A program made the position numbers and the translations under genes. A model generated the notes under the pieces. It searched no databases, was not told the DNA's origin, and saw only the letters and a list, made by a program, of their open reading frames with translations. Below, one piece after another: positions 1 through 64,000 of a stretch of 64,000 bases of DNA (within the stretch, counting starts at the first letter, position 1; every line of letters starts with the position of its first letter). The DNA comes from a virus (Duplodnaviria > Caudoviricetes). The DNA is taken from IMG/VR virus record IMGVR_UViG_3300027804_000001, positions 192,001-256,000 of that record; one strand, written 5' to 3'.

Positions 1-50
1 CCACCATCGAAATTTTCATTTATCCATATCATAATGAACGACTGATTTTC

Positions 51-413
51 TTATAAATTTGTGGTACCGTCTGACTTTATCTCTCCTTTTCTAATTTTAG
101 TACCACTTATTTCTGCAATTTCTGTTGGTGGTTCGTGATAAACGACATCATAACCAACTCCCCTACCATAATTTACCGATTCAATATCGGGTATAATACT
201 GATAAAAATTTTATTAGAGTTTTCAACAAAAAAGGGTTCCTGTGATAATTCCATTAAAATGTCATGTGCCTTCTTAGGGTTATTCTCATCTTGTGGTACA
301 TCTCTAATTGCCACCCACACATTTTTTCCTTTATCCAATTGTTGGCGGATTAACCATTCGTGGCCTTTATGCCAATTTTGCCATCTTCCGATGTATAATG
401 CGTATTTTTTCAT
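51..413 (-). CDS. Cytidylyltransferase-like (HxGH) nucleotidyltransferase, possibly a minimal sulfate adenylyltransferase partner of APS kinase
   Basis: 120 aa. N-terminal IGRWQNWHKGH (HIGH-like) and C-terminal ISGTKIR (KMSKS-like) motifs. 4-nt overlap with cysC. Confidence 0.75.
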   Translation of the reverse strand: MKKYALYIGRWQNWHKGHEWLIRQQLDKGKNVWVAIRDVPQDENNPKKAHDILMELSQEPFFVENSNKIFISIIPDIESVNYGRGVGYDVVYHEPPTEIAEISGTKIRKGEIKSDGTTNL

Positions 414-847
414 ATATCTATAAATTTAATTAAATCGATGAAGGATTCGTCATCGCGTTTGTTAGTGGTATTAATATCTACAAAATTTTCTGTGGGGGGG
501 TCGTAATTTGTCACATGAAAGTTTTCTCTTCCTCTAATTTCTGTTGTGTGAACATAAATCTCAATTACGTCATTCATTTTTTTGAACTCGTCTCTTTGAT
601 CTTTATATGGAGAAACCAAGGATACTACAACCGAATAACCCTTTTCATTCATAAAACGAGCAATATCTTGTGCCCTTTCTATGTTTCGTCTTCTACCTGT
701 TTCTGAATAATCTTTATTTTGAAAGATGTCTCTTAGGTCGTCACCATCAATATGAATAACCTTCTCTGTGTTACTCAAATATGACAATAAATGTTTTGCT
801 AATGTCGTTTTACCCGCTGCGGGTTGTCCTGTAAACCAATAAATCAT
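410..847 (-). CDS. cysC: Adenylylsulfate (APS) kinase
   Basis: WFTGQPAAGKTT P-loop, IDGDDLR, VVVSLVSPY and YDPP motifs typical of CysC. Confidence 0.88.
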   Translation of the reverse strand: MIYWFTGQPAAGKTTLAKHLLSYLSNTEKVIHIDGDDLRDIFQNKDYSETGRRRNIERAQDIARFMNEKGYSVVVSLVSPYKDQRDEFKKMNDVIEIYVHTTEIRGRENFHVTNYDPPTENFVDINTTNKRDDESFIDLIKFIDI

Positions 848-879
848 ATATCATAATATAATGATTTTTTTTCTAAAAA

Positions 880-1557
880 TCAAATGAATTTTAGTGGTTC
901 ATTTAGAGTTTTATTGAACAGTTTGGGGGTTATTCCTAATAAATTAAAAATGTATGATAATGCAATTCCTTCAGAACTACCATAACAACTAAATCCCGAT
1001 TGTTCAACCACACTCATATAATCAAAAATTGGTTTTATTTTTTCCATTTCATATATGATTCTTGTGGTATTATCGTCATATGGAAAATACATATAACACT
1101 CTCTGATTGTTGTTAATTCATTATAATCGAAATTTATTTTTTTGAAGTACAAATAAATTGGTAAGTAGTACACGCTAAAATAATCACCGAACTTATCCCA
1201 TGGAACGTATTTTTTATTGGTTTCGTCCCATTTTTGCCACTTCTCAAAAAAAACATAGTCTTTTGTTTCTTTGAAATTTTTAAAAAAATTATCGGTAAGG
1301 TTCTCACCAAAATCATGGTCTATGTAGAGAACATTTTGTTGAGTTTTTTCTGCAATTCTTAGTGAGAATAAAAGTTTATCAAAATATGAGAATATTTTAT
1401 TTTGATAATATTCGGTTTTAGTATTGGGAAATAATTCTGGTTTGTCTGTTAAGACGTAAACATCCCAACCCCGATTTTTAAAACGTTCAATTTGTTTAAT
1501 TGATTCATCAGGATTACTGGTGTAGTTTTCACCAACCAAAACTAAAGTTAAAATCAT
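880..1557 (-). CDS. Hypothetical protein, putative GT-A-fold glycosyltransferase; paralog of 33726..34436
   Basis: 225 aa. YVLTDKPE, FSYFDKLL, IDHD (DxD) and SSEGI segments align by eye with 33726..34436. Confidence 0.5.
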   Translation of the reverse strand: MILTLVLVGENYTSNPDESIKQIERFKNRGWDVYVLTDKPELFPNTKTEYYQNKIFSYFDKLLFSLRIAEKTQQNVLYIDHDFGENLTDNFFKNFKETKDYVFFEKWQKWDETNKKYVPWDKFGDYFSVYYLPIYLYFKKINFDYNELTTIRECYMYFPYDDNTTRIIYEMEKIKPIFDYMSVVEQSGFSCYGSSEGIALSYIFNLLGITPKLFNKTLNEPLKFI

Positions 1558-1558
1558 A

Positions 1559-1678
1559 TTAATGATTATAGATAAACGGATCTCTCTTTCTGAGTTCCTC
1601 TAACTTTTTCTTTATTTCCTTTTTCTTTTTTCTTTCTTGGATTTTATTCTTAACCCATTTAATTAATTTCATTATCAT
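1559..1678 (-). CDS. Small basic protein (39 aa), not in the ORF track
   Basis: Manual translation gives MIMKLIKWVKNKIQERKKKKEIKKKLEELRKRDPFIYNH*. It exactly fills the gap between the neighbouring genes. Confidence 0.7.
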   Translation of the reverse strand: MIMKLIKWVKNKIQERKKKKEIKKKLEELRKRDPFIYNH

Positions 1679-1685
1679 AAAAAAA

Positions 1686-3350
1686 TCATTTATATATTAC
1701 ATAATTACCTATAACCAAAATATCCATCTCGGTATCATAGAAAGTATCAATCGCATCTTTTGGTGTTAACACCATTGTTTTGTCTTTCACATTGAATGAA
1801 GTATTAAGAAGGATTGGATATCCGGTTAGTTGTTCAAAAACAGTTAAGAGATTGTGTATTTTAGTGTGTTTATATACTGTTTGTACTCTAGCAGTTCCGT
1901 CAACATGTGTAACCGCTTTTAATATATCCACATATTCGTCCTTTACTTTAACAACTTGATTCATATAAGGAACATCCTCAACCATTTCAAAAAAATCAAA
2001 TTGTCTTTCTTTTGTAACCATTGGTGCAAATGGTCTAAAACCCTCTCTCTTTTTAATCACTTTATTTATTTTATCTTTCATTCCGTCTATTGTTGGATTG
2101 GCTAAAATTGATCTATTACCTAACGCCCTTGCACCGAATTCACACCTTCCTTGAAACCATCCGACAACCTTTCCCTTTTTTAAATTTAGGGCAACATGTT
2201 CCAACAATCTATTTTCTAAAGTAAACTTGAATATTTTTTCTTTCTTAATGTCCTTTAAAAATTTATCGTATTCATATCTTGGACCAATAAAAGGATTTTT
2301 TTGAATTCTATTTTTTAAGAGGTCGTTCTTTACCAAATAATGAACACACGCACCAATACATGAACCAGCATCTGATGGTGCCGGTGGTATCCATAAACTT
2401 TTAACATGTGTCTTTCTTATAATCTTTCCATTTGCGGTTCCGTTATATGCACAACCACCACTTAAACAAAGATTTGTATTTTGTGAAAATTTCTTTGTAT
2501 AGTTAATAATTTTAAATAATATCTCCTCATATACTTTTTGTACAGACGCAGCTAAATTTTTGTGTATAATTTCAATACTTTCCTCTGGTAATCTTTGTTC
2601 AATTCTTAAAACATTATATAGGTTTTCATTGAACATTAGTGTATCTGATCTATCCCAACAAAACACATCCATATCGCATTTTAGTTCTCCATTTTTGAAT
2701 GATATCAATTTTCTTACTCTATCAATTAATGGTCTATAATCACCATAAGACGCCAATCCCATCATTTTATATTCACCTTCATTTGGTTTAAATCCGAGGT
2801 AAGATGTCATTGCAGAATAGAATAGACCTAATGAATGTGGATATTTTGATAATGTTTTATATTCAATTCCTTTTGAATTTGCCAATCCAAAAGATAATGT
2901 ATCTATTTCACCGACACCATCAACAGATAAACAATTAGATTCTTTATAATCTGACATAAAAAAAGAATAATATTGATGTGCTAAATGATGTTCAGAATAA
3001 AAAATATTATCAGAATAGTTCGATAACATTTTTTTCACATTTTTAATATTATTTTTAATTTTAAAATAACTCTTTAAAGAGAATATTGGGTTTTTAAATA
3101 GTTTTGTTTTTACATTTTCTTTTACACGTTTAAGTTTTAATTGTGGGTTTTCATAATAACAAATAACAGAAATGTCTTTCTTTGTTAAATTATATTGTTT
3201 GAATATATAGTCAAGTGTTTTTACAGGAAACGATGAATCATGTTTTATACCTGTAAATTTTTCTTCCTCACAGGCAAACAATAATTCTCCGTTCTTGAAT
3301 AAACAAGCTGAAGAATCGTGATAGTATGCCGAAACACCAATTACGTACAT
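1686..3350 (-). CDS. O-carbamoyltransferase, NodU/CmcH family
   Basis: HDSSACL, EHHLAH, VDGVGE, EGEYKMMGLASYG, LSGGCAYN, EFGARALGNRS, FRPFAP, HVDGTARVQTV and NTSFN motifs. Confidence 0.95.
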   Translation of the reverse strand: MYVIGVSAYYHDSSACLFKNGELLFACEEEKFTGIKHDSSFPVKTLDYIFKQYNLTKKDISVICYYENPQLKLKRVKENVKTKLFKNPIFSLKSYFKIKNNIKNVKKMLSNYSDNIFYSEHHLAHQYYSFFMSDYKESNCLSVDGVGEIDTLSFGLANSKGIEYKTLSKYPHSLGLFYSAMTSYLGFKPNEGEYKMMGLASYGDYRPLIDRVRKLISFKNGELKCDMDVFCWDRSDTLMFNENLYNVLRIEQRLPEESIEIIHKNLAASVQKVYEEILFKIINYTKKFSQNTNLCLSGGCAYNGTANGKIIRKTHVKSLWIPPAPSDAGSCIGACVHYLVKNDLLKNRIQKNPFIGPRYEYDKFLKDIKKEKIFKFTLENRLLEHVALNLKKGKVVGWFQGRCEFGARALGNRSILANPTIDGMKDKINKVIKKREGFRPFAPMVTKERQFDFFEMVEDVPYMNQVVKVKDEYVDILKAVTHVDGTARVQTVYKHTKIHNLLTVFEQLTGYPILLNTSFNVKDKTMVLTPKDAIDTFYDTEMDILVIGNYVIYK

Positions 3351-3354
3351 TATT

Positions 3355-5088
3355 TTATAAATTTATTAAACTTTGAAAAAAGTTATAATCTGTCTTATCT
3401 TCATACAAACTAGCAACTATTTCTCTATTATGTTTGAATCTTTTTTTAGATTCTAAATAAAAACCAGATAATTGATTTTTAATTTTATTAAGACGAACAA
3501 TTTCATCGATAATCATTTTCATTCTTTTTTGTGGATTTGGTTCGTTGTCATAACTTGTATCCACAAAGTCTTCAAATAAATCAAACCCATATTTTTCTTT
3601 TGTTCTTTTAACATGTTGATATGTACCGACAAGTAACGGGATTTGGGAATAATACAATGGAATTAAAGTTTTCTCTGTAATGTGAATTACTTCATCTCTA
3701 GAGAATTGTGATTCATTTACGATATTAATATATGAATGTTTATATGGATTATTTTCAAACATATAATCCCAATTTTGTCCGCCACCTGGTGTATCTATGT
3801 CATACGTTTCAAATTCACTTTTTTTGTTTTCTGCATCTTTGAAATAATTAAAACTTTCTCTCATTTCATTTATCATTTCATCATCAAAAACATCTCTTAA
3901 TATGTTCATATCGATGTTACCATCTGGTAATCTATAATCAGCAAGTCTAGTTGCTCTTAAAAATGACCAATCGGTATCTTCTAATAAATTGTGGTGTTTA
4001 AGTGCTGTTAAAATACCAACCCTATGGCTTGTATAATTTCTATTATAACACATAAACAATCTTTCTTTTTTTGGTTGGAAGTGGTATCCATCGCAAAAGT
4101 TTAGTATGTTTCTTGTTACAACTAAAGGTAATCTATTTGAAACATGTACGTTTATATCAGAATTTGCTTCTTTTTTTAAATCAGGAAGTAGTTCATTTCC
4201 ATTAATTATAAAAATTTGATTTGTTGGTATTCCTTCCATTTTTGCAAAGTAATCTGAGAACTTTACTACGTTACCTAAATCACATTCGTGCTCTGTTATA
4301 AACAGAACTTTAAAATTTTCATTTTCAATTAGTAGTTTTTTGATTTCGTCTGATATCGGAAACTTTTTATTTTCGGATAAATAATGTGTTAAATAATATG
4401 GTACATGTACTAAATGATAAAAATTTTCCTCTTTTCTTTGAGTTATTTCTTCTTTGTTACAGATTTTATAATTTTTAACATCATACCAACCATTACCAAT
4501 AAAATCCAGTGTCATTGTTTCACTGGTGTTATGATTAAAATCGTCACAAATAAGATTTAATATTGTTTTATTGTTATATAATTCTGGATACTCGTTTATA
4601 ATATAAACACCCACTACACTTGTTGCTCGGTCATAATTTAGTCTAATGTCTTCGATTGTTTTACAATCAAGTATGGTAACATTTTTACACATACTTTTAA
4701 ATTCTTCAATATAATTTGCTTTGTGTTGATGTCCTGGGTCTAATGGTTTATCCGAACCTTTACCAACTCGTATAATCATGTGAACCTTTTCACCTGACAT
4801 TGATTCATATTTGTCAACATGATTTATTAATTGATTTGCTGCGGAAATTAAAAAATCCCATCTAGGGTAAAATGTAATTACTCTTTTACCTGTCATTGCT
4901 AATCCTAAACTCATACCCATCTGAGTTTCCTCCATTACAGGAACCTCAATCATTTTTTCTTTAGGTACTTCATCAAGTGTTGTACTCATTGGGTTACCTC
5001 TATATACAATTTGTTGTCCAATAAAAACATAATCATCATCTTTTGATAATTTAGTCATTATTTCAGAAAGTGTTTCTTTATATGTCAT
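3355..5088 (-). CDS. Fusion of a TPP-enzyme beta-subunit (transketolase/E1beta pyrimidine-binding) domain with a GT10-like glycosyltransferase-type domain
   Basis: aa 1-~175 have EVPVMEETQMGMSLGLAMTG and LINHVDK (E1beta-like). The C-terminal ~400 aa have LFMCYNR..HR and SYINIVNES..HITEKTLIPL, shared with four other paralogs here. Confidence 0.75.
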   Translation of the reverse strand: MTYKETLSEIMTKLSKDDDYVFIGQQIVYRGNPMSTTLDEVPKEKMIEVPVMEETQMGMSLGLAMTGKRVITFYPRWDFLISAANQLINHVDKYESMSGEKVHMIIRVGKGSDKPLDPGHQHKANYIEEFKSMCKNVTILDCKTIEDIRLNYDRATSVVGVYIINEYPELYNNKTILNLICDDFNHNTSETMTLDFIGNGWYDVKNYKICNKEEITQRKEENFYHLVHVPYYLTHYLSENKKFPISDEIKKLLIENENFKVLFITEHECDLGNVVKFSDYFAKMEGIPTNQIFIINGNELLPDLKKEANSDINVHVSNRLPLVVTRNILNFCDGYHFQPKKERLFMCYNRNYTSHRVGILTALKHHNLLEDTDWSFLRATRLADYRLPDGNIDMNILRDVFDDEMINEMRESFNYFKDAENKKSEFETYDIDTPGGGQNWDYMFENNPYKHSYINIVNESQFSRDEVIHITEKTLIPLYYSQIPLLVGTYQHVKRTKEKYGFDLFEDFVDTSYDNEPNPQKRMKMIIDEIVRLNKIKNQLSGFYLESKKRFKHNREIVASLYEDKTDYNFFQSLINL

Positions 5089-5098
5089 ATTCTTTAAT

Positions 5099-5731
5099 TT
5101 AAAATGCTACCCATTTTCCACTTCCATAGTGTGGATATTTTGATTTATACTGATACCAAATTATATCATTAGGTACATCTCTTTTTATGTTATTCCAAGT
5201 TACCTCTGTTGGTGTATATGTTGATACTCCATTATCCTCCACAACAAAATATAATGGTAAATCGAAGTTTCTAGCGTATTTGTGTGTTTCATAAAACAAC
5301 CCACTTTCAAAACTCATATCACCTACAAATACCCAAACTTTTTCGTCACCACCACTTCTTTTAATTCCCATTGCAACACCTAAAGCAATTGATAATGTTC
5401 CACCAACAATTGCAGAAGCATAAAATTTGTCTTTTGGATTACAAACCGTAATTGATTTACCTTTTAATATTTGATCCTCTAACCATGCAGGGCAAATACC
5501 TTTTACCAAAGCATGATAATGTGATCTCCATGTTGAGAAAATCCAATCTGTTGTTTTTATTCTTTTGGATATTTCAATTAACTGTTCCTCATTACCATTT
5601 GATAAATGAACAGGTCCTCTAATTTTACCACCTTCCCAGTGATTTACAATTAAATCTTCAAATTTTATTAAATCTTCTGGTGTTAAATTTTGTTCTCTAA
5701 CTATTGGGTATTGTTCTAAATTTTTAATCAT
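5099..5731 (-). CDS. Short TPP-dependent enzyme alpha subunit (PDH E1alpha-like)
   Basis: GPVHLSNG, STWRSHYHAL, AIVGG and the TPP-binding motif VFVGDMSFESG...VVEDN. Only 210 aa. Confidence 0.85.
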   Translation of the reverse strand: MIKNLEQYPIVREQNLTPEDLIKFEDLIVNHWEGGKIRGPVHLSNGNEEQLIEISKRIKTTDWIFSTWRSHYHALVKGICPAWLEDQILKGKSITVCNPKDKFYASAIVGGTLSIALGVAMGIKRSGGDEKVWVFVGDMSFESGLFYETHKYARNFDLPLYFVVEDNGVSTYTPTEVTWNNIKRDVPNDIIWYQYKSKYPHYGSGKWVAF

Positions 5732-6276
5732 TTGTCTTTCATTTGAAGTATTGGGTTATTTGTTGGCCATTCTATGTTCCATTTTGGGTCGTTCCATTTT
5801 GCCACTCCGTGATTTATAGAATCTACATATTCACCTTTATAAAACATATTATAATGAAAAACACAATCAGTTAATGCGTAGTGACCATTTGCAAATCCTG
5901 GTGGAACCAATACTTGATTTCTATTTTTTTCTGAGATTAAAAACCAATCCCATTTACCGTATGTTGGTGAATTTTCTCTAACATCTAAAACTACAAGATA
6001 TATGTCACCAACTAATGCTTGTACCAACTTCCATGTTTTATCATCATAATGTAGACCTCTTAAAACATTTTTATATGACTTTGAAAATCTACCGTGAAAA
6101 CTAATTTCATTTTTATCATAATGAATATGTCTCATAACCGGATGTTCTTCACTATGAAATGTTGTAAAAATTTCACCTCTAAATTCTCTAAAGACTGAGG
6201 GTGTGAATATAGGAACCTCACATCCAAAAACTTTAGATGGGTTTTCTTCAAAATCACTCCATTTTTTTTCACTCAT
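5728..6276 (-). CDS. rmlC: dTDP-4-dehydrorhamnose 3,5-epimerase family (cupin)
   Basis: LRGLHY, SPTYGKW and VPPGFANGH motifs. Start placed at 6276 (ATGA overlap with the upstream gene) rather than 6285. Confidence 0.88.
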   Translation of the reverse strand: MSEKKWSDFEENPSKVFGCEVPIFTPSVFREFRGEIFTTFHSEEHPVMRHIHYDKNEISFHGRFSKSYKNVLRGLHYDDKTWKLVQALVGDIYLVVLDVRENSPTYGKWDWFLISEKNRNQVLVPPGFANGHYALTDCVFHYNMFYKGEYVDSINHGVAKWNDPKWNIEWPTNNPILQMKDK

Positions 6277-7016
6277 ATTCCCCAAAATTTTTTTCTAATT
6301 TCGTACACATCAAAAGGTTCTCTTTTCATTTGACCACCTTCTCTGATTGGTGCACTTTTTGTTTTATAACTAAGAACAATTGACCTTCTAAATCTGTCAC
6401 TTTTATTATCTTCCGAACCATGCACTAAATGGTCATGTGCAAATAACACATCACCAACTTTACAAACGTGGTTCACTTTATTAAAATGATGATTTTCAGG
6501 CATAACGCAAGCCCTACCTCTTTCATTTCTCCAAAACGATGGATTTGTTTTTGCTCTTTCCTCGTCTATTTCGATTGGTAGTATTGGTAAAAAATGTGAA
6601 CATTCATATGAATATAAACAACCATTTGTTTCATTCATAGAGTCCAAAGATATAATAACATTTATTGACCCACCCCAACCAGATTGAGTATAAAATCCAT
6701 CTTGATGAATATCTCTCCCTAACTCATTTGGGGGTTTGAAATATGCCAAACTTTGTATCCCCTCAATTTCATCTCCCATGATTTTTTCCAGTGTGTCAAT
6801 AATTTGAGGGTGACCGAATAGTTTTAGTATTAATTCAGAATCTTTTTGTGGGTGTGAGTACATGTCATATTCACCCCAAGAAAAATCTTTAGAATTTCTG
6901 ATAACTCTTAACCTATCTAATTCAAATTTTATATCTAAACATTCATACTCCGAAAAAATAGGGAGTATAATAAATCCACGATATTTCCAATTATATAATT
7001 CTTGTTCGTTTAACAT
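6273..7016 (-). CDS. Phytanoyl-CoA dioxygenase (PhyH)-family Fe(II)/2OG oxygenase
   Basis: YFKPP, HQD (HxD), NGCL and LVHGS..N.S..RRS facial-triad pattern. Confidence 0.85.
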   Translation of the reverse strand: MLNEQELYNWKYRGFIILPIFSEYECLDIKFELDRLRVIRNSKDFSWGEYDMYSHPQKDSELILKLFGHPQIIDTLEKIMGDEIEGIQSLAYFKPPNELGRDIHQDGFYTQSGWGGSINVIISLDSMNETNGCLYSYECSHFLPILPIEIDEERAKTNPSFWRNERGRACVMPENHHFNKVNHVCKVGDVLFAHDHLVHGSEDNKSDRFRRSIVLSYKTKSAPIREGGQMKREPFDVYEIRKKFWGI

Positions 7017-7026
7017 AATTGTATTT

Positions 7027-7437
7027 TTATTCCCAACTAATTCCCCAATCTTTAAATTCTGAAGCTAAACAGTCTGTTTTATAATCTTTCCTACCGCCAA
7101 CAATTTCTTGTATTTTATTTTTAGCAGTATTTCTAACACCGTTTAAACCATGTGTTAATTCTAAATTGGTATTTTCAGTTTTACCATACTTTCTGTAGTT
7201 AGATTCATTGTGCCAAATATGTAAATTAGTTTGTGCTAACACAACAATTGCCCTTACGGTATCAGCACTGATTAATTCATCAGTATTTTTTAGAATCAAA
7301 TCTATATCGTGTTTGATATCTCTTATTTCTTGTGCGTATTCCTCTTTATGTTCAGGTATAAACTGTTCTTTTAATTGAGAAATACTTAATCTGTCAACTA
7401 ATTCTGCTAATGTTGGTAGATACTTACGTTCTGACAT
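7027..7437 (-). CDS. Conserved helical hypothetical protein (DUF6165-like)
   Basis: 136 aa. AELVDRLSISQLK, N..IWHNE..YR and NG.RN.AKN.IQ resemble the DUF6165 pattern as I recall it. Confidence 0.45.
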   Translation of the reverse strand: MSERKYLPTLAELVDRLSISQLKEQFIPEHKEEYAQEIRDIKHDIDLILKNTDELISADTVRAIVVLAQTNLHIWHNESNYRKYGKTENTNLELTHGLNGVRNTAKNKIQEIVGGRKDYKTDCLASEFKDWGISWE

Positions 7438-7440
7438 TTT

Positions 7441-8448
7441 TTATCTGTTTAAAAATTTACGACCTTTATTTATTCTATCTCTCCAATAATCCAAAAGGTC
7501 GTCCATTGTCTTATTGAATGGTATTAACGGTCTCCATCCCGTTAATTCACTAAATTTAGTTATATCTGGTATTTGTAAATCCGCATCAATTGGTCTTAGT
7601 CTACTTACATCTGTTACTATTTCAATATCTTTAACTGTTGACTTAGATAAAAAATAATTCAAGGTATCACCAACCTTACAGGTGTATGTGCCACCTATGT
7701 TATAATATTCACCAGGTATTGGGTTAATATTTAACAACATCCAATATGCTCTCACGGCGTCTCTAACATCTGCGTAAGTTCTTAATGAATCTAAATTACC
7801 AACCAATATTTTAGGTTCTTGTAAACCATTTTCAATCATTGCAATTTGTTTTGCAAATGTTGATTCGTGGAAAACATCTCCTCTTCTTGGTCCTGTGTGG
7901 GTAAACATTCTTGTTGTCATTACCTTCATCTTATAAGCCTCACCATAGTAACGACCAATTAAATCGGTACCTACTTTTGATATTGCATATGGTGATGCAG
8001 GGTGTAAAGAACATTCTTCATTAATTGGTAATTTATCCTTTGTAACTCTACCAAAAATCTCACTTGACGCACAAACATGTATCCTTGCATTTTTATAAGG
8101 AGATTTTCTAAGAGCCTCTAATAAATTTGCGGTACCTAATATATTTGTTTGTAATGTTTCTAAAGGTGAATCAAAACTTGTTTGTGGGTAAGATTGTGCA
8201 CCTAAATGAAACACAAAATCGGGTTTTGAGATTTCAATTGCATTAACAATAGATGCATAGTCATTTAAGTCACCATAAATTAATTCTACTCGTTCCTTTT
8301 TGTTTATGATGTCAGTTAAATGTTCTATGTTGTCCATAGATTCATTCCATCTACAGAAACCATAAATTTTAATGGACGGTTTTTCTAATAAGAAATCCAA
8401 CATATGTGAACCAACCATTCCTAAAACACCTGTTATCAATATGTTCAT
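7441..8448 (-). CDS. gmd: GDP-mannose 4,6-dehydratase-like SDR
   Basis: LITGVLGMVGS, FHLGAQS, ASSEIFG, PASPYAISK, FTHTGPRR and GNLDSLRTYADVRDAVRAYW motifs. Confidence 0.85.
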   Translation of the reverse strand: MNILITGVLGMVGSHMLDFLLEKPSIKIYGFCRWNESMDNIEHLTDIINKKERVELIYGDLNDYASIVNAIEISKPDFVFHLGAQSYPQTSFDSPLETLQTNILGTANLLEALRKSPYKNARIHVCASSEIFGRVTKDKLPINEECSLHPASPYAISKVGTDLIGRYYGEAYKMKVMTTRMFTHTGPRRGDVFHESTFAKQIAMIENGLQEPKILVGNLDSLRTYADVRDAVRAYWMLLNINPIPGEYYNIGGTYTCKVGDTLNYFLSKSTVKDIEIVTDVSRLRPIDADLQIPDITKFSELTGWRPLIPFNKTMDDLLDYWRDRINKGRKFLNR

Positions 8449-9464
8449 TTATAATAAAATTTTTTTAACTTATCGTTTTCAAAAGCCCAATCAAAATCCT
8501 CTTTGTATTTTTCATATAATACGTAAAATTCTTGAGGAATGGTAGTGTTTTCTTCAATAATTTTTATTGCAGTGGAAATATTCTTTTCTAATTTATCCTT
8601 AACTTTAAGGTATAAATCATAATAGTTCATATCTTTTATTCTAATTAAGTTTGACATAATCCCATCCAATCTTTTATCTAAAGATTCTTCATTATCAAAA
8701 TCGTAGTCAAAAATCTCATCATATAATTCAAAACCATATTTTTTAAGGTTGGAGTGGAATCCCTTAATACTGACAACCAAAAAAATTTGTCCTAGTAATA
8801 ATGGTTTTGCCGTTTTTTCCGTCAGAAAAAAATAAATGTTATGGTTATTACATATAGTTTCGGTTACCAAATTTACCAGTGGGTTTCCATTATTCATTGA
8901 TAACCAATGTTGATTGGCTCCACTATCATATTCATGTGTATCATCTATTTTTACAATTTTTTGTTCCCAACATTTAAAATCATAAAGATGGTCGTCTTTA
9001 ATTAACCAAGATATCACTCCATAATCCAACAAATTGGATTTACATAGTTTATCAATTGTCATTGATCTATGTGGTTTTATGTGGTTATTTAAACAAATGA
9101 ATAATTTCTCGTAAACTCTTTTATCAATGTCCTCTTTAATTAATTTATATGTATCAAGTTGTGTATGGTATATACTGTTGAAAAAATATTGGGGGATGAA
9201 TATAAATTTAAACTTATTATATTTTCCATATTTTTCAAACACAATATCCTGCTTTTCAATACCTAAGAAAACATATAAGTCAATATTTTTACTATCTAAG
9301 AAATTATTAAAATCATTTAAAATTTCATTAAAAAATATGTCATATTCTCTAATGTAATCCCACACAATTATTTCCGGATTAAGTGTATTAATGTCATCCA
9401 AAATTTTTGAATAATCTTGGTGATTACTGCACCCACCAAACTTTATGAAATAAACTTTATTCAT
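8445..9464 (-). CDS. GT10-like glycosyltransferase-type protein (paralog family)
   Basis: FICLNN..KPHR and NLVTET..FFLTEKTAKPLLLGQIF motifs. Confidence 0.55.
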   Translation of the reverse strand: MNKVYFIKFGGCSNHQDYSKILDDINTLNPEIIVWDYIREYDIFFNEILNDFNNFLDSKNIDLYVFLGIEKQDIVFEKYGKYNKFKFIFIPQYFFNSIYHTQLDTYKLIKEDIDKRVYEKLFICLNNHIKPHRSMTIDKLCKSNLLDYGVISWLIKDDHLYDFKCWEQKIVKIDDTHEYDSGANQHWLSMNNGNPLVNLVTETICNNHNIYFFLTEKTAKPLLLGQIFLVVSIKGFHSNLKKYGFELYDEIFDYDFDNEESLDKRLDGIMSNLIRIKDMNYYDLYLKVKDKLEKNISTAIKIIEENTTIPQEFYVLYEKYKEDFDWAFENDKLKKFYYK

Positions 9465-10161
9465 TTGAAAATTTTATGTACAAATATTCAGAAAACAATC
9501 TATTCATTTTGAAACTCCAATGTGTATCAAAATCGGATCCATGTTTACCATTAGTTTGTATATAAACATCTTTATGTGTTTCCCACATACCAATATTCTT
9601 TGTTAAAATTTCTCTGTCTTCAATAATCTGAGATTTGAAATCCATTGTGTCCCAAGAAAATATATATTTTTTTCCTTTAGTTAAATTATAAAGAGATTCA
9701 ATAACTTCAATTGAATTCAATTGATTTGCCATAGAGGCGTTGATTATTTCTTGTGTTTTTAAATCATTCTCATATTTTTTCCAATCATACTGATTACCAA
9801 AGGTTTCAATATCACTATAAAGATTATTGTATGATGGGGTACCAATAAATCTATTTACGTATTTAACAACACTATTTTCAAAAACCTGATAATTTTTTTC
9901 TGATAATGGTAATCTTGTTCTTTTGAAATATGGAATACAAATAACCAAATAATCGTTTGGGGTGACTAATGATATTATTTTAATCCAATTGTCGATTATT
10001 GTTTGAACATCTCTACTTGGTTCTCCGTCACATATAAGATTGACATCTAACCTTTTAGATAAGTCACCAGCCCAAAAACACCTATTTTCATTTAAAGTCG
10101 GTTTTATGTATGTACATTCTCTACAAAAACTATCACCAATTACAAATAAATTATTTTTCAT
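9457..10161 (-). CDS. SGNH/GDSL-like hydrolase or acyltransferase
   Basis: N-terminal VIGDSF and C-terminal DTHW motifs. Confidence 0.55.
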   Translation of the reverse strand: MKNNLFVIGDSFCRECTYIKPTLNENRCFWAGDLSKRLDVNLICDGEPSRDVQTIIDNWIKIISLVTPNDYLVICIPYFKRTRLPLSEKNYQVFENSVVKYVNRFIGTPSYNNLYSDIETFGNQYDWKKYENDLKTQEIINASMANQLNSIEVIESLYNLTKGKKYIFSWDTMDFKSQIIEDREILTKNIGMWETHKDVYIQTNGKHGSDFDTHWSFKMNRLFSEYLYIKFSNE

Positions 10162-11107
10162 TATTCATATACCATTCAATGGTTTCTTTTATTCCTTCTT
10201 CAAAACTATATTTTGGTACAAAACCTAACTCATTCTTTATTCTATCGGTACTAACCGCTCTAAATGGAATTGTGGTGGGTTTAGTATCATCCCAAATAAC
10301 TTCAGGTGTTTTACCTGTTATTTTTAAAATTGTGTCTAATATTTCACCAATTGTAATTCCATCACCATAACCTAAGTTATATGGTTTCATTGATTCACCT
10401 TTTTCTAAAATCAATAACGCACCTTCAACAACATCTTTAACATACAAAAAATCTCTAACAACATCGGGTGAACCCCAAGCAGTAAATGGATTTTCATCGT
10501 CAAGTATTCGTTTGATTAATGCAGGAACTACGTGACAATTTTTTAAATTAAAGTTATCGTGTGGACCAAATATTGCTGTACATCTTGCAAGTGCAATTTC
10601 TAAACCAGAAAATTTAGAGACATGTTCCATTAATTTTTCTCTATATCTCCTCATCCATCCGTAACCAAAATAAGATTGGTATGGTTCACCATCCCAATAC
10701 TCTTCTTCTGTTATTGGTCTTCTTATATCGGGATATCCAGTTGAGCTATTTAAATCTAAAAATCTTTTTACTTTATTTTTTGCAGAAGCCTCTAACACAT
10801 TACCAATTAAATTAAGTTGTTTTAATGATATCTGTACATCAGTTGGTACTGATGATGGATGTGCAATCTCACCTGCACAATGAATAACGTAATCTGCACC
10901 CTCAGTTAATTTTACACAATCCTCTAATTTCATTAAATCGATATCATGAAATACTTGTATGTGATTGTGTTCAAATTTTAATTCTTTCTTGTGTATGGAT
11001 GTCCTAATGTAAGCACCAGTCTCAACCAGTTCTTTTAAGAAATGTGTACCTATAAAACCAGAACCGCCAGTCACCACCACTTTTTTACCTTTAAGAAAAT
11101 TATTCAT
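10151..11107 (-). CDS. NAD(P)-dependent sugar epimerase/reductase (GDP-fucose synthase-like)
   Basis: VTGGSGFIG, IFGPHDNF, HVVPALIKR and RDFLYVKD motifs. Confidence 0.85.
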   Translation of the reverse strand: MNNFLKGKKVVVTGGSGFIGTHFLKELVETGAYIRTSIHKKELKFEHNHIQVFHDIDLMKLEDCVKLTEGADYVIHCAGEIAHPSSVPTDVQISLKQLNLIGNVLEASAKNKVKRFLDLNSSTGYPDIRRPITEEEYWDGEPYQSYFGYGWMRRYREKLMEHVSKFSGLEIALARCTAIFGPHDNFNLKNCHVVPALIKRILDDENPFTAWGSPDVVRDFLYVKDVVEGALLILEKGESMKPYNLGYGDGITIGEILDTILKITGKTPEVIWDDTKPTTIPFRAVSTDRIKNELGFVPKYSFEEGIKETIEWYMNNEK

Positions 11108-11780
11108 AATATCTTTTTAAATTTTTTATCGAACTATTTTTGAATTTATTAAATAACTCGTAAATTGGCCTTCTATAATCATAATTTGAATTATACGTGT
11201 AATCCCCAAACAATGATTTAGATTTAAAATATTTTTTTACTTTAGATAACTCTACTCCCTCATTAGGAACAAAATCAAGGTTCCCCGTTAAATTCCATAT
11301 ATCAAAATTCATTATAAAATCTAACATATCCTCCATTAAAATATAATGAAAAAATGATTTATCTGATAATGTAATAATCTCATTGTTTTTAATTTTTTCA
11401 ATATGATTTTTTTTCATCGTTGGTCCAATCAAAGTTGGGCATCTAAGAATTAAATCTCTTTTGTCCATCATTGATTCAGAAAGTTTTTTAAATAAAGAAT
11501 AGGTTGTGTGATTTTCTTGGTAAACATCAACAGATGAAATATATATGAACTTTTGACACTTTAAATTTTTTAATTTTTGTGTCAAAAATATGTTATCGTC
11601 AATATATTTTTTATAGTCGGTTATATCGTTTTCCTTATTGAATGCACAATGAACAATAACATCATATTGGTTGTCTTTAATAGAATCAAAATTGTTTCTA
11701 TCTAAACCAAAAGAGTTGGGTATTCTTTCATGTAAAAATTTACCCAACCCACTGTTAACACCTGTTATTAAAATTTTCAT
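11100..11780 (-). CDS. Short NAD-dependent epimerase/dehydratase-family protein
   Basis: ILITGVNSGLG, IVHCA, FIYISSVDVY and YxxxK (YSLFK). Only 226 aa. Confidence 0.75.
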   Translation of the reverse strand: MKILITGVNSGLGKFLHERIPNSFGLDRNNFDSIKDNQYDVIVHCAFNKENDITDYKKYIDDNIFLTQKLKNLKCQKFIYISSVDVYQENHTTYSLFKKLSESMMDKRDLILRCPTLIGPTMKKNHIEKIKNNEIITLSDKSFFHYILMEDMLDFIMNFDIWNLTGNLDFVPNEGVELSKVKKYFKSKSLFGDYTYNSNYDYRRPIYELFNKFKNSSIKNLKRYYE

Positions 11781-12751
11781 TAGTGATGTACAAAAGGATT
11801 ATATCTCTTATCAATTATTTCCTTATTATTTAAAAACCATTCAGTAGTTAATTTAATACCTTCATCCAGACTAACATGATTTCCCAATCCATGTTTTTCC
11901 ATTCTTTCCGTACTCATTAATCTTTTTGCATCTCCACTTGGCATATCACTTAACCATTTAACCTCTATGTTACGACCTGAATATTTTAAAATAATATCCA
12001 CTAAATTTTTAATCGAGTGTCCACCGCCAGAACCTAAATTAATAGGTTCTGTAATTTTATTTTCAACTACTTTCAACATTCCTTTTGCAACATCATCCGC
12101 ATAAATAAAGTCGCGAATAGGTGTTCCATCACCAAAGACTTCAAGCACATCACTTTCCTGTGCTTTTCTTATAAGTGATGGTATCACCATCGCGTTTTGA
12201 GGATTGAAATTATCATATGGACCATAAACATTAGCAGGTCTTACAATTGAAATTCTATCCCACCCATATTGTTTACTGTATGTTTCAGTTTGTAATTCAC
12301 CAATCCTTTTTGCCCAACCAGCATATTTGTCATTTGGTGATGGAAAAGTACTCCAAACAGATTCTTCATAAAAAACTTCCGCAGGTGAATAGACACCAAC
12401 AGAGCTGGTGTATAGATACCACTTAACATTTGATTCAAATGCCGCTTGTGTCATGTTTGTATTAAATTGTAACATAGGAACCATAAAGTCTACCGGTTGT
12501 TCAATACACATTTTAGGTGAACCCTTTACCCCCGCCAAATGAAATACATAATCTTTTCCTTTACATATGTCCAAACAATTGTCAAAGAATCTTAAATCAA
12601 CTTGGGTGAATTCAACACTTTCAGGTAAATCTACAGGTTTAGTTAAATCGGCAATAGTTACTATTGCACCTCTTTGTAATAAAAGATTTACAAGTGATCT
12701 ACCAATCATTCCTGATCCACCCGTTACTAATACTTTCTGATTCTCAAACAT
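11780..12751 (-). CDS. GDP-L-fucose synthase/ColC-like epimerase-reductase
   Basis: VTGGSGMIG, FHLAG, YAGWAKRIGE, RPANVYGPYDNF, VIPSLIRK and GDGTPIRDFIY motifs. Confidence 0.85.
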   Translation of the reverse strand: MFENQKVLVTGGSGMIGRSLVNLLLQRGAIVTIADLTKPVDLPESVEFTQVDLRFFDNCLDICKGKDYVFHLAGVKGSPKMCIEQPVDFMVPMLQFNTNMTQAAFESNVKWYLYTSSVGVYSPAEVFYEESVWSTFPSPNDKYAGWAKRIGELQTETYSKQYGWDRISIVRPANVYGPYDNFNPQNAMVIPSLIRKAQESDVLEVFGDGTPIRDFIYADDVAKGMLKVVENKITEPINLGSGGGHSIKNLVDIILKYSGRNIEVKWLSDMPSGDAKRLMSTERMEKHGLGNHVSLDEGIKLTTEWFLNNKEIIDKRYNPFVHH

Positions 12752-13925
12752 TGTTTAATTTTTTTGTTAAGTTTATAATTTGTTCATCTGTTAAATCCGT
12801 ATGATTTCCAATATAAAGTGAATAGTTGTGTACATAATTAACATTTTTTAATTCACCAACAATTCTATGTTCACATTTTTCTAAATAAGGTTGTAATACT
12901 TGATTTCCTCCTCCAGATGTACCTAATCTATATTCTACACCCTCGAAAAATAAAATATCACATACACTACTATAATCATCATTAACTTTAAAACTATCTA
13001 TGTAATTTGGTTTCATTATTAATGGTAACGCAAAATTACTATTACCCTCTAAATCAAATTCGGTGATAAATTTATTACCATCCAAATTATTTAACCAAAC
13101 ATCAAGATTATGTTTTCTTTTTTCAACATTGTAATCAATCCTTTTCATTTGTTCGATACCCAAAACGGCATTCATTTCTGTACTTCTCATATTAAATCCA
13201 GGAACAACAAAAGTAAAAAGTGGATTTAAATTTGGATATTCTCTTTGGTAATATTGTTGTGTCTGTTGTGAGACTTCTCTTGTCATACCATGTGATCTGA
13301 AAAGTCTCGCCAATTCATTAATTTTTTCGTTGTTTGTTGAAATCATACCACCTTCTACAGTTGTTATGTGGTGACCAAAGAAAAATGAGAAAATTGACAT
13401 ATCACCAAATGTACCAACTTTTTGTCCTTTATGACAAGCACCGTGTGATTCACAACAATCTTCAATTAATAAGATATTTTTTTCTTTTGCAATTTGAATT
13501 AATTCGTCATCTATAGCATTAAAACCTAAACAATGAACAATAACAATTGCTTTTGTTTCATCGGTAATTGCTTTTTTAATATTTTCAGTTGTAATTGATA
13601 AATTACTTAGAGAAATATCCACAAAAACCGGTTTCATTCCGAGTTGAACAATTGATGATACATCTGAAACCCAACCCAATGGTGGTACTATTACTTCACC
13701 AATACCTAATAATTCTTTTACTATTGCAATAGAAATATAGTTTCCTGATGAACCCGAATTTATCATTGTTGAGTTTTTTACACCCAACCATTTAGACCAT
13801 ATACTTTCAAATTCTTTAACTTTCTCACCATTAGTTAATCTTTGGTTTGATAATAAAAACTCACTAAGTGCCACTCTGTCCGTGTTTGAAATATTGTCAT
13901 TTATAAGGGGCCATTTAAAATTCAT
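12744..13925 (-). CDS. PLP/PMP-dependent DegT-fold enzyme with His in place of the catalytic Lys: ColD/E1-type NDP-4-keto-6-deoxysugar 3-dehydratase
   Basis: VNSGSSGN-like motif, IEDCCESHGA, and SFFFGHHITTVEGG (His at the position of Lys in true aminotransferases). Confidence 0.8.
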   Translation of the reverse strand: MNFKWPLINDNISNTDRVALSEFLLSNQRLTNGEKVKEFESIWSKWLGVKNSTMINSGSSGNYISIAIVKELLGIGEVIVPPLGWVSDVSSIVQLGMKPVFVDISLSNLSITTENIKKAITDETKAIVIVHCLGFNAIDDELIQIAKEKNILLIEDCCESHGACHKGQKVGTFGDMSIFSFFFGHHITTVEGGMISTNNEKINELARLFRSHGMTREVSQQTQQYYQREYPNLNPLFTFVVPGFNMRSTEMNAVLGIEQMKRIDYNVEKRKHNLDVWLNNLDGNKFITEFDLEGNSNFALPLIMKPNYIDSFKVNDDYSSVCDILFFEGVEYRLGTSGGGNQVLQPYLEKCEHRIVGELKNVNYVHNYSLYIGNHTDLTDEQIINLTKKLNNV

Positions 13926-13955
13926 ATTTAAAATATATTAAAAAAAGAGGAAAAA

Positions 13956-14687
13956 TCAAAGATTGTCCAATGAATTATTCAAAATTGACTCTAAAAGATA
14001 TGGTGAGATGTTTATTGGATTATGTACACCCAATGGGTTTGGATAAAAAATGTTCTCAACACTAAATTTCATTGCAGTTTCTATATCAGGTAAATTATAC
14101 CCATCTAACCATTTGACAAAAAAGATATCCTCCCATCTGGGTTCATAATCTTTATGGTTTTTAGATATTTCCAACATAACATCTTTAGTCCTTAGAGATA
14201 AACCACCATTACCTATAAATTTATTTTCTTTAGGTTTTGTCCAAGGTGCACCGATATAATCATATTCTAAAAATTGTTCTACTCCGAATCTCAAAAGCAA
14301 TGTGTCTAACTGAAATGTTAAAACTTTTTTTCCTTTAACAAGACTCCAAAATTCATTTGATTTCATGTATTGATTATATTCTATTTTGGTGAAATCTTTA
14401 ACCCCGATGTTTATGAATTCTACATTTTTAATATCTTTTAAAATATCATACATAAAATCTTGGTTATCAATACCATGAAAAACCTGTAATCCCCATTTAA
14501 TGTTTGAATTATTCTCATTTAAAAAATATAAATGATTTTTTATTATAGATAACGTTTTTGTATCAATTCTAGGTTCAACATAAACAGCATAATAATCTGT
14601 TTCACTTGGTAAAACTGGTGAATAATTCTCCGTTTTTTTTGTGAAACTTTTTAAATATTTTTCAATTAAAAATTCTTGTGATGTCAT
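13956..14687 (-). CDS. DUF5672-family (glycosyltransferase-like) protein
   Basis: FQLDTLL, FLEYDYIGAPW, GNGGLSLR, EDIFF and PLGVH motifs. Confidence 0.75.
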   Translation of the reverse strand: MTSQEFLIEKYLKSFTKKTENYSPVLPSETDYYAVYVEPRIDTKTLSIIKNHLYFLNENNSNIKWGLQVFHGIDNQDFMYDILKDIKNVEFINIGVKDFTKIEYNQYMKSNEFWSLVKGKKVLTFQLDTLLLRFGVEQFLEYDYIGAPWTKPKENKFIGNGGLSLRTKDVMLEISKNHKDYEPRWEDIFFVKWLDGYNLPDIETAMKFSVENIFYPNPLGVHNPINISPYLLESILNNSLDNL

Positions 14688-15304
14688 ATCTTATCAATAA
14701 TACTATTATATATGTAATCACCTATAATTTTATATCCTAATAGATTTGGATGGTAATCTCCTTCCCAAAATTTTCTACCGTCGTTCCAAACACTTCTACT
14801 ACCATATTCCCAAACCGAAACGTTATTTTTAATTTCATATTCTTTTAGAATATCTGAAACACAACCATCAGGGTTTATGAATGATTTTGGTAATAGTGAC
14901 GTGTCAAAATTTTCTTCTTTAAACGTTGGGTAAAATGAGTTAAAATAAAAATGTTTATAATTTTTTAATAATTTTTCAAATTCCCAAAATAATTTTATTA
15001 AATCATAGTTATCTTTTGCATAACGATATGGATAAGAAAACATAACAATTATAATATCGTCTTCTTCCAAGAAGTTACTCTTAATCGTATCCTTTAAGTC
15101 ATTTGAGATAAAAACATTACCATAACCACAGACACCCATATTGACATATTCTATATCCAATTTTTCAGCAGCCCATCTTGGCCAAGAATTTTGATTTCTT
15201 AGTTTTTCAATGAATTTAGGTGCTTGTGCAATTTCTTTGTATTTTACTAAAGTTTCAACTCCGTGACCTGCGGTCCAACTATCTCCATAACACACTAATC
15301 TCAT
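14684..15304 (-). CDS. SGNH/GDSL hydrolase-family protein
   Basis: YGDSWTAG, NMGVCGYGN and DYHPN..GY motifs. Confidence 0.75.
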   Translation of the reverse strand: MRLVCYGDSWTAGHGVETLVKYKEIAQAPKFIEKLRNQNSWPRWAAEKLDIEYVNMGVCGYGNVFISNDLKDTIKSNFLEEDDIIIVMFSYPYRYAKDNYDLIKLFWEFEKLLKNYKHFYFNSFYPTFKEENFDTSLLPKSFINPDGCVSDILKEYEIKNNVSVWEYGSRSVWNDGRKFWEGDYHPNLLGYKIIGDYIYNSIIDKI

Positions 15305-16614
15305 GACATCAATGATTGAAATAATTTATAATCATCATTATTATTTTTTATTTCATTAATGATTTTACGATTGTTTTCTAATCTTTTAGTGTTTTCTTTA
15401 TAAAACTTAATGATTTCTTCTTTGTTTTCTTTAATTCTAACAACCTCATTAATTAATTTTAATAATCTAATTTGAATTGTTGGTTCATTATCATAACTGT
15501 GGTCAATAATATCATCAAAAAAATCAAAACCATATTTGTTCTTCATATATTTCACATGATGTTGGGTTGCAACTATGATTGGTAAGTTATAATACGCAAA
15601 AGGTCTGAATGATTTTTCACTAACATGAATAACATTAAAATCATCTCTCCATTGTGATTCTGTTACAATATTAACATACGATTTCATATATGAAAAACTA
15701 TCTTCGGGTATTAATAAACCTCCGGATTCCATTGCGGCTTCACCTAACGGGGGGAATTTAGTTTTATCAAATATTATTTCTCCATTCTCACTAAAATATT
15801 GTCTGTCTATTTCATAATCACTTTCTTTTACTTTTATTGAAAGTAGTTTTTTTATTTCCTGTTCACAATTATAAACCACACCATCAGGTAAAACCTCCCT
15901 CAACCAAATAAAGTCTTCTGGTGGTCTACTTTGACCACTTACAAATGACCAATTCACATCATCAATTAAACCTTTTTTGTCTAATAATGCCAAAGTTGCA
16001 TATCTATGTGGTTTTGGTGATTTATTATGACAAATAAAAAACTTACCTGTCTTATCCGTAATTAAATTAGGTGTTAAATCAGAAAAAATACTTGTACATG
16101 TTATTGGTATTAATTGTAATTGGGTAAATTGTATATTTCTGTTATGTTTTCTATTGTAGTCTTCAAAATTACCGTTGTTATTTAACAACATAAATTGTGC
16201 ATCATTAAGACCATTATTTGTTATGTAATTTATTAGTTCTATATAACCCATTTCATCATCACTTTCGTGTTCAGTTAGAAATACAATTGTAAAATTTGGA
16301 CATTCTTTTAAACAATTTCTAATTTCTTCAGAAAAAGATAAGTTCCTGTCTTTAAACATTTGTTCTATTGACATTGCCGTTTTAATAAAAAAATAATATT
16401 TTAAATTAGGATTTTCATATACGTCTTTAATTTTATTAAAAGTTCTTGATAGTGAGTGTCTATCGTAGTTTAATTGTGCACGATAATATCTTTCATAGAA
16501 ATCAAAAAATCCGTCTTCATATCTAAATCCATCAGATCCAAAAAATTCTGAACAATTAGGTAATGGTTTATCTCCATCCCATTTCTCGAAAACAAGTCTT
16601 ATATTCTTATCCAT
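15301..16614 (-). CDS. GT10-like glycosyltransferase-type protein (paralog family)
   Basis: LVFEKWD..PLPN, FFICHN..KPHR and SYVNIVTES..HVSEKSFRPF motifs. Confidence 0.55.
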   Translation of the reverse strand: MDKNIRLVFEKWDGDKPLPNCSEFFGSDGFRYEDGFFDFYERYYRAQLNYDRHSLSRTFNKIKDVYENPNLKYYFFIKTAMSIEQMFKDRNLSFSEEIRNCLKECPNFTIVFLTEHESDDEMGYIELINYITNNGLNDAQFMLLNNNGNFEDYNRKHNRNIQFTQLQLIPITCTSIFSDLTPNLITDKTGKFFICHNKSPKPHRYATLALLDKKGLIDDVNWSFVSGQSRPPEDFIWLREVLPDGVVYNCEQEIKKLLSIKVKESDYEIDRQYFSENGEIIFDKTKFPPLGEAAMESGGLLIPEDSFSYMKSYVNIVTESQWRDDFNVIHVSEKSFRPFAYYNLPIIVATQHHVKYMKNKYGFDFFDDIIDHSYDNEPTIQIRLLKLINEVVRIKENKEEIIKFYKENTKRLENNRKIINEIKNNNDDYKLFQSLMS

Positions 16615-17833
16615 TTGTTATTTTTTTATAGAATAAACTATCATCTTTCATATTTGAAATTTCCAATAGTTTAATTTTATTATTTTCCATTCTTTCTTTT
16701 AGAGATGGGTATATTTTGATTATTTCGTCTTTTTTATTGTTCAATTCAATTATCTGTTCGATAATTTTTTTCATTCTTTTTATATTATCCTTCTCATAAT
16801 CATAATCATGATTAACAATATCATCAAACATATCAAATCCATATTTTTTTCTTAAGACATCAACATGTAAATAAGATGCACAGAACAAAGGTATTTGATA
16901 ATATAAAAAGGGTTTCATTGATTTTTCAGATATGTGAATCAAGTCCTCTTCAAAAAAATTTGATTCAGATACTATATTAATGTATGAGTTTTCTTGGTCT
17001 TTTTTTATTTCAGGCATGTGAACATACAATGGAACATCCCGTATTCCTTCAAAATCGGGTTTTTTTTCCTTAATAGAATAAAAATACTCAATTTCTTCTT
17101 TTAATAACAATGTAGTTTCATCGTCTAAAAATCTTTTAATATCTTCAAATTGTGCAAATTTATTATATTCATCCTCATCGTCCCCAAATGACCAATTCAC
17201 ATTTTTTATTAAATCATATTTTTTTAAAAAAGATAACAATAGATGTCTATGTATCTTTCTCATATTATTCAAACAAATAAAAAATTTACCTTCTTTATTT
17301 TTTATAAAATTAGTCTCAAGATTTCTTACAGATGTCGAATACCACATTGGTACGTGCATAGTTGAGAGGTAATTAATTTTTAAATTCTTTTTTTCTATCT
17401 GTATTTGGTTTAATGCGTTGTTGTTAATTATGTATATTTTTTCGTCGGGTATATTATTATCACGTATAAACTTTTTAAGATATAAAAAATCTTTGTTTTG
17501 ATAACTTTCGTGACTACTTATAAAAAGAAGATTTAGATTATCATTTTTTTTAACCATATCTACAATCTTCTCAGTTATAACTTTCTTATCCATAAGTAGA
17601 CAATTCAAACTACAAGACAGGTGTTCAACCAAATAAAAAAATTTGGTTTTGTCATTTCTGAACACATCTTCAGGTTTGAAATACTCAACACTAATATCAT
17701 AAGTGTCAGATATAAAATCTGCTCTACTCAACGAACACTCAGGAAAAATTTTACTTCCATTTGGTTTTGGTACATCTTGATCCCAATCATCAAATACAAG
17801 ATTTAATTTATTTCTTGATTCTTGTATTTCCAT
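16607..17833 (-). CDS. GT10-like glycosyltransferase-type protein (paralog family)
   Basis: LVFDDWD..PKPNG, FFICLNN..HR and SYINIVSES..HISEKSMKPF motifs. Confidence 0.55.
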   Translation of the reverse strand: MEIQESRNKLNLVFDDWDQDVPKPNGSKIFPECSLSRADFISDTYDISVEYFKPEDVFRNDKTKFFYLVEHLSCSLNCLLMDKKVITEKIVDMVKKNDNLNLLFISSHESYQNKDFLYLKKFIRDNNIPDEKIYIINNNALNQIQIEKKNLKINYLSTMHVPMWYSTSVRNLETNFIKNKEGKFFICLNNMRKIHRHLLLSFLKKYDLIKNVNWSFGDDEDEYNKFAQFEDIKRFLDDETTLLLKEEIEYFYSIKEKKPDFEGIRDVPLYVHMPEIKKDQENSYINIVSESNFFEEDLIHISEKSMKPFLYYQIPLFCASYLHVDVLRKKYGFDMFDDIVNHDYDYEKDNIKRMKKIIEQIIELNNKKDEIIKIYPSLKERMENNKIKLLEISNMKDDSLFYKKITNG

Positions 17834-18974
17834 AATATTCTACTCTTATTTCTTCTGATTTATATTCTCTCCATGGATCTAATACAATTGAGTTTTTAGT
17901 AAATTTATAATCACGATGTTTTCCATAATGACCCAATAGATAAACAGCATCAATTGGAGTATTCAAATCATATTCAACCTTAATTCCTTCTTTCTCAACA
18001 TAGTAACCTACTAATATGGATGATGAACCGTCAACATATTCAACATCTGGTTTATAAGCCTTTCCCAAAATAACAATAGGTAAATTATTTTCTCTAGAAA
18101 GACTAACTAATTTTAATGCAATGTTTTCTGCTTGTTTTTCTCTTGCTGTCATAATTGCATCAAACAAATCATAACCCAAATTCAAATTTTCAGCCAAAAA
18201 TCTTAAAGCTATATTATCTCTTGGATGACATCCTCCACCATCACCCATACCTGCTTTCATATATGATGGTCCCATTATTCTTTTAGTACTTCTTTCAAGT
18301 GCACCTGTTACAACATCAACATTCATGTTACCAATTTTTTCTGCAACATCTTGTATCATATTAACCAATGCAACTTTGGTTGAAATGAATGTGTTATAGA
18401 AGATTTTAATACCTTCTGATTCATCCCACGTCCCAATTTCAAAACGAGTATTTTCTTTTACGATTGTTTTATAAAAGTCGGATAATAATTTAGCGTCTCC
18501 TGTAATAGAACCGTCTTCAGTACCAATAATAACCATTTCAGGATTTACCATGTCCCACTTAACGGTACCCATTGCAATCAAATAAGGGTTATAAATAAAT
18601 CTAAAATTAGTACATAGTGGAATAAATTCTCTTCTTATAGTACCAGGTAATACTGTTGAAATTAGCACAACTAATTGTTCTTTAGTTGTATGTTTATTAA
18701 CTTCTGTCAATACCTGTTTAACGATACTATAATTAAAATCCTTATTTTCTAAATGTGATGTTGGGTATCTACCATCATAATCAGGATGATGGGGAGTTGG
18801 TACTGCAATAAAGATTAAATCTCTATTTTTACATACCTCTTCTATTGTATCAACCATATTGAAATTTAATGGTGATACTTTATTTACATCATATCCAATT
18901 ACTTCATATTTTTCTGCCATAACTTCGGCGGCGTCTTTTCCTAATTTACCTATACCGATAAATCCTATTTTCAT
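17808..18974 (-). CDS. ugd: UDP-glucose/GDP-mannose 6-dehydrogenase family
   Basis: IGIGKLG, FIAVPTP, STVLPGT, YNPYLIAMG, GGGCHPRD (catalytic Cys) and LGKAYKP motifs. Confidence 0.88.
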   Translation of the reverse strand: MKIGFIGIGKLGKDAAEVMAEKYEVIGYDVNKVSPLNFNMVDTIEEVCKNRDLIFIAVPTPHHPDYDGRYPTSHLENKDFNYSIVKQVLTEVNKHTTKEQLVVLISTVLPGTIRREFIPLCTNFRFIYNPYLIAMGTVKWDMVNPEMVIIGTEDGSITGDAKLLSDFYKTIVKENTRFEIGTWDESEGIKIFYNTFISTKVALVNMIQDVAEKIGNMNVDVVTGALERSTKRIMGPSYMKAGMGDGGGCHPRDNIALRFLAENLNLGYDLFDAIMTAREKQAENIALKLVSLSRENNLPIVILGKAYKPDVEYVDGSSSILVGYYVEKEGIKVEYDLNTPIDAVYLLGHYGKHRDYKFTKNSIVLDPWREYKSEEIRVEYYGNTRIKK

Positions 18975-21130
18975 ACTATATCTAATTTTATTTGATTTAT
19001 TATTGATAAAATTTCTTTATAATGATTCATACTATCTCCATCAAAACTATACTTTGATGTTACAATTTCAATATATTTTTTTCTGTTAAACTCACAAACT
19101 TCTAACATTTCATTTCTAATTGATTTCAACTCATCAATTGTTTTATCTTTGAATTTTTCAATTTCATTAACTATCATATCAGATCTAACACCCATTTCTT
19201 CTTCATTATCATAACTTTCATCAAACCATCTATCAAATGTTTTGAATCCGAATTCTTTTAATTTTTTAAGAGTTCCTTTATTACCTAAAACCATAAATGG
19301 ATGACCACATGATATTGGTTTCCATATTTTTTCGGAAAGGAATAAAGTATATTTGTCTGTTAAACTTTCCGTTACTATTGATATAAAAGTATCTTGGTAA
19401 TCTTGAAACGCAATTTCGTTTGCCCAATTATAATCCAATCCCCTATCAATTTCTATTGGTGCCTTTTTTTGTAATTGATTTGTTGGGTGGTCATCTGGTA
19501 TGTTTTCTACATAAGGAAAACTATTTAAACTTACTTTACCTAAATCTAATAGATTTTTTGATAACATGTTAGACAAGAAATGTATTCTATGGTGTCTAAT
19601 GTTTCTATTGTATGATAGATATAGATATTTGTTATCCCTTGGTTCAAACAATATGGAACCTGTTCTTTCTTTCATCATATGATAATTAATCCAATTATCA
19701 AAAATTGAAATCGGGATACATTTAAACTCTATTCCTTTATTTTTTGCAATCTCATCAATAATCAAATTACCACTTAACAAATAAACTGATTTCGGGGGTA
19801 TTTCAAAATCTTTAATCCATTTATCTAATATTTCTAAATCATCGTTATTTTCACAACCAATGTAACCCTCAAGACCATTTACTAAAACCAATTTACATAA
19901 ACCTGATTTAATATCATTTATGTATTTTTCTGATATACACCTAAATCCAATTTTTTCATTTCTAATAAAAAAATTAGGGTCAAATACATTTATAAGGTAT
20001 ATGTGTTTTTCGTCTTTTATCTTTTCTTTTTGTCTAAAATCAACAAAATCATCATAAAAATTTGGTGCGACTTGGTCTTTATATGTTCCATATCCAAAAA
20101 GTTTATAATTACTGTTAACATCCATTAGATTCCAAATTCCCCACATTTTTGGTATATCTAGACCACCCTCCTCTTCAAGATACCATGTTCTACTTGCACC
20201 ATTTGGTCTTGGGCAACCCAAAATTGAATCGTACTCTTCTAAACCAAAGACAACTTTTTCAGATAAAAATATTTCATATATCCCCCTCTCAAATGATTTT
20301 GGTATGAAATTGTGTACATATTTTTGAATCTTATCAAAATTCACATAATAAGACCTAAATTCAAGTCCATCATCAAAATACTCAACATTAATCTTTTTAT
20401 TAATCGACGCTTCTACTTTTTCAATTAATTGAATTTTAGTTATATTAAAATCATTAAATCCAACATTTAAGATTTTTTCTTCCGTATTTTGTGATGACAA
20501 CCTAAAAAGAATTTCTGCACAATCTTTAACATTTAGATTTGGTCTATATGCCTCTGCTTCGTATATCCTAATTTGTTTATTTTGTTTTACGTCATTAACT
20601 ACATTATTAATTAACAAATCGTTTCTATCTATCTCACCAATTCCATATAATGTTGCTAATCTCACAATTAAAAAATTATCATACCCACCATTTAAAATTT
20701 GTTTTTCTCCTTCAATTTTTAATTTTGAATATAGTGTTGTTGGTACTAATTCGGTGTTTTCATCTACAACTTGGTTGGTGTTACCATAAACACTACAACT
20801 ACTTAAGAAAATAAGTTTGAATGATGGTGACACTTTTTTTACACATCTAATTGCATGTTCCATTAATAATATTTCTGATGTAATATGCAAGTCATCTTTA
20901 ACCTCACTAAATCTAGGAGATGCCATGTATAAAACACAATTAATATTTGACAACTTGTCTAAATGTGATGTTATGTTTGTTAGATTATCTTTAATATATG
21001 GACAACCTAAATTATCAGGATTCGAATATTCAAATTTATCATATACGATAACCTCTTGATTTCTATCGATAATCAGTTTAGCCAAAACAGAACCCAAATA
21101 TCCACCACCACCTAATAGTAAAAATTTCAT
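18971..21130 (-). CDS. Fusion of an NAD-dependent epimerase/dehydratase with a GT10-like paralog
   Basis: aa 1-~290 have LLGGGGYLGS, LSSCSVYG, YSKLK and RLATLYG. The remainder has PRPNG, YLSYNRNIRHHR and ISIVTES..FLSEKIWKPI. Confidence 0.75.
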   Translation of the reverse strand: MKFLLLGGGGYLGSVLAKLIIDRNQEVIVYDKFEYSNPDNLGCPYIKDNLTNITSHLDKLSNINCVLYMASPRFSEVKDDLHITSEILLMEHAIRCVKKVSPSFKLIFLSSCSVYGNTNQVVDENTELVPTTLYSKLKIEGEKQILNGGYDNFLIVRLATLYGIGEIDRNDLLINNVVNDVKQNKQIRIYEAEAYRPNLNVKDCAEILFRLSSQNTEEKILNVGFNDFNITKIQLIEKVEASINKKINVEYFDDGLEFRSYYVNFDKIQKYVHNFIPKSFERGIYEIFLSEKVVFGLEEYDSILGCPRPNGASRTWYLEEEGGLDIPKMWGIWNLMDVNSNYKLFGYGTYKDQVAPNFYDDFVDFRQKEKIKDEKHIYLINVFDPNFFIRNEKIGFRCISEKYINDIKSGLCKLVLVNGLEGYIGCENNDDLEILDKWIKDFEIPPKSVYLLSGNLIIDEIAKNKGIEFKCIPISIFDNWINYHMMKERTGSILFEPRDNKYLYLSYNRNIRHHRIHFLSNMLSKNLLDLGKVSLNSFPYVENIPDDHPTNQLQKKAPIEIDRGLDYNWANEIAFQDYQDTFISIVTESLTDKYTLFLSEKIWKPISCGHPFMVLGNKGTLKKLKEFGFKTFDRWFDESYDNEEEMGVRSDMIVNEIEKFKDKTIDELKSIRNEMLEVCEFNRKKYIEIVTSKYSFDGDSMNHYKEILSIINQIKLDIV

Positions 21131-21131
21131 A

Positions 21132-22142
21132 TCAGTCTCTTAACATTTCAGTTGTAACACAATGGAATGACCCACCCAAAGTTCTTGAGTGTCTTATTTT
21201 ACAATCCAATGTGTCTATATTATATTTTTTTAATTCTTTTATTAATTCAGTTTGTCTATTATCTACAATCACAGTATTTTCATCAATAGATAATAAATTC
21301 ACACCAATCCAAACAGATGCCCTAATTGTTTTATGATAACCAATATCTACCATAGGTGGACACCATATCTTATCCCAAGACTTTAAAAAGTCAGGCATGT
21401 TATTTTCATTTACTCTTTCAGGATTTAATAAACATAAACCTTCTCGAAGTACCGCAATTGTTGAATCAATATGAATATATGAATACACGTTTTCTATTGT
21501 GTGTACTCTGTATTCTTTACCTAAAAAATTTTGTAACCATTTTGCACCTTTTAAATTACCCGTGTTAGAAACCAAGTACAAAATATCATTATTACATCTT
21601 AAGATATTCGCAGCATCAAATACCGGTTCGTCATTGTTCAATGTTATCTTTGATAAGTCATCTCTTTGATACATTGAATCCAACAATCTTGGTTTTGGTG
21701 CCGCAACCCAATTAGCACCTTCTTCCATTTTCTCAATGAAAATTTTTTTAAAACAATCTGTTTCAAGTTGTCTAGAACGAAGGGACATTGGTGATTCGAG
21801 TATATTATTACCAATTACAGTAACGGTATCTCTTGGACAAAACGTATAGTATTGCGTTGTTTCCCAATAACCATTGGATATTGTTTTTGTTGTATCTATT
21901 GGAGTTGGTCTATAAACTTTAACACCTATATTGGTTAGTAAATTAGAAAGGTTTTCTAAATCTTCGTATGTTTCTTCATATACTTTTGGGTCCCAAAATC
22001 CTATTTCATCTTTTGGTATTTCATCATCAGTTGCATAGTTTATACAATGTAAATCTTTACCATGTGTTGGCATATTTGCATTGTCTACTGTTCCAACAAT
22101 AATTTCTCTAAGTTTACCCCATTCATTATTAACTAACACCAT
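21132..22142 (-). CDS. Amidinotransferase (glycine / inosamine-phosphate amidinotransferase family)
   Basis: WGKLREIIVG, CPRD, FDAAN, TGN.KG..WLQ, HIDST and RHSRTLGGSFHCVT (Asp/His/Cys triad). Confidence 0.9.
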   Translation of the reverse strand: MVLVNNEWGKLREIIVGTVDNANMPTHGKDLHCINYATDDEIPKDEIGFWDPKVYEETYEDLENLSNLLTNIGVKVYRPTPIDTTKTISNGYWETTQYYTFCPRDTVTVIGNNILESPMSLRSRQLETDCFKKIFIEKMEEGANWVAAPKPRLLDSMYQRDDLSKITLNNDEPVFDAANILRCNNDILYLVSNTGNLKGAKWLQNFLGKEYRVHTIENVYSYIHIDSTIAVLREGLCLLNPERVNENNMPDFLKSWDKIWCPPMVDIGYHKTIRASVWIGVNLLSIDENTVIVDNRQTELIKELKKYNIDTLDCKIRHSRTLGGSFHCVTTEMLRD

Positions 22143-22983
22143 TATTTAATTTTTTTAAAACATAATCTAAAACGAGATTTTGTGATAAATGTCCGTGATG
22201 TGATAAATCTCTAGCCTTCACTTCACCATGTTCATCAACAATTTCATCCACAATAAAATCATCTGATAGGAAATTTGGTGTGTCTTTATAAAACCCACAA
22301 CGAAAAGTCCAATTTAAAACTTTCACGTCTTTAGATTTCCATATGATATTTGATAATTTTATGTATAAATCTCTTTGTTTAATTAATTCTCCTTTATTTT
22401 CTAAGAATCCATGTAGATACCATTGTCCGTACAATTTTGAATTTGCGGGATACATCTCCGTAGGGAATGCTCCACAGAACAATTCAAAACCAAGTGATGT
22501 TCCTTCTTTTGAATAATCAGAAACAAAAGAAAATGTTGTTCGATACTGAAATGGCCATTGATATATAACGAGTTTAGGTAGTTTATTTATTTTCAATAGA
22601 TGTTCAAAAAGTAACATTGTGTTATAATATTGAAAATCTATTGATGTTGATCCCATACCCATATTAAGAACCTCCAAACCCAATTCTTTTCCAACCTTTG
22701 TTGACCACATATCTTCTTCATATAATCCAATACCTTCAGTATATGAACAACCAAACACAATCATAAAGTCACCCTTAATTTCATCTAATTCTTTTGATCT
22801 ATAACCCCAAGAATTATATTTGTATTCTATTGGCTTTTCATAATAATACCAATCATTACCCATTACTTCTTTATTTTTGGTAAATAGCCCTTCAGAATCA
22901 GTCGATGCAAACAAAAATGTTTCATTTTTCTGACCAATGTTTTGAATAATAGGTAAATTGTTATTTAGAATTAGATATGACAT
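22129..22983 (-). CDS. SGNH-like hypothetical protein
   Basis: YKYNSWGYRS, VFGCSYTEG, LNMGMGSTS and DLSHHG motifs. Confidence 0.55.
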   Translation of the reverse strand: MSYLILNNNLPIIQNIGQKNETFLFASTDSEGLFTKNKEVMGNDWYYYEKPIEYKYNSWGYRSKELDEIKGDFMIVFGCSYTEGIGLYEEDMWSTKVGKELGLEVLNMGMGSTSIDFQYYNTMLLFEHLLKINKLPKLVIYQWPFQYRTTFSFVSDYSKEGTSLGFELFCGAFPTEMYPANSKLYGQWYLHGFLENKGELIKQRDLYIKLSNIIWKSKDVKVLNWTFRCGFYKDTPNFLSDDFIVDEIVDEHGEVKARDLSHHGHLSQNLVLDYVLKKLNNGVS

Positions 22984-23014
22984 TATTTAACCAATATAAC
23001 CTTTTTTCATTAAT

Positions 23015-23701
23015 TTATAAACCCTTGAAGGTTGAGTTCAATCTTAAATCTTTATAGTTTTTTGAACCGTGTGTATCATCATTTATTTCAGATATTTTAC
23101 TCATTAAAATTAATCCCCTTGCTGCATCTTCTGGTGTCATGTACATATGCCAACCACAAAATTCAATATCATCATCCAAATAATTTTTACTTAAGTCTCG
23201 ACCATCATAACAAGCCCTTTTAAACCATTTATAAGCCTCATAATCGTCACATAAAATCATACCTCCTCTACCTATTGGTAATCTTTTTTTCATTTGAAAT
23301 GACAACGCTTGGAACCCTCCTTGGTACATATCCTTAGTCCATCTACCGGCCCCATCCCATACATCCAAAGGCTCTAGTTTATAAACACCGGACCATTCTT
23401 TCTCAATAAATTCAAACTCATAACCGGCATGTAAAATTTGCATCGGTACAGATGCATATGTGAAATAAGGAATCTTAATTTTTTGTGGTTTATTGATATA
23501 TTTTAGAATAAGAAATAACGCATTACTACAACAATCTACAGCAATTGCATATTTTGAACCAGAAAACTCCGCAACTTTATTTTCAAATATATCTATGATT
23601 TCATTTGGGTTATTCCATACATAACCCATATTAGACAAGGTAGATAACTCAGGTCTCTGTAATTCTTCTGGTATTTGTCCTAATGGCCATTCTTTATACA
23701 T
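23015..23701 (-). CDS. Compact DegT/DnrJ/EryC1/StrS-family sugar aminotransferase
   Basis: FENKVAEFSG, AVDCCSNAL, WDGA, SFQMKKRLPIGRGG (Lys retained) and YMTPEDAARGL. Only 228 aa. Confidence 0.8.
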   Translation of the reverse strand: MYKEWPLGQIPEELQRPELSTLSNMGYVWNNPNEIIDIFENKVAEFSGSKYAIAVDCCSNALFLILKYINKPQKIKIPYFTYASVPMQILHAGYEFEFIEKEWSGVYKLEPLDVWDGAGRWTKDMYQGGFQALSFQMKKRLPIGRGGMILCDDYEAYKWFKRACYDGRDLSKNYLDDDIEFCGWHMYMTPEDAARGLILMSKISEINDDTHGSKNYKDLRLNSTFKGL

Positions 23702-23702
23702 T

Positions 23703-24740
23703 TTAAAGTATTTTAAGATGATTTATATATTTTGCTTTAATCATCTCCAAATCATCTGTAACATATACCGCATCTTTTTTTACATAACACTCCGCAAAAG
23801 TTGACCACGTGGATGTTGGGGACTTAATTAAAAATGGGCAGTATGATAAAGAAAACAAATCGACCAAATTTTCTACTACATTTCCGTGTTGGAATTCAGA
23901 TTTTTTTGTACCTCCTGTTAAAAGGTAATCATAAGCAACATTAATAAGGAATTTCTTATTTACTATGTTATTTTTATATCTTTCATAAAAATAATACATA
24001 ATGTTATCAGGCATATCCGTACTAATATAAAAATTTTGATCGGGATTAATTTTTAACATTTGATCCATTATATCAAAATATAACTTATCTTGATGAAATT
24101 CATAAAAAACATGTGATTGAATTGTTGCCGTTCTTTTTATTAAATCATAATCATGTCTAACGTCTTCGGGTAATGTGTCTAAATCTTTTTGTGAATATGG
24201 TACACCATTACCTCTTCTTATATGAATACCAACCGCATCAGAAACTTCTTTTTTAATTGAGTCTTCCAAATATCTATGTTTAAGTCTAATTTCAGATAAT
24301 GGTCTTTTAGTTTTTTTTAAAACTTCGTAAGGATATAAATTATCCAATTCACGATAATTAAAATTACAATAATAATGATTGTCCTTTAATTTCATTAAAC
24401 CTGTCTCAAACATTCTTTCTACATCATCAGTATAAAGTGGTTTCGCAACATCTATTTTTTTATTTTCTACGTCATATATTGCAAGAAATTTCAATTTTTC
24501 AATATCATATTCATCACCTTCGATGTTAGATATTGTTTTTGAATCCGGTATATCTATGAGTTTAGTTTCTGGCCAATATTTTTCCTCAAGTAAAATGTTA
24601 TAATCATAGTCATTGTGTCTGTTTATTTCATATGCGACTTCCCAATGAAAAATTCTATTACATAATCCTGTATCTGATGTGTGTCCATTCCATCCTCCAA
24701 ATGGTTCTAACCATCTAAGTGTTCTTTTATATTGTGCCAT
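23703..24740 (-). CDS. GT11/NodZ(GT23)-like fucosyltransferase-type glycosyltransferase
   Basis: GLCNR, VGIHIRRGN, FYISTD and DLFSLSYC..I.S.TSTWS correspond to the conserved alpha-1,2/1,6-FucT motifs. Confidence 0.7.
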   Translation of the reverse strand: MAQYKRTLRWLEPFGGWNGHTSDTGLCNRIFHWEVAYEINRHNDYDYNILLEEKYWPETKLIDIPDSKTISNIEGDEYDIEKLKFLAIYDVENKKIDVAKPLYTDDVERMFETGLMKLKDNHYYCNFNYRELDNLYPYEVLKKTKRPLSEIRLKHRYLEDSIKKEVSDAVGIHIRRGNGVPYSQKDLDTLPEDVRHDYDLIKRTATIQSHVFYEFHQDKLYFDIMDQMLKINPDQNFYISTDMPDNIMYYFYERYKNNIVNKKFLINVAYDYLLTGGTKKSEFQHGNVVENLVDLFSLSYCPFLIKSPTSTWSTFAECYVKKDAVYVTDDLEMIKAKYINHLKIL

Positions 24741-24743
24741 TAA

Positions 24744-26195
24744 TTATTTCTTATTATAATTGTGTTTATCTGAAACATATTCACCTGGTTCAAAGTGTGT
24801 AATTCTACCATCAGTCATTTTAACATCAGGTATTGTATTATCAATTTCTAACGAATTATACCATTCAGCTAATTCGGGGAACGTTTCTACAAAATTTTTA
24901 TTTCTTCTTATATCATATTGCATATAGAAACTTTTGAAATCATGATACTGAAGGGAATTATCCATCTCAGTTGTATTATGACCTCTATTAACAACTTCTA
25001 TATAATCAATTAATCTTTGAATTTGTGCCTTTTCACCAACAGTAAAATATTCACTATTCTTATGTTTCATAAACCATAATGAAAGTTTACCATGTAAACC
25101 ATATTTTACATCATCAGGTAATACCAATGGTGACATAAACGCCGGCCATCTTAAAATGTTTAAATCAACTATTGGTCTGTGTGTACCGTATTTCTTTTTA
25201 AGTTCTAACATATCGTCTAAGAACTCAGTGATACTAAACAAACAAAGACTATTGATTGTCATCATAATAACAACCTGTCTAAAGTTTGCACTCTCTATAA
25301 ACTTAACTAAATTAGAATGCCATAATTTATAGTTTAATCCATCTCTAATATATTCGGCATGTGCACCATATGCCTCACAACTTGTATACAAATCAAATTC
25401 TTTAACCTGTACTTCGTGTGTGACATTAATGAGTCTTTCTAATGTTTTTTGATTTAAACCTAAATTAGAATTAATTGCTAATCTAAGATTTGGTGATGGG
25501 TATTGTTTCATCAAATCAATAAATTGCCAAAAGTTTCTACTTTGTGATGGTTCTCCACCAGTTACTCTGATTTCCATTAATTTTTCTGACAACTCCGGCC
25601 ACCATTCTAAGAATGCCTTTACATATGGGTTATCTTCATTGTATTTTCCAAAGATTTCAGACCAAGACCCATCTGCATAATATGCACCCGCACTTGTTGT
25701 TTTAAATTTCTGATATGGCCCATTATCTCTAATATCCTTACCCCAAGTTGTTGAATAACCCGAATTACAATATGAACAAGCAAAATTACACGTTCTGTCA
25801 AATGACACCTCAATCGTTTTTGGTGTTATATCTTCAGTCCAATGTATATCTTTCAATTTGGCAATGTCTTGTTCATCGTAAATTATACTTTTGTAAACCC
25901 TATCTGCAATGTTATTTCTACCAATATCCTCTACCTTCCAACAGTAAGAACATTCGGCGGGTTTAACACCATCCAACATCATTTTTCTAATTCTTTTCTT
26001 AAAATCTGTGTTGTGTAGTGCAGATGGGTTTGTTTTAATTGCTTCCGCATCAATTGGGTGTGGTAGTGGTAGATGACAAGAGTTTGTGAATCCGTGACCT
26101 AAATGTAGACTAACATTATACCATTTTGCAGCACAAAAACTACAACTGACTTTATTTAAATGTTCATCTCTCCAACTTGCTAATTCTTCTGACAT
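24744..26195 (-). CDS. Radical SAM protein with an N-terminal twitch/SPASM-like Cys cluster
   Basis: CNFACSYC (CxxxCxxC) and VTGGEP, plus N-terminal CSFC..KW..SCH..CSYCW. Confidence 0.9.
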   Translation of the reverse strand: MSEELASWRDEHLNKVSCSFCAAKWYNVSLHLGHGFTNSCHLPLPHPIDAEAIKTNPSALHNTDFKKRIRKMMLDGVKPAECSYCWKVEDIGRNNIADRVYKSIIYDEQDIAKLKDIHWTEDITPKTIEVSFDRTCNFACSYCNSGYSTTWGKDIRDNGPYQKFKTTSAGAYYADGSWSEIFGKYNEDNPYVKAFLEWWPELSEKLMEIRVTGGEPSQSRNFWQFIDLMKQYPSPNLRLAINSNLGLNQKTLERLINVTHEVQVKEFDLYTSCEAYGAHAEYIRDGLNYKLWHSNLVKFIESANFRQVVIMMTINSLCLFSITEFLDDMLELKKKYGTHRPIVDLNILRWPAFMSPLVLPDDVKYGLHGKLSLWFMKHKNSEYFTVGEKAQIQRLIDYIEVVNRGHNTTEMDNSLQYHDFKSFYMQYDIRRNKNFVETFPELAEWYNSLEIDNTIPDVKMTDGRITHFEPGEYVSDKHNYNKK

Positions 26196-26219
26196 ATTGT
26201 AAAATTTAATTTATTTTTT

Positions 26220-26960
26220 TTATAAAACAAAATCTTTAGGAACTCTTTCTAAAAAATTTGTATGTTTTGATTCGTCATATATGATACCTAAATTGTTCAC
26301 GGTCTTAAAATCGTAATAACAAAGTATATCATCATAACATTTTTTAAATGGTAGAACGTGTATTTCTGATTCTTTTAAGTAATCTTCAATTATTTCAATG
26401 TTTGAAGTTCTTAGTATAATTGAAAATAAAAATATATCCATTTCACAATAATATCGATGTCTGTCGGATGAACATTCCGGACTGGAACACCCAATAAACA
26501 AACTATTATCACAATAGTCAGAAATTAAATTACCGTTAAAAATTATTGTATTATTCTCTTTAAAATTTTTATATAACGCAAATTGATTATCTTTTCTTGC
26601 AACTGTAATTGTTACCCCATCTTCAATTTCTTTTTGTGTTGTATCTAACAATGGTAGAAAATAAAATTTATCTCCTTCTTCTTCATCGGTCCAAAATTCA
26701 AAAGCCATGGTTTGAGTTGTGTCGTTATAAGATAAACCTAAATTTTTACCCGGTTTACCAAAAACCATACTAATCTCATCTTTTTTATAATGTGGTTTTA
26801 TTTTGAAAGATAAAGTGATTGCATATTCACTTCTAAGTAAAAACTTAGTTAAATCACGATTTTCATACTTGTCATAATTTGTAACGTATTGATTATCGTG
26901 ATGTTCTTCAATTTCCCACTCAAACTTCGCCCAATAGGGTTCTTTATACTTTATTTTCAT
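26220..26960 (-). CDS. Stand-alone LamG/concanavalin-A-like domain protein
   Basis: Aligns by eye with the N-terminus of 26944..29052 (GxPGKNxGxSY, FEFWT, DY....FIGC, YYDF). Confidence 0.6.
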   Translation of the reverse strand: MKIKYKEPYWAKFEWEIEEHHDNQYVTNYDKYENRDLTKFLLRSEYAITLSFKIKPHYKKDEISMVFGKPGKNLGLSYNDTTQTMAFEFWTDEEEGDKFYFLPLLDTTQKEIEDGVTITVARKDNQFALYKNFKENNTIIFNGNLISDYCDNSLFIGCSSPECSSDRHRYYCEMDIFLFSIILRTSNIEIIEDYLKESEIHVLPFKKCYDDILCYYDFKTVNNLGIIYDESKHTNFLERVPKDFVL

Positions 26961-29052
26961 TTTTAATTTTTTTAAAAAATTCTTTTAATTCGGGGAAGTA
27001 ACTGTTTACATCCAAATCTCTTCTTTTTTTATACTCATCTGTAAAGTCTAATAAATCTTTTTTGTCTTTATCAAAATCTTTATAGTTTGTGTCATAATCA
27101 GCAACAAAGATGTCACGTATTCTCATAATTTTTTCAATCTCTTGAGTTGAAAACCCAACATCCTCTAACTTTTGTGTCTTATGAAAATTTAAACTTCTAA
27201 ATGTTGAGTTGAATTTCATATACTTTATCCATCTTTCAAATACATCAACACTTATGTAGTCTTTCAATAACCTAAAACTCATAAATGGTGGGTGTCTCAA
27301 ATAGGATGTATCCAAGATTAATGCAGTATTCCAATATCTCATGTTATTAAAGTGTCTCATTTTCATTTTGTGAACTTTTTTAATTAAAAGTTCATATGAA
27401 AACACACTAAAAATATTGAAGGTTGACATAATAACGATAGTAACTCTTGGTAATTTGGTTAATATCTTATCAATGTTCTGAAATAATTTTTCAAAACTCA
27501 TTCCGAATCTTGTGTATTCTGATTGTTTTCCATATGCATCACAAGAAGTAAAAATAACTAATTCGTGTACTCTATTATCTTTAATGATTAAATCCAACTT
27601 GTCAATTAGTTTGTCGATTAAATCATCAGTTACACCAAGATTACTATTAATCGATAACTTAAGATTTTTATTGGGGTTTTCGGTTTCAATTATGTAATCT
27701 AAAACTTTCCATGTGTCTTTGTGTAATAATGGTTCTCCGCCGGTTATTCTAAAGGTATCTAAGCTACCATATAATTCAGGAAACCATTCCCAAAACGCAT
27801 TTACATAAGGATTGTCCTCTGTTTGTTTGTATGGTCTTGTACCTCTTTCATCCATTCTTCTCGTACCATTATATTCATATGAAAGATTATATGCTCCGTG
27901 TTGATTAATTTCCTCCATCCATTTAGATGAATATTCGGGACCACAATAAGCACATTTAAAATTACATGTATTTGCAAAACTTATCTCGGCATATTTGGGG
28001 TTATAATCATCCCTCCAATTTGATTGACTAATTTCTTCAAAATATGGTTCAGACCACGGTTCGGATGATTTAAAAACTCTATCTGAATAAGAACTTGAAT
28101 TATCTTCAACATTCCAACAATATTGACACTCCGAAGGTCTTCTATCCTCAAGCATTTCTTTTCTTGCTTGTTTTTTGATTTTGCTATTATGTAAGGCGGA
28201 AGGGTTTCTTGAAATTTCCTCTAAACCAATTTTATGTGGCTCGGGGTGGTGACAACTATGTGTTGTACCATTATGTAGGTGCATAGTAACTTGTGTCCAT
28301 TTAGCCAAACAAAACCCACAACCAACATCATCTAATTTTTCTTTTACTATTTCAAAACCAACACTAGACATTTTATTTTTTCTTTTCAAAAATGTCTTTT
28401 CTTTATATTGTTCAATAATTAAAAATTCTTCGGTAGAATTTTCTAAATCAAAAAATGCGTATAGTTTGTTATAATCTTTAATATTAATAATCTCAATCTC
28501 TTTTTTTAGAACTGATTCTAATGTTTTTATATTAACAACCGACTGAAAAACACTAAAATGATTAACATCCATCTCAGTTATACACTTATGTGCGGATGTA
28601 ATACTATCCATGTTATGACAACCAATGTATATTGGTTCATTTTTATAGTCATCAATTAATGGATTAGAGTTTTCGATGGTATCAAACAATTTAAAATCTT
28701 TGTACAAATAATATGTTGTTCCGTCAAATTGTACTGTGACATTTATAAAGTTTTGAAATACTTTCGGATCTATATTATCATATAAAAAATAATTGAACTT
28801 ATCGTATAAATCTCCGTCTTCATTTTTTTCTTTCGTCCAAAATTCAAATACAAAATAATTGACTTTGTAATCATAACTAATACCAAAGTTTTTACCGGGT
28901 ATACCCATAAATCCAATCTTATCGTCCTGTTTATAATCTCTTGAAACTCTAAAAGTTGTTGAGATGGTAAATGGACCATCAGTAATGATATTGGTTTGTG
29001 CCTCTGTTGATTTTGGTTTTAAAAACCAAGGTTTTAAATATTCTATTCTCAT
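26944..29052 (-). CDS. LamG-like domain fused to a twitch-type radical SAM enzyme
   Basis: aa ~235-702 are paralogous to 24744..26195 (CGFCLAKW, SCHHP, CQYCW, CNFKCAYC, ITGGEP). aa 1-~230 are LamG-like. Confidence 0.85.
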   Translation of the reverse strand: MRIEYLKPWFLKPKSTEAQTNIITDGPFTISTTFRVSRDYKQDDKIGFMGIPGKNFGISYDYKVNYFVFEFWTKEKNEDGDLYDKFNYFLYDNIDPKVFQNFINVTVQFDGTTYYLYKDFKLFDTIENSNPLIDDYKNEPIYIGCHNMDSITSAHKCITEMDVNHFSVFQSVVNIKTLESVLKKEIEIINIKDYNKLYAFFDLENSTEEFLIIEQYKEKTFLKRKNKMSSVGFEIVKEKLDDVGCGFCLAKWTQVTMHLHNGTTHSCHHPEPHKIGLEEISRNPSALHNSKIKKQARKEMLEDRRPSECQYCWNVEDNSSSYSDRVFKSSEPWSEPYFEEISQSNWRDDYNPKYAEISFANTCNFKCAYCGPEYSSKWMEEINQHGAYNLSYEYNGTRRMDERGTRPYKQTEDNPYVNAFWEWFPELYGSLDTFRITGGEPLLHKDTWKVLDYIIETENPNKNLKLSINSNLGVTDDLIDKLIDKLDLIIKDNRVHELVIFTSCDAYGKQSEYTRFGMSFEKLFQNIDKILTKLPRVTIVIMSTFNIFSVFSYELLIKKVHKMKMRHFNNMRYWNTALILDTSYLRHPPFMSFRLLKDYISVDVFERWIKYMKFNSTFRSLNFHKTQKLEDVGFSTQEIEKIMRIRDIFVADYDTNYKDFDKDKKDLLDFTDEYKKRRDLDVNSYFPELKEFFKKIKNENKV

Positions 29053-30476
29053 TTCATTTTGGTATTTATGAACATTGTATTTGGATATAATGTTTCATCT
29101 ATGTTAACAATTTCAGTTACGTCTAAAATCTTATTAAATCCTTCCTCTCTATAATTTATTTTTTGTTGTTGCATTTCGGTAACGAATCTTTTTTCATTTC
29201 TTGCAGTTGTTTCACCTTTCGCCCATTGACCGTTTACATAACCTTCATCCAAATGATGCATACAATCAAACGCACCCTCTCTTCTATATGGTAATATGTT
29301 TTCAATAACATTAATATCTTCTTGAGTATATGTTACATCGCGACTATCACATCCTAAATCTTGTACTAATTCTATTTGACCTTTTGTAAACTCATAATGT
29401 AACTTTAAATTTTGATTCTCGTCTTCATCAAAAATTTTAGTTGCGTCATCAAAAAATTTATTATAAATTTTCACCTCTGAAATTTTACCTTTATAATAAA
29501 CATTTTGATGGTTACAAAATCCCAATAAAAATACTTTAAGAGCGTCGTGTCTTTTTAATTGTCCTTTAATTGGAAATGGTGCATTTACTTTAATACCATT
29601 CATGTTACTTATCAATTCGTTATTCACAAAAAGATACTGTTTTCTTGTTGTGGAATCATAGGAAATAGTAACCCAAGTCCATAAGTTTTCAAATCTTTTT
29701 GCCCAATTATAATAGTGTTGGGTATCCTCGTCAAAACAAACCATTGTAACTGCTCTAGAATTATTAAATGATAATCCCCACGTCCAACTACCATCTTTTC
29801 TAATTAAAGGATATTCAATAAACTTTCTGTCTTTATCTCCAACCAACCATATGGGATTCTTATCATGTTGTTGTTCCGCTTTAAACAAAACCGAAACCGT
29901 ATGATCACCAATTAAAGAACCACTAATTTCTCTGGTTGTTTCTGATGCAAAAACTGATGAAGAACCATTAAAATTTGCAACAATTCTATTTTTATATTTT
30001 TTATATATTCTACCAGTAGTGTAACCTTCATAATAACATCTCCAAAACAAATCATCATCTTCTTGACCCCAATCCCAATAATCATTTGAATAACCATTGG
30101 TTTTTTCTACTTGTTCTTTGTTGAACAACACTACTCCACCAAAGTATTGGTCATAACCCAATCCGTAACTATATTTTGATAACATAGTTGCTATATGTAT
30201 TGGATTTTTGGTTGGATAGGAATAATCACAGGTATCGTCGTGAGGTATCATGTCCACATCGTGCCAAGCAATATAATCACATCCATCTTCAAATGCGTAA
30301 TGTGCTGCAATATTTTTCATTGATCCTCTATTAAAAAGTTTTTCATCTACTTGGTGACCAACATAGAACTTATGTGGAATACCCTGTTTATTTAAATGAT
30401 TTGTTAACTCGGGTATTAATTTTTCAATGTGTTCTTTTCTATTTCTGTATGGTATACAAATTCCTAATTTTTTCAT
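29049..30476 (-). CDS. GT7 (beta-1,4-galactosyltransferase-like) enzyme with an inserted LamG domain
   Basis: IPYRNR, FNRG, WHDVD, YFGGV and NGYSNDYWDWGQEDDD, then a ~210-aa LamG-like insert, then RREGAFDCMHH. Confidence 0.85.
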   Translation of the reverse strand: MKKLGICIPYRNRKEHIEKLIPELTNHLNKQGIPHKFYVGHQVDEKLFNRGSMKNIAAHYAFEDGCDYIAWHDVDMIPHDDTCDYSYPTKNPIHIATMLSKYSYGLGYDQYFGGVVLFNKEQVEKTNGYSNDYWDWGQEDDDLFWRCYYEGYTTGRIYKKYKNRIVANFNGSSSVFASETTREISGSLIGDHTVSVLFKAEQQHDKNPIWLVGDKDRKFIEYPLIRKDGSWTWGLSFNNSRAVTMVCFDEDTQHYYNWAKRFENLWTWVTISYDSTTRKQYLFVNNELISNMNGIKVNAPFPIKGQLKRHDALKVFLLGFCNHQNVYYKGKISEVKIYNKFFDDATKIFDEDENQNLKLHYEFTKGQIELVQDLGCDSRDVTYTQEDINVIENILPYRREGAFDCMHHLDEGYVNGQWAKGETTARNEKRFVTEMQQQKINYREEGFNKILDVTEIVNIDETLYPNTMFINTKMK

Positions 30477-31894
30477 ATTCCAACAATTACGTGGGTTACA
30501 TTTTTATTTTTTACGTGAGAGTGTTCTATAAATTGACAATTGTTTAAACCGTCGTCTTTATAACTAACATTCCCTTTTTTTACTTCATTATAAAATCTTA
30601 ATTGATTGTATCTTGTTAATTTAGTTTTCCAACCATTTAACACATAACCATTTTCTTCGTGTGGAATTAATTGAAATGTTGAATTTCTTCTATATGGGAC
30701 ATCAATTTCTTTTGTTTCTTCATGTGAATAACCAACTATTTCACAATTATAAATTTGACCGTTATTTCCATTACCACTTAAATCCATTAATTTATAACCC
30801 TTAATAAATTTTGCATCGTAATTTAAAATCAATTTATGGTCAGAAACATAGTTACCAAAGTTTTGTGTTAAACCAAAATATTGATTATTTGAAATTTCTC
30901 TTATTTCGTCATCGGAAAGAATATCAGAATACACAGCAAAATTACTAATTGTACCCTTAAAGAATTTTTGGTCATTATTTCTATTTGGGTTTGAACACCC
31001 TAAATAAAATTTATTTTCTTTAGTTATATAATCTCTCAGTCTTTTAATTTTTTTATAGTCAACTACTAATCCATCTTGATAGAGTCTTATCTCTTTTTCG
31101 TATGTGTCAATTGTTATTGCAATGTTTGTTTTGTAATTTGTAACAATATTAGATTCTAAATGAATGATATCATTATTTTCATCGAAAATTTGAAATACAT
31201 ATCTTGAATATGAACTATAACCAATTAAAAAATCATAACCAGGTACACCAAAACAAGCATACATATCGTCATCTCTTTCATGATTCATTTCTATTTCATC
31301 GGGAAAGAAACTAATGAAAATTGTATTTTTATACTTGAAATCAAAAATGTTATTTGACTCTACATAAGAATTTACGCCATTGAATTTAAGGGTAGCAACA
31401 TTCCCACCTTTTTGTTGTATTTCCTTTGTGTTTAAGGGTATTTTCTCTTGTTGACATCTGAATAATAATTCAGTGTCTTCATATCCCCAACCCCAATATT
31501 TGTTTGAATACCCATTAACTTGTTCAAAATATTCAACAGGAAATAAAGTTACCCCACCAAAATATTCATCAAAAACGATTCTTTTGAATTTATATGTGGT
31601 AAGTAATTCTGTTGCCATATGTAAAGGAATGTCATAATAGGAATAGTCGACATCTATCGGTAACATATCAACGTCGTGAAAAACAACATAATCACACCTT
31701 AATTTTTTGGCGTATATGAATCCTATATTTAATAGTTTACCTCTATTAAACGCATTTCCGTTATCTTGTTCAACAACGATTAATTCATATTTAATGTTTT
31801 TATCAGATAGATAGTTTTTTAAATGTGTCTTAAACTGAATTAATTGTGGATATCTGTTTCGATATGGTACAATGATTCCAAGTTTATGAGACAT
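30473..31894 (-). CDS. GT7 (beta-1,4-galactosyltransferase-like) enzyme with an inserted LamG domain
   Basis: VPYRNR, FNRGKLLNIG, FHDVD, YFGGV and NGYSNKYWGWGYED, then a LamG insert (FKGTISNFAVYSDILS), then RRNSTFQLIPH. Confidence 0.88.
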   Translation of the reverse strand: MSHKLGIIVPYRNRYPQLIQFKTHLKNYLSDKNIKYELIVVEQDNGNAFNRGKLLNIGFIYAKKLRCDYVVFHDVDMLPIDVDYSYYDIPLHMATELLTTYKFKRIVFDEYFGGVTLFPVEYFEQVNGYSNKYWGWGYEDTELLFRCQQEKIPLNTKEIQQKGGNVATLKFNGVNSYVESNNIFDFKYKNTIFISFFPDEIEMNHERDDDMYACFGVPGYDFLIGYSSYSRYVFQIFDENNDIIHLESNIVTNYKTNIAITIDTYEKEIRLYQDGLVVDYKKIKRLRDYITKENKFYLGCSNPNRNNDQKFFKGTISNFAVYSDILSDDEIREISNNQYFGLTQNFGNYVSDHKLILNYDAKFIKGYKLMDLSGNGNNGQIYNCEIVGYSHEETKEIDVPYRRNSTFQLIPHEENGYVLNGWKTKLTRYNQLRFYNEVKKGNVSYKDDGLNNCQFIEHSHVKNKNVTHVIVGI

Positions 31895-32148
31895 TATTTT
31901 CTACCTGTTTTTTTTGGTGCCGGAACATCTTCTTGGTTCTCGTCACTACCTTTTACGATTTTGTTGTGGAATTCGGCTAAATAATACTGAACACGATTGC
32001 TCCACTCATCTTTGTCGATTTCTTCGAACCAAACAGTTAATGCATCTAAAGAATTTGCAATTTTTTCTAATGCCTTTGTTTTTCTTTGTTCAAGAATCAG
32101 TAATTCTTCTTCAAATTGTTTGTTTGGTTTTTTTGTTGAGTCTGTCAT
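31894..32148 (-). CDS. Hypothetical protein (84 aa, helical)
   Basis: Tiles between its neighbours with 1-4 nt overlaps. Confidence 0.65.
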   Translation of the reverse strand: MTDSTKKPNKQFEEELLILEQRKTKALEKIANSLDALTVWFEEIDKDEWSNRVQYYLAEFHNKIVKGSDENQEDVPAPKKTGRK

Positions 32149-32996
32149 ATTGATTTTATTTTATTTATTAATTTATTCCAGTTAGAATACTCTTTATAAT
32201 CACCTAATATACAATTTTTTTCGAACATAAACAAGAAATTATCGAGATTAATTTTGAATCTACTTTTTCTTAATGAATTGTACATTATTCTATACTCATC
32301 AGAGAACGAATAATCTTGATTATTATCTGCAACGGACTTAATTCTTTCTATGGAAGTTGAATCCCACTTAAAATGATGTACTTGAACCTGAAAATTTGGG
32401 TTTATGAGTGGGTGTGACCATCCTTGCCATCTCCATGTTGTTTGTCCTTCTATTTTGGCATAGTGTTGTCCGGAAGTAATTTCAATATACCCCTTTACAA
32501 TACATATTTTATTAGGATTTGCTTGACTTAACGGGTATCTGAAAAACCCCGCGTTTGGATATTGTTCAAAAATTAATTGATTTTCTTTTAACTCCACAAA
32601 TTCACCATCAGGTCCTATTCTATCAATAAAACCACCCCTAACAATTTCATATCCTTTATCATTACAGTCGTCTATGATACCAATTAAGTCATTATTAGGG
32701 TATAAATGGAATTCGTCGATATCGGCAATTACCCACCAATCGTTTGGATGTTTTGATTTTATAAAATTATATAGTTGTGTTACTTTCTCCCAATCAAAAA
32801 TCCTGTCTTTTATTGTTCTAACAATAGAAACATTATCGTAATCTTTAATTTGTTCCTCAACTTTTGATTTTAAATCTGGTGAGATTTGAGATTCATAAAC
32901 AATTATGTTAATCTCATCAACATATTGTTTATAATGTTGTACGAAATGAGGAATTAAGTTGTGTCCGTGACCTATAACAGTTACTAATCTAATCAT
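32145..32996 (-). CDS. GT2-like / GT92-like glycosyltransferase
   Basis: HFVQHY, WWVIADIDEFH (DxD), GGFIDR and QVHHFKW motifs. Confidence 0.7.
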   Translation of the reverse strand: MIRLVTVIGHGHNLIPHFVQHYKQYVDEINIIVYESQISPDLKSKVEEQIKDYDNVSIVRTIKDRIFDWEKVTQLYNFIKSKHPNDWWVIADIDEFHLYPNNDLIGIIDDCNDKGYEIVRGGFIDRIGPDGEFVELKENQLIFEQYPNAGFFRYPLSQANPNKICIVKGYIEITSGQHYAKIEGQTTWRWQGWSHPLINPNFQVQVHHFKWDSTSIERIKSVADNNQDYSFSDEYRIMYNSLRKSRFKINLDNFLFMFEKNCILGDYKEYSNWNKLINKIKSI

Positions 32997-33739
32997 TTTC
33001 TTCTATTAACCACCGTAATACCGCTTGATGACGGCTTTGTGTTTAATATACGAAAATTAAATAAATTAATCAAATTCCACTCAGTATTTTCTTGTAATTC
33101 TTTGATGAATTTTGATGGTCCGTCAAATCTATCGTGAGTTTCTTTTGTATCTTCCGAAATAATAAATGTCTCCTCATAATCATCATCTGTATCGTGTATA
33201 ATGATTATACCATTATCAGATAATAATTTGGAATATAATTCAAAATCTTTTTTAACTCCTTCATATGAATGGTCACCATCAATAAAAAGAACATCTATTT
33301 TAATATTTTGTCTAACAAAGAAATTATAATATGCTTCTTCGGATGTAGATTTAATAAATCGTGGATGGAAATGTTTTCTAAAAAAAGATTTTTTATCATC
33401 TAAATCATTTGGACCTCCAACACCATTACATGCATCAACCAAATATGTTGCACCTATCTCACCCCAATTTAAATCGGGGTTTCCTTCAAATATACTTTGA
33501 GTATGTAAATCCATTCTCGCTTGTGACATTATTCTTGGAATATAACCACCACCCGATCCAATACATACACAAACTTTTGCTCTCATATGTTGAATGATTG
33601 AGTAGACTATAAGTCCATCTCCCATATGTTCTTTAGTTGCTCCGTGTGTCCACAAATAAGGAACCAATACACCATCATTTGATGTTATGTTATTTTCAAT
33701 GTAATCCTGATTTAATAAGTTTTTATTATTCATAAACAA
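32993..33739 (-). CDS. Class I SAM-dependent methyltransferase (Methyltransf_24-like)
   Basis: VCIGSGGG and IDVLFIDGDHSYEGVKKDF...GIIIIHDT motifs. Confidence 0.88.
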   Translation of the reverse strand: MFMNNKNLLNQDYIENNITSNDGVLVPYLWTHGATKEHMGDGLIVYSIIQHMRAKVCVCIGSGGGYIPRIMSQARMDLHTQSIFEGNPDLNWGEIGATYLVDACNGVGGPNDLDDKKSFFRKHFHPRFIKSTSEEAYYNFFVRQNIKIDVLFIDGDHSYEGVKKDFELYSKLLSDNGIIIIHDTDDDYEETFIISEDTKETHDRFDGPSKFIKELQENTEWNLINLFNFRILNTKPSSSGITVVNRRK

Positions 33740-34436
33740 TTAAGTCTTTTATTATTTCGTAAAGTTCTTCATCTTTTTGTAACGGTGTATTTGAAAAAAT
33801 CGAACTCATAGTCATTGTTATTCCTTCACCTGCACCAACTATATCTTTATTTTCTAAAACATCACAGTATTCTTTTATTATCTGTAATTTTTCATAATGT
33901 TTATAGAATTCTTTATAATCATGTTTTTTAAAAACTAAAAAATGTTCCCATATTGTTTCTTTATCCATAAAATCACTGATTTTAGAATTAACATATGCAA
34001 AATACATTTTCCAATCATTTTTAAAAATCAAGTTCATTTCACTTATAGTAAATTTATTAATTCTATGTTTGGATAAATTTTCGATATATGTTATACCATC
34101 TTTAAAATTATAGTTCTTTAGTTTTTTTAAAACTTTAAAGTCGGCATCATATTTCATATCCGCATCTATCACTATTGCAATATCCATATCCAATAATATT
34201 TCTTTTACTAAAAGTATTTTGTCATGATATGATTTTATTTCTTTTTTATAATCAATTACATTAAGTAGAAATGGTGAATATTTTGGATAAAAAAATTCAG
34301 GGTTATCAGTCAAGACATAACACTTATATCCCAACTCCATCAAATTATTTAATTTTCTAACTGTTCCTTTGAAATATTTTTCATCCCCAAAACAAAGAAT
34401 ACCAAATCCTATTTTATTTGTTTGTTCCATAAGCAT
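33726..34436 (-). CDS. Hypothetical protein, putative GT-A-fold glycosyltransferase; paralog of 880..1557
   Basis: YVLTDNPE, SYHDK, VIDAD (DxD), YEKL and GAGEGI motifs. Confidence 0.5.
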   Translation of the reverse strand: MLMEQTNKIGFGILCFGDEKYFKGTVRKLNNLMELGYKCYVLTDNPEFFYPKYSPFLLNVIDYKKEIKSYHDKILLVKEILLDMDIAIVIDADMKYDADFKVLKKLKNYNFKDGITYIENLSKHRINKFTISEMNLIFKNDWKMYFAYVNSKISDFMDKETIWEHFLVFKKHDYKEFYKHYEKLQIIKEYCDVLENKDIVGAGEGITMTMSSIFSNTPLQKDEELYEIIKDLIVYE

Positions 34437-35058
34437 ATAGACCTAAATGTTTTATTTCCACACTTAATAGTGTATCTATATATACCTTGTGTCCTACATC
34501 TCTTAATTTTTTTAAAACATTAAAATCCTCACCTAACCAATCATTTGATTGTTCATTATATATAAACTCAAAATATGGTTTTTGTACTTGATTAAAAATT
34601 TCCGTTTTCATTAATAAACAACCCATCCCAACACCTTCAACTTCTATTAATTCCTCTTCGACTTTTAATGATAGAAAACTGTCCCAATCGCCCACATTCT
34701 TATATGCTACAGGTTTAATAGGATTGGTTCTTTTTAAGTAATTACATCCCACAATATCTTTATTGTGTTCTAAAAGTCTTAAAGCTGTTGTGGATGGAAA
34801 AACCATATCACTATCCAACCATAAAACATAATCTGAATTTATATTTTTTGCCTCCTCTATTAACTTTTCTCTCTGATTTAATAAAATAGTACTCGAGTCA
34901 AAAAATAAATAAGTATCAATTACCTCACTGGTTGTTTTATATAATTGAGTTAAACTATATGCAAAATGTGTATGAACGGATTCTCTTGTTGGAACTAAAA
35001 TTGATAGTTTTTTATTGTTTCCACTCCACAATGACCCGTTATATAAATTCTTTCTCAT
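34414..35058 (-). CDS. GT2-like glycosyltransferase
   Basis: YVLWLDSDMVFP, KDIVG, GVGMGCLL, GEDF and VYIDT....HLG motifs. Confidence 0.75.
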   Translation of the reverse strand: MRKNLYNGSLWSGNNKKLSILVPTRESVHTHFAYSLTQLYKTTSEVIDTYLFFDSSTILLNQREKLIEEAKNINSDYVLWLDSDMVFPSTTALRLLEHNKDIVGCNYLKRTNPIKPVAYKNVGDWDSFLSLKVEEELIEVEGVGMGCLLMKTEIFNQVQKPYFEFIYNEQSNDWLGEDFNVLKKLRDVGHKVYIDTLLSVEIKHLGLYAYGTNK

Positions 35059-35501
35059 AATCCTGGTGTGTTATTTGAAAAACTATCTTCTTGGTTTGAC
35101 ATGTTTTTAGCCAATTTGATTAATTCTTGAATTCTTTTTGAAAATAGTTGGTAGTCTTTTATTGGTAATTGACTTATTAATGAATAAGTTTCTTTAGTAA
35201 ATGTATTTGTGGTTACAATTTCAATCGCACCGATTCTTGCCCATTTCTCAATTAAAGAAATTCTTGAAATATTTTCATTGTTCTCTAAAATACCTCGTAA
35301 CCTTTCTTGATTTAGATTATTTAAAATCTCAACCAAAATTTCTCTTTCTTCTCTTGCATTTTTGGAAAAAAACGAAAGAAATTTAAGTCTTTTGATTCTT
35401 TTAATTAATCTGATTAGTTTTTCCCTATCATGATCAACTCCTGACCATATTATATAGGTTAATTCGTATTTAGATGGAAATGATTTATAACTCAAATTCA
35501 T
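35055..35501 (-). CDS. Hypothetical protein (148 aa)
   Basis: ORF tiles with its neighbours. No recognisable motif. Confidence 0.6.
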   Translation of the reverse strand: MNLSYKSFPSKYELTYIIWSGVDHDREKLIRLIKRIKRLKFLSFFSKNAREEREILVEILNNLNQERLRGILENNENISRISLIEKWARIGAIEIVTTNTFTKETYSLISQLPIKDYQLFSKRIQELIKLAKNMSNQEDSFSNNTPGL

Positions 35502-35540
35502 TGAGTTAATATACGAAAAAAAATTGAATTTGTGAATAAA

Positions 35541-35771
35541 TTAGATATAATCGTTAGGTGTGGTCAATCCTCCGAAATCTGATGATTCTATTGTTTGAGA
35601 TCCTGATGCAATACTAGCGATTACGGTAGTGGCCCTATTACGACCCACCCCTAAACTTGAATTTAATCCAAGATTTGTATTTGCGGCGTTTCCTGATCCC
35701 GTAATCAGTCCTAATGCTGCCGCGACTTTTCCAATACTTATTTCCGAACCGGTTGCTGGTACTAAACCCAT
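35541..35771 (-). CDS. Small Gly/Ser/Ala-rich putative virion protein
   Basis: 76 aa, MGLVPATGSEISIG... Preceded by the TATTTATA motif, and first in the block downstream of the lectin and fibre genes. Confidence 0.55.
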   Translation of the reverse strand: MGLVPATGSEISIGKVAAALGLITGSGNAANTNLGLNSSLGVGRNRATTVIASIASGSQTIESSDFGGLTTPNDYI

Positions 35772-35790
35772 TATCTAAAACTAGTTTTTA

Positions 35791-35798
35791 TATAAATA
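35791..35798 (-). promoter_or_regulatory. Putative late-promoter motif (sense TATTTATA)
   Basis: 20 nt upstream of the 35771 start. The same motif recurs upstream of nine other starts. Confidence 0.55.
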
Positions 35799-35850
35799 CT
35801 TATAATTTTGATTTATTCTTATGTTATTAATATATGTTTTTTATTTAACA

Positions 35851-36609
35851 CTATAAACCAAATCTTTTTTTTGTGTTATTATAATTTTGTAAAACTTGAG
35901 TTGAGGTTAAAGCTGTGGAATGTACCATAAGTTGAGCCAATGTACCGTTAAAAACCGAACCATAACTATCCGTACCCACCCCATAACTATCAGAATTACA
36001 CGGTCCCCACATTGTACATATAGCACAAACGGGTCCAGTTGTGTTTGTTATTGTTTTAGTTGCATCAAGTGAACCATTTATATACATTTTCATTGAGGTG
36101 GTTGATTCTTTAACCCACACTAAATTTTTCCAACCTCCTGTATTCACCAATGTTGTTCCTAAATATGTTTGCCACGCACCGTCATAATTCCAATATTCCA
36201 TATATCCATTAACAAGTGTATATGCAATGTTTACCGGACCACCACTACAGTGAGATAAGATACCAACCCTTCCTGTAGTGGTAAATTTACACCATATAGA
36301 TACAGTACAAGTATTTCCCAAATTAAAAGAAGAAAATTTACCCCAGTCATTAGTACCATCGAATACAAATTCGTTATTTTTTCGATTTTTATTATGTGTT
36401 GGGGGGCCGGAAGTAGTTGTAGAATATGTACCACCACCAGAATTATATAAGGTTACGTCTCTTCCGTTTCCACTTAAATCTTTCCATGTTGACCCCGACC
36501 CTGAATATGAGAAACCTCTATCGGAGTCTAAAAATAATTCAATATTTGTTAATACTAAATTATTTAAGTTTTTAATTGAATCAGATTTATTATATGGTCC
36601 TACGTACAT
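35851..36609 (-). CDS. LamG/ConA-like lectin-domain virion protein
   Basis: LD..G.SYSGSG.TWKDLSGNG, FDGTND, W..LVWV, MYING and C-terminal NYNNTKKRFGL. Confidence 0.8.
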   Translation of the reverse strand: MYVGPYNKSDSIKNLNNLVLTNIELFLDSDRGFSYSGSGSTWKDLSGNGRDVTLYNSGGGTYSTTTSGPPTHNKNRKNNEFVFDGTNDWGKFSSFNLGNTCTVSIWCKFTTTGRVGILSHCSGGPVNIAYTLVNGYMEYWNYDGAWQTYLGTTLVNTGGWKNLVWVKESTTSMKMYINGSLDATKTITNTTGPVCAICTMWGPCNSDSYGVGTDSYGSVFNGTLAQLMVHSTALTSTQVLQNYNNTKKRFGL

Positions 36610-36612
36610 GTT

Positions 36613-37305
36613 TTATAAATTAAATCTTTTTTTTGTTGCATTATAATTATTCAAAATTTCGGCGTCTGTCAATGACCTATTATACACTCTAAAAACATAT
36701 AATTTTCCCGACCAACCACTGGCAATTGTTGCTGCGGTTGTTAAATTCCATGTTGATGTTGCAGTTGAGTTTGCACCTGAGCTGACCTGTTCCACCGTAT
36801 TTTTAAACATTTGTCTATATGGTGTGGTATTTGTCCTTACCCTATAAGAAAAATGTCTAATCCCCGCAGTTAAATCAGAATCATTTGCATATTGTATTCT
36901 TTGGGTTACGTTACAACAACCATTAACGTCAAAATAAGTGTTACCATTACTATAGTATAAATGACTAAAAATTGCTCTTGTATCTGAACCAAGACTTGAG
37001 GTTGCTCTCCAATCAAAAAATGTATTCGTTGTTGCAGACGTTGTTTGAACATATGCTTCAATATAACATTCACTTGTAGATGAAAAACCGAACGTGTTAG
37101 AGGCGGGTCCTGTAAAAACACCACCACTACAATCAAAATAACCCGCAGAGTTCCAAGAAATATTTGCACCAAAACTGTAATTCCTATTACCAGTACTTAA
37201 ATCATACCATGTACTCCCTGAACCTGGATATGATCTATTTACACCCGCATCTAAATGTAAAACTAAACCATTTGTTACTATATTAGGTCCACCGTATGCT
37301 CCCAT
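36613..37305 (-). CDS. LamG/ConA-like lectin-domain virion protein
   Basis: GPNIVTNGLVLHLDAG..SYPGSGSTWYDLS and YNRSLTDAEILNNYNATKKRFNL. Confidence 0.8.
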   Translation of the reverse strand: MGAYGGPNIVTNGLVLHLDAGVNRSYPGSGSTWYDLSTGNRNYSFGANISWNSAGYFDCSGGVFTGPASNTFGFSSTSECYIEAYVQTTSATTNTFFDWRATSSLGSDTRAIFSHLYYSNGNTYFDVNGCCNVTQRIQYANDSDLTAGIRHFSYRVRTNTTPYRQMFKNTVEQVSSGANSTATSTWNLTTAATIASGWSGKLYVFRVYNRSLTDAEILNNYNATKKRFNL

Positions 37306-37307
37306 GT

Positions 37308-38009
37308 TTATAAATTAAATCTTTTTTTTGTTGCATTAAAAATTTCACCTACTTGTGTTGATGTTAATGCTCTGTTATACATTAAAACTTTCCCAACTTT
37401 ACCATTTACATAGTACGCATTGATTCCAATATCACCACCGATAGACAAAGCACCTGTGTTATAATAATTTCCACCAGATGGTGTTGTGGTTGCAGTCTCA
37501 TCATAATTGTTTCTTATAATTGTTTGTGTATTATCCGTTCTATTTAAAATTGCAGTAAACATTGCCCACGTATTAAAAGTGTAACCGATAAAACCTGTAT
37601 CTGTTCTACTACTTGCATCGTTACCTATCATAAATCTAACACCACTTGGATTGTTAGCACCAATATAATAACCATTAGAACCACCCGACCTTTTTGCAAT
37701 CCATAAATCCCAACCATCTCCAGCAATTGAAGGGTCTGAATTTACCCAACATATTATTGTAAACGACCCACTATTTGGATTTATAGTTGAACTATTTGTA
37801 ATTGAAATATAATCATCTACACCATCAAATGAAAAAACACCACCATTAGAATTATTAAAGGTTGCACCGTTTGTTAATGTCCCGTTATTACCATTTTTAG
37901 ATATATCATAAACATTATTTCCACTACCGATATAGGATCTATATGACCCAGCATCAATAGATAATACTAATCCGTTTCTTGTAAAATTAGGCCCTCTAAA
38001 AATTCCCAT
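37308..38009 (-). CDS. LamG/ConA-like lectin-domain virion protein
   Basis: GLVLSIDAG, FSFDGVDDYI and YNRALTSTQVGEIFNATKKRFNL. Confidence 0.82.
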   Translation of the reverse strand: MGIFRGPNFTRNGLVLSIDAGSYRSYIGSGNNVYDISKNGNNGTLTNGATFNNSNGGVFSFDGVDDYISITNSSTINPNSGSFTIICWVNSDPSIAGDGWDLWIAKRSGGSNGYYIGANNPSGVRFMIGNDASSRTDTGFIGYTFNTWAMFTAILNRTDNTQTIIRNNYDETATTTPSGGNYYNTGALSIGGDIGINAYYVNGKVGKVLMYNRALTSTQVGEIFNATKKRFNL

Positions 38010-39958
38010 TATTTAATTTTTTGCTCTAACGCCTCGATACGTTTTAATAACTCTTTATTTGTTTCAATTAGTAACGCAACTAATTTTTCATATTTAACAG
38101 CTTTAAATCCATTATTTCTTGTTGTTACAATTTCGGGTAAAACTTTCTCTATTTCTTGAGCAACAACACCAATATCGTGTCCTTCATTTTCATGTATTCC
38201 TTTCATTGGTACCCAATCAAATTCATAACCACTTATTTCGTTTAATTTATCCAATGAACCTTTAATTGGTCTTATATTTGTTTTTAATCTTTCATCAGAA
38301 CCATAATATGCAATTACATCATTTGTGGCTCTTATTAAACCAACAGTTGTTGGTGTTTCGGTTCCAACTCCAAGTGCACCCGAAACATATAGATTTCCGT
38401 CGACATCAACTCTCGCAGATGCGCTTACAGATAAAATTGGTGCACCTGAAATATCACCAACACTAAAAACTGTTCCAAGTAAATCGTCTGTAACCGAAAA
38501 TAATTGACCTTGTGAACCTTGTATATCTACAACAACTGAACCCGATTTATAAATTTCTAATGAACCTGAAATAGACATTACTGTTCCTGTAAATCTTGCA
38601 TTTGATTCAACTGTTACATTTGGTGATGTACTGTTTAATGTTAATAAACCATCATTAAGTGTTCCTGATAATGTTACCGTACCACTACTACCCGATGAAC
38701 CACTACTACCGCTTGAACCCGATGTTCCTGAACTTCCACTACTTCCTGATGTACCACTACTACCAGAACTTCCTGAGGATCCACTTAAACCTGAAGAACC
38801 CGAAGAACCTGATGTTCCACTACTTCCTGATGTACCAGAAGTTCCTGAAGAACCCGATGTACCTGAAGTACCCGAACTACCTGAAGATCCCGAAGAACCT
38901 GAGGTTCCACTAGTTCCTGAAGTACCAGAACTTCCACTAGTTCCACTACTACCACTTGAACCTGAACTACCTGATGATCCACTTGTACCTGAAGTACCCG
39001 AAGAACCATTACTACCACTACTACCACTTGTACCAGAAGAACCTGAGCTTCCTGATGTTCCACTACTTCCACTTGTACCTGAAGTACCACTAGAACCTGA
39101 TGTTCCACTTGTACCATTTATACCTGACGTACCACTTGAACCACTACTACCGTTACTTCCTGATGTTCCACTTGTTCCTGAACTTCCACTAGTACCTGAA
39201 GTACCTCTAGTTCCTGAACTACCAGATGTTCCTGAGGAACCACTTGAACCTGATGTACCGCTAGAACCTGATGTACCAGAACTTCCGCTTGAGCCAGAAG
39301 AACCAGATGTTCCTGAAGAACCTGAAGTACCAGAACTTCCTGATGTTCCGCTGGTACCAGATGAACCATTACTACCACTTGTTCCACTTGTACCAGATGA
39401 ACCATTACTACCACTTGTACCAGATGAACCATTACTACCACTTGTACCAGATGTTCCTGAACTTCCAGAAGAACCTGATGTTCCCGAACTACCACTACTT
39501 CCACTTGTACCTGAAGTACCACTAGTTCCTGAAGTACCTCTAGTTCCTGAACTACCAGATGTTCCTGATGAACCTGAACTACCAGATGTTCCTGATGAAC
39601 CAGAACTTCCTGAAGAACCTGATGTTCCCGATGTTCCACTACTACCACTAGTACCTGAACTTCCAGAAGAACCTGATGTACCACTAGTACCTGAAGTACC
39701 CGATGTCGCAGCCGCAAAAGTGGTACCATTTAACACTAAACTACCAGTAACTCTTAATGAACCTGTGAAATCATGACTATCATCACTTGAATTACCAAAC
39801 TTTGTTGAACCACTGCTAAATGATGCGGTTTGATATATTACCGAAGATGAAATTATGTATTGTTGTGCGACGAGATTACCCTGTATATTTAAATCTCCTG
39901 AGATGTCCGCCGAGCCTGATACAATCAGACCATTTTTGACTTTAAATTCGTTTGCCAT
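38009..39958 (-). CDS. Tail-fibre-like protein with a ~340-aa Gly-(S/T)-S repeat and a C-terminal Peptidase S74 autocleaving chaperone
   Basis: YYGSDERLKTNI...GVVAQE...YEKLVALLIE..KEL (S74 domain). The triplet repeat is visible directly. Confidence 0.88.
   Translation of the reverse strand: MANEFKVKNGLIVSGSADISGDLNIQGNLVAQQYIISSSVIYQTASFSSGSTKFGNSSDDSHDFTGSLRVTGSLVLNGTTFAAATSGTSGTSGTSGSSGSSGTSGSSGTSGTSGSSGSSGSSGTSGSSGSSGTSGSSGTRGTSGTSGTSGTSGSSGSSGTSGSSGSSGTSGTSGSNGSSGTSGSNGSSGTSGTSGSNGSSGTSGTSGSSGTSGSSGTSGSSGSSGSSGTSGSSGTSGSSGSSGTSGSSGTRGTSGTSGSSGTSGTSGSNGSSGSSGTSGINGTSGTSGSSGTSGTSGSSGTSGSSGSSGTSGSSGSNGSSGTSGTSGSSGSSGSSGSSGTSGSSGTSGTSGTSGSSGSSGSSGTSGTSGSSGTSGTSGSSGTSGSSGSSGLSGSSGSSGSSGTSGSSGSSGTSGSSGSSGSSGSSGTVTLSGTLNDGLLTLNSTSPNVTVESNARFTGTVMSISGSLEIYKSGSVVVDIQGSQGQLFSVTDDLLGTVFSVGDISGAPILSVSASARVDVDGNLYVSGALGVGTETPTTVGLIRATNDVIAYYGSDERLKTNIRPIKGSLDKLNEISGYEFDWVPMKGIHENEGHDIGVVAQEIEKVLPEIVTTRNNGFKAVKYEKLVALLIETNKELLKRIEALEQKIK
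38681..39711 (-). repeat. Gly-X-Y coding repeat (GTS/GSS), synonymously diverged
   Basis: About 110 consecutive triplets with no Pro. Codon choice varies, so this is not an exact DNA tandem repeat. Confidence 0.95.
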
Positions 39959-40005
39959 TTATTCAAATTAGTTTCATTATCCACTAATGGTGTTTATGTG
40001 TTTAC

Positions 40006-40013
40006 TATAAATA
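40006..40013 (-). promoter_or_regulatory. Putative late-promoter motif (sense TATTTATA)
   Basis: 48 nt upstream of the 39958 start, just downstream of a terminator. Confidence 0.55.
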
Positions 40014-40034
40014 CTAAATCAAAGATTATAAAAT

Positions 40035-40059
40035 AAAAAAGGGGAGAATAAATCTCCCC
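40035..40059 (-). terminator. Intrinsic terminator
   Basis: Minus strand GGGGAGA-TTTAT-TCTCCCC followed by T6, downstream of the 40082 stop. Confidence 0.85.
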
Positions 40060-40081
40060 TTTCATCTAATTTATTTTTATC

Positions 40082-43000
40082 TTATATTGACAACGCTCTT
40101 GCGAACATAACTACACTCCATGTTCCTGATGATGATGTTGCCGTAACCGTTCCACTATTGGAAATTGTAAACGATATTGCTGATGTGTTACCTAAGTCAG
40201 TAGTTGTGGTTTCTGTTAATTTAGATGTTGAACCATCCCATATACCTACAATACTACCTGCTCTCATATTAGAACCATTTTTCACTAAGTAATCAAGAAC
40301 TACACCATTGTAACTTGATAATGTAAACATTGTTGATGATGTACTTACAGATTGATTACTTGTTTGAACATCTACTTTACCATTCATCAAGATATCACCT
40401 GTTAATGATAATGTTGATCCACTAAATGTTAAATTGGTTTCAACCGTTGCATTTGTTCCACTACCATCATATGTTATAACACCATTGTTTGTTGAACCTG
40501 TTAATGTTACAAGTCCTGATGTACCTGATGTACCTGCTGTACCACTTGAACCGCTTGTTCCTGAAGAACCACTTGAACCGCTTGAACCTGAAGTACCAGA
40601 TGTTCCACTTGTACCAGATGAACCCGAAGTACCTGATGTTCCAGAACTTCCTGATGTTCCACTACTTCCTGAAGAACCACTTGTACCAGCAGTTCCTGAT
40701 GAACCTGAACTTCCTGATGTTCCACTACTTCCACTAGTACCTGAACTACCCGATGTTCCTGATGTTCCAGAACTTCCTGAAGAACCAGATGAACCTGATG
40801 AACCTGAGCTACCTGATGAACCAGAAGTTCCCGAAGTACCTGATGAACCAGAAGAACCTGAACTACCACTTGTTCCTGAACTACCAGAAGAACCTGAGCT
40901 TCCTGATGTTCCACTACTTCCACTTGTTCCTGAACTACCACTTGTACCGGCTGTTCCTGAAGAACCACTTGTACCAGCCGTTCCTGAACTACCTGAAGTA
41001 CCTGAGGTTCCACTTGTTCCTGATGAACCAGATGAACCCGATGTACCAGAACTTCCTGATGAACCAGATGTACCCGATGAACCACTTGTACCAGCGGTTC
41101 CTGATGAACCACTTGAACCAGATGTACCCGAAGTACCTGATGAACCACCACCACCTTCACCGAGTGTAACCGCAACTAAACCTGCTTGTGGTGATGAAAA
41201 TCCTATTTCAATATTATATAAGTCAATCGCTTCAATTGTCTGTGGTATAATTGAAAAACCATTTGTATCATAAACTTGTACAACAGGATATTTTGCACCT
41301 AAATCGTGTTGGAATGACCATGTTGTTGAAGGTGAGTTAACGGTTAATGAATTATATGCTCCCACAGTTGTACTACCTGAGCTACCGCTTGTTCCTGAAG
41401 AACCCGATGTACCAGATGTACCTGCAGTACCACTACTTCCTGAAGAACCACTAGAACCTGAAGTTCCACTTGTTCCACTACTTCCTGAACTACCACTAGA
41501 ACCTGAAGTACCTGATGTACCTGAGGTACCACTACTTCCCGAACTACCACTAGAACCTGATGTTCCTGAGGACCCTGAAGTACCAGATGTTCCACTTGTT
41601 CCTGAAGAACCAGATGAACCTGATGTACCACTAGAACCTGATGTACCACTTGAACCAGATGTACCCGAAGTACCTGATGTTCCACTTGTACCATCTGCAC
41701 CTGTAGCACCATCTAAGTTAATTGACCAAGATGAATACGTACCACTACCGATTGTTCCATTTGCATCAGGTGCAGAGAATGTTAATGTTGTACCACTATA
41801 ACTTACTACGTCTGATTCTTGATAATTGTTTACATTATAAGCAATGATGATTGATTGTCCAACTGAGTAACTTAATCCCGTAGGAACTGTAACTGAACCA
41901 CCTTGTCCTAATGTATGTGTTGAATTCGATGTTGTTTTATAAACTTCTGAAGTACCTGAAGTACCTGATGTACCAGCTGTTCCTGAAGAACCACTTGTAC
42001 CCGAAGAACCCGAAGAACCTGATGTTCCAGAAGTTCCTGAACTTCCTGATGAACCACTAGAACCTGATGTTCCTGATGTACCAGATGAACCAGAACTTCC
42101 TGAACTACCACTTGTACCTGAAGTACCCGCAGTTCCAGAACTTCCTGATGAACCACTAGAACCCGAAGTACCACTACTTCCACTTGTTCCTGAACTTCCA
42201 GATGAACCCGAACTTCCACTCGTTCCTGAAGAACCAGATGTACCACTTGTACCGGCAGTTCCACTACTTCCTGAAGAACCTGAACTTCCGCTTGTTCCTG
42301 AAGAACCGGATGTACCTGAACTTCCTGAAGAACCACTAGAACCTGATGTTCCACTTGTTCCACTACTTCCTGAACTACCACTAGAACCACTTGTACCGGC
42401 TGTTCCTGAAGAACCACTTGTACCAGATGTTCCACTACTTCCCGATGTTCCCGCAGTTCCTGAACTACCTGAAGTTCCAGATGTACCAGAAGAACCTGAT
42501 GAACCCGATGTACCCGCAGTTCCAGAACTTCCTGAAGAACCACTAGAACCTGATGTACCAGATGTTCCTGATGAACCACTTGTTCCTGAAGATCCACTTG
42601 AACCTGATGTACCAGATGTACCCGCAGTTCCACTACTACCACTACTTCCACTTGAACCTGAAGTACCAGATGTTCCTGATGAACCACTAGAACCACTTGA
42701 ACCTGAAGTACCACTTGTACCAGATGTACCTGAAGTACCATCAGCACCCGTAGCACCATCTAAGTTAATAACCCAATTAGAATATGTACCGCTACCAATT
42801 GTACCGTTAGCATCTGGAGTATCAACTGTTATTGTTGTTCCACTATATGAAACCACATGAGACTCTTGATAATTGTTGACATCATACGCTATGATAATAG
42901 ACTGACCAACAGTGTAACTTAATCCACTTGGTACAGTAAATGACCCCGAATTACCTAATGTATGTGTGGTTGTTGATATTGTTTTATAAACTTCCGAAGT

Positions 43001-45166
43001 ACCTGATGTACCCGATGTACCCGCAGTTCCACTACTTCCTGATGAACCCGAAGAACCTGATGTACCTGATGTTCCACTTGTACCAGCGGTTCCTGATGAA
43101 CCACTAGAACCTGAAGTACCTGACGTACCACTACTTCCTGATGAACCACTAGAACCCGAAGTACCAGAAGAACCTGACGTACCTGATGAACCAGAACTTC
43201 CTGAAGAACCACTTGTACCAGATGTACCACTTGTTCCTGAAGAACCCGAACTTCCTGAAGAACCAGATGTTCCACTTGTACCAGATGAGCCATCACTACC
43301 ACTAGTTCCTGAAGTACCAGATGTACCAGATGAACCTGAGGTACCAGATGTTCCTGATGAACCACTAGAACCTGATGTTCCTGAAGTACCTGAACTTCCT
43401 GAAGTACCAGATGAACCACTAGAACCTGAAGTTCCACTTGTTCCACTACTTCCTGAACTACCACTAGAACCACTTGTTCCTGAGGTACCAGATGAACCCG
43501 AGGTACCAGATGAACCTGATGTACCTGAACTTCCAGATGTTCCACTTGTACCACTTGAACCACTTGAACCCGAACTTCCGCTTGTACCAGATGTTCCGCT
43601 TGAACCCGAGGTACCGGACGAACCAGAACTTCCTGAAGAACCACTTGTACCAGATGTACCAGCCGTTCCCGAACTTCCTGAAGATCCACTAGAACCTGAT
43701 GTTCCTGAAGTTCCAGAACTTCCAGATGTACCTGAAGAACCATCTGCACCTGTTGCACCATCTAAATTGATAGTCCATGATGAATATGTACCACTACCAA
43801 TAGTACCATTAGAATCTGGTGCTGTAAACGTTAAAGTAGTACCACTATATGATACTACATCCGATTCTTGGTAGTTATTTACGTTATATGCTATTATAAT
43901 TGATTGACCAACGGTATAACTTAAACCACTCGGTACAGTTAATGAACCCGCTTGTCCTAAAGTAAATGTATCTGTTGATGTTGTTTTATAGACCTCTGAG
44001 GTACCTGATGAACCACTTGTACCAGCTGTTCCTGATGAACCACTCGTTCCCGAACTTCCTGAACTACCACTAGAACCCGATGTACCTGAAGTACCAGATG
44101 TTCCACTTGTTCCTGAACTTCCTGAACTACCACTAGAACCTGAAGTACCTGAAGTACCTGAAGTACCACTACTTCCACTTGTTCCTGCTGTTCCCGAACT
44201 TCCTGATGAACCACTAGAACCTGATGTTCCTGATGTTCCACTTGTACCACTTGAACCATCACTACCACTGGTTCCCGAACTTCCTGATGAACCACTAGAA
44301 CCTGATGTTCCTGATGTACCACTAGAACCTGATGTTCCTGAACTACCAGATGTACCCGCAGTACCACTTGTTCCTGAAGAACCGGATGTACCTGAACTTC
44401 CTGAAGATCCACTAGAACCAGAAGAACCTGATGTTCCTGAAGTACCGGCAGTACCTGAACTTCCTGAAGATCCACTTGTACCTGATGTACCAGAACTACC
44501 GCTTGTACCTGAAGTGCCTGAACTTCCTGATGTACCACTAGAACCTGAGGTACCAGCTGTTCCTGATGAACCACTAGAACCTGATGTTCCTGATGAACCA
44601 TTACTTCCCGAAGAACCACTTGAACCAGAACTACCACTTGTACCTGAAGTACCTGAGCTTCCCGATGTACCAGATGAACCTGATGTTCCTGACGTACCCG
44701 AAGTTCCAGATGAACCACTAGTACCACTAGAACCACTTGAACCCGAAGTACCTGAACTTCCTGAAGAACCAGATGTACCTGATGATCCACTTGTTCCTGA
44801 TGTACCACTAGAACCTGATGTTCCTGAAGTACCCGATGTTGCAGCCGTATATTCAGTACCATTTATTGATAACGAACCTGTAACTGAAAAAGAACCAGTA
44901 AATTGATGTGTATCGTCTAAACTATCACCAAATTTTGTGGAACCAGAAGAAAATGACGTTGTAATATAACTTACAGAAGATGAGACTATAAATTGATTGG
45001 CGGACAAATTACCACCAACAACTAAATCACCACTAATATTTTGACTACCTGAAACATTTAATGAACCTGTTACACTTAACGATCCAGATATTTGTGAGGA
45101 GCCTGTTATATTTGCTCCACCCTGGTCAACAATTAGACCATTTTTTACTATAAATTGATTTGCCAT
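40082..45166 (-). CDS. Giant (1694 aa) Gly-(S/T)-S repeat fibre protein with interspersed globular modules
   Basis: N-terminus paralogous to 38009..39958 and C-terminus paralogous to 45254..47482. Contains three 86-aa inserts and one ~75-aa HDLG..YP module. Confidence 0.88.
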   Translation of the reverse strand: MANQFIVKNGLIVDQGGANITGSSQISGSLSVTGSLNVSGSQNISGDLVVGGNLSANQFIVSSSVSYITTSFSSGSTKFGDSLDDTHQFTGSFSVTGSLSINGTEYTAATSGTSGTSGSSGTSGTSGSSGTSGSSGSSGTSGSSGSSGTSGSSGTSGTSGTSGSSGTSGSSGTSGTSGSSGSSGSSGSNGSSGTSGSSGSSGTAGTSGSSGTSGSSGTSGTSGSSGTSGTSGSSGSSGTAGTSGTSGSSGSSGSSGSSGTSGSSGTSGTAGTSGSSGTSGSSGTSGTSGSSGSSGSSGTSGSDGSSGTSGTSGTSGSSGSSGSSGTAGTSGSSGTSGTSGTSGSSGSSGSSGTSGTSGTSGTSGSSGSSGSSGTSGSSGTAGTSGSSGTSEVYKTTSTDTFTLGQAGSLTVPSGLSYTVGQSIIIAYNVNNYQESDVVSYSGTTLTFTAPDSNGTIGSGTYSSWTINLDGATGADGSSGTSGSSGTSGTSGSSGSSGSSGTAGTSGTSGSSGSSGSSGTSGSSGTSGTSGSSGSSGSSGTSGTSGSSGTSGSSGTSGSSGTSGTSGSSGSSGSSGTSGTSGSSGSSGTSGSSGTSGTSGSSGSSGTSGTSGSSGTSGTSGTSGSDGSSGTSGTSGSSGSSGSSGTSGTSGTSGSSGSSGSSGTSGSSGTSGSSGSSGSSGTSGTSGSSGSSGTAGTSGTSGTSGSSGSSGSSGTAGTSGTSGTSEVYKTISTTTHTLGNSGSFTVPSGLSYTVGQSIIIAYDVNNYQESHVVSYSGTTITVDTPDANGTIGSGTYSNWVINLDGATGADGTSGTSGTSGTSGSSGSSGSSGTSGTSGSSGSSGSSGTAGTSGTSGSSGSSGTSGSSGTSGTSGSSGSSGSSGTAGTSGSSGSSGTSGTSGSSGTAGTSGSSGTSGTSGSSGTAGTSGSSGSSGSSGTSGTSGSSGSSGSSGTSGSSGTSGSSGSSGSSGTAGTSGTSGSSGTSGSSGSSGSSGTSGSSGTSGSSGSSGSSGTAGTSGTSGSSGSSGSSGTSGTSGSSGSSGSSGTSGTSGSSGSSGTSGSSGTAGTSGTSGTSEVYKTTSNSTHTLGQGGSVTVPTGLSYSVGQSIIIAYNVNNYQESDVVSYSGTTLTFSAPDANGTIGSGTYSSWSINLDGATGADGTSGTSGTSGTSGSSGTSGSSGTSGSSGSSGTSGTSGTSGSSGTSGSSGSSGSSGTSGTSGTSGSSGSSGSSGTSGTSGSSGSSGSSGTAGTSGTSGSSGTSGSSGSTTVGAYNSLTVNSPSTTWSFQHDLGAKYPVVQVYDTNGFSIIPQTIEAIDLYNIEIGFSSPQAGLVAVTLGEGGGGSSGTSGTSGSSGSSGTAGTSGSSGTSGSSGSSGTSGSSGSSGTSGTSGTSGSSGTAGTSGSSGTAGTSGSSGTSGSSGTSGSSGSSGSSGTSGSSGSSGSSGTSGTSGSSGSSGSSGSSGSSGSSGTSGTSGSSGTSGSSGTSGSSGSSGTAGTSGSSGSSGTSGSSGTSGTSGSSGTSGTSGTSGSSGSSGSSGTSGSSGTAGTSGTSGLVTLTGSTNNGVITYDGSGTNATVETNLTFSGSTLSLTGDILMNGKVDVQTSNQSVSTSSTMFTLSSYNGVVLDYLVKNGSNMRAGSIVGIWDGSTSKLTETTTTDLGNTSAISFTISNSGTVTATSSSGTWSVVMFARALSI
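40514..44840 (-). repeat. Gly-X-Y coding repeat (GTS/GSS/GTA), interrupted four times
   Basis: Visible directly in the translation. Confidence 0.95.
41690..43996 (-). repeat. Three copies of a 258-bp (86-aa) module at 43739-43996, 42737-42994 and 41690-41947
   Basis: EVYKTT...GLSY(T/S)VGQSIIIAY(N/D)VNNYQES(D/H)VVSYSGTT...GSGTYS(S/N)W.INLDGATGADG occurs three times at identical length. Confidence 0.95.
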
Positions 45167-45200
45167 TTCTTCTTCTTTGTTTTTATTACACTAAGTCTTT

Positions 45201-45208
45201 TATAAATA
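45201..45208 (-). promoter_or_regulatory. Putative late-promoter motif (sense TATTTATA, followed by AAAGACTT)
   Basis: 35 nt upstream of the 45166 start. Confidence 0.55.
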
Positions 45209-45253
45209 TTTCATTATTCGATTAGTTTATTACTTTTGATAAAAAACTTTTTA

Positions 45254-47482
45254 TTATAAAAATGTCGTCATTGACTTGAATGTCCAATTCGCACTTGCGT
45301 TTACTTTCAATTCAACATGACCTTCATTTGAAACCGTTACATCAAAAGATGCATCACTTGTATCTCCAATATCTGCCGTTGTTGTTTCATTAAAATTTAC
45401 ACTATTATTATTCCACACCGCAACAACTATACCCGCTCTCGCATTTGAATTATCATAAATTGTATAATTGTAAAACGCTGACGTGTATGAACCCGTTAAT
45501 GTTGACACTACAGTATTAGAACCTGGTGAAACATTTGACAATGAATTTTTTAGTTGTGCGTTGGTAACATCAATACTACCTGTAACAATTAATGATCCTG
45601 ATATGGTTGTATCATTACCTATTGTTACTATAGTTCCTGTATCAACAATAGATGAGTTTGTAACACCTGTTGCCGATTCAAATTTGACAACAGTATTTAC
45701 ATTACCATTAATTGAAACTGATGTTCCACTTGTTCCTGAAGTACCCCCACTTCCACTAGTTCCAGATGTTCCACTAGAACCTGATGTACCCGAAGTTCCA
45801 GATGATCCACTACTACCGCTAGTACCACTTGTGCCTGATGTTCCTGAAGTTCCTGCTGAACCTGAAGTACCACTACTACCACTTGTGCCCGATGTTCCTG
45901 AAGTACCGGCTGAACCCGATGTTCCACTACTACCGCTAGTACCCGAAGAACCAGAACTTCCACTTGTTCCCGAAGTACCAGAACTTCCACTTGTTCCCGA
46001 AGTACCGGCTGAACCTGATGTTCCACTACTACCAGATGAACCACTACTACCACTTGTACCAGCAGTGCCACTACTACCACTTGTACCGGCAGTACCACTA
46101 CTACCACTAGTACCTGATGAACCACCACCACCTTCACCGAGTGTTGCAACTACAATACCCGCAATTGGTTGTGAAAATGTAATTGTTGCATTGTATAAAT
46201 CAACCGCTAAAATCTCTTGAGGTATAACTTGGTAACCATATTCATCAAATACTTGAAATACGGGATATCTTGCACCTAAATCATGATTAAAATACCACAC
46301 GTCTGACGGTGTTGTAACCGTCATTGATTCATAAGCACCTACTGTTGTACTACCTGAAGAACCCGAACTACCTGATGTTCCACTAGTTCCTGAAGTACCA
46401 CTACTTCCTGAACTACCTGAAGTACCTGAGGTTCCACTAGTTCCCGATGTACCACTAGTACCGGCAGTACCACTACTACCACTTGTACCCGAAGTACCGG
46501 ATGAACCATTACCACCAATCGTTGCAATTACTGTACCTGCTGTTGGTAATGCAAAATAAACATCTAAATTATTTGCATCTAATACTTTAATTTCAGTTGG
46601 GATGATGACCCTATCACTGTTATCAAAAACATTAATTGCTGGATATTTGTAATCTAAATTGTGATTAAAAGACCATGTTGTTTGTTGTGAACTCACAACA
46701 AGTGTTCTTGTCATACCCGAAACAGGGTATGCAGAATCAACATAATTTACTAAAGAGGCCGATAATGCCGATACATTGAATGTTACTTCTTTAATGTAAC
46801 CGTTATCATTTGTATCAACCATTGATGTGGTGATTTCTAAACCACCTTCACCGATAAATTCAACAACATCTGAACCTGTTGCTCTAACTAAATCCTGACC
46901 TTCAACAAATATATCTCTAAAGTGTGAACCAATAGAAACAAATGCGGTACCATCAAAAGATTCACTAACATTTAATCCCGTACTATCGTCAAATTGTAAT
47001 TTGGTAAATTGTTTATCATATGTATTACCATCAACATCAGAACCTGAAATATGAAATGGTACATTTGTTAAACCTAAACCACTACCTGTAAATTCTGTTG
47101 CAGTAATTGAACCTGTTACAGATAAATTTACATTAACTTGTAAACCATCTTCATCAATAGATGCGGTCGCATTACCACTTGCAATTTGAGATAAGTTTAA
47201 TCCTGTGATACCACTTGCCGGAATATTATAAAGACCTTGTCCATCACCTATGAATGAACCCGTAAAAAATGATGCTGTTACATTATCTGTTAGATAAATT
47301 GAACCTGTATTAACCGTGTTTGTTGCAACTAATTCTTGTATTGAAGGACCTAACGCACCTGAAACCGCAAAAAATACTTTACCGTCAGTAGTATTAATTG
47401 ATAATTCCCCTAGTTGTAGATTAGCGTTGGTCGGTTTCCTACCCGATACAGCGCTCCTACGTAGCTTTACTATTTGTGCCAT
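45254..47482 (-). CDS. Tail-fibre-like protein with an Mtd_N-like N-terminus and Gly-(S/T)-S repeats
   Basis: MAQIVKLRRS..PT...LQLGELSINT.DGK.F, two HNL/HDL..YP modules and G-X-S repeats. Confidence 0.82.
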   Translation of the reverse strand: MAQIVKLRRSAVSGRKPTNANLQLGELSINTTDGKVFFAVSGALGPSIQELVATNTVNTGSIYLTDNVTASFFTGSFIGDGQGLYNIPASGITGLNLSQIASGNATASIDEDGLQVNVNLSVTGSITATEFTGSGLGLTNVPFHISGSDVDGNTYDKQFTKLQFDDSTGLNVSESFDGTAFVSIGSHFRDIFVEGQDLVRATGSDVVEFIGEGGLEITTSMVDTNDNGYIKEVTFNVSALSASLVNYVDSAYPVSGMTRTLVVSSQQTTWSFNHNLDYKYPAINVFDNSDRVIIPTEIKVLDANNLDVYFALPTAGTVIATIGGNGSSGTSGTSGSSGTAGTSGTSGTSGTSGTSGSSGSSGTSGTSGTSGSSGSSGSTTVGAYESMTVTTPSDVWYFNHDLGARYPVFQVFDEYGYQVIPQEILAVDLYNATITFSQPIAGIVVATLGEGGGGSSGTSGSSGTAGTSGSSGTAGTSGSSGSSGSSGTSGSAGTSGTSGSSGTSGTSGSSGSSGTSGSSGTSGSAGTSGTSGTSGSSGTSGSAGTSGTSGTSGTSGSSGSSGTSGTSGSSGTSGTSGSGGTSGTSGTSVSINGNVNTVVKFESATGVTNSSIVDTGTIVTIGNDTTISGSLIVTGSIDVTNAQLKNSLSNVSPGSNTVVSTLTGSYTSAFYNYTIYDNSNARAGIVVAVWNNNSVNFNETTTADIGDTSDASFDVTVSNEGHVELKVNASANWTFKSMTTFL

Positions 47483-47527
47483 ATATATGGTTCCCTCAAT
47501 CGAATGTGGTATGTACCACGGTTAATT

Positions 47528-47554
47528 AGACTTATATAAGTCTTTCTATAAATA
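47528..47554 (-). promoter_or_regulatory. TATTTATA motif followed by the perfect 16-bp palindrome AGACTTATATAAGTCT
   Basis: Palindrome at 47528-47543 and motif at 47547-47554. A further hairpin GTGGT-N4-ACCAC lies at 47506-47519. Confidence 0.55.
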
Positions 47555-47578
47555 CATAAAAATTTCGTTTGTGTAAAT

Positions 47579-47605
47579 AAAAAAAGGGAGAGTTTTTACT
47601 CTCCC
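47579..47605 (-). terminator. Intrinsic terminator
   Basis: Minus strand GGGAGAGT-AAAA-ACTCTCCC followed by T7, downstream of the 47634 stop. Confidence 0.88.
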
Positions 47606-47633
47606 CCTTATTTAATTTATAAATGTTATAATT

Positions 47634-49961
47634 TTAGTAAGATCCACCATCGATGACTGTTGAGAACTTCAATGAACCATCAGAATTTTTGTATCCTAAA
47701 ATACCATCAAGAACATCAGTTGTTTCGGTAGTCGAAACAAAACCAACAACGTTTGAAGAATTTCTGAACATGATTGTAGATGTTTTATTTCCGTTGTCAG
47801 TTCCTCCTGAATATGATAATGTGAAGTTACCACTTATTGATGTATCACCCGTTCCTGAATCAACTGTGAATTTATTTGTATTAAATGCTAAAGTTGTTCC
47901 AAGATAAGTCAATAAACTATCTGCTATGTGGTCATCATCAACCGCAATTGGGAAGTGACCAACTGTTAAACCTGTTTCTTCACCTAATGAACCTGTATTT
48001 TTTGGTCCCGCAATAAAACGAGCTGAAGCGTATGAGGATCCCGAAGGATTTGCATAAATCCAAACATTATTTTGTGAATCCCAAAGTAATGACCCTGTTA
48101 CACCAACATTTGATCCTGAATCATAAACATCAATTCCTGCAAATCTTTCAAATGGTGAATAGGTATTGAGTAATATTTTATTTGTTCCAATATCAACTTG
48201 AGATCCTGATAATGTAATAATTGAACCTGTACCTAAAACTTGGAAGTTTCCTGATACATACATGTTACCATGTACAGTTAAATCATTATCGAAAGCCGAA
48301 TTACCATTTACATTTAGACTACCACTTAATCTAAAATTAACATTATCTAAAGTTAAACTACCTGTATTATCTAAGAATACACTATGTGTAACATTAGATG
48401 TCACATCCCAAGTATTTAATTCAATACCTCTTTGTTCAACCAATAAATTATTGATTCCCATTTCATCATTTGCTACCGATATTGTTGTTGTACCATTAAT
48501 ATCAGCATAACTACCAGTAAATCCACCAGGTATTGTTAAATTACCATTAACATCAAAATTTAATGTTTTTGATACTCCATTATAATTTGTTATTAATGTA
48601 ATAGACTCTTCGTCACTATAGTTTCTTAATGAGAATGTATCGTTAGAGTATAATCTAAGGTCATCACCGGCAGTTATAGTTACATCGGTGTCCGCTTCAA
48701 AAGTTAAATCACTACTTGAACTAACAAATAAATCGTTACCATCCTCGGTTTTTATATTTAACGAGCCGGAGGTGATAATATCAACACCACCAACAGATTC
48801 AATACTAATTTTTGATAAACTATCATCAATTTTTAAAAAATTGGTGTCATCACCAAAGAAATTATAAGTAGCATTACCTTTAAAATGAATGTCCGAAGGC
48901 GCTGTATTATAAATTTGAAATAATCTTGAGTCGTTTTTGTCTGGTTTCAAATATAATGAACCCGTACCTTGGATATCAGTTACTTCAAGTGCTCCCGATA
49001 AGTTTAAATTACCGTTATCAAATGTTAAACCACTATAATCTGTAAGTATACCATCAGTACCAACAACAACTAATCTTTTCTCTGTTAAATCATCTAAGTA
49101 AACTGAACCAGATAATATTGTTGTTCCTGTAACTGTTAAGTCACCTGGTAATTCTAAATTTGTTGTTGAAACTTGACCGATATTAATATTTTCAATAAAC
49201 GCAGTTCCACTAACATATAAATCTTTCCATGCATTTGTTGGTGAACCTAAATCAAATAGATTTGAACCTGATGGAACAAGGGATGAACTAATTTCAGCGT
49301 TTAAGTCAATAACATCACCACCTTGATTATCACCGATGGTAATGTTACCTTTCATAGTGATTGAACCTGAGGTTCTAATATTACCTGTGTTGTTGTCAAC
49401 TTCAAATTGACCTTGACCTATATTAAATGTTGAACCATCAAATGTTAAATTTGGACTATCTTCAAGTATCCCACCTGTACCAACAAGAACTAATCTATTG
49501 TCAGTTAATCCTGTAATTGTAACATCACCATTAAAAGTTGTATCACCTGTTACATTCAAAGCGGATGCACTAACAAATGTGTCAAAAACACCTGTATTAC
49601 CTGTTAAGTTATTAATAGTAACACCACTTATAACATTACCTTCAATATTACCTGTTAAATCCATAGTAATATTTCCTACGTTACTTAAAAGATATAATGT
49701 TTGGTCAGTAGAACTATAAAAAGGTGTACCATTTAATGTTGATCCGTAACTACCTCCCGTTAAATCGGGTGCAACTGAACCTTGATATATTTTAGATAGT
49801 GTTCTAAAGGCTCCAGCTGAACCCTCGGTTTCACCAACAAAAATCCAAGGACCGTTCATGTTACCAACCGAACCGGTTGCCATTACTAATTCGCCCTTTT
49901 TAGCTGTTGCAGAAACTAAGGAGTCAATCGAACCCCTTCTGTGTTTAATTATTTGTGCCAT
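47634..49961 (-). CDS. Putative tail-fibre/structural protein (775 aa)
   Basis: MAQIIKHRRGS N-terminus resembles its neighbour. Gly/Ser/Thr/Asn-rich beta-like repeats. The GSLLWDS segment is shared with 50007..50765. Confidence 0.7.
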   Translation of the reverse strand: MAQIIKHRRGSIDSLVSATAKKGELVMATGSVGNMNGPWIFVGETEGSAGAFRTLSKIYQGSVAPDLTGGSYGSTLNGTPFYSSTDQTLYLLSNVGNITMDLTGNIEGNVISGVTINNLTGNTGVFDTFVSASALNVTGDTTFNGDVTITGLTDNRLVLVGTGGILEDSPNLTFDGSTFNIGQGQFEVDNNTGNIRTSGSITMKGNITIGDNQGGDVIDLNAEISSSLVPSGSNLFDLGSPTNAWKDLYVSGTAFIENINIGQVSTTNLELPGDLTVTGTTILSGSVYLDDLTEKRLVVVGTDGILTDYSGLTFDNGNLNLSGALEVTDIQGTGSLYLKPDKNDSRLFQIYNTAPSDIHFKGNATYNFFGDDTNFLKIDDSLSKISIESVGGVDIITSGSLNIKTEDGNDLFVSSSSDLTFEADTDVTITAGDDLRLYSNDTFSLRNYSDEESITLITNYNGVSKTLNFDVNGNLTIPGGFTGSYADINGTTTISVANDEMGINNLLVEQRGIELNTWDVTSNVTHSVFLDNTGSLTLDNVNFRLSGSLNVNGNSAFDNDLTVHGNMYVSGNFQVLGTGSIITLSGSQVDIGTNKILLNTYSPFERFAGIDVYDSGSNVGVTGSLLWDSQNNVWIYANPSGSSYASARFIAGPKNTGSLGEETGLTVGHFPIAVDDDHIADSLLTYLGTTLAFNTNKFTVDSGTGDTSISGNFTLSYSGGTDNGNKTSTIMFRNSSNVVGFVSTTETTDVLDGILGYKNSDGSLKFSTVIDGGSY

Positions 49962-49980
49962 TTTATATTATTGTTCTTTT

Positions 49981-49994
49981 TATTTATATAAATA
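49981..49994 (-). promoter_or_regulatory. TATTTATA motif inside the 14-bp palindrome TATTTATATAAATA
   Basis: 20-33 nt upstream of the 49961 start. Confidence 0.5.
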
Positions 49995-50006
49995 CTTTAT
50001 TTTAAA

Positions 50007-50765
50007 TTAAAAAAATCCATCTCCACAGTCTATTTCCTGTAGTAAAGACCTATCTGCCAACGTCCCTAAATTTTGTATTTTCAAAGAAGCTGAAACAATT
50101 TGTGGTGTTAATTCATTTCTAACAATACTCATTGCACCTGAAACCACCAATGATTCTAAATTCTCATCAAGTGTCTGTACTAAGGTTGTCATACCCTCAA
50201 CTCTCAAATCACCTTTAATGACCATTGACCCCGTTACTTGTAAGTCATTCGTTGTTGCAAAAAATGAACCCGTTTCTCTCCAAACACCAGCATCTAAATC
50301 GGTACTTAAAATTACCTTTTGTTCACTACCACTTGGTCCCGCAATCCAATAATCATTTACAGAATCCCAAAGTAATGAACCAGATATTTTATTTGGATTT
50401 GTTGGGTCGTTAACTAACAGACCACCAAAACCTTCTTCGGTACCATTAAGTGAAATAATATTATCACCTAAGTCAATAATATTAGAATCTATTATTGTTG
50501 TTGTTCCTTTAACAGTAAGATTACCTTTGACTGTAAGATTTGAACCGGTTAATTCTATTGCTTGATTAAGTGAAGCGGTATATGCATTTAACGCATTCAC
50601 ACCACCTACTTCACCAACATAATCACTAAACTCTAAACCCGATATATAAAGATTTTCAAAATAACCAGCATGTAATGGACCCGTAAGTTTTCCAATATCT
50701 ATAATAGAACCAGAAGGTACATTTGTTGTGTCAATTTGTGTCCAGTTAATCTGTTGTAATGCCAT
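50007..50765 (-). CDS. Putative virion structural protein (252 aa)
   Basis: Shares the VKGTT..D..I.LN...G....GSLLWDS..W segment with 47634..49961. Confidence 0.65.
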   Translation of the reverse strand: MALQQINWTQIDTTNVPSGSIIDIGKLTGPLHAGYFENLYISGLEFSDYVGEVGGVNALNAYTASLNQAIELTGSNLTVKGNLTVKGTTTIIDSNIIDLGDNIISLNGTEEGFGGLLVNDPTNPNKISGSLLWDSVNDYWIAGPSGSEQKVILSTDLDAGVWRETGSFFATTNDLQVTGSMVIKGDLRVEGMTTLVQTLDENLESLVVSGAMSIVRNELTPQIVSASLKIQNLGTLADRSLLQEIDCGDGFF

Positions 50766-50775
50766 TTGGAAAGTA

Positions 50776-50793
50776 AAGTCTTTTACATAAATA
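50776..50793 (-). promoter_or_regulatory. TATTTAT motif followed by AAAGACTT
   Basis: Sense AGTATTTATGTAAAAGACTTT, 11-28 nt upstream of the 50765 start. Confidence 0.5.
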
Positions 50794-50815
50794 CTTTTAT
50801 AAAATTTATGTGCAT

Positions 50816-50846
50816 AAAAAAAGAGGGAAAAACCCTCTTTTTTTTT
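50816..50846. terminator. Bidirectional-type intrinsic terminator
   Basis: A7-GAGGG-AAAAA-CCCTC-T9, between the glutaredoxin stop and the structural block. Confidence 0.8.
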
Positions 50847-50851
50847 ATTTT

Positions 50852-51124
50852 TTATATATGCTTTTTAATTTTTGGTATTAATTCATCAGGACTTTTAAAA
50901 TCTCTACCCGGAACAAAAACGGGTCCCGTGTCCGAACCCTTATTTTTTATAAAAATTGTTGGCAAAACATTGTGTCCTGTTTGTTCAACAACTTTATCCC
51001 ATATTTTTTGATTTGAACTTATTTCAATTTCAGTAAATGGAATAGTTTCTTCGTTCAATTTAGATTTTAAGTTTGAACAATGTACACATCCATTTAAACT
51101 AAAAACTATCAACTCTGAATTCAT
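50852..51124 (-). CDS. Glutaredoxin/NrdH-like protein
   Basis: FSLNGCVHC (CxxC) and VLPTIFI (cis-Pro). 90 aa. Confidence 0.85.
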   Translation of the reverse strand: MNSELIVFSLNGCVHCSNLKSKLNEETIPFTEIEISSNQKIWDKVVEQTGHNVLPTIFIKNKGSDTGPVFVPGRDFKSPDELIPKIKKHI

Positions 51125-51441
51125 AGGGTATCTAAAATCTTTGTATATATAATATCTTGATTGGCACCCGTACTTCTATCTACTAATGTTTCTCCATTAA
51201 AAATCATAACAGTTGGTACCGTTCTTATGTTTAAATCTAATGCAAAATCAACATTTTCATCCACATTAATCTTTACAAATTTAACATTTGGGTATTTTGA
51301 TTCTAAAGATTCCAAACGAGGAATTAATTGTTTACATGGTCCACACCAAGGTGCCCAAAAATCTACGAGTATCTTTTTACCCTTATTTTGTAATTCTTCT
51401 AATTCTGTTCTATTTACGTTTTCCATATTAATATAATCCAA
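51121..51441 (-). CDS. trxA: Thioredoxin
   Basis: VDFWAPWCGPCK and IRTVPT motifs. The true start may be the Met at 51426. Confidence 0.92.
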   Translation of the reverse strand: MDYINMENVNRTELEELQNKGKKILVDFWAPWCGPCKQLIPRLESLESKYPNVKFVKINVDENVDFALDLNIRTVPTVMIFNGETLVDRSTGANQDIIYTKILDTL

Positions 51442-52495
51442 TTTTACTTTTTGTTTTTGACTTATAAACTTCTACGTCTATGTTATAAATATCCGCCAAT
51501 GACATTGGTTCACTAGATATAAAGTTTTTATTTAAATGTTTTAAAAGTTTATTTGTGTCGTCTATTGATAACAATTCAAACTTATGTTCCGCAATTAATC
51601 TACCCTTTCTTAACAATGCAGAGTCTATTTTTTCTCTTTTCATGTTAAAAGTAGCCACAATCTGTATATTCAAACAATCCCCTAAAATACCGTCCGTAAG
51701 ATTAAGAATATTAGATACTCCTGCAGGTGAACCATTACCTTCTCTATCTGCAATTACCCTTTCAGCGTCCTCAATAATTAAAATTGAGTTTCTATGGTCC
51801 ATTAAGAAGGGTATAATTGACGGTTCGGATAACATTTCAGCCATAGAAGGTGGAATGAATAAAACGTCTTTATCTTTAACCAAAGATGTTAAATATTTTA
51901 TATATGAAGTCTTTCCTGTTCCAGGATCTCCATGTAAAAGTATAATCCCTTTACCATTTTGTTTATTTAATGAATCCACAATGACTTTGTGGATGTTTGA
52001 AAATTCCGAACCATAGTTTAATTTAATATCCATTTTAGGAACAGACAAATCATAATCTTCTGTATCCAAATGACCCATATCAGATCTAATTAAACTAATA
52101 TTTGATTTTTGTTTTTTCTTTTCAAATGTTTCAATTTCTTTCAAATTAATTTGATTCTTTAATTCACCATTTTTTAAAGAATATAAAATTTTAACATTAA
52201 AAAGATTATTATCTTTTGATGTTGAATTTAATTCAATTGCAAGTTGTTTTTCTTGATTAGATAATAAAACATTATAAGATAATTCACCTCTTCTATTTGA
52301 AGTGTTTAGTGAAACAATTTTATCAAATCCATTAGAGATAAAATATTCTTCAATCTTTTTATCGAAAGTTAATGATGACAACTCATATTTCGATGGTAAA
52401 TAATTAAAAGAAATTAAAAAATATTGTTCTGCAGGTATCTCGGTTCCATATGATGTCTCATATAATGCATAACCATTAGGTAGAATTTTCTCCAT
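51428..52495 (-). CDS. AAA+ ATPase (BCS1-like C-terminal domain)
   Basis: GDPGTGKT (Walker A), LIIEDAE (Walker B), ILNLTDG and DSALLRKGR (SRH). Confidence 0.9.
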   Translation of the reverse strand: MEKILPNGYALYETSYGTEIPAEQYFLISFNYLPSKYELSSLTFDKKIEEYFISNGFDKIVSLNTSNRRGELSYNVLLSNQEKQLAIELNSTSKDNNLFNVKILYSLKNGELKNQINLKEIETFEKKKQKSNISLIRSDMGHLDTEDYDLSVPKMDIKLNYGSEFSNIHKVIVDSLNKQNGKGIILLHGDPGTGKTSYIKYLTSLVKDKDVLFIPPSMAEMLSEPSIIPFLMDHRNSILIIEDAERVIADREGNGSPAGVSNILNLTDGILGDCLNIQIVATFNMKREKIDSALLRKGRLIAEHKFELLSIDDTNKLLKHLNKNFISSEPMSLADIYNIDVEVYKSKTKSKIGLY

Positions 52496-52530
52496 AAAAA
52501 AATTATAGGAATTATTTTTAATAAAATAAA

Positions 52531-52803
52531 CTAATTAAGACAAATTTTGCCGAAATCTTTTAAATCAAAAAATATATTATCTTCTTTAGTTTTTGTTTTT
52601 TGTAAAGCTTCTTTTATTGATTCAAATTGATCTCTTGTTAACATCGGGTCACCTTTTTCTATAAAATTTTTTTCTGACTGTGATATTAATTCATTATAAA
52701 AATCGTTTGGATTTAGTCCATTTAAAAAATAATTATTTGCTTCTTTATTTGTTGAGAGGTAGTTTTTTATTTTTTGTAAATAAATTAAAACTTCAGATGA
52801 CAT
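52531..52803 (-). CDS. Hypothetical protein (90 aa)
   Basis: ORF tiles with its neighbours. Confidence 0.6.
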   Translation of the reverse strand: MSSEVLIYLQKIKNYLSTNKEANNYFLNGLNPNDFYNELISQSEKNFIEKGDPMLTRDQFESIKEALQKTKTKEDNIFFDLKDFGKICLN

Positions 52804-52806
52804 CTA

Positions 52807-53331
52807 TTATATTTTTTCTATTTGACGCAAAGTTAATTCAACCGGAGTTACTCTACCAAAAATTTTCACTTCTAATGAAACTTTTTCACCGTTTATACTT
52901 GAAATAATTCCTTCAAACGTAGTGAATGGACCATCATTGATTCTAATTGATTCACCAATTGTATATTGATACTTCATGGTTGTGTTATACTCATCTAAAA
53001 TTTCATCTTTTAGAATACGTTTTATATCTGTATCTTTTAACTTAATTGGTGTTCTATCTCCCATCATTCCCATCAAACCATTCATACCTGATACGAATTT
53101 TAAATCTTCTTTGGTCAATAATTTTTCCGATTCAAAATAAAGATATCCAGTATAAAGGACCTTTTCTCTTACGATTTTTTTATTCTTTACAATTTTTAAT
53201 TCCTTTTCGGTTGGACACAGGAACCTATTAATACCTTTTAACTTTCCTTGTGTTATTTGTTTGTTGTATTCTTCTTTTAATGTTCTTTCTTTACCGGGTA
53301 AAACTTTTACCACGTACCAATGTGATTCCAT
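52807..53331 (-). CDS. nusG: Transcription elongation/antitermination factor NusG
   Basis: NGN domain WYVVKV.PGKE...GYLY and KOW domain GE.IRI.DGPF..FEG...EVKIFGRVTPVEL. Confidence 0.92.
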   Translation of the reverse strand: MESHWYVVKVLPGKERTLKEEYNKQITQGKLKGINRFLCPTEKELKIVKNKKIVREKVLYTGYLYFESEKLLTKEDLKFVSGMNGLMGMMGDRTPIKLKDTDIKRILKDEILDEYNTTMKYQYTIGESIRINDGPFTTFEGIISSINGEKVSLEVKIFGRVTPVELTLRQIEKI

Positions 53332-53346
53332 AATCTTGATTTTTTA

Positions 53347-53353
53347 ATAAATA
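53347..53353 (-). promoter_or_regulatory. TATTTAT motif
   Basis: 16 nt upstream of the nusG start. Confidence 0.45.
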
Positions 53354-53357
53354 CGAA

Positions 53358-54194
53358 TTAATAGTTCATTATTAGTAATTCGGTCCCTTTAGTTTTCTCT
53401 TTTTTAGTGGATGCTGCTTTACTAAAGTCTTTTTGTTCCCATTTAAATTCTTCTTTAGGGAACCATTCTAATAATTGTGGGAATTCATAATATGATAAAC
53501 CAAACTTCCCTTTGATACTTTTAATACAATTAGCCAGACGAATATGGTCTTCAGAATCAAATTCATGATTTGAATAATAATTTTCAGTTTTCCAATATGG
53601 TGGGTCCATATAGAAATATGTTGTTGGTGAATCATATTTTTCAACCACTTCTTGGAAATCGGAATTTTCTATAAACGTGATTTTATCAAAATGTTCACGG
53701 TATTTTGGATTCTTTAGTTTATCCATAAACACCAAAACTTTACAACGATATTTTCCTTTATAATCCATATATGACGCCTTTTCTGGTTTTGAACCAGAGA
53801 ACACTTGTCCTAAAACATAAACATATTTACATGCGATTTCTAAACTGTTTTCATCGGTTATAATAAGTTTAGGATTAAACAACTCTTGTTGGTAACGATT
53901 AAACATTTCACCATATTCAGGTGGAGTATCAACCACCCCTAGTTGTTGACATGGGTAATGTGACAACGCTTCCCATAAAACGTCATATTGTTTACTCCAT
54001 TTCATTAGATTATAATTTAATCTATTATAATCATTATATACTACGGTTTTTAAATTAGGGAACTTACTAAGATCCATATTAAAAAAAACCCAAAACATAC
54101 CAGAGAATCCTTCTACGTATGTCTCAATATCATTTGGAATTTGTGGAACTATCCATTTACCAATTGTTGCTTTTCCGCCAATATAAGATATCAT
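53358..54194 (-). CDS. D12-class (Dam-like) N6-adenine DNA methyltransferase, orphan
   Basis: SYIGGK, YVEGF.G, VYND and FYMDPPY motifs. No restriction endonuclease is adjacent. Confidence 0.9.
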   Translation of the reverse strand: MISYIGGKATIGKWIVPQIPNDIETYVEGFSGMFWVFFNMDLSKFPNLKTVVYNDYNRLNYNLMKWSKQYDVLWEALSHYPCQQLGVVDTPPEYGEMFNRYQQELFNPKLIITDENSLEIACKYVYVLGQVFSGSKPEKASYMDYKGKYRCKVLVFMDKLKNPKYREHFDKITFIENSDFQEVVEKYDSPTTYFYMDPPYWKTENYYSNHEFDSEDHIRLANCIKSIKGKFGLSYYEFPQLLEWFPKEEFKWEQKDFSKAASTKKEKTKGTELLIMNY

Positions 54195-54268
54195 TATTTA
54201 TCAATAAAGTTTATTAAAATATAACCTTTAAAATTGAAAAAAAGAAATAAAATCCTTATATTTTTATT

Positions 54269-54421
54269 ATGTCATGTACAAAATGTAAACAAAAAAATGA
54301 ATTTAGAGAAGAGATAGAAAAAACAACTGGATTCATAAATAAAGGTGCAATATGGTTTGTTGTTATTTGGTCGATGCTTGCACTATATGGTCTTTATTCT
54401 CTTATTAGTAAATTTTTATGA
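54269..54421 (+). CDS. Small CxxC protein with a C-terminal transmembrane segment (50 aa), not in the ORF track
   Basis: Manual translation gives MSCTKCKQKNEFREEIEKTTGFINKGAIWFVVIWSMLALYGLYSLISKFL*. ATGA overlap with 54418. Confidence 0.7.
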   Translation: MSCTKCKQKNEFREEIEKTTGFINKGAIWFVVIWSMLALYGLYSLISKFL

Positions 54422-55056
54422 AAAATGGTAAGTATTTTATAGTCTTGTTCTGTAATAAGAAAAAAATTAAAATATTATATAAGTGTATGAAAAGAACCAC
54501 TATTACTGAATATTGGCACGAATTTAAGACACAGAAAAAACCAGATTTTGTTAAGATTCAAGGTGGTAAAAGAAATCAAGAACAAATCTTTGAATTAGCT
54601 TTAATTTTTCCCAATACAAGGTGGTCGACCAACCCTTGGGTTAAAGATAGTTTAGGTAGAAATATAGAAGCCAAAATAGAAGATGATAAATTTCGTATCA
54701 AAGAGATTATACCCTATTGGAAAGAAGAACTGATTTATGATTTTCAAACCAAGAAAAGAATTAGGTTTCATGAAATGATGGAAAAAATATATCTCGTTAG
54801 TGAAATTGCACAAATATTCACATTAAATAATAAACTATTTGTACAGGTTGAAAATGATGTTTGGTTGTACGGAAACAAAAATTTAAACGATGCAGAAAGA
54901 CTGTTTGAATTGGTAAGGGAAAATTTAACAAAAAAGAAAAGAGGTAATTTTATCTTTGTTAAAGATATTACCACACACCAAAGAAAACAACTATATAATT
55001 TACTTGAGTCTAAGGGATTTAAAAGAAGGGAATTGTTTAGACATTATTCGTACTAA
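54418..55056 (+). CDS. Hypothetical basic protein (212 aa)
   Basis: Long Lys-rich ORF and the only substantial plus-strand gene. Confidence 0.75.
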   Translation: MKNGKYFIVLFCNKKKIKILYKCMKRTTITEYWHEFKTQKKPDFVKIQGGKRNQEQIFELALIFPNTRWSTNPWVKDSLGRNIEAKIEDDKFRIKEIIPYWKEELIYDFQTKKRIRFHEMMEKIYLVSEIAQIFTLNNKLFVQVENDVWLYGNKNLNDAERLFELVRENLTKKKRGNFIFVKDITTHQRKQLYNLLESKGFKRRELFRHYSY

Positions 55057-55270
55057 AAACTATATCAACGTTACCAATTGTGATTGTAAATCTATCTTTT
55101 GGTTTATCACTTTTTCTGTTATACTTTTTTTCAATGTACTCGAAAATATTATCAAATTCATTTTTTGAAACTTCAAAAACTAATGTATTTGATTTTATAT
55201 TTGCATTAACTTTTTCAATTAAATCCGATATTATTGCTAGTTGGTTTAGTAAATCACCTTTTTTTTCCAT
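55037..55270 (-). CDS. Hypothetical protein (77 aa)
   Basis: Tiles in the minus-strand run. Confidence 0.6.
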   Translation of the reverse strand: MEKKGDLLNQLAIISDLIEKVNANIKSNTLVFEVSKNEFDNIFEYIEKKYNRKSDKPKDRFTITIGNVDIVFSTNNV

Positions 55271-55457
55271 ATCCTAATATCATAAGTATTTTACTTACTA
55301 TAGATATTTTCTTTTTAGGTTTTTGGATAAACATTTTAGATTTATCCCAATTTTTTATTTCATCAATCATCAGATTCTTGTGATTCTGAATCTCCGTCTT
55401 GTCCTTCTCCATCTCCCTGTTCAACCAATCCGATGCTTGTTGTATCCTCTTGTCCAT
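55254..55457 (-). CDS. Hypothetical protein (67 aa)
   Basis: Fills the gap between neighbours but overlaps the upstream gene by 95 nt. Confidence 0.55.
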   Translation of the reverse strand: MDKRIQQASDWLNREMEKDKTEIQNHKNLMIDEIKNWDKSKMFIQKPKKKISIVSKILMILGYGKKR

Positions 55458-55818
55458 CTTTGTTCAATAGGTTTATATCTTTCAATTTATCTAAACTTTG
55501 ATTTTTAAATAACTCTTCAAGTTCTTTTACTTTTTGTTGGAATAATTTTTGTTTCTCTTCTTCCTCTTTGTTTAATTTTATAATTTCAGAAGCACATGCA
55601 AATACCACATCATAACCATTTTGTGTTGCACCACCAATTAATGAAACCAATGTGAATTTATCATTCTTGTCTTGGATTTTTACTTTTATTGTACGGTATG
55701 GTTTTACGATATCTTCATACAACCAAGTCAATGGTAATTTAATATCTAAACTTACATTATTTTCAATTTCTCTTAAAGAGAAAAAATATGGTTTCAATGA
55801 CTTTATTACTTCAAACAC
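55363..55818 (-). CDS. Hypothetical protein (151 aa, C-terminal coiled coil)
   Basis: GTG start 4 nt downstream of the upstream stop. Confidence 0.65.
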   Translation of the reverse strand: MFEVIKSLKPYFFSLREIENNVSLDIKLPLTWLYEDIVKPYRTIKVKIQDKNDKFTLVSLIGGATQNGYDVVFACASEIIKLNKEEEEKQKLFQQKVKELEELFKNQSLDKLKDINLLNKDGQEDTTSIGLVEQGDGEGQDGDSESQESDD

Positions 55819-55822
55819 AAAT

Positions 55823-56002
55823 TCAAATTAAAATATAGGTTATTATATACGAAACGGCAAAATACAAAAAGATTTTTTCCGTCTCTTTCAGTTTTAATTG
55901 TTCAGGATTTTCTCTTGTTAATTCATAAACGAATTGAAAAATAAATCTTAAAACAAATACGATACTAAGAACAAAAATGAAAAGTTTAATTTCGTTAATC
56001 AT
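55823..56002 (-). CDS. Small two-transmembrane protein (59 aa, holin-like topology), not in the ORF track
   Basis: Manual translation gives MINEIKLFIFVLSIVFVLRFIFQFVYELTRENPEQLKLKETEKIFLYFAVSYIITYILI*. Confidence 0.65.
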   Translation of the reverse strand: MINEIKLFIFVLSIVFVLRFIFQFVYELTRENPEQLKLKETEKIFLYFAVSYIITYILI

Positions 56003-56174
56003 GTTTTTTTGTTTCTTCTAAAATTTCTTTACGATAAATCGCAATTAGGAGTTTAATTTCTTGAGCATATTTTCTTGCTCGTATTGATGCACTTCGATTT
56101 CCCTTCTCGTAAACTTTCTGGGTGTCTACTGACATCTTCTCAACCAACTCCTTAATTTTTCTTAAGGTTTCCAT
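55995..56174 (-). CDS. Histone H1-like (Hc1 family, Bacteroidota type) nucleoid-associated protein (59 aa), not in the ORF track
   Basis: Manual translation gives METLRKIKELVEKMSVDTQKVYEKGNRSASIRARKYAQEIKLLIAIYRKEILEETKKHD*. It matches the Hc1 core K.YEKGN.aA..RARK..QE.K...RKE. Confidence 0.75.
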   Translation of the reverse strand: METLRKIKELVEKMSVDTQKVYEKGNRSASIRARKYAQEIKLLIAIYRKEILEETKKHD

Positions 56175-56212
56175 ATTATTTCGGTTTTTAATACTAATAT
56201 ATGGAAAAATAT

Positions 56213-56668
56213 CTACTTTTTCAAGTTTTGATCTAACAATTTGTAAATTTCGGTTAACATGTCTAATTCAGGCCTGGATTTCTTATGTTGAAATGTGAAT
56301 AACTTGTTGAAATATTCTTTAATTTTGGGTGTTCCTCCCTCCAAATTGATGATATAAAATGCTTCAATATAGAAGTTAAAAAAATATTCCTTATGTCTTC
56401 CTGATTCTTTAAATACTATTCTTTCTTTTGAGAAGTTTTCAATGGTTTTATTCCAACACCATGTAAAATGACCCATCTGGTCTTTTTCATATTCAAAAAC
56501 ATCGGGTCCTAAATAAGTGTTCTCTATTAACTCATGTAATGAAATGAGAAAGTCGTGAAAAAGTTCAATTTTCTCACGACTTATATTGTAAGCCCTATAC
56601 CAAACATCAATTTGATTTTTGTAACTCTCAGATGAGATAAACTCTAAATAACTCTCTTTATTTTCCAT
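56213..56668 (-). CDS. Hypothetical protein (151 aa)
   Basis: Long ORF with an upstream TATATT motif. Confidence 0.65.
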   Translation of the reverse strand: MENKESYLEFISSESYKNQIDVWYRAYNISREKIELFHDFLISLHELIENTYLGPDVFEYEKDQMGHFTWCWNKTIENFSKERIVFKESGRHKEYFFNFYIEAFYIINLEGGTPKIKEYFNKLFTFQHKKSRPELDMLTEIYKLLDQNLKK

Positions 56669-56717
56669 ACCCTATTATTGTTATAATATAAGGATAAAAG
56701 AAAAGAAAAAGAAAAAA

Positions 56718-59219
56718 TTACTGAGTTTTCTCGTTATAAGATGCCATTTTTTTGATCTTTTCGATTTCTTCTTTCAATACTGTAGAAGTTTTCTCTTCAG
56801 ATTCGTTGACATTTTTTGTTGGTTGAGTATCCTTGTTATACATTGGAGCCTCTTCTTCTTTTTTCTCTTTTCTTTCAGCCTTTTTTGCTAATTTTTTACC
56901 TAAATCACTTTTTACTACATTTGCAGCATCTTGTGAATTACCCATTTTAGTACTACCTTCTAAAGCATCTCTTAATCTTTCAGTAAACTTTTTAGAAGGT
57001 ACATGGTCGTAATCCAAATTTAATAACGTTCCACCTCTGTTATCATCAACATATTCATCCTCCTCATCATCATTCTGTCTTGCAACTTTTGTTCCACTAT
57101 TATTTTGATGAGGAAAATCTGGATTATCACCACCAGGAATTGTTGTAGCCGCTTTTATTTTATCACCCACTTCTTTAGCATTTGCCTCATTATCTTTTTT
57201 AGATTGTGCTTGTGCCGCCCTAGTAACTGTTTGACCAGGTACCGATTCAGCAACAATCTTCTTTATCATTTCAGTCATTTGTGATTCTGTTAAACGTATT
57301 ACCCTTTTCTTTTTAGTGGATTCTTTCATCATACCACACTCACTACACATACCTTCTTCATTCAACATTGAACCACATTCATTACAAGTACCCATACCTT
57401 CTTCTTTCATATCTCTTAGTTTTTTGAAATCGTCGGCATCTATTTCACCATTTTTATTGGTGTCTATTTTATCTTGGTTACCTGTTAATTCTTCTTCCAT
57501 TGATGAATCACCACATTCTTTACATTCTTCCTCGTCCCACTCTCCTATGGCCTCATCTTCTTCTAATTGTTTCCAACATTCTTCAACGTCATGTGTTTTT
57601 CCACCATGTTTAAATGTTTTTTCACCTTTTTGTTTAGCCTTTAATACTGCATGTGCGAAGGAATTACCTTCCATTGGTTCTTGGTTTTCCATATTTTGAT
57701 TTTCTTTTTCTTCTAATTCTTGACCCATCTGATCCATTTTTTCAATCATATCAGAATATGATTCGTATGTTTCGGGTTCTATTATAAGTTCACCTTTATG
57801 TTTTTCTTGATATTTTGGAAGTGCTTCTTCAGCTTCTTCTTTTGAGTTAAATGTTTCAACAGGTTCACCATCTACTTTTATATGGAAAACTTGTTTTTTA
57901 GACTCTTCAGACTCAGAAATTATAGTTTTTCTGACTTCTTCAGATGCCACACTCTCAATCAAATTATTTAAATCAGATAAGTTCATGTCTATAAATATCT
58001 TATTTATCTCATTTAATACGATTTTTTCCATTTCTTTATATGGAATTCCGTATTTATCTGAGATTTCTTTAATATCGTTCTCAATTTCAAGTAATTCTAT
58101 TGCATTTATATCACCTTGATTACAATATGGGAACTTTTTACACTTTTCTTTTATTTTAATAAAAATACCTTTAGGTCCACCCCATTTAGGAAATTTTTTA
58201 TCTTTTACCGCTCTACTTTTTTTAACACTGTCAGGACCATTAATTTTCAAAGGATTTTTACCACCATCACCAAAAGGTACATCATATTGACCAGATGAAG
58301 ACGCGTCTGTAACCTCATTAATTTCTTCTTTATCTGAATTGTATTTCTTAAAATTCTTTGGTTTATATAAGTCTTTTTTCTTTATTACGTTACTAAACGC
58401 AGGTCCTTCAAATGAACCAGATGCATCTGCACCCATAGATTCTTTAGTTTCCATTTTCTTTAATTTGCTGTAATAACTTGGGTCTTCCCATAAATGATCT
58501 AATGCAATCTCTCTTGCTTTATCTTTATTATCGGTATGTTCCATCTCCACCTCAAGTCCCATTTCAAGTTGTTTTTTCAAAGATGATACCATATTAGTAA
58601 TATGATAATAACCTTTACTATCATGTTTCTTTGCAATTTGTATTAGGGATTTATTATCCGCTAAACCACCCTTTAATTCTTCAGATTCGTTTGTTTTCTT
58701 TTTTCTCCCTTGACAATGTGCTCTTTGACTAAACCCTTTAGGGTTATTACAGTCTATTGAACGTTTATATTTTTCTGACCATTTTTCGTTTAATTCAGAA
58801 TCCACATTAATATTTGCGATGAATACTTTAGGATTCACTCCCATGGCAGCGGCGGTACAAAGTCTTGTATTACCCGCAACTAAAATATACCTTTCACCCA
58901 ATTTAACAATTAAAGGTCTACTATAGTCACCTTTCTCAATTGAAATCTTTAATTTTTTTGGGTTTGTTTTTTTATATTTCTTTGCAATATTCATAACCGA
59001 ATCCCAATCACCTTTCTCAATTTCATTTGACTCGGTATTCTCTAAGTTAATCCAAACATCATTACTTAATGTTTGTTCTTCTGATTCTTGAAATGCTTTA
59101 ACTAAATCATCAACCGAAACGTCAATATCCTCATCACGTTTTAAATCTTGTGACAATCTTTGAAGTTCATCCATTTCGCCTTCAATATTCGGTCTTATAT
59201 GATTTTCTTTATTTAACAT
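56718..59219 (-). CDS. Multi-module acidic protein (833 aa), putative internal head/scaffold polyprotein
   Basis: ParB-like N-terminus (PLIV...LVAGNTRL), KWS.KYK.SIDC..PKGFSQ.AHC module, DUF5661-like GLEVEMEH..ALDHL.EDP.YY, three CxxCG, EF-hand-like DTNKNGEID and IRLTES. Confidence 0.7.
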   Translation of the reverse strand: MLNKENHIRPNIEGEMDELQRLSQDLKRDEDIDVSVDDLVKAFQESEEQTLSNDVWINLENTESNEIEKGDWDSVMNIAKKYKKTNPKKLKISIEKGDYSRPLIVKLGERYILVAGNTRLCTAAAMGVNPKVFIANINVDSELNEKWSEKYKRSIDCNNPKGFSQRAHCQGRKKKTNESEELKGGLADNKSLIQIAKKHDSKGYYHITNMVSSLKKQLEMGLEVEMEHTDNKDKAREIALDHLWEDPSYYSKLKKMETKESMGADASGSFEGPAFSNVIKKKDLYKPKNFKKYNSDKEEINEVTDASSSGQYDVPFGDGGKNPLKINGPDSVKKSRAVKDKKFPKWGGPKGIFIKIKEKCKKFPYCNQGDINAIELLEIENDIKEISDKYGIPYKEMEKIVLNEINKIFIDMNLSDLNNLIESVASEEVRKTIISESEESKKQVFHIKVDGEPVETFNSKEEAEEALPKYQEKHKGELIIEPETYESYSDMIEKMDQMGQELEEKENQNMENQEPMEGNSFAHAVLKAKQKGEKTFKHGGKTHDVEECWKQLEEDEAIGEWDEEECKECGDSSMEEELTGNQDKIDTNKNGEIDADDFKKLRDMKEEGMGTCNECGSMLNEEGMCSECGMMKESTKKKRVIRLTESQMTEMIKKIVAESVPGQTVTRAAQAQSKKDNEANAKEVGDKIKAATTIPGGDNPDFPHQNNSGTKVARQNDDEEDEYVDDNRGGTLLNLDYDHVPSKKFTERLRDALEGSTKMGNSQDAANVVKSDLGKKLAKKAERKEKKEEEAPMYNKDTQPTKNVNESEEKTSTVLKEEIEKIKKMASYNEKTQ
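57990..57997 (-). promoter_or_regulatory. Intragenic TATTTATA motif 4 nt upstream of the in-frame Met412
   Basis: Sense AAGATATTTATAGACATG. Confidence 0.5.
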
Positions 59220-59448
59220 TTTTTAATGATGTTTCCCAAAACGATTTTCTTTGCCATAATGTCTTGAATAGTTCAACCACCACTTTGGTAGATAAATCGA
59301 TAACTTTATCATTAATATCTCTAGTACCCATTTCTTTCTTAACCATGTCAATAACAACCTTATGGGCTTGTGTTGAGTCCATAAAGTTCTTAATTTCCTT
59401 TTTAGTTATTCTTTCTATTTCTTGTTTATCTTGACTAGTTAGGGCCAT
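59209..59448 (-). CDS. Hypothetical protein (79 aa)
   Basis: Tiles with its neighbours. Confidence 0.65.
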   Translation of the reverse strand: MALTSQDKQEIERITKKEIKNFMDSTQAHKVVIDMVKKEMGTRDINDKVIDLSTKVVVELFKTLWQRKSFWETSLKNVK

Positions 59449-59951
59449 TAGTTATTATTTCTTTCTCTTATTATTGGGTTCACCGCATCCTCAAATGCTA
59501 AATGAAATTTAATTAATTTTTGAATCGTATTTAAAGTTTCGTCCTCAACTTTTAACATATCTGCATTTATATAAAATCCAGATTCTTCTCCTGATATCAA
59601 TACAAAATTAATATCAACATCGGGAATCGACCCATCTAATCTAATTTGGTTCATGTTTATTGTGAAACCAGGTTCTAAATTAGCAAGTTGTGATACCTGT
59701 TCTCTGAAGGAATCAACCAATCCAGATAACGTGTTTTTCTGATTATCGGTTAATTTCATATCCTGATTGTCAGAAGACAACATTTTAACATCAACATCGT
59801 TAATAACGTCGATATTATCGTCTATTTTATCTGTTTGAGGTAATTCCTCTTCTTTTAGGATTTTAGTGTTTCTTGTTGACTCTGTGAGATTCCTCATAAT
59901 GTTTAACATCTTTTTGGTCTCATCGTATCCTATATTTTTTCTATTTGTCAT
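59448..59951 (-). CDS. Hypothetical protein (167 aa)
   Basis: Tiles with its neighbours. A TATTTATA motif lies at 59994-60001, inside the upstream gene. Confidence 0.65.
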   Translation of the reverse strand: MTNRKNIGYDETKKMLNIMRNLTESTRNTKILKEEELPQTDKIDDNIDVINDVDVKMLSSDNQDMKLTDNQKNTLSGLVDSFREQVSQLANLEPGFTINMNQIRLDGSIPDVDINFVLISGEESGFYINADMLKVEDETLNTIQKLIKFHLAFEDAVNPIIRERNNN

Positions 59952-60546
59952 GATTAAATAATATTCTAAAATTGAATGATGGGTTTATATCTGTATAAAT
60001 ATTTGAAAAGTTCGATTTACATACAATACCGTTAAATTTGGAGATATTTTCCAAATAACCTTGTGATGGGACGTGTTGTTTGAATATTTCGTGTTTTTCA
60101 CACAACATATCACATAGTTCTGAAACCTTCTCTATTTGTATTTCGTTATATTTGTCCCAATAGTAGTAGTTCCTCCAATTTTTTATAAAAGGTTCGGATC
60201 TATATGGGTCTCCAACCCAATTTGTATATATACCATTTATTGTATTTTTATTTAACCAACCGAGATTTTCAATTGCAATCTTAATCTGTTTTTTATCTAC
60301 CTTGGGTTCATTGAATGTGACGGAACTATGGTTGGTATCAAAAATTTGAAAAACCATACCTAACTTATTTACAATAAAATGTGGGATATCTTCGTAATTT
60401 CCGTTCTTACGATATTTTAATTTTTGAACAAAATCATCTACCCTTCTTTGAGTGTCATAAAGTAAAATTTGAGTTTTTTTACTTTTCCTTCTGGTGATGT
60501 TTAATTTGTCCTTATCTAATACGTCTACGTCTTGAATTACCAACAT
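59941..60546 (-). CDS. N-acetylmuramoyl-L-alanine amidase (Amidase_2)-fold protein with apparently degenerate Zn ligands
   Basis: QILLYDT, HFIV..LG.V.Q, IAIENLGWL, Y...QIE.V.ELC..L and DINPSF follow the amidase layout. Confidence 0.7.
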   Translation of the reverse strand: MLVIQDVDVLDKDKLNITRRKSKKTQILLYDTQRRVDDFVQKLKYRKNGNYEDIPHFIVNKLGMVFQIFDTNHSSVTFNEPKVDKKQIKIAIENLGWLNKNTINGIYTNWVGDPYRSEPFIKNWRNYYYWDKYNEIQIEKVSELCDMLCEKHEIFKQHVPSQGYLENISKFNGIVCKSNFSNIYTDINPSFNFRILFNHDK

Positions 60547-60811
60547 TTCTAGAAACTATTTTTTTTATTATTGGTTGTTCGGTAGGTGTTGGTGTTGTTG
60601 TAATTTCTTCTTCTGACGGAATGATAGTTTCGTTATTGTCTAAATCATAGATAACATGATTGGGATTTATATCGTCTGATTCCCAATATAATTCATCAGG
60701 TGTTAATGTTGGGGTTGGTACCGCCAAATCTAAGGATGGAAAATCTTCCGTGTCTAAGGGGTTGTTTTCCAACACCTCTAAGGGGTCTTCCTCCGTTAGG
60801 AATTTTTTTTT
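60512..60811 (-). other. -1 frame extension (~97 aa) of 60796..62052, reachable by a frameshift on an A10 run
   Basis: The -1 frame opens with TGA-AAA-AAA-AAA-TTC immediately at the run (60803-60812) and the zero frame closes 2 codons after it. Both sides have the same acidic Pro/Thr-rich composition. Confidence 0.65.
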
Positions 60812-62052
60812 TCAACCTCTTCGTTTGGAACTACTGGGGTTGCGGTTACGTTAGTTTGTAACTCTATTTCTTCTGGTGTTGCAAATGGTTCGGGTACCTG
60901 TTCATCCCAAAATTGTTGTTCCAATTCTTCAGTCCACCCATCTTCTTCATCTTGGAAAATATTCTCTGAAATTGGTTCTATAGTGGAAAAATTTTCATTT
61001 TCTTCCTCTTGTGTTGGTTCTATAGTGGAAAAATTTTCATTTTCTTCCTCTTCGACCATATCAAATTTTCTTTCGGGTTCAGTTTCTTCTTGAATAGGTT
61101 CAAACACGACTTGTTTCAATTCTAACTTTTTTTCTTCAATAGATATCGGTGTATCGTTTATAATTTCTTTATTTATGTTAGGGATTTCGTCATCACCGAT
61201 TAATTCCTCTTCAACTTCTTTATGAGATTGGGGTTGTTCTACTGCTTTAACTTCAACCTCAAAATCATTAATATGAACATGTTTTTCTTTTATTTTTTCA
61301 CTGTATCTTTTAGCGGCCTCTTTTAATTTTTCATTAGGTAATGGAGGATTTAATAAAACCTCTTCTAATATTTTTAAATCTTCTTCACTTAATCTCAATC
61401 TAGATGTTTCACCAACTAAATCACTCGCTTCTATTTTATTTAATTCTTGTTCTTTTTTATAATTTTCAATTGCATTATTAATTAATTCATCATCTATAAT
61501 GTGTTTTTTTCCTTCTTCGATTGATATTTCTTCTTTTTTTCTATCTTCTTCAGTAAACTTAACTAACATGTGAAGGAATGAAAGAGAGATAATTGGTAAC
61601 ATACCTCCCGCGAAAAAGGCTAAAAATCTCTTGTGACCAACAAAATCAGTTGATTCGACACCCATAAAAGAAACTAAGGGTGAGACTAAATCAACCCAAT
61701 CTTTAAATGATTGAGAATTAATATCAATATAAGAGTAGGCAAAAAATATGTTACCTATAAATTGAACGACTGTTACAATTGCAAATGGAAAATAAACTTT
61801 CTTACCCATGTCCGCCGAAATTGCAGCCAATGCGGATAGTGCTGCAATCTCAATACCAATTGATAGGTAAATCGACCAACTTACAGGATTAGAAATTCCA
61901 TACCACTTTGTTACGTGTGATATCGAAACAATTGCCACCGTTATGATTGGTATCAAAAACGCGGCAATGATTAGTGTTTTAAAATTATTGTTTATCCAAT
62001 GTTTCATATTACCACTTAGTGACCTCTTTTTGTAATTTAGATATTTCTTCAT
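60796..62052 (-). CDS. Multi-pass membrane protein with a long acidic C-terminal tail
   Basis: About four hydrophobic segments in the first ~165 aa. Probable start is the Met at 62007 (MKHWINN), directly after the upstream stop. Confidence 0.75.
   Translation of the reverse strand: MKKYLNYKKRSLSGNMKHWINNNFKTLIIAAFLIPIITVAIVSISHVTKWYGISNPVSWSIYLSIGIEIAALSALAAISADMGKKVYFPFAIVTVVQFIGNIFFAYSYIDINSQSFKDWVDLVSPLVSFMGVESTDFVGHKRFLAFFAGGMLPIISLSFLHMLVKFTEEDRKKEEISIEEGKKHIIDDELINNAIENYKKEQELNKIEASDLVGETSRLRLSEEDLKILEEVLLNPPLPNEKLKEAAKRYSEKIKEKHVHINDFEVEVKAVEQPQSHKEVEEELIGDDEIPNINKEIINDTPISIEEKKLELKQVVFEPIQEETEPERKFDMVEEEENENFSTIEPTQEEENENFSTIEPISENIFQDEEDGWTEELEQQFWDEQVPEPFATPEEIELQTNVTATPVVPNEEVEKKNS
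60973..61052 (-). repeat. 38-bp direct repeat with a 42-bp period (EEENENFSTIEP x2)
   Basis: Copies at 60973-61010 and 61015-61052 are identical. Confidence 0.95.
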
Positions 62053-62302
62053 CTATTTGTGTTTGACGTTGAACATCTAAAATTTTACGGTCAGTCGCCT
62101 GTATCATCCTTTTTTCGGATTTTAACCCCTCCACTTGTAAAATAATGGTTAATTCCCTTTTATTATATGTGGAATCTTTAATTTGTTTTATTTCGTTTTT
62201 AATTTTGGTTATTTCTCTACTATCTGAACATCCTTTAAAAAATGTTAATAGTACCACAACCAATACAATAATTGTAAAATTATTTTCAATAAACTTTTTC
62301 AT
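62009..62302 (-). CDS. Membrane-anchored, possibly lipoprotein, coiled-coil protein (spanin-like topology)
   Basis: N-terminal KK, hydrophobic stretch and FKGC (possible lipobox), followed by a coiled coil. Confidence 0.55.
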   Translation of the reverse strand: MKKFIENNFTIIVLVVVLLTFFKGCSDSREITKIKNEIKQIKDSTYNKRELTIILQVEGLKSEKRMIQATDRKILDVQRQTQIDEEISKLQKEVTKW

Positions 62303-62317
62303 ACGATATTTTTACTT

Positions 62318-63127
62318 TTATAAATAGTTTAATAGCTCAAAACTTTCGTTTCTTAGCTTCTTTATTGCTTTATCTTTCAATTGTCTAATCCTTTCTTTAG
62401 TACAACCAAACTCTTCTCCAAGGTCTTCCAAGTTAGATTCTACACCTGTTAATCCAAAATATTTTGTTACAATAATACGTTCTCTTTCATCTAAAATACC
62501 TAACATTAATTGTACTTTCTTTTTGATTTCTTCATTTGAATTCAAAATTTGTTCGGGTGATTCTGCGTTATTATTAGGTATCACATCTAAAAGAGTGTCA
62601 CCATCTTCATTTATTTGACTGAACAAACCAACACAATATGGTAAGTTATTACTAAACGGGACTTCATCGGTACTTGAAAACTTATCTTCTTCAGGTACCT
62701 CATCTTTTCTTTTATTCTTTTGTGCCTCTTGTACTAAATTTGAGGGGATTCTAATTGTTCGTGCGTTTTCATTTAGTGATGCCATTATGGATTGTCTTAC
62801 CCACCAAACTGCATACGAAATAAATTTAAGTCCACTGGTAGGATCAAATTTTTCTGATGCTTTCATTAATCCAATGTTACCTTCAGATATTAAATCCATG
62901 ATATCTAATCCCTGATTTTGATACATCTTAGCAACAGATATAACGAATCTCAAATTTCCAACAACTAATTCATTGTAAAGAGATGTCCTTTCATTCTTAG
63001 ATAAATTCTTATTTCGTAATTCTTCAAAAATAACTTCTTGTCTTTCGTGTGTAATGACAGGAATTTTACGAATGTCTTTGATGTACTGTTGGATTTCTTC
63101 GGTGGAGATAATAACAGACTTTTTCAT
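62318..63127 (-). CDS. Sigma70-family RNA polymerase sigma factor (RpoD/RpoS-like, Bacteroidota type)
   Basis: NLRFVISVAK.YQNQGL..DLISEGNIGL..A.EKFDP..KFISYAVWWVRQSI (region 2) and LEDLGEEFGCTKERIRQ (region 4). Confidence 0.93.
   Translation of the reverse strand: MKKSVIISTEEIQQYIKDIRKIPVITHERQEVIFEELRNKNLSKNERTSLYNELVVGNLRFVISVAKMYQNQGLDIMDLISEGNIGLMKASEKFDPTSGLKFISYAVWWVRQSIMASLNENARTIRIPSNLVQEAQKNKRKDEVPEEDKFSSTDEVPFSNNLPYCVGLFSQINEDGDTLLDVIPNNNAESPEQILNSNEEIKKKVQLMLGILDERERIIVTKYFGLTGVESNLEDLGEEFGCTKERIRQLKDKAIKKLRNESFELLNYL
62319..62326 (-). promoter_or_regulatory. TATTTATA motif overlapping the sigma-gene stop
   Basis: 17 nt upstream of the 62302 start. Confidence 0.45.
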
Positions 63128-63177
63128 AATGGGATTAGTTTAGTTTTGTTTATAGAATTAAAAATAACTAAAAAAAA

Positions 63178-63627
63178 TCACTTATCAAAATTATCCAAGA
63201 ATTTTTTTTCGTCATCCGTTAAACTATCTAATCCGGCCTTTTCAATCTTTTCTAAAACCTCATCTAAATCAAAATTCTTTTTACTAGGTTTTATATATTC
63301 AACCCTAATATTCATTGAGTTTTCTTGTGGTTTGAAAATGAAATCTTTAAGTTTCTGTGGTAAATGTGCTGTAACTATTGTATCTGTTGGGAATAATAAA
63401 TAAAACTTTATAGTGTCATTTGTCATAATTGATAATAACTCTGTGGACAAATTGACTGGTGGATAATCAGAATCAAATATAACAATTATATTGTTATTAC
63501 TTTCTATGACGTATCGTAAAGTTTTAATTGCGGGTGAATCCAATAGAATATCCATACAAAAAAACTCTACTTCTTCATGGTCTTCAAATGTACCATAAAT
63601 AAAAAGAGTATATGATTTTAAATCCAT
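63178..63627 (-). CDS. Hypothetical protein with a C-terminal DUF6576-like motif
   Basis: FDLDEVLEKIEKAGLDSLTDDEKKFL. Start moved to the Met at 63627, which abuts the upstream stop (the track gives 63678). Confidence 0.6.
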   Translation of the reverse strand: MDLKSYTLFIYGTFEDHEEVEFFCMDILLDSPAIKTLRYVIESNNNIIVIFDSDYPPVNLSTELLSIMTNDTIKFYLLFPTDTIVTAHLPQKLKDFIFKPQENSMNIRVEYIKPSKKNFDLDEVLEKIEKAGLDSLTDDEKKFLDNFDK

Positions 63628-63628
63628 A

Positions 63629-64000
63629 TTAGTAACGATTACCCTTAGATCGAATTTTCCAATAGACTCCACCACCAACGTATGGTGAAAGTTTACCTAT
63701 TGTATTATCAAAAACTCTATTATTTAACCCTACATCAACTCTAAAAATTTTATCCGACTTAGTTTTCATCATTGCACCAACACCTAAAGAATTAACAAAA
63801 TCTTGTTGATTCATACTAAAATTGAATCCGTAATAAAATTTATTTTTTGGTTCTTCGGGTATTCTTAATGTGTCAAGAACTATTTGTTTTTTAATTTTTG
63901 AATTAGAAATATTTCTTTCAATTACTTTATTCTCACTAACAACTTCATCCAATACTAATGTTCCCACATTGTTGGGTAAAGTCAACGTTTCTGAAATTTT
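63629..64000 (-). CDS. 5'-truncated hypothetical protein with C-terminal amphipathic beta-strands
   Basis: The frame stays open to the window edge. C-terminus YYGFNF...GVG...YVGGGVYWKI. Confidence 0.6.
   Translation of the reverse strand, partial: KISETLTLPNNVGTLVLDEVVSENKVIERNISNSKIKKQIVLDTLRIPEEPKNKFYYGFNFSMNQQDFVNSLGVGAMMKTKSDKIFRVDVGLNNRVFDNTIGKLSPYVGGGVYWKIRSKGNRY

Follow-up and report, generated by a model that had tools for sequence, protein, structure and literature searches.

Within the window analysed here, a 64-kb stretch of DNA from an uncultured freshwater jumbo phage, three neighbouring genes on the minus strand encode the fibre proteins P0001, P0002 and P0003 (Table 1). The stop codon of the P0001 gene overlaps the first of three lectin-fold genes by one base. 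The terminator-like hairpin between the P0002 and P0001 genes suggests that the P0001 gene may begin a unit running into the lectin and sugar genes. An island of ~35 kb for sugar synthesis and glycosyl transfer comes after the fibre genes, in the same orientation. The two GT7-like genes that the initial annotation had placed 6–9 kb downstream are present as a GT7N/GT7C pair at that distance, on the coding strand. No baseplate or tail genes that would fix the attachment of the fibres were identified within the 64-kb window.

Table 1. Coordinates of the fibre genes, their parts and neighbouring features, counted from the first base of the window
Feature	Position	Strand	Details
P0001 gene, 649 aa	38009..39958	−	N-terminal attachment domain, 114 Gly-X-Y triplets, beta-rich tip, S74 chaperone
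P0001 N-terminal domain, aa 1–86	39701..39958	−	
P0001 Gly-(S/T)-S run, aa 87–428	38675..39700	−	342 aa, 114 triplets, 0 Pro
P0001 non-collagen shaft and tip, aa 429–553	38300..38674	−	Inside the confidently predicted trimer interface
P0001 S74 intramolecular chaperone domain, aa 554–649	38012..38299	−	Ser554/Lys559 dyad, SDERLK
P0002 gene, 1694 aa	40082..45166	−	Five Gly-X-Y runs (378 triplets) with small globular modules between
P0002 Gly-X-Y run 1, aa 112–390	43997..44833	−	93 triplets
P0002 beta-barrel node 1, aa 391–469	43760..43996	−	79 aa, model pLDDT 90.6
P0002 Gly-X-Y run 2, aa 470–724	42995..43759	−	85 triplets
P0002 beta-barrel node 2, aa 725–803	42758..42994	−	79 aa
P0002 Gly-X-Y run 3, aa 804–1073	41948..42757	−	90 triplets
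P0002 beta-barrel node 3, aa 1074–1152	41711..41947	−	79 aa
P0002 Gly-X-Y run 4, aa 1153–1266	41369..41710	−	38 triplets
P0002 71-aa module, aa 1267–1337	41156..41368	−	61% and 42% identity to the two P0003 copies
P0002 Gly-X-Y run 5, aa 1338–1553	40508..41155	−	72 triplets
P0002 C-terminal head, aa 1554–1694	40085..40507	−	36% identity to P0003 head; low-confidence beta-sandwich model
P0003 gene, 742 aa	45254..47482	−	~40-aa N-terminal adaptor, two 70-aa modules, two Gly-X-Y runs, C-terminal head
P0003 Gly-X-Y run 1, aa 323–379	46346..46516	−	19 triplets
P0003 Gly-X-Y run 2, aa 451–588	45719..46132	−	46 triplets
Terminator-like hairpin	47582..47609	−	12 pairs and T run, upstream of P0003 gene
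Terminator-like hairpin	40037..40063	−	11 pairs and T run, between P0002 and P0001 genes
Three tandem ConA/LamG-like lectin-fold genes	35851..38009	−	233, 230 and 252 aa
148-aa protein	35055..35501	−	No assigned function
Anp1/Mnn9-like GT-A glycosyltransferase, 214 aa	34414..35058	−	
Two GT7-type (GT7N/GT7C) glycosyltransferases	29049..31894	−	With LamG-like domains

Periodicity, selection and distribution of the Gly-X-Y repeat

Glycine occupies the first position of all 557 triplets in the three proteins. P0001, P0002 and P0003 contain 114, 378 and 65 uninterrupted Gly-X-Y triplets (342, 1134 and 195 residues), close to the 340, 1100 and 190 residues initially estimated. The triplets are GSS and GTS, with some GTA. 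Among the 1114 X and Y positions of the runs there are no prolines, no lysines and seven charged residues (~0.6%), which bears out the earlier description of a repeat free of proline and almost free of charge. Threonine is found at X in 277 of the 557 triplets and at Y in 4, and serine fills Y in 505. At the DNA level, a six-triplet pattern for Gly-(Ser/Thr-type)-(Ser/Thr-type) matched 306 times, always on the minus strand, and gave no match in 100 dinucleotide-preserving shuffles. Individual runs hold 19 to 114 triplets, where at least 6–8 uninterrupted triplets define a collagen-like sequence. The Pfam Collagen family (PF01391; curated cut-off 27.2 bits) matches the three proteins with 166, 486 and 82 bits (E 1e-49 to 1e-149), and their PHROG matches are tail-fibre families, which together identify them as fibre proteins of the collagen type. 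Neither Pro/Hyp nor Lys-Gly-Asp/Glu salt-bridge stabilisers were found in the Gly-X-Y runs of the three proteins; the stalks lack every stabiliser known from other collagens (Pro/Hyp, KGE/KGD salt bridges), which counts against a helix.

Fresh DNA slippage does not account for the repeat. Its glycine codons are GGT (64%) and GGA (35%), its serines come from both the TCN and the AGY box in ratios equal to the genome background, and the DNA copies match at only ~60–80% in most arrays. Codons scrambled to background usage indicate that the repeat is old and under selection, and we conclude that purifying selection acts strongly on the glycine at every third residue. The tolerance of threonine at X and its near exclusion from Y reveal a constraint tied to position, for which a floppy linker would have no need.

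The proline-free Gly-(Ser/Thr)-Ser repeat type is present in related phage contigs of 100–335 kb and in a 735-kb megaphage, whose fibre of 778 triplets has runs of up to 1272 residues and only two short breaks in 2334. It also occurs in more than 1500 metagenomic protein clusters, all unnamed. Relatives whose N-terminal domain is 41–75% identical keep the proline-free composition, as do 100 of the best 114 metagenomic homologues containing Gly-X-Y runs. A blastn search with the repeat DNA returned the uncultured 735-kb phage LR756501 as its sole true match; those to Erwinia and Microcystis phages were false, the opposite strand there encoding Pro-Glu-Val repeats. With the 742-aa protein, tblastn gave no match among 50,697 phage records. 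Informative names for homologues were absent from the sources searched, and we found no publication on this class of phage fibre. Proline-free Ser/Thr stalks, which are very common in freshwater viromes, are a widespread, unstudied variant of phage collagen-like tail fibres. Expression of the genes at this locus is possible: contigs identical to their non-repeat parts occur in two freshwater metatranscriptome libraries, where DNA carry-over is possible.

Predicted chain-gathering domains and a model of the fibres

The C-terminal region of P0001 matches Pfam Peptidase_S74 (PF13884; cut-off 22 bits) over residues 554–611 with 62.6 bits (E 4e-17). The catalytic serine is followed by a lysine five residues on (S554-D-E-R-L-K559), confirming the S74 chaperone with an SDxRLK motif that had been noticed at the end of one protein, and the motif is retained in a homologue 79% identical across the S74 region. 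When residues 369–649 were modelled in three copies with ESMFold2, the homotrimer score was 0.93, and the best of three controls scored 0.00. Of 30 proteins solved as same-chain pairs, 21 attain this mark, against none of 23 solved as single chains. The confident interface spans residues 426–648. The prediction thus agrees with the initially proposed trimer in the C-terminal part of P0001, but Gly-X-Y residues 369–425 were not confidently placed in the three-copy model. A domain predicted to gather three chains therefore adjoins the repeat in this protein. The C-terminus of P0001 also resembles solved fibre chains and the tips of tail fibres from cultured phages. The tail fibre of S-SRM01, its best match, was rejected as a counterpart because it lacks the Gly-X-Y repeat.

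The N-terminal domain of P0001 is 57% identical to the N-terminus of P0002, so the attachment site is probably common to both; the N-terminal adaptor of P0003 is widely shared. The three nodes of P0002 show 80–87% identity at the protein level and ~50% at third codon positions, which marks them as old and conserved. The beta-barrel modelled for the node has no match among solved structures at E ≤ 0.001. The same module is found in many uncultured-phage proteins labelled ‘Collagen triple helix repeat’ and in the 735-kb phage. For the C-terminal head of P0002, single-sequence AlphaFold2 gave a pLDDT of 57, too weak for a structure search.

From the observed periodicity, which is under selection, together with the domain architecture, the C-terminal trimer prediction and the conservation across phages, we infer that collagen-like trimeric fibres are the probable products of these genes. 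On balance, we favour the reading that each of the three proteins forms a homotrimeric fibre on the virion, most likely a tail fibre for host recognition, with a stalk that is a collagen-type triple helix. Three chains would be gathered in register by the globular parts, namely the 79-aa nodes, the C-terminal heads, the N-terminal attachment domains shared between the proteins and the S74 domain of P0001. Judging from its motif, this chaperone should cleave itself at Ser554. The Gly-(Ser/Thr)-Ser stretches would then wind into triple helices and serve as long spacers, thin and uncharged, of about 100, 325 and 55 nm at the usual collagen rise. The value for P0002 (1134 residues × ~0.29 nm) refers to its Gly-X-Y part and is in line with the fibre of ~300 nm anticipated from the 1694-aa protein. 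Helix stability in the absence of proline or salt bridges would have to come from chain length and from anchoring and re-registration by the nodes, together with hydration through the hydroxyl groups and the cold of the lake water. O-linked sugars, attached in the host cytoplasm by the adjacently encoded enzymes, may also contribute.

In the host-guest peptides of Persikov et al., serine and threonine reportedly have a triple-helix propensity below average. For GAS, 33 °C is quoted versus 47 °C for POG (PMC7682875). KGE/KGD salt bridges have been proposed as a universal folding code for collagens in all life and viruses (PMC11923368). However, the proline-free (GAS)n repeat of Bucl8 shows the CD signal of a triple helix although it is unglycosylated (PMC7682875). 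The initial premise that helices lacking imino acids need rescue was therefore too strong.

Glycosyltransferases and rival readings of the stalks

Glycosylation of the stalks is plausible, given the genes encoded next to them. The best solved relative of the GT7 copy at 30473–31894 is beta4GalT7, and the order of fibre genes followed by GT7 is preserved in related contigs of 104–324 kb. In 36 of 56 loci, the Anp1-like GT-A enzyme is encoded 0.7–1.1 kb downstream of a fibre with the S74 motif, and it is absent from three complete genomes without repeats. Across phages, no other tested enzyme is linked so tightly to fibres with an S74 end. The gene for the 148-aa protein lies, in other phages, between the S74 fibre gene and that of the Anp1-like glycosyltransferase. 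A proteoglycan-type linker, with a UDP-xylose route and a beta4GalT7-like enzyme acting on Xyl-O-Ser, was considered and set aside: the neighbouring SDR enzyme is not clearly a UDP-xylose synthase and matches UDP-GlcA epimerase and other dehydratase types.

A stronger claim, made in the initial annotation, is that the helix depends on phage-encoded O-glycosylation: phage enzymes would densely modify serine and threonine, and no triple helix would form or persist without the sugars. The restriction of X to Ser/Thr and of Y to Ser through both serine codon boxes suggests selection beyond what a triple helix needs, and the same-strand sugar island, the conserved gene order and the linkage of the Anp1-like enzyme also speak for this claim. 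There are also precedents: (Gly-Pro-Thr)10 is reported to be a coil unless its threonines are galactosylated (cited in PMC11923368), and virion O-glycosylation is reported for mycobacteriophages (Freeman et al. 2023, cited in PMC12619734). However, enzymes and repeats separate in both directions. GT7 occurs without repeats in three complete jumbo genomes (276, 245 and 199 kb), with 0 pattern matches against 31–1133 in positive controls. Conversely, repeats occur without GT7N in the 735-kb phage, where there is just a very weak, distant Anp1-like match, and without the Anp1-like enzyme in one 324-kb contig (97% complete). Glycosyltransferase genes are adjacent to the collagen genes here and in relatives. 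Furthermore, the sugar acceptor of Riftia and BclA is threonine at Y, the position it nearly never takes here. The analogy drawn with Riftia accordingly covers the hydroxyl-rich Gly-X-Y sequence and the proximity of glycosyltransferase genes, but not the position of threonine. The (GAS)n repeat gives its helix signal sugar-free (PMC7682875), and the glycosyltransferases could instead target the capsid, the DNA or the host surface. We consider a glycosylation-dependent helix doubtful. Equally doubtful is a phage ‘glyco-collagen’, an S74-nucleated and node-re-registered helix of hundreds of triplets, free of imino acids and salt bridges, whose stability or function would depend on dense cytoplasmic O-glycosylation, begun by the Anp1-like GT-A and extended by the GT7 enzymes with their lectin domains; if true, it would break the proposed universal folding code of collagens.

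The Gly/Ser/Thr stretches might instead be non-helical, forming disordered, soluble linkers (mucin- or SRRP-like brushes if glycosylated) that string the trimeric nodes together as a ‘fishing line’. Gly-Ser-rich sequence is the classic flexible linker, the structure model contains no confident repeat contacts, and the low triple-helix propensity and lack of known stabilisers fit such a role. But a linker needs composition, not register, and glycine keeps its place in 557 of 557 triplets despite saturated synonymous sites. Nor does it explain why threonine is tolerated at X and not at Y, why runs in distant phages reach 1272 residues with so few breaks, or why the domains on either side of the repeats are, in every case, ones expected to keep three chains parallel. 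We therefore judge flexible tethers to be unlikely. A polyglycine-II bundle or sheet, as in the snow-flea antifreeze protein or the phage S16 gp38 adhesin, would also have glycine at every third residue among small side chains, but known bundles are about half glycine with short helices joined by turns, and at exactly one-third glycine (33%), with runs of up to 342 residues (1272 in a relative) that have no turn-like breaks, this alternative from the initial annotation is highly improbable.

In the view of the collagen field, triple helices are stable only with imino acids, charge pairs or glycosylated threonine, and the phage stalks have none of these. If they form the triple helices that we favour, they represent a new minimal solution for the collagen fold and a simple, uncharged rod of tunable length for protein engineering. 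If the helix depends on sugars, the stalks would provide the first case of a glycosylated collagen-like fibre in a bacteriophage; should they be non-helical, the strict periodicity needs another explanation. Fibres of 100–330 nm also bear on how large phages locate scarce hosts in dilute water.

Comparison with known systems

The serine-rich repeat glycoproteins of Gram-positive bacteria have very long Ser-rich repeats, are glycosylated in the cytoplasm by dedicated, adjacently encoded glycosyltransferases and form surface fibrils. They consist of Ser-X dipeptides without glycine periodicity, are monomeric and are exported by the accessory Sec system, features that set them apart from the phage proteins. 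Glycosylated collagens (Riftia cuticle, BclA of Bacillus anthracis, BclA3/SgtA of C. difficile and Mimivirus collagen/L230) share with the phage stalks a hydroxyl-rich Gly-X-Y sequence and nearby glycosyltransferase genes, and a role of their sugars in stabilising or decorating the helix has been proposed or demonstrated. In these collagens the acceptor is threonine at Y (or hydroxylysine) and proline is abundant, whereas the phage stalks have serine at Y, threonine at X and no proline. The enzyme families differ as well, being GT7-like and Anp1/GT62-like at this locus.

The S74 domain of P0001 shares with the endosialidase-type chaperones of tailspikes and fibres (PF13884) the HMM match, the Ser-x4-Lys motif, the C-terminal position and the predicted trimer. 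Studied S74 chaperones assemble triple beta-helix or beta-prism fibres; in P0001, the domain, with self-cleavage predicted from its motif, follows a collagen-type repeat after ~125 residues.

Collagen-like tail fibres of phages and prophages (EPclA, P-SSM2 orf023/orf028, PHROG 5073, 6320, 8745 and 1806) likewise have a Gly-X-Y stalk between non-collagen trimerising domains in a tail-fibre gene cluster. They are rich in proline and/or charge, in contrast to the proline-free, nearly uncharged and far longer stalks described here. EPclA, from a prophage of E. coli O157:H7 (PMC3368898), is by description rich in proline, and about 22% of its residues are charged. In orf023 and orf028 of P-SSM2 (PMC1079782), proline is the commonest X residue (45 and 56 times), which rules out these ‘collagen’ fibres as the same type.

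Bucl8 of Burkholderia pseudomallei has, like the phage stalks, a proline-free, uncharged Gly-X-Ser repeat of small residues on a trimeric anchor, with CD data that fit a marginally stable triple helix (PMC7682875). It is an outer-membrane efflux protein with 6–38 triplets and alanine at X, whereas the phage fibres have 65–378 triplets per chain and serine or threonine at X, and add nodes and an S74 chaperone.

Composition and maintenance of the Gly-X-Y repeats

The uninterrupted Gly-X-Y runs located by script comprise 342 residues in the 649-aa protein (a single run), 1134 in the 1694-aa protein (five runs) and 195 in the 742-aa protein (two runs). Over all runs, Gly occupies 557 of 557 first triplet positions, Ser or Thr fills the X position of 545 triplets, and at Y there are 505 Ser and 27 Ala. 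Pro and Lys are absent and only seven residues are charged. A six-triplet DNA pattern matched the window 306 times, on the minus strand only, versus 0 in 100 shuffles. Together with the translation, these counts bear out the repeats described in the initial annotation in place, size and composition.

A fresh microsatellite is ruled out by the degenerate DNA copies, which match mostly at 60–80% (Tandem Repeats Finder), and by background-like codon ratios. Inside the repeats, Gly is encoded by GGT (64%) and GGA (35%), Ser by TCA, AGT, TCT and TCG, and Thr by ACA and ACT, in the ratios of 14 other genes in the window; synonymous sites are therefore at equilibrium, with Gly invariant throughout.

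Fibre architecture and distribution

All three proteins match the Pfam Collagen profile, and their PHROGs matches are collagen-like tail-fibre families. The S74 chaperone expected at the end of one repeat protein is found in the 649-aa protein (Peptidase_S74, residues 554–611; Pfam), with the Ser-Lys motif S554-DERL-K559. Over its C-terminal 230 residues, this protein is similar to the tips of tail fibres in many cultured phages and to two fibre chains of solved structure. The three fibre proteins are mosaics of common modules: an N-terminal domain links the 649-aa and 1694-aa proteins (57% identity), while a C-terminal head (36%) and a ~70-aa module (61% and 42%) are common to the 1694-aa and 742-aa proteins. 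Three 79-aa inserts, separated by 85–93 triplets, interrupt the 1694-aa protein; their protein identity is 80–87%, versus only ~50% at third codon positions. A structure model built with a small alignment predicts the insert to be a beta-barrel (pLDDT 90.6); in BFVD, numerous uncultured-phage proteins named 'Collagen triple helix repeat' match this barrel. The module also lies between Gly-Thr-Ser runs in the uncultured 735-kb phage LR756501.

A terminator-like hairpin stands on either side of the 742-aa/1694-aa gene pair; the two have similar G-rich stems (AAGGGGGAGAG and GAAAGGGGAGA). Upstream of the fibre region, a NusG-like gene, a Dam methylase gene and a sigma-70 family gene are signs of phage-encoded transcription control.

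Features of the fibre region and of comparison loci (L-numbers, loci on other phage contigs)
Feature	Position	Strand	Remark
649-aa protein ORF	38009-39958	minus	translation
1694-aa protein ORF	40082-45166	minus	translation
742-aa protein ORF	45254-47482	minus	translation
Terminator-like hairpin	40037-40063	minus	strong; between 1694-aa and 649-aa genes
Terminator-like hairpin	47582-47609	minus	strong; before 742-aa gene
NusG-like gene	52807-53331		upstream of fibre region
Dam methylase gene	53358-54194		upstream of fibre region
Sigma-70 family gene	62318-63127		upstream of fibre region
Three LamG-type lectin-fold genes		same as fibres	downstream order 1
148-aa gene	35055-35501	same as fibres	downstream order 2
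Anp1-like GT-A	34414-35058	same as fibres	downstream order 3
Methyltransferase		same as fibres	downstream order 4
GT2		same as fibres	downstream order 5
Two GT7 enzymes with LamG domains	29049-31894	same as fibres	downstream order 6
Radical SAM enzymes		same as fibres	downstream order 7
Sugar-nucleotide enzymes		same as fibres	downstream order 8
UDP-glucose dehydrogenase gene	17808-18974
Cassette	34414-35501; L105-L108, L110-L124		S74-ended fibre, ~148-aa protein, Anp1/Mnn9-like GT-A (214 aa)
Ser-rich non-collagen fibres	L077:899-4468, L094:2014-5604, L088:1946-5428, L073:387-5699
2816-aa ORF	L032:6349-14796		LR756501

Structure prediction supported a trimer for the C-terminal part of the 649-aa protein. 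Three copies of its residues 369–649 scored 0.93 in ESMFold2 (best of three controls, 0.00). In the calibration, which used two copies whereas the fibre run used three, 21 of 30 same-chain pairs of known structure came up to this mark, and none of the 23 single-chain proteins did. The confident interface spans residues 426–648; the 19 preceding Gly-X-Y triplets received no confident placement, and the model is uninformative on the helix. The prediction supports a homotrimeric fibre for the 649-aa protein.

No counterpart of these fibres was found among the cultured phages searched. Thirty IMG/VR loci, some on 316–324 kb contigs, match the N-terminal portion of the 742-aa protein, and each of them that spans the fibre genes encodes proteins of the same Pro-free Gly-(S/T)-S kind. 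Among 5.8 billion proteins searched, no fewer than 1543 clusters matched at E ≤ 1e-10; none of the best matches bears an informative name, and 100 of the 114 best matches holding Gly-X-Y runs are Pro-free. The 2816-aa ORF of LR756501 contains 2334 residues of Gly-(Thr/Ser)-Ser, with runs of 903 and 1272 residues, and would, if helical, form a stalk ~670 nm long. The preceding ORF (2104 aa) holds 363 further such residues. In the related 324-kb phage G001 (IMGVR_UViG_3300033074_000580), a second Gly-(S/T)-S coding cluster lies at ~240–242 kb, ~40 kb from the main fibre cluster.

The phage comes from fresh water, and contigs identical to non-repeat gene parts occur in two metatranscriptome libraries. 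In two freshwater DNA metagenomes, summed contig depth was ~600–8100 over the repeat regions (38644–46700) versus 4–19 on unique flanks. This several hundred-fold excess indicates that those samples are very rich in similar repeat sequences carried by other organisms or phages.

Glycosyltransferases near the fibre genes

Two GT7 genes do lie downstream of the fibre genes, as first annotated. The closest solved structure to one copy (30473–31894) is beta4GalT7 (E 7.5e-30), which adds Gal to Xyl-O-Ser of the proteoglycan linker. The window has a gene for UDP-glucose dehydrogenase, but no clear UDP-xylose synthase turned up.

The suggested tie between GT7 and the fibres holds only in part. The fibre-then-GT7 order is retained in related contigs, and a Gly-X-Y ORF lies ≤10 kb upstream of GT7 in 20 of 65 GT7 loci. 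However, three complete GT7-bearing genomes (276, 245 and 199 kb) contain no six-triplet repeat anywhere (positive controls, 31–1133 matches), and GT7N was not found in the 735-kb phage despite its Gly-X-Y fibres. GT7 and the repeats thus occur apart, each without the other. At the same position, upstream of the methyltransferase–GT2–GT7 block, GT7 jumbo phages without Gly-X-Y fibres carry Ser-rich fibres of 1160–1770 aa, whose non-collagen repeats combine SSS runs with hydrophobic spacers (≤63% Ser+Thr per 60-aa window). This suggests that the sugar island may serve Ser/Thr-rich fibres in general, or that the phages may just have inherited a common gene order.

The leading candidate for a fibre-directed transferase is not GT7 but the Anp1-like GT-A, which is linked more tightly to S74-motif fibres across loci and genomes. 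Two metagenomic homologues on other contigs show the cassette of S74 collagen fibre, 147-aa protein and Anp1-like GT-A, flanked by more glycosyltransferases; identity to the window's copies is 51% in the small protein, 68% in the GT-A and 79% in the S74 region. In IMG/VR, 417 relatives of the enzyme were found. Enough upstream DNA is available at 56 of the best 80 loci, and in 36 of these an S74-motif fibre, with Gly-X-Y repeats or not, ends 0.7–1.1 kb upstream; at ≥61% identity, 10 of 11 upstream S74-motif fibres have Pro-free Gly-X-Y runs. The GT-A is present in one complete genome with repeats, and was found neither in three complete genomes without them nor in one 97%-complete genome with them. 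The sole match in the 735-kb phage is very weak (E 7e-4) and ~500 kb from its fibre genes. No single glycosyltransferase accompanies all such fibres.

Nature of the repeats and known collagen-like proteins

Homotrimeric, collagen-like host-recognition fibres are the most likely reading, and we consider it a reasonably probable one. The helices would be held by chain length, by anchoring at the nodes (the 79-aa barrels) and by hydration. Decoration of the fibres with sugars has close to an even chance. A triple helix that depends on glycosylation is unproven and rather improbable. In its favour, (Gly-Pro-Thr)10 stays a coil without galactosylation, as cited in PMC11923368; against it, the proline-free (Gly-Ala-Ser)n of Bucl8 gives a weak triple-helix CD signal that is gone at 50 °C (PMC7682875). 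A disordered tether of Gly/Ser/Thr repeats is slightly less probable still, being weakened by the strict Gly register and the X/Y asymmetry. Thr fills half of the X positions versus 4 of 557 Y positions, although Ser-to-Thr takes one base change at X as at Y, which points to position-specific purifying selection. The asymmetry argues for a structure with different X and Y environments and against a linker set by composition alone. The polyglycine-II bundle, offered initially as an alternative to the triple helix, we judge unlikely.

Collagen-like phage fibres have long been known (PMC1079782, PMC3368898); our literature search turned up nothing on phage collagens that are Pro-free and Ser/Thr-only. 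A 2025 survey proposed that salt bridges of the Lys-Gly-Asp/Glu type universally aid folding, KGD making up 13% of viral triplets (PMC11923368); lacking any Lys, the window's repeats fall outside this rule. Cyanophage P-SSM2 has 'collagen' fibres rich in Pro, whereas those described here are Pro-free and form a Ser/Thr fibre class of ordinary architecture and unusual, unstudied chemistry.

Follow-up and report, generated by a model that had tools for sequence, protein, structure and literature searches.

A conserved A10 run as a recoding site, probably by transcriptional slippage, in a phage membrane protein gene

A run of ten adenines, located on the minus strand at 60803..60812 of the window (the whole stretch of 64,000 nucleotides analyzed here, from a very large freshwater phage), is a conserved recoding site, at which a membrane protein gene is predicted to give two protein forms of 403 and 498 amino acids. 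Programmed transcriptional slippage, with one A added to the mRNA, is considered a moderately probable origin of the two isoforms. An earlier note on this DNA had proposed isoforms of about 400 and 500 aa produced by a programmed -1 frameshift; the conserved site and the two predicted isoforms were upheld, while for the mechanism the evidence leans to slippage of the polymerase rather than of the ribosome.

The A10 run and the gene that contains it

The minus-strand reading GTT GAA AAA AAA AAT TCC TAA was borne out, with the A10 at 60812..60803. The 0-frame crosses the run as G-AA AAA AAA AA-T and meets a TAA at 60798-60796, 4 nt past the A10. In the -1 frame, a TGA at 60814-60812 touches the run and is followed by AAA AAA AAA TTC CTA ACG, the frame being open as far as the TAA at 60514-60512. 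This A10 is the longest homopolymer of the 64-kb window, where the sole other run of at least 9 is intergenic. Since a mononucleotide model expects about two such runs, the A10 is by itself unremarkable, and its conservation is what counts. The other run, an A9 at 50838-50846, was considered as a second slip site and rejected, since it forms the A-tract of an intrinsic terminator located between genes. A related phage genome of 287 kb contains six A10 runs, of which only the frame-switch one is in coding sequence, the other five being intergenic. The lysine codon bias is 81% AAA.

The A10 is carried by contigs from four sequencing runs of three studies, two of DNA and two of RNA libraries, and these contigs bridge it free of gaps. 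An A11, which the earlier note had named as the mark of an assembly error, was thus not encountered either in the DNA or in the RNA-library contigs. Both RNA libraries show A10 in assembled contigs that cover the stretch in part and cannot reveal minority A11 transcripts, minority variants being lost in assembly.

Concerning the extent of the gene, the 0-frame ORF (60796..62007, minus strand), defined by its translation and by the starts of its homologues, codes for the short isoform of 403 aa, which ends in EKKNS. The gene had previously been given the span 60512–62052; its end at 60512 agrees with our results, and its start is most likely the ATG at 62007 (MKHWINN) instead of 62052, because all homologues begin there and the TAA of the preceding gene ends at 62009. 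From this start, the products are therefore of 403 and 498 aa.

The 403-aa protein has four N-terminal transmembrane helices followed by a long acidic tail. The conserved N-terminal membrane domain (61480..62007, minus strand; about 176 aa) shows 74–84% identity among loci, comprises 703 clusters at 50% identity, was found only in viral sequences, and was modelled by AlphaFold2 with a pLDDT of 92. Foldseek gave no match for this fold in the PDB, and the Atlas gave only viral hypothetical clusters. Searches of PHROGs and NCBIfam returned nothing for the membrane protein or for its extension, and a DNA search of 50,697 phage records gave no match; tblastn yielded one match, with 32% identity, in an unannotated 462-kb uncultured phage. 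The only Rfam match was sub-threshold and unrelated, and a promoter and terminator scan found sites no more numerous than in shuffles.

The tail contains, in the part common to both isoforms, a TacA/AtaR/KacA-like segment (61300..61431, minus strand). It was detected by the PF08681 profile (DUF1778 antitoxin) with 28.2 bits versus a cut-off of 21, over profile positions 36-79 of 80, i.e. the C-terminal half. The same segment is matched by PDB chains of KacA (5zgn, residues 43-85) and AtaR (6ajm/6gtq), with E values from 8e-5 to 5e-4. The N-terminal, ribbon-helix-helix DNA-binding half was not matched in the profile search, and no adjacent GNAT toxin gene was found among the neighbouring genes scanned against Pfam. 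The protein thus has a TacA-like segment but is not a TacA antitoxin. The segment resembles the part of TacA/AtaR that neutralises the GNAT toxin.

Conservation of the site, the extension and the adjoining hairpin

Homologues of the gene form at least 4380 clusters at 90% identity, and the run and its geometry were compared in 58 distinct homologous loci. Among them the run is A9 (3), A10 (51) or A11 (4), never interrupted and never shorter than 9. The all-A run was thus observed in 58/58 loci, where the expectation from codon usage is about 0.51 per lineage. The 0-frame stop falls 0–12 nt past the run, the -1 extension spans 50–151 codons, and upstream of the run the -1 frame usually meets a stop within 3 codons (in a few loci, within up to 28). 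Homologues therefore keep an A-run with the same stop geometry, a check that the earlier note had suggested. The differences in run length never alter the frame relation, because they arise from substitutions at the edge of the run. Among the best 120 protein cluster representatives, 118 terminate no more than 5 aa from KK(K). Annotations by gene callers comprise only the short ORF.

The -1 frame extension (60512..60811, minus strand), open and conserved, consists of KKK followed by 96 aa and a stop codon (99 codons). It contains LYWESDD..NPNHVIYDLDNNETIIP and has a basic end, SRNVGNSRRRRIR, with RRRRIR as the last residues; it can be reached only via one additional A (or the loss of two) in the mRNA or via a -1 ribosomal shift. 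The number of stops in the extension frame is 0, versus 3–10 in the other frames, and dN/dS is 0.26–0.83. There is no conserved start codon, and 43/58 distinct extensions have no ATG before their last 15 codons. Natural in-frame fusions occur in at least 4 distinct loci, still with A10. A search for longer proteins containing the extension of the window found none, which is weak evidence. As judged from the sequence comparisons, the extension is coding and belongs to the same protein.

The downstream gene (59941..60546, minus strand) gave in a profile search a weak, sub-threshold match to Amidase_2 (23.5 bits versus a cut-off of 26). Its ATG (60546-60544) sits inside the NV codons of the RNV motif of the extension, and in the window both frames share a dual-coded overlap of 35 nt. 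The overlap is of 35 or 32 nt in 38/46 distinct loci, with entropy lowered at all three codon positions. The conserved basic C-end RNVGNSQRR is not a stand-alone proof of selection on the extension, because the same nucleotides also encode the start of the downstream gene. Since the extension reaches 32–35 nt beyond the downstream ATG, coupling between the two is possible.

Concerning RNA structure, the elements that the earlier note had pointed out downstream of the run are present in the window: a TTCCT-N5-AGGAA inverted repeat at 60802-60788, a GTTG/CAAC stem, and ACCCCTTAGA occurring twice, at 60786-60777 and 60762-60753. As stimulators, they did not stand, since the hairpins recur only in the closest relative, L068. 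The duplication of ACCCCTTAGA was rejected in this role, as it is not conserved; it encodes a small (D/N)PL(E/D) peptide repeat. No conserved 3' structure was detected, the 50 nt downstream of the run folding no better than shuffles (mean z -0.04, 61 distinct loci).

A different hairpin adjoins the run on its upstream side (60813..60842, minus strand), with the 5' arm CAACC at 60842-60838 and the 3' arm GGTTG at 60817-60813. In the window it is weak (5 bp, a 20-nt loop, -3.9 kcal/mol), and it is stronger in most relatives. A hairpin closing exactly at the base before the run occurs in 60% of the distinct sequences, versus 9.4% in dinucleotide shuffles, 8.5% at 555 other runs of at least seven A and 5.6% in a further control; counted by stem type, the result is 13/22 (p ~1e-8). 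Native arms pair better with each other than with swapped arms, and compensatory changes occur in 4/7 pairs. In about 40% of the distinct sequences, the hairpin is displaced or absent. At the level of sequence, the conserved element is this 5' hairpin adjoining the run, and not the downstream hairpins proposed earlier.

Transcriptional slippage and its alternatives

In the slippage mechanism, the T10 template would be transcribed by the host multisubunit RNA polymerase under a phage sigma factor; the phage does encode a factor of the sigma-70 family. The RNA:DNA hybrid of 9–10 bp would then be all rA:dT, and the nascent-RNA hairpin directly behind the run would shorten or shear it, so that the transcript could slip back one position and one A be copied twice. 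A fraction of the mRNAs would contain A11, and their ordinary translation would yield the 498-aa isoform (..VEKKKFLTEEDP..RRRRIR), while the product of A8 mRNAs would be similar but one lysine shorter. The few in-frame-fusion lineages, which have A10, would make the same two forms in reversed proportions. Only slipped mRNAs would bring ribosomes to the downstream start region, which, speculatively, may couple the translation of that gene.

A nascent hairpin 5'-adjacent to the run is known to stimulate polymerase slippage (PMC5009743), although it is not obligatory for programmed transcriptional slippage. In the present case, the run is long enough (about 9 or more) to fill the RNA:DNA hybrid, the frame reached holds a conserved coding sequence, and there is a 5'-adjacent hairpin of the IS630 type, though weak in the window itself. 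A run of 9 A/T is enough for efficient slippage by the E. coli polymerase (PMC5009743), and single-base insertions dominate at A/T runs (PMC5574713). The conserved 5' hairpin, together with a run never shorter than 9, argues for polymerase slippage rather than for classical -1 ribosomal frameshifting. On the other hand, no transcript heterogeneity was seen, the RNA data being assembled contigs, which drop minority variants and read A10. The weakness of the hairpin in the window and its displacement or absence in about 40% of the distinct sequences also count against slippage, as does the fact that in IS630, the one characterised case, the hairpin promotes deletion and not insertion. Moreover, the in-frame variants have no good hairpin and yet retain A10, so the persistence of the run could partly reflect the KKK/EKKN motif and the AAA bias.

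Another difficulty for slippage is that the canonical A_AAA_AAA heptamer noted earlier was confirmed and is in phase in every lineage, so that a -1 ribosomal shift yielding the same protein is always possible. Two Lys-tRNAs would re-pair one base back on a homogeneous A10 mRNA, with low efficiency and without a 3' stimulator, as happens at many G/GT sites of tailed phages. The heptamer is correctly phased in all three run phases seen, the frame needed is always -1, and the RNA-library contigs read A10. For -1 programmed ribosomal frameshifting, a hairpin or pseudoknot 5–9 nt downstream is usual though not obligatory; here there is no conserved downstream structure. Stimulator-free, low-level shifts are known from tailed phages (PMC5009743), but the element conserved in this gene is a juxtaposed upstream hairpin, of a kind that attenuates -1 frameshifting on 70S ribosomes (PMC6321510, PMC3639245). 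Also, the run is always of at least 9 and never A6G, though 7 would do. The ribosomal shift is held to be less likely than slippage, and may still make a contribution in addition to it.

Ribosomes might also stall on the iterated AAA codons and slide along the poly(A), some of them emerging in the -1 frame. Such sliding has been described for AAA repeats in E. coli systems, where A11 gave robust sliding and A9 or A10 gave little (PMC4363877), whereas 54/58 distinct runs are A9 or A10 here; besides, sliding is not frame-specific, whereas the present geometry is always -1. It is accordingly given a very low probability. DNA phase variation, which the earlier note had offered as an alternative, appears equally improbable. 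The A tract would gain or lose a base in replication, and phage subpopulations would differ in whether they encode the short or long form. Homopolymer tracts are well known as contingency loci, and in-frame variants exist in nature, but these have A10 and not A11, the DNA contigs are A10 only, and among the 58 distinct relatives there is no frame-changing run length, i.e. no indel in the run that alters the frame. Finally, it is hardly credible that there is no recoding at all, the break being due to misassembly or gene decay, or marking the boundary between two genes, the first encoding the 403-aa protein and the second being a small ORF with its own start. Annotation of the short ORF alone by gene callers would fit this, as would a GTG at 60775 in the window. 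However, the break recurs in independent assemblies and studies, the extension frame is open for 50–151 codons in every lineage despite a genome with 30% G+C, an ATG before the last 15 codons is missing from 43/58 extensions, in most lineages the run itself is where the -1 frame begins to be open, and there are natural in-frame fusions.

Relation to known systems

To our knowledge, nearly all programmed frameshifts described in tailed phages are ribosomal and lie in tail-chaperone and capsid genes. The lambda G/GT tail chaperone and the T7/T3 capsid proteins 10A/10B are examples of -1 ribosomal frameshifts, and share with what is predicted for the present gene a minor, C-terminally extended form reached in the -1 frame from a slippery heptamer close to the 3' end of the ORF. 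They differ in that they use 7-nt heptamers in structural or assembly genes, whereas the run studied here is always of 9–11 nt, has its conserved structure upstream and belongs to a non-structural membrane protein.

Slippage in the Roseiflexus IS630 transposase gene was reportedly studied by Penno et al. 2015. The likeness is an enabling stem-loop in the nascent RNA immediately 5' of the motif, with features similar to an intrinsic terminator, and the difference is a heteropolymeric T5C5 motif with deletion of a single C, whereas the phage gene has a homopolymeric A run and needs one A more (or two fewer) (PMC5009743). Slippage at runs of 9 A/T is also found in Shigella spa13/spa32 and mxiE and in Thermus thermophilus dnaX (PMC5009743). 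In spa13, the slip adds 112 aa, whose end runs into the start of the following gene and influences the expression of that gene (PMC5009743); the corresponding overlap in the phage is 35 nt. These are, however, cellular genes, and in the phage gene the coupling is only possible.

A split counterpart is Citrobacter rodentium tssM1 (A11), and an in-frame one is Yersinia pseudotuberculosis tssM3 (PMC4256274). Like the phage gene, they code for inner-membrane proteins, with the break just past about 11 A; short and C-terminally extended forms arise there by stuttering of the polymerase (about 20–25% in tssM1), and the in-frame relative keeps the run and slips to a truncated form, in parallel with the split and in-frame variants of the phage gene (PMC4256274). 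They differ in being bacterial secretion-system genes from two species only, with no stimulatory RNA structure reported (PMC4256274). In the phage gene, the arrangement extends across thousands of sequence clusters and includes an adjacent hairpin; slippage was demonstrated for tssM and is inferred here.

The recoding site, conserved across at least 4380 clusters, belongs to a different class of gene, coding for a virus-only, four-helix membrane protein, in phage genomes of about 290–330 kb. With a run of at least 9, a 5' hairpin and no counterpart 3' of the run, it has the anatomy of a site of polymerase slippage. If slippage were confirmed, the dozens of hairpin and run variants, with their in-frame counterparts, would be a natural series for the study of hairpin-driven homopolymer slippage. 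A bolder and rather unlikely proposal is that, in a very widely distributed group of large freshwater phages, nascent hairpin and A run would act as a dedicated, terminator-like stutter device setting the ratio of the two forms of a membrane protein with an antitoxin-like segment, the slip also gating the translation of the overlapping peptidoglycan-amidase-like gene downstream. If true, this case of conserved programmed transcriptional slippage would be the first one from tailed phages, and would tie the neutralisation of a host defence to a switch sensitive to polymerase speed or ATP. In essentially every metagenome, gene callers truncate the protein, and a C-terminal domain of 50–150 aa is missed or called an orphan ORF.

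The site in the window and its DNA state

The minus-strand reading of the site, GTT GAA AAA AAA AAT TCC TAA, was confirmed, with the A10 run at 60812..60803, the 0-frame stop at 60798-60796 and a TGA (60814-60812) closing the -1 frame directly 5′ of the run. As the earlier note had proposed, the -1 frame is open after the A10; its 99 codons, KKK and a further 96 aa, end at TAA 60514-60512. The start of the gene span given there, 62052, is better placed at ATG 62007 (minus strand), considering homologue starts and the stop of the preceding gene at 62009; all homologues have the N-terminus MK(H/N)W at this ATG. With this start, the two products would be of 403 and 498 aa.

The run was A10, without indel, in the contigs of two DNA runs (one study) and of two metatranscriptome libraries (two further studies), evidence that fixes only the DNA state, as contigs are blind to minority variants, and that includes a DNA study from which the window itself may derive. 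In the window, every other homopolymer is shorter than this A10. The sole other run of at least 9, an A9, belongs to a textbook intergenic intrinsic terminator (50800-50846, minus strand; AGAGGG-loop-CCCTCT, T8), which argues that a bacterial-type polymerase reads the hairpin-dependent signals of the phage.

Conservation of the run and of the extension

A viral-contig scan yielded 17 loci (about 50% identity), and a metagenome scan found 283 relatives, 80 of which were retrieved. Extensions were complete in 58 distinct loci, and these share the same A-run and stop geometry, the run being A9 (3), A10 (51) or A11 (4). The 0-frame stop lies 0–12 nt from the run (0–4 nt in 51/58), in most lineages the -1 frame is shut off no more than 3 codons 5′ of the run (up to 28 codons in a few), and it continues for 50–151 codons past the run. 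The frame needed is always -1, though the run occupies three different codon phases. In these genes only 81% of Lys codons are AAA and only 78% of Glu codons are GAA, so a G would be expected in about half of independent lineages; none of the 58 runs was interrupted or shorter than 9. In the 286,785-bp genome of one relative (G001, the IMG/VR contig behind locus L007), there are six A10 runs, all on one strand, of which this site is the sole coding one, the other five being in intergenic A/T-rich spacers, one beside a terminator-like hairpin; coding A10 thus appears to be avoided across that genome except here.

At the protein level, the search gave at least 4380 clusters at 90% identity, and the window's protein is on record in a 333,612-bp contig. 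Among the best 120 cluster representatives, 118 have their C-terminus within 5 residues of KK(K). Distant relatives of the membrane domain (up to about 55% identity; P0133, P0134, P0166, P0171, L088 and others) have no A-run device, and their tails terminate in frame, in basic motifs of other kinds (KRLSYxKR, ERIGSNK.., IKWG..). So, the device is a trait of one large subfamily, and the tail with its C-terminal signal is modular.

To judge from its sequence, the extension belongs to one protein with the 0-frame ORF. Its frame has no stops in any lineage, versus 3–10 in the other two frames of the same stretch; dN/dS was 0.26–0.41 in three more diverged pairs and 0.34–0.83 in three close pairs that differ by few substitutions. 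No ATG occurs ahead of the last 15 codons in 43/58 extensions, and an LYWE motif is conserved in 37/58. The basic end, RNVxNxxRR, overlies the start of the next gene in a dual-coded overlap of 35 nt (60512-60546, minus strand), where the downstream ATG falls within the Asn-Val codons of RNV and conservation is higher at each of the three codon positions than just upstream; because of this dual coding, the conserved basic end is not independent evidence of selection on the extension. The fusion is encoded in frame in at least four distinct loci (L011/L020, L022, L034, L035) and in 6/150 cluster representatives. The junction A10 is retained in all four in-frame loci with DNA examined; L011, L022 and L035 have two in-frame A10 runs each, both coding (E)EKK(N/K), and the upstream hairpins of the in-frame variants are weak or displaced.

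Taken together, this programmed frame switch is real and strongly conserved. It occurs in a new gene family and is clearly of interest both for the recoding field and for phage annotation.

RNA structure and the mechanism of the switch

The earlier note had proposed a probable programmed -1 frameshift (or a phase-variable run) and had pointed out hairpins downstream of the run. The inverted repeats and the ACCCCTTAGA duplication are present in the window, but the 3′ hairpins show no conservation: for the 50 nt past the run the mean z was -0.04 (61 distinct loci), many loci being devoid of structure. It is the 45 nt ahead of the run that are structured (mean z -1.19). Of 58 distinct sequences, 60% have as their minimum-energy fold a hairpin that closes with a pair at the base immediately 5′ of the run. 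As controls, dinucleotide shuffles gave 9.4%, a set of 555 other A≥7 runs in these loci gave 8.5%, and 72 runs within the window gave 5.6%. In about 40% of the distinct sequences the hairpin is displaced or poor. Allowing one vote per distinct 3′-arm type, the proportion was 13/22 (binomial p about 1e-8). The stems vary by lineage (CATCTTC/GAAGATG, CATCATC/GATGATG, CGTC/GACG, CAACATTAG/CTGATGTTG and CTTTATCTG/CAGATGAAG), that of the window (CAACC/GGTTG) being weak, with 5 bp and a 20-nt loop. Swapping arms between lineages changed the energy from -6.2 (native) to -4.2 kcal/mol (p 1e-4). In an ungapped subfamily alignment, 4/7 stem pairs had changes on both sides, and 85.7% of cells were paired, versus 10–57% with the partner slid.

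The frame switch proposed earlier therefore stands, with its conserved run and extension, while a ribosomal mechanism is less favoured given the upstream hairpin; most likely the mechanism is transcriptional. Runs of 9 A/T allow efficient slippage by bacterial RNA polymerase, and in the Roseiflexus IS630 element slippage is enabled by a stem-loop in the nascent RNA, immediately 5′ of the motif (PMC5009743). At A/T runs, the dominant events are backward slips that insert a single base, and these increase exponentially as the run lengthens (PMC5574713); insertion of one A gives exactly the -1 frame. A -1 shift of ribosomes on the in-phase A_AAA_AAA heptamer, which could coexist with slippage, is less likely: a hairpin juxtaposed upstream of a shift site weakens -1 frameshifting, 70S ribosomes included (PMC3639245, PMC6321510). 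Sliding of ribosomes, robust at A11, is only slight when the run is A9 or A10 (PMC4363877). Considering the upstream hairpin, the uninterrupted run of at least 9 and the fit with the literature, we favour, with moderate confidence, hairpin-assisted transcriptional slippage. Much as hybrids are sheared at terminators, the hairpin would draw the all-rA:dT hybrid back one register, after which elongation would resume. A sigma-70 family factor is encoded by the phage two genes upstream, so the host core polymerase likely transcribes the gene.

There is a precedent in tssM1 of C. rodentium, where an A11 ahead of a premature stop gives 20–25% slippage and both length variants are required, while in tssM3 of Y. 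pseudotuberculosis the full length is in frame and the run gives the truncated form (PMC4256274). This pair mirrors the split and in-frame states of the phage gene.

The membrane protein and its neighbour

The N-terminal 176 aa have a confident predicted fold (pLDDT 92), with helices at 9-36, 42-64 and 68-93, then a short one (99-113) and a long one (122-174); the fold had no match in the PDB, the relatives found being viral hypothetical proteins only. The positive-inside rule would place the acidic tail in the cytoplasm. Within the tail, 61300-61431 (minus strand) matches above the Pfam cut-off the C-terminal half of TacA/AtaR/KacA (DUF1778), as do about two thirds of close homologues. Against PDB chains 5zgn and 6ajm, the best match is to residues 43-85 of 88, the ribbon-helix-helix half being absent. 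This C-terminal half is the part of the antitoxin that binds the toxin in the structures of AtaR-AtaT and KacA. As a lead only, the resemblance suggests a membrane-tethered antitoxin mimic, which, if true, may neutralise host GNAT toxins. The tail also contains a tandem duplication encoding EEENENFSTIEP twice (about 60970-61052, minus strand), at which public contigs break; the motif ENFSTIE recurs in the homologous loci L001, L003, L011 and L016, which suggests a short linear binding motif.

Concerning the upstream gene (62009-62302, minus strand; 97 aa), its stop adjoins the ATG of the membrane protein. The product is lipoprotein-like, with a signal sequence followed by Cys (LLTFFKGC), a coiled-coil C-terminus and a faint Lpp/OprI-type match (E 0.009).
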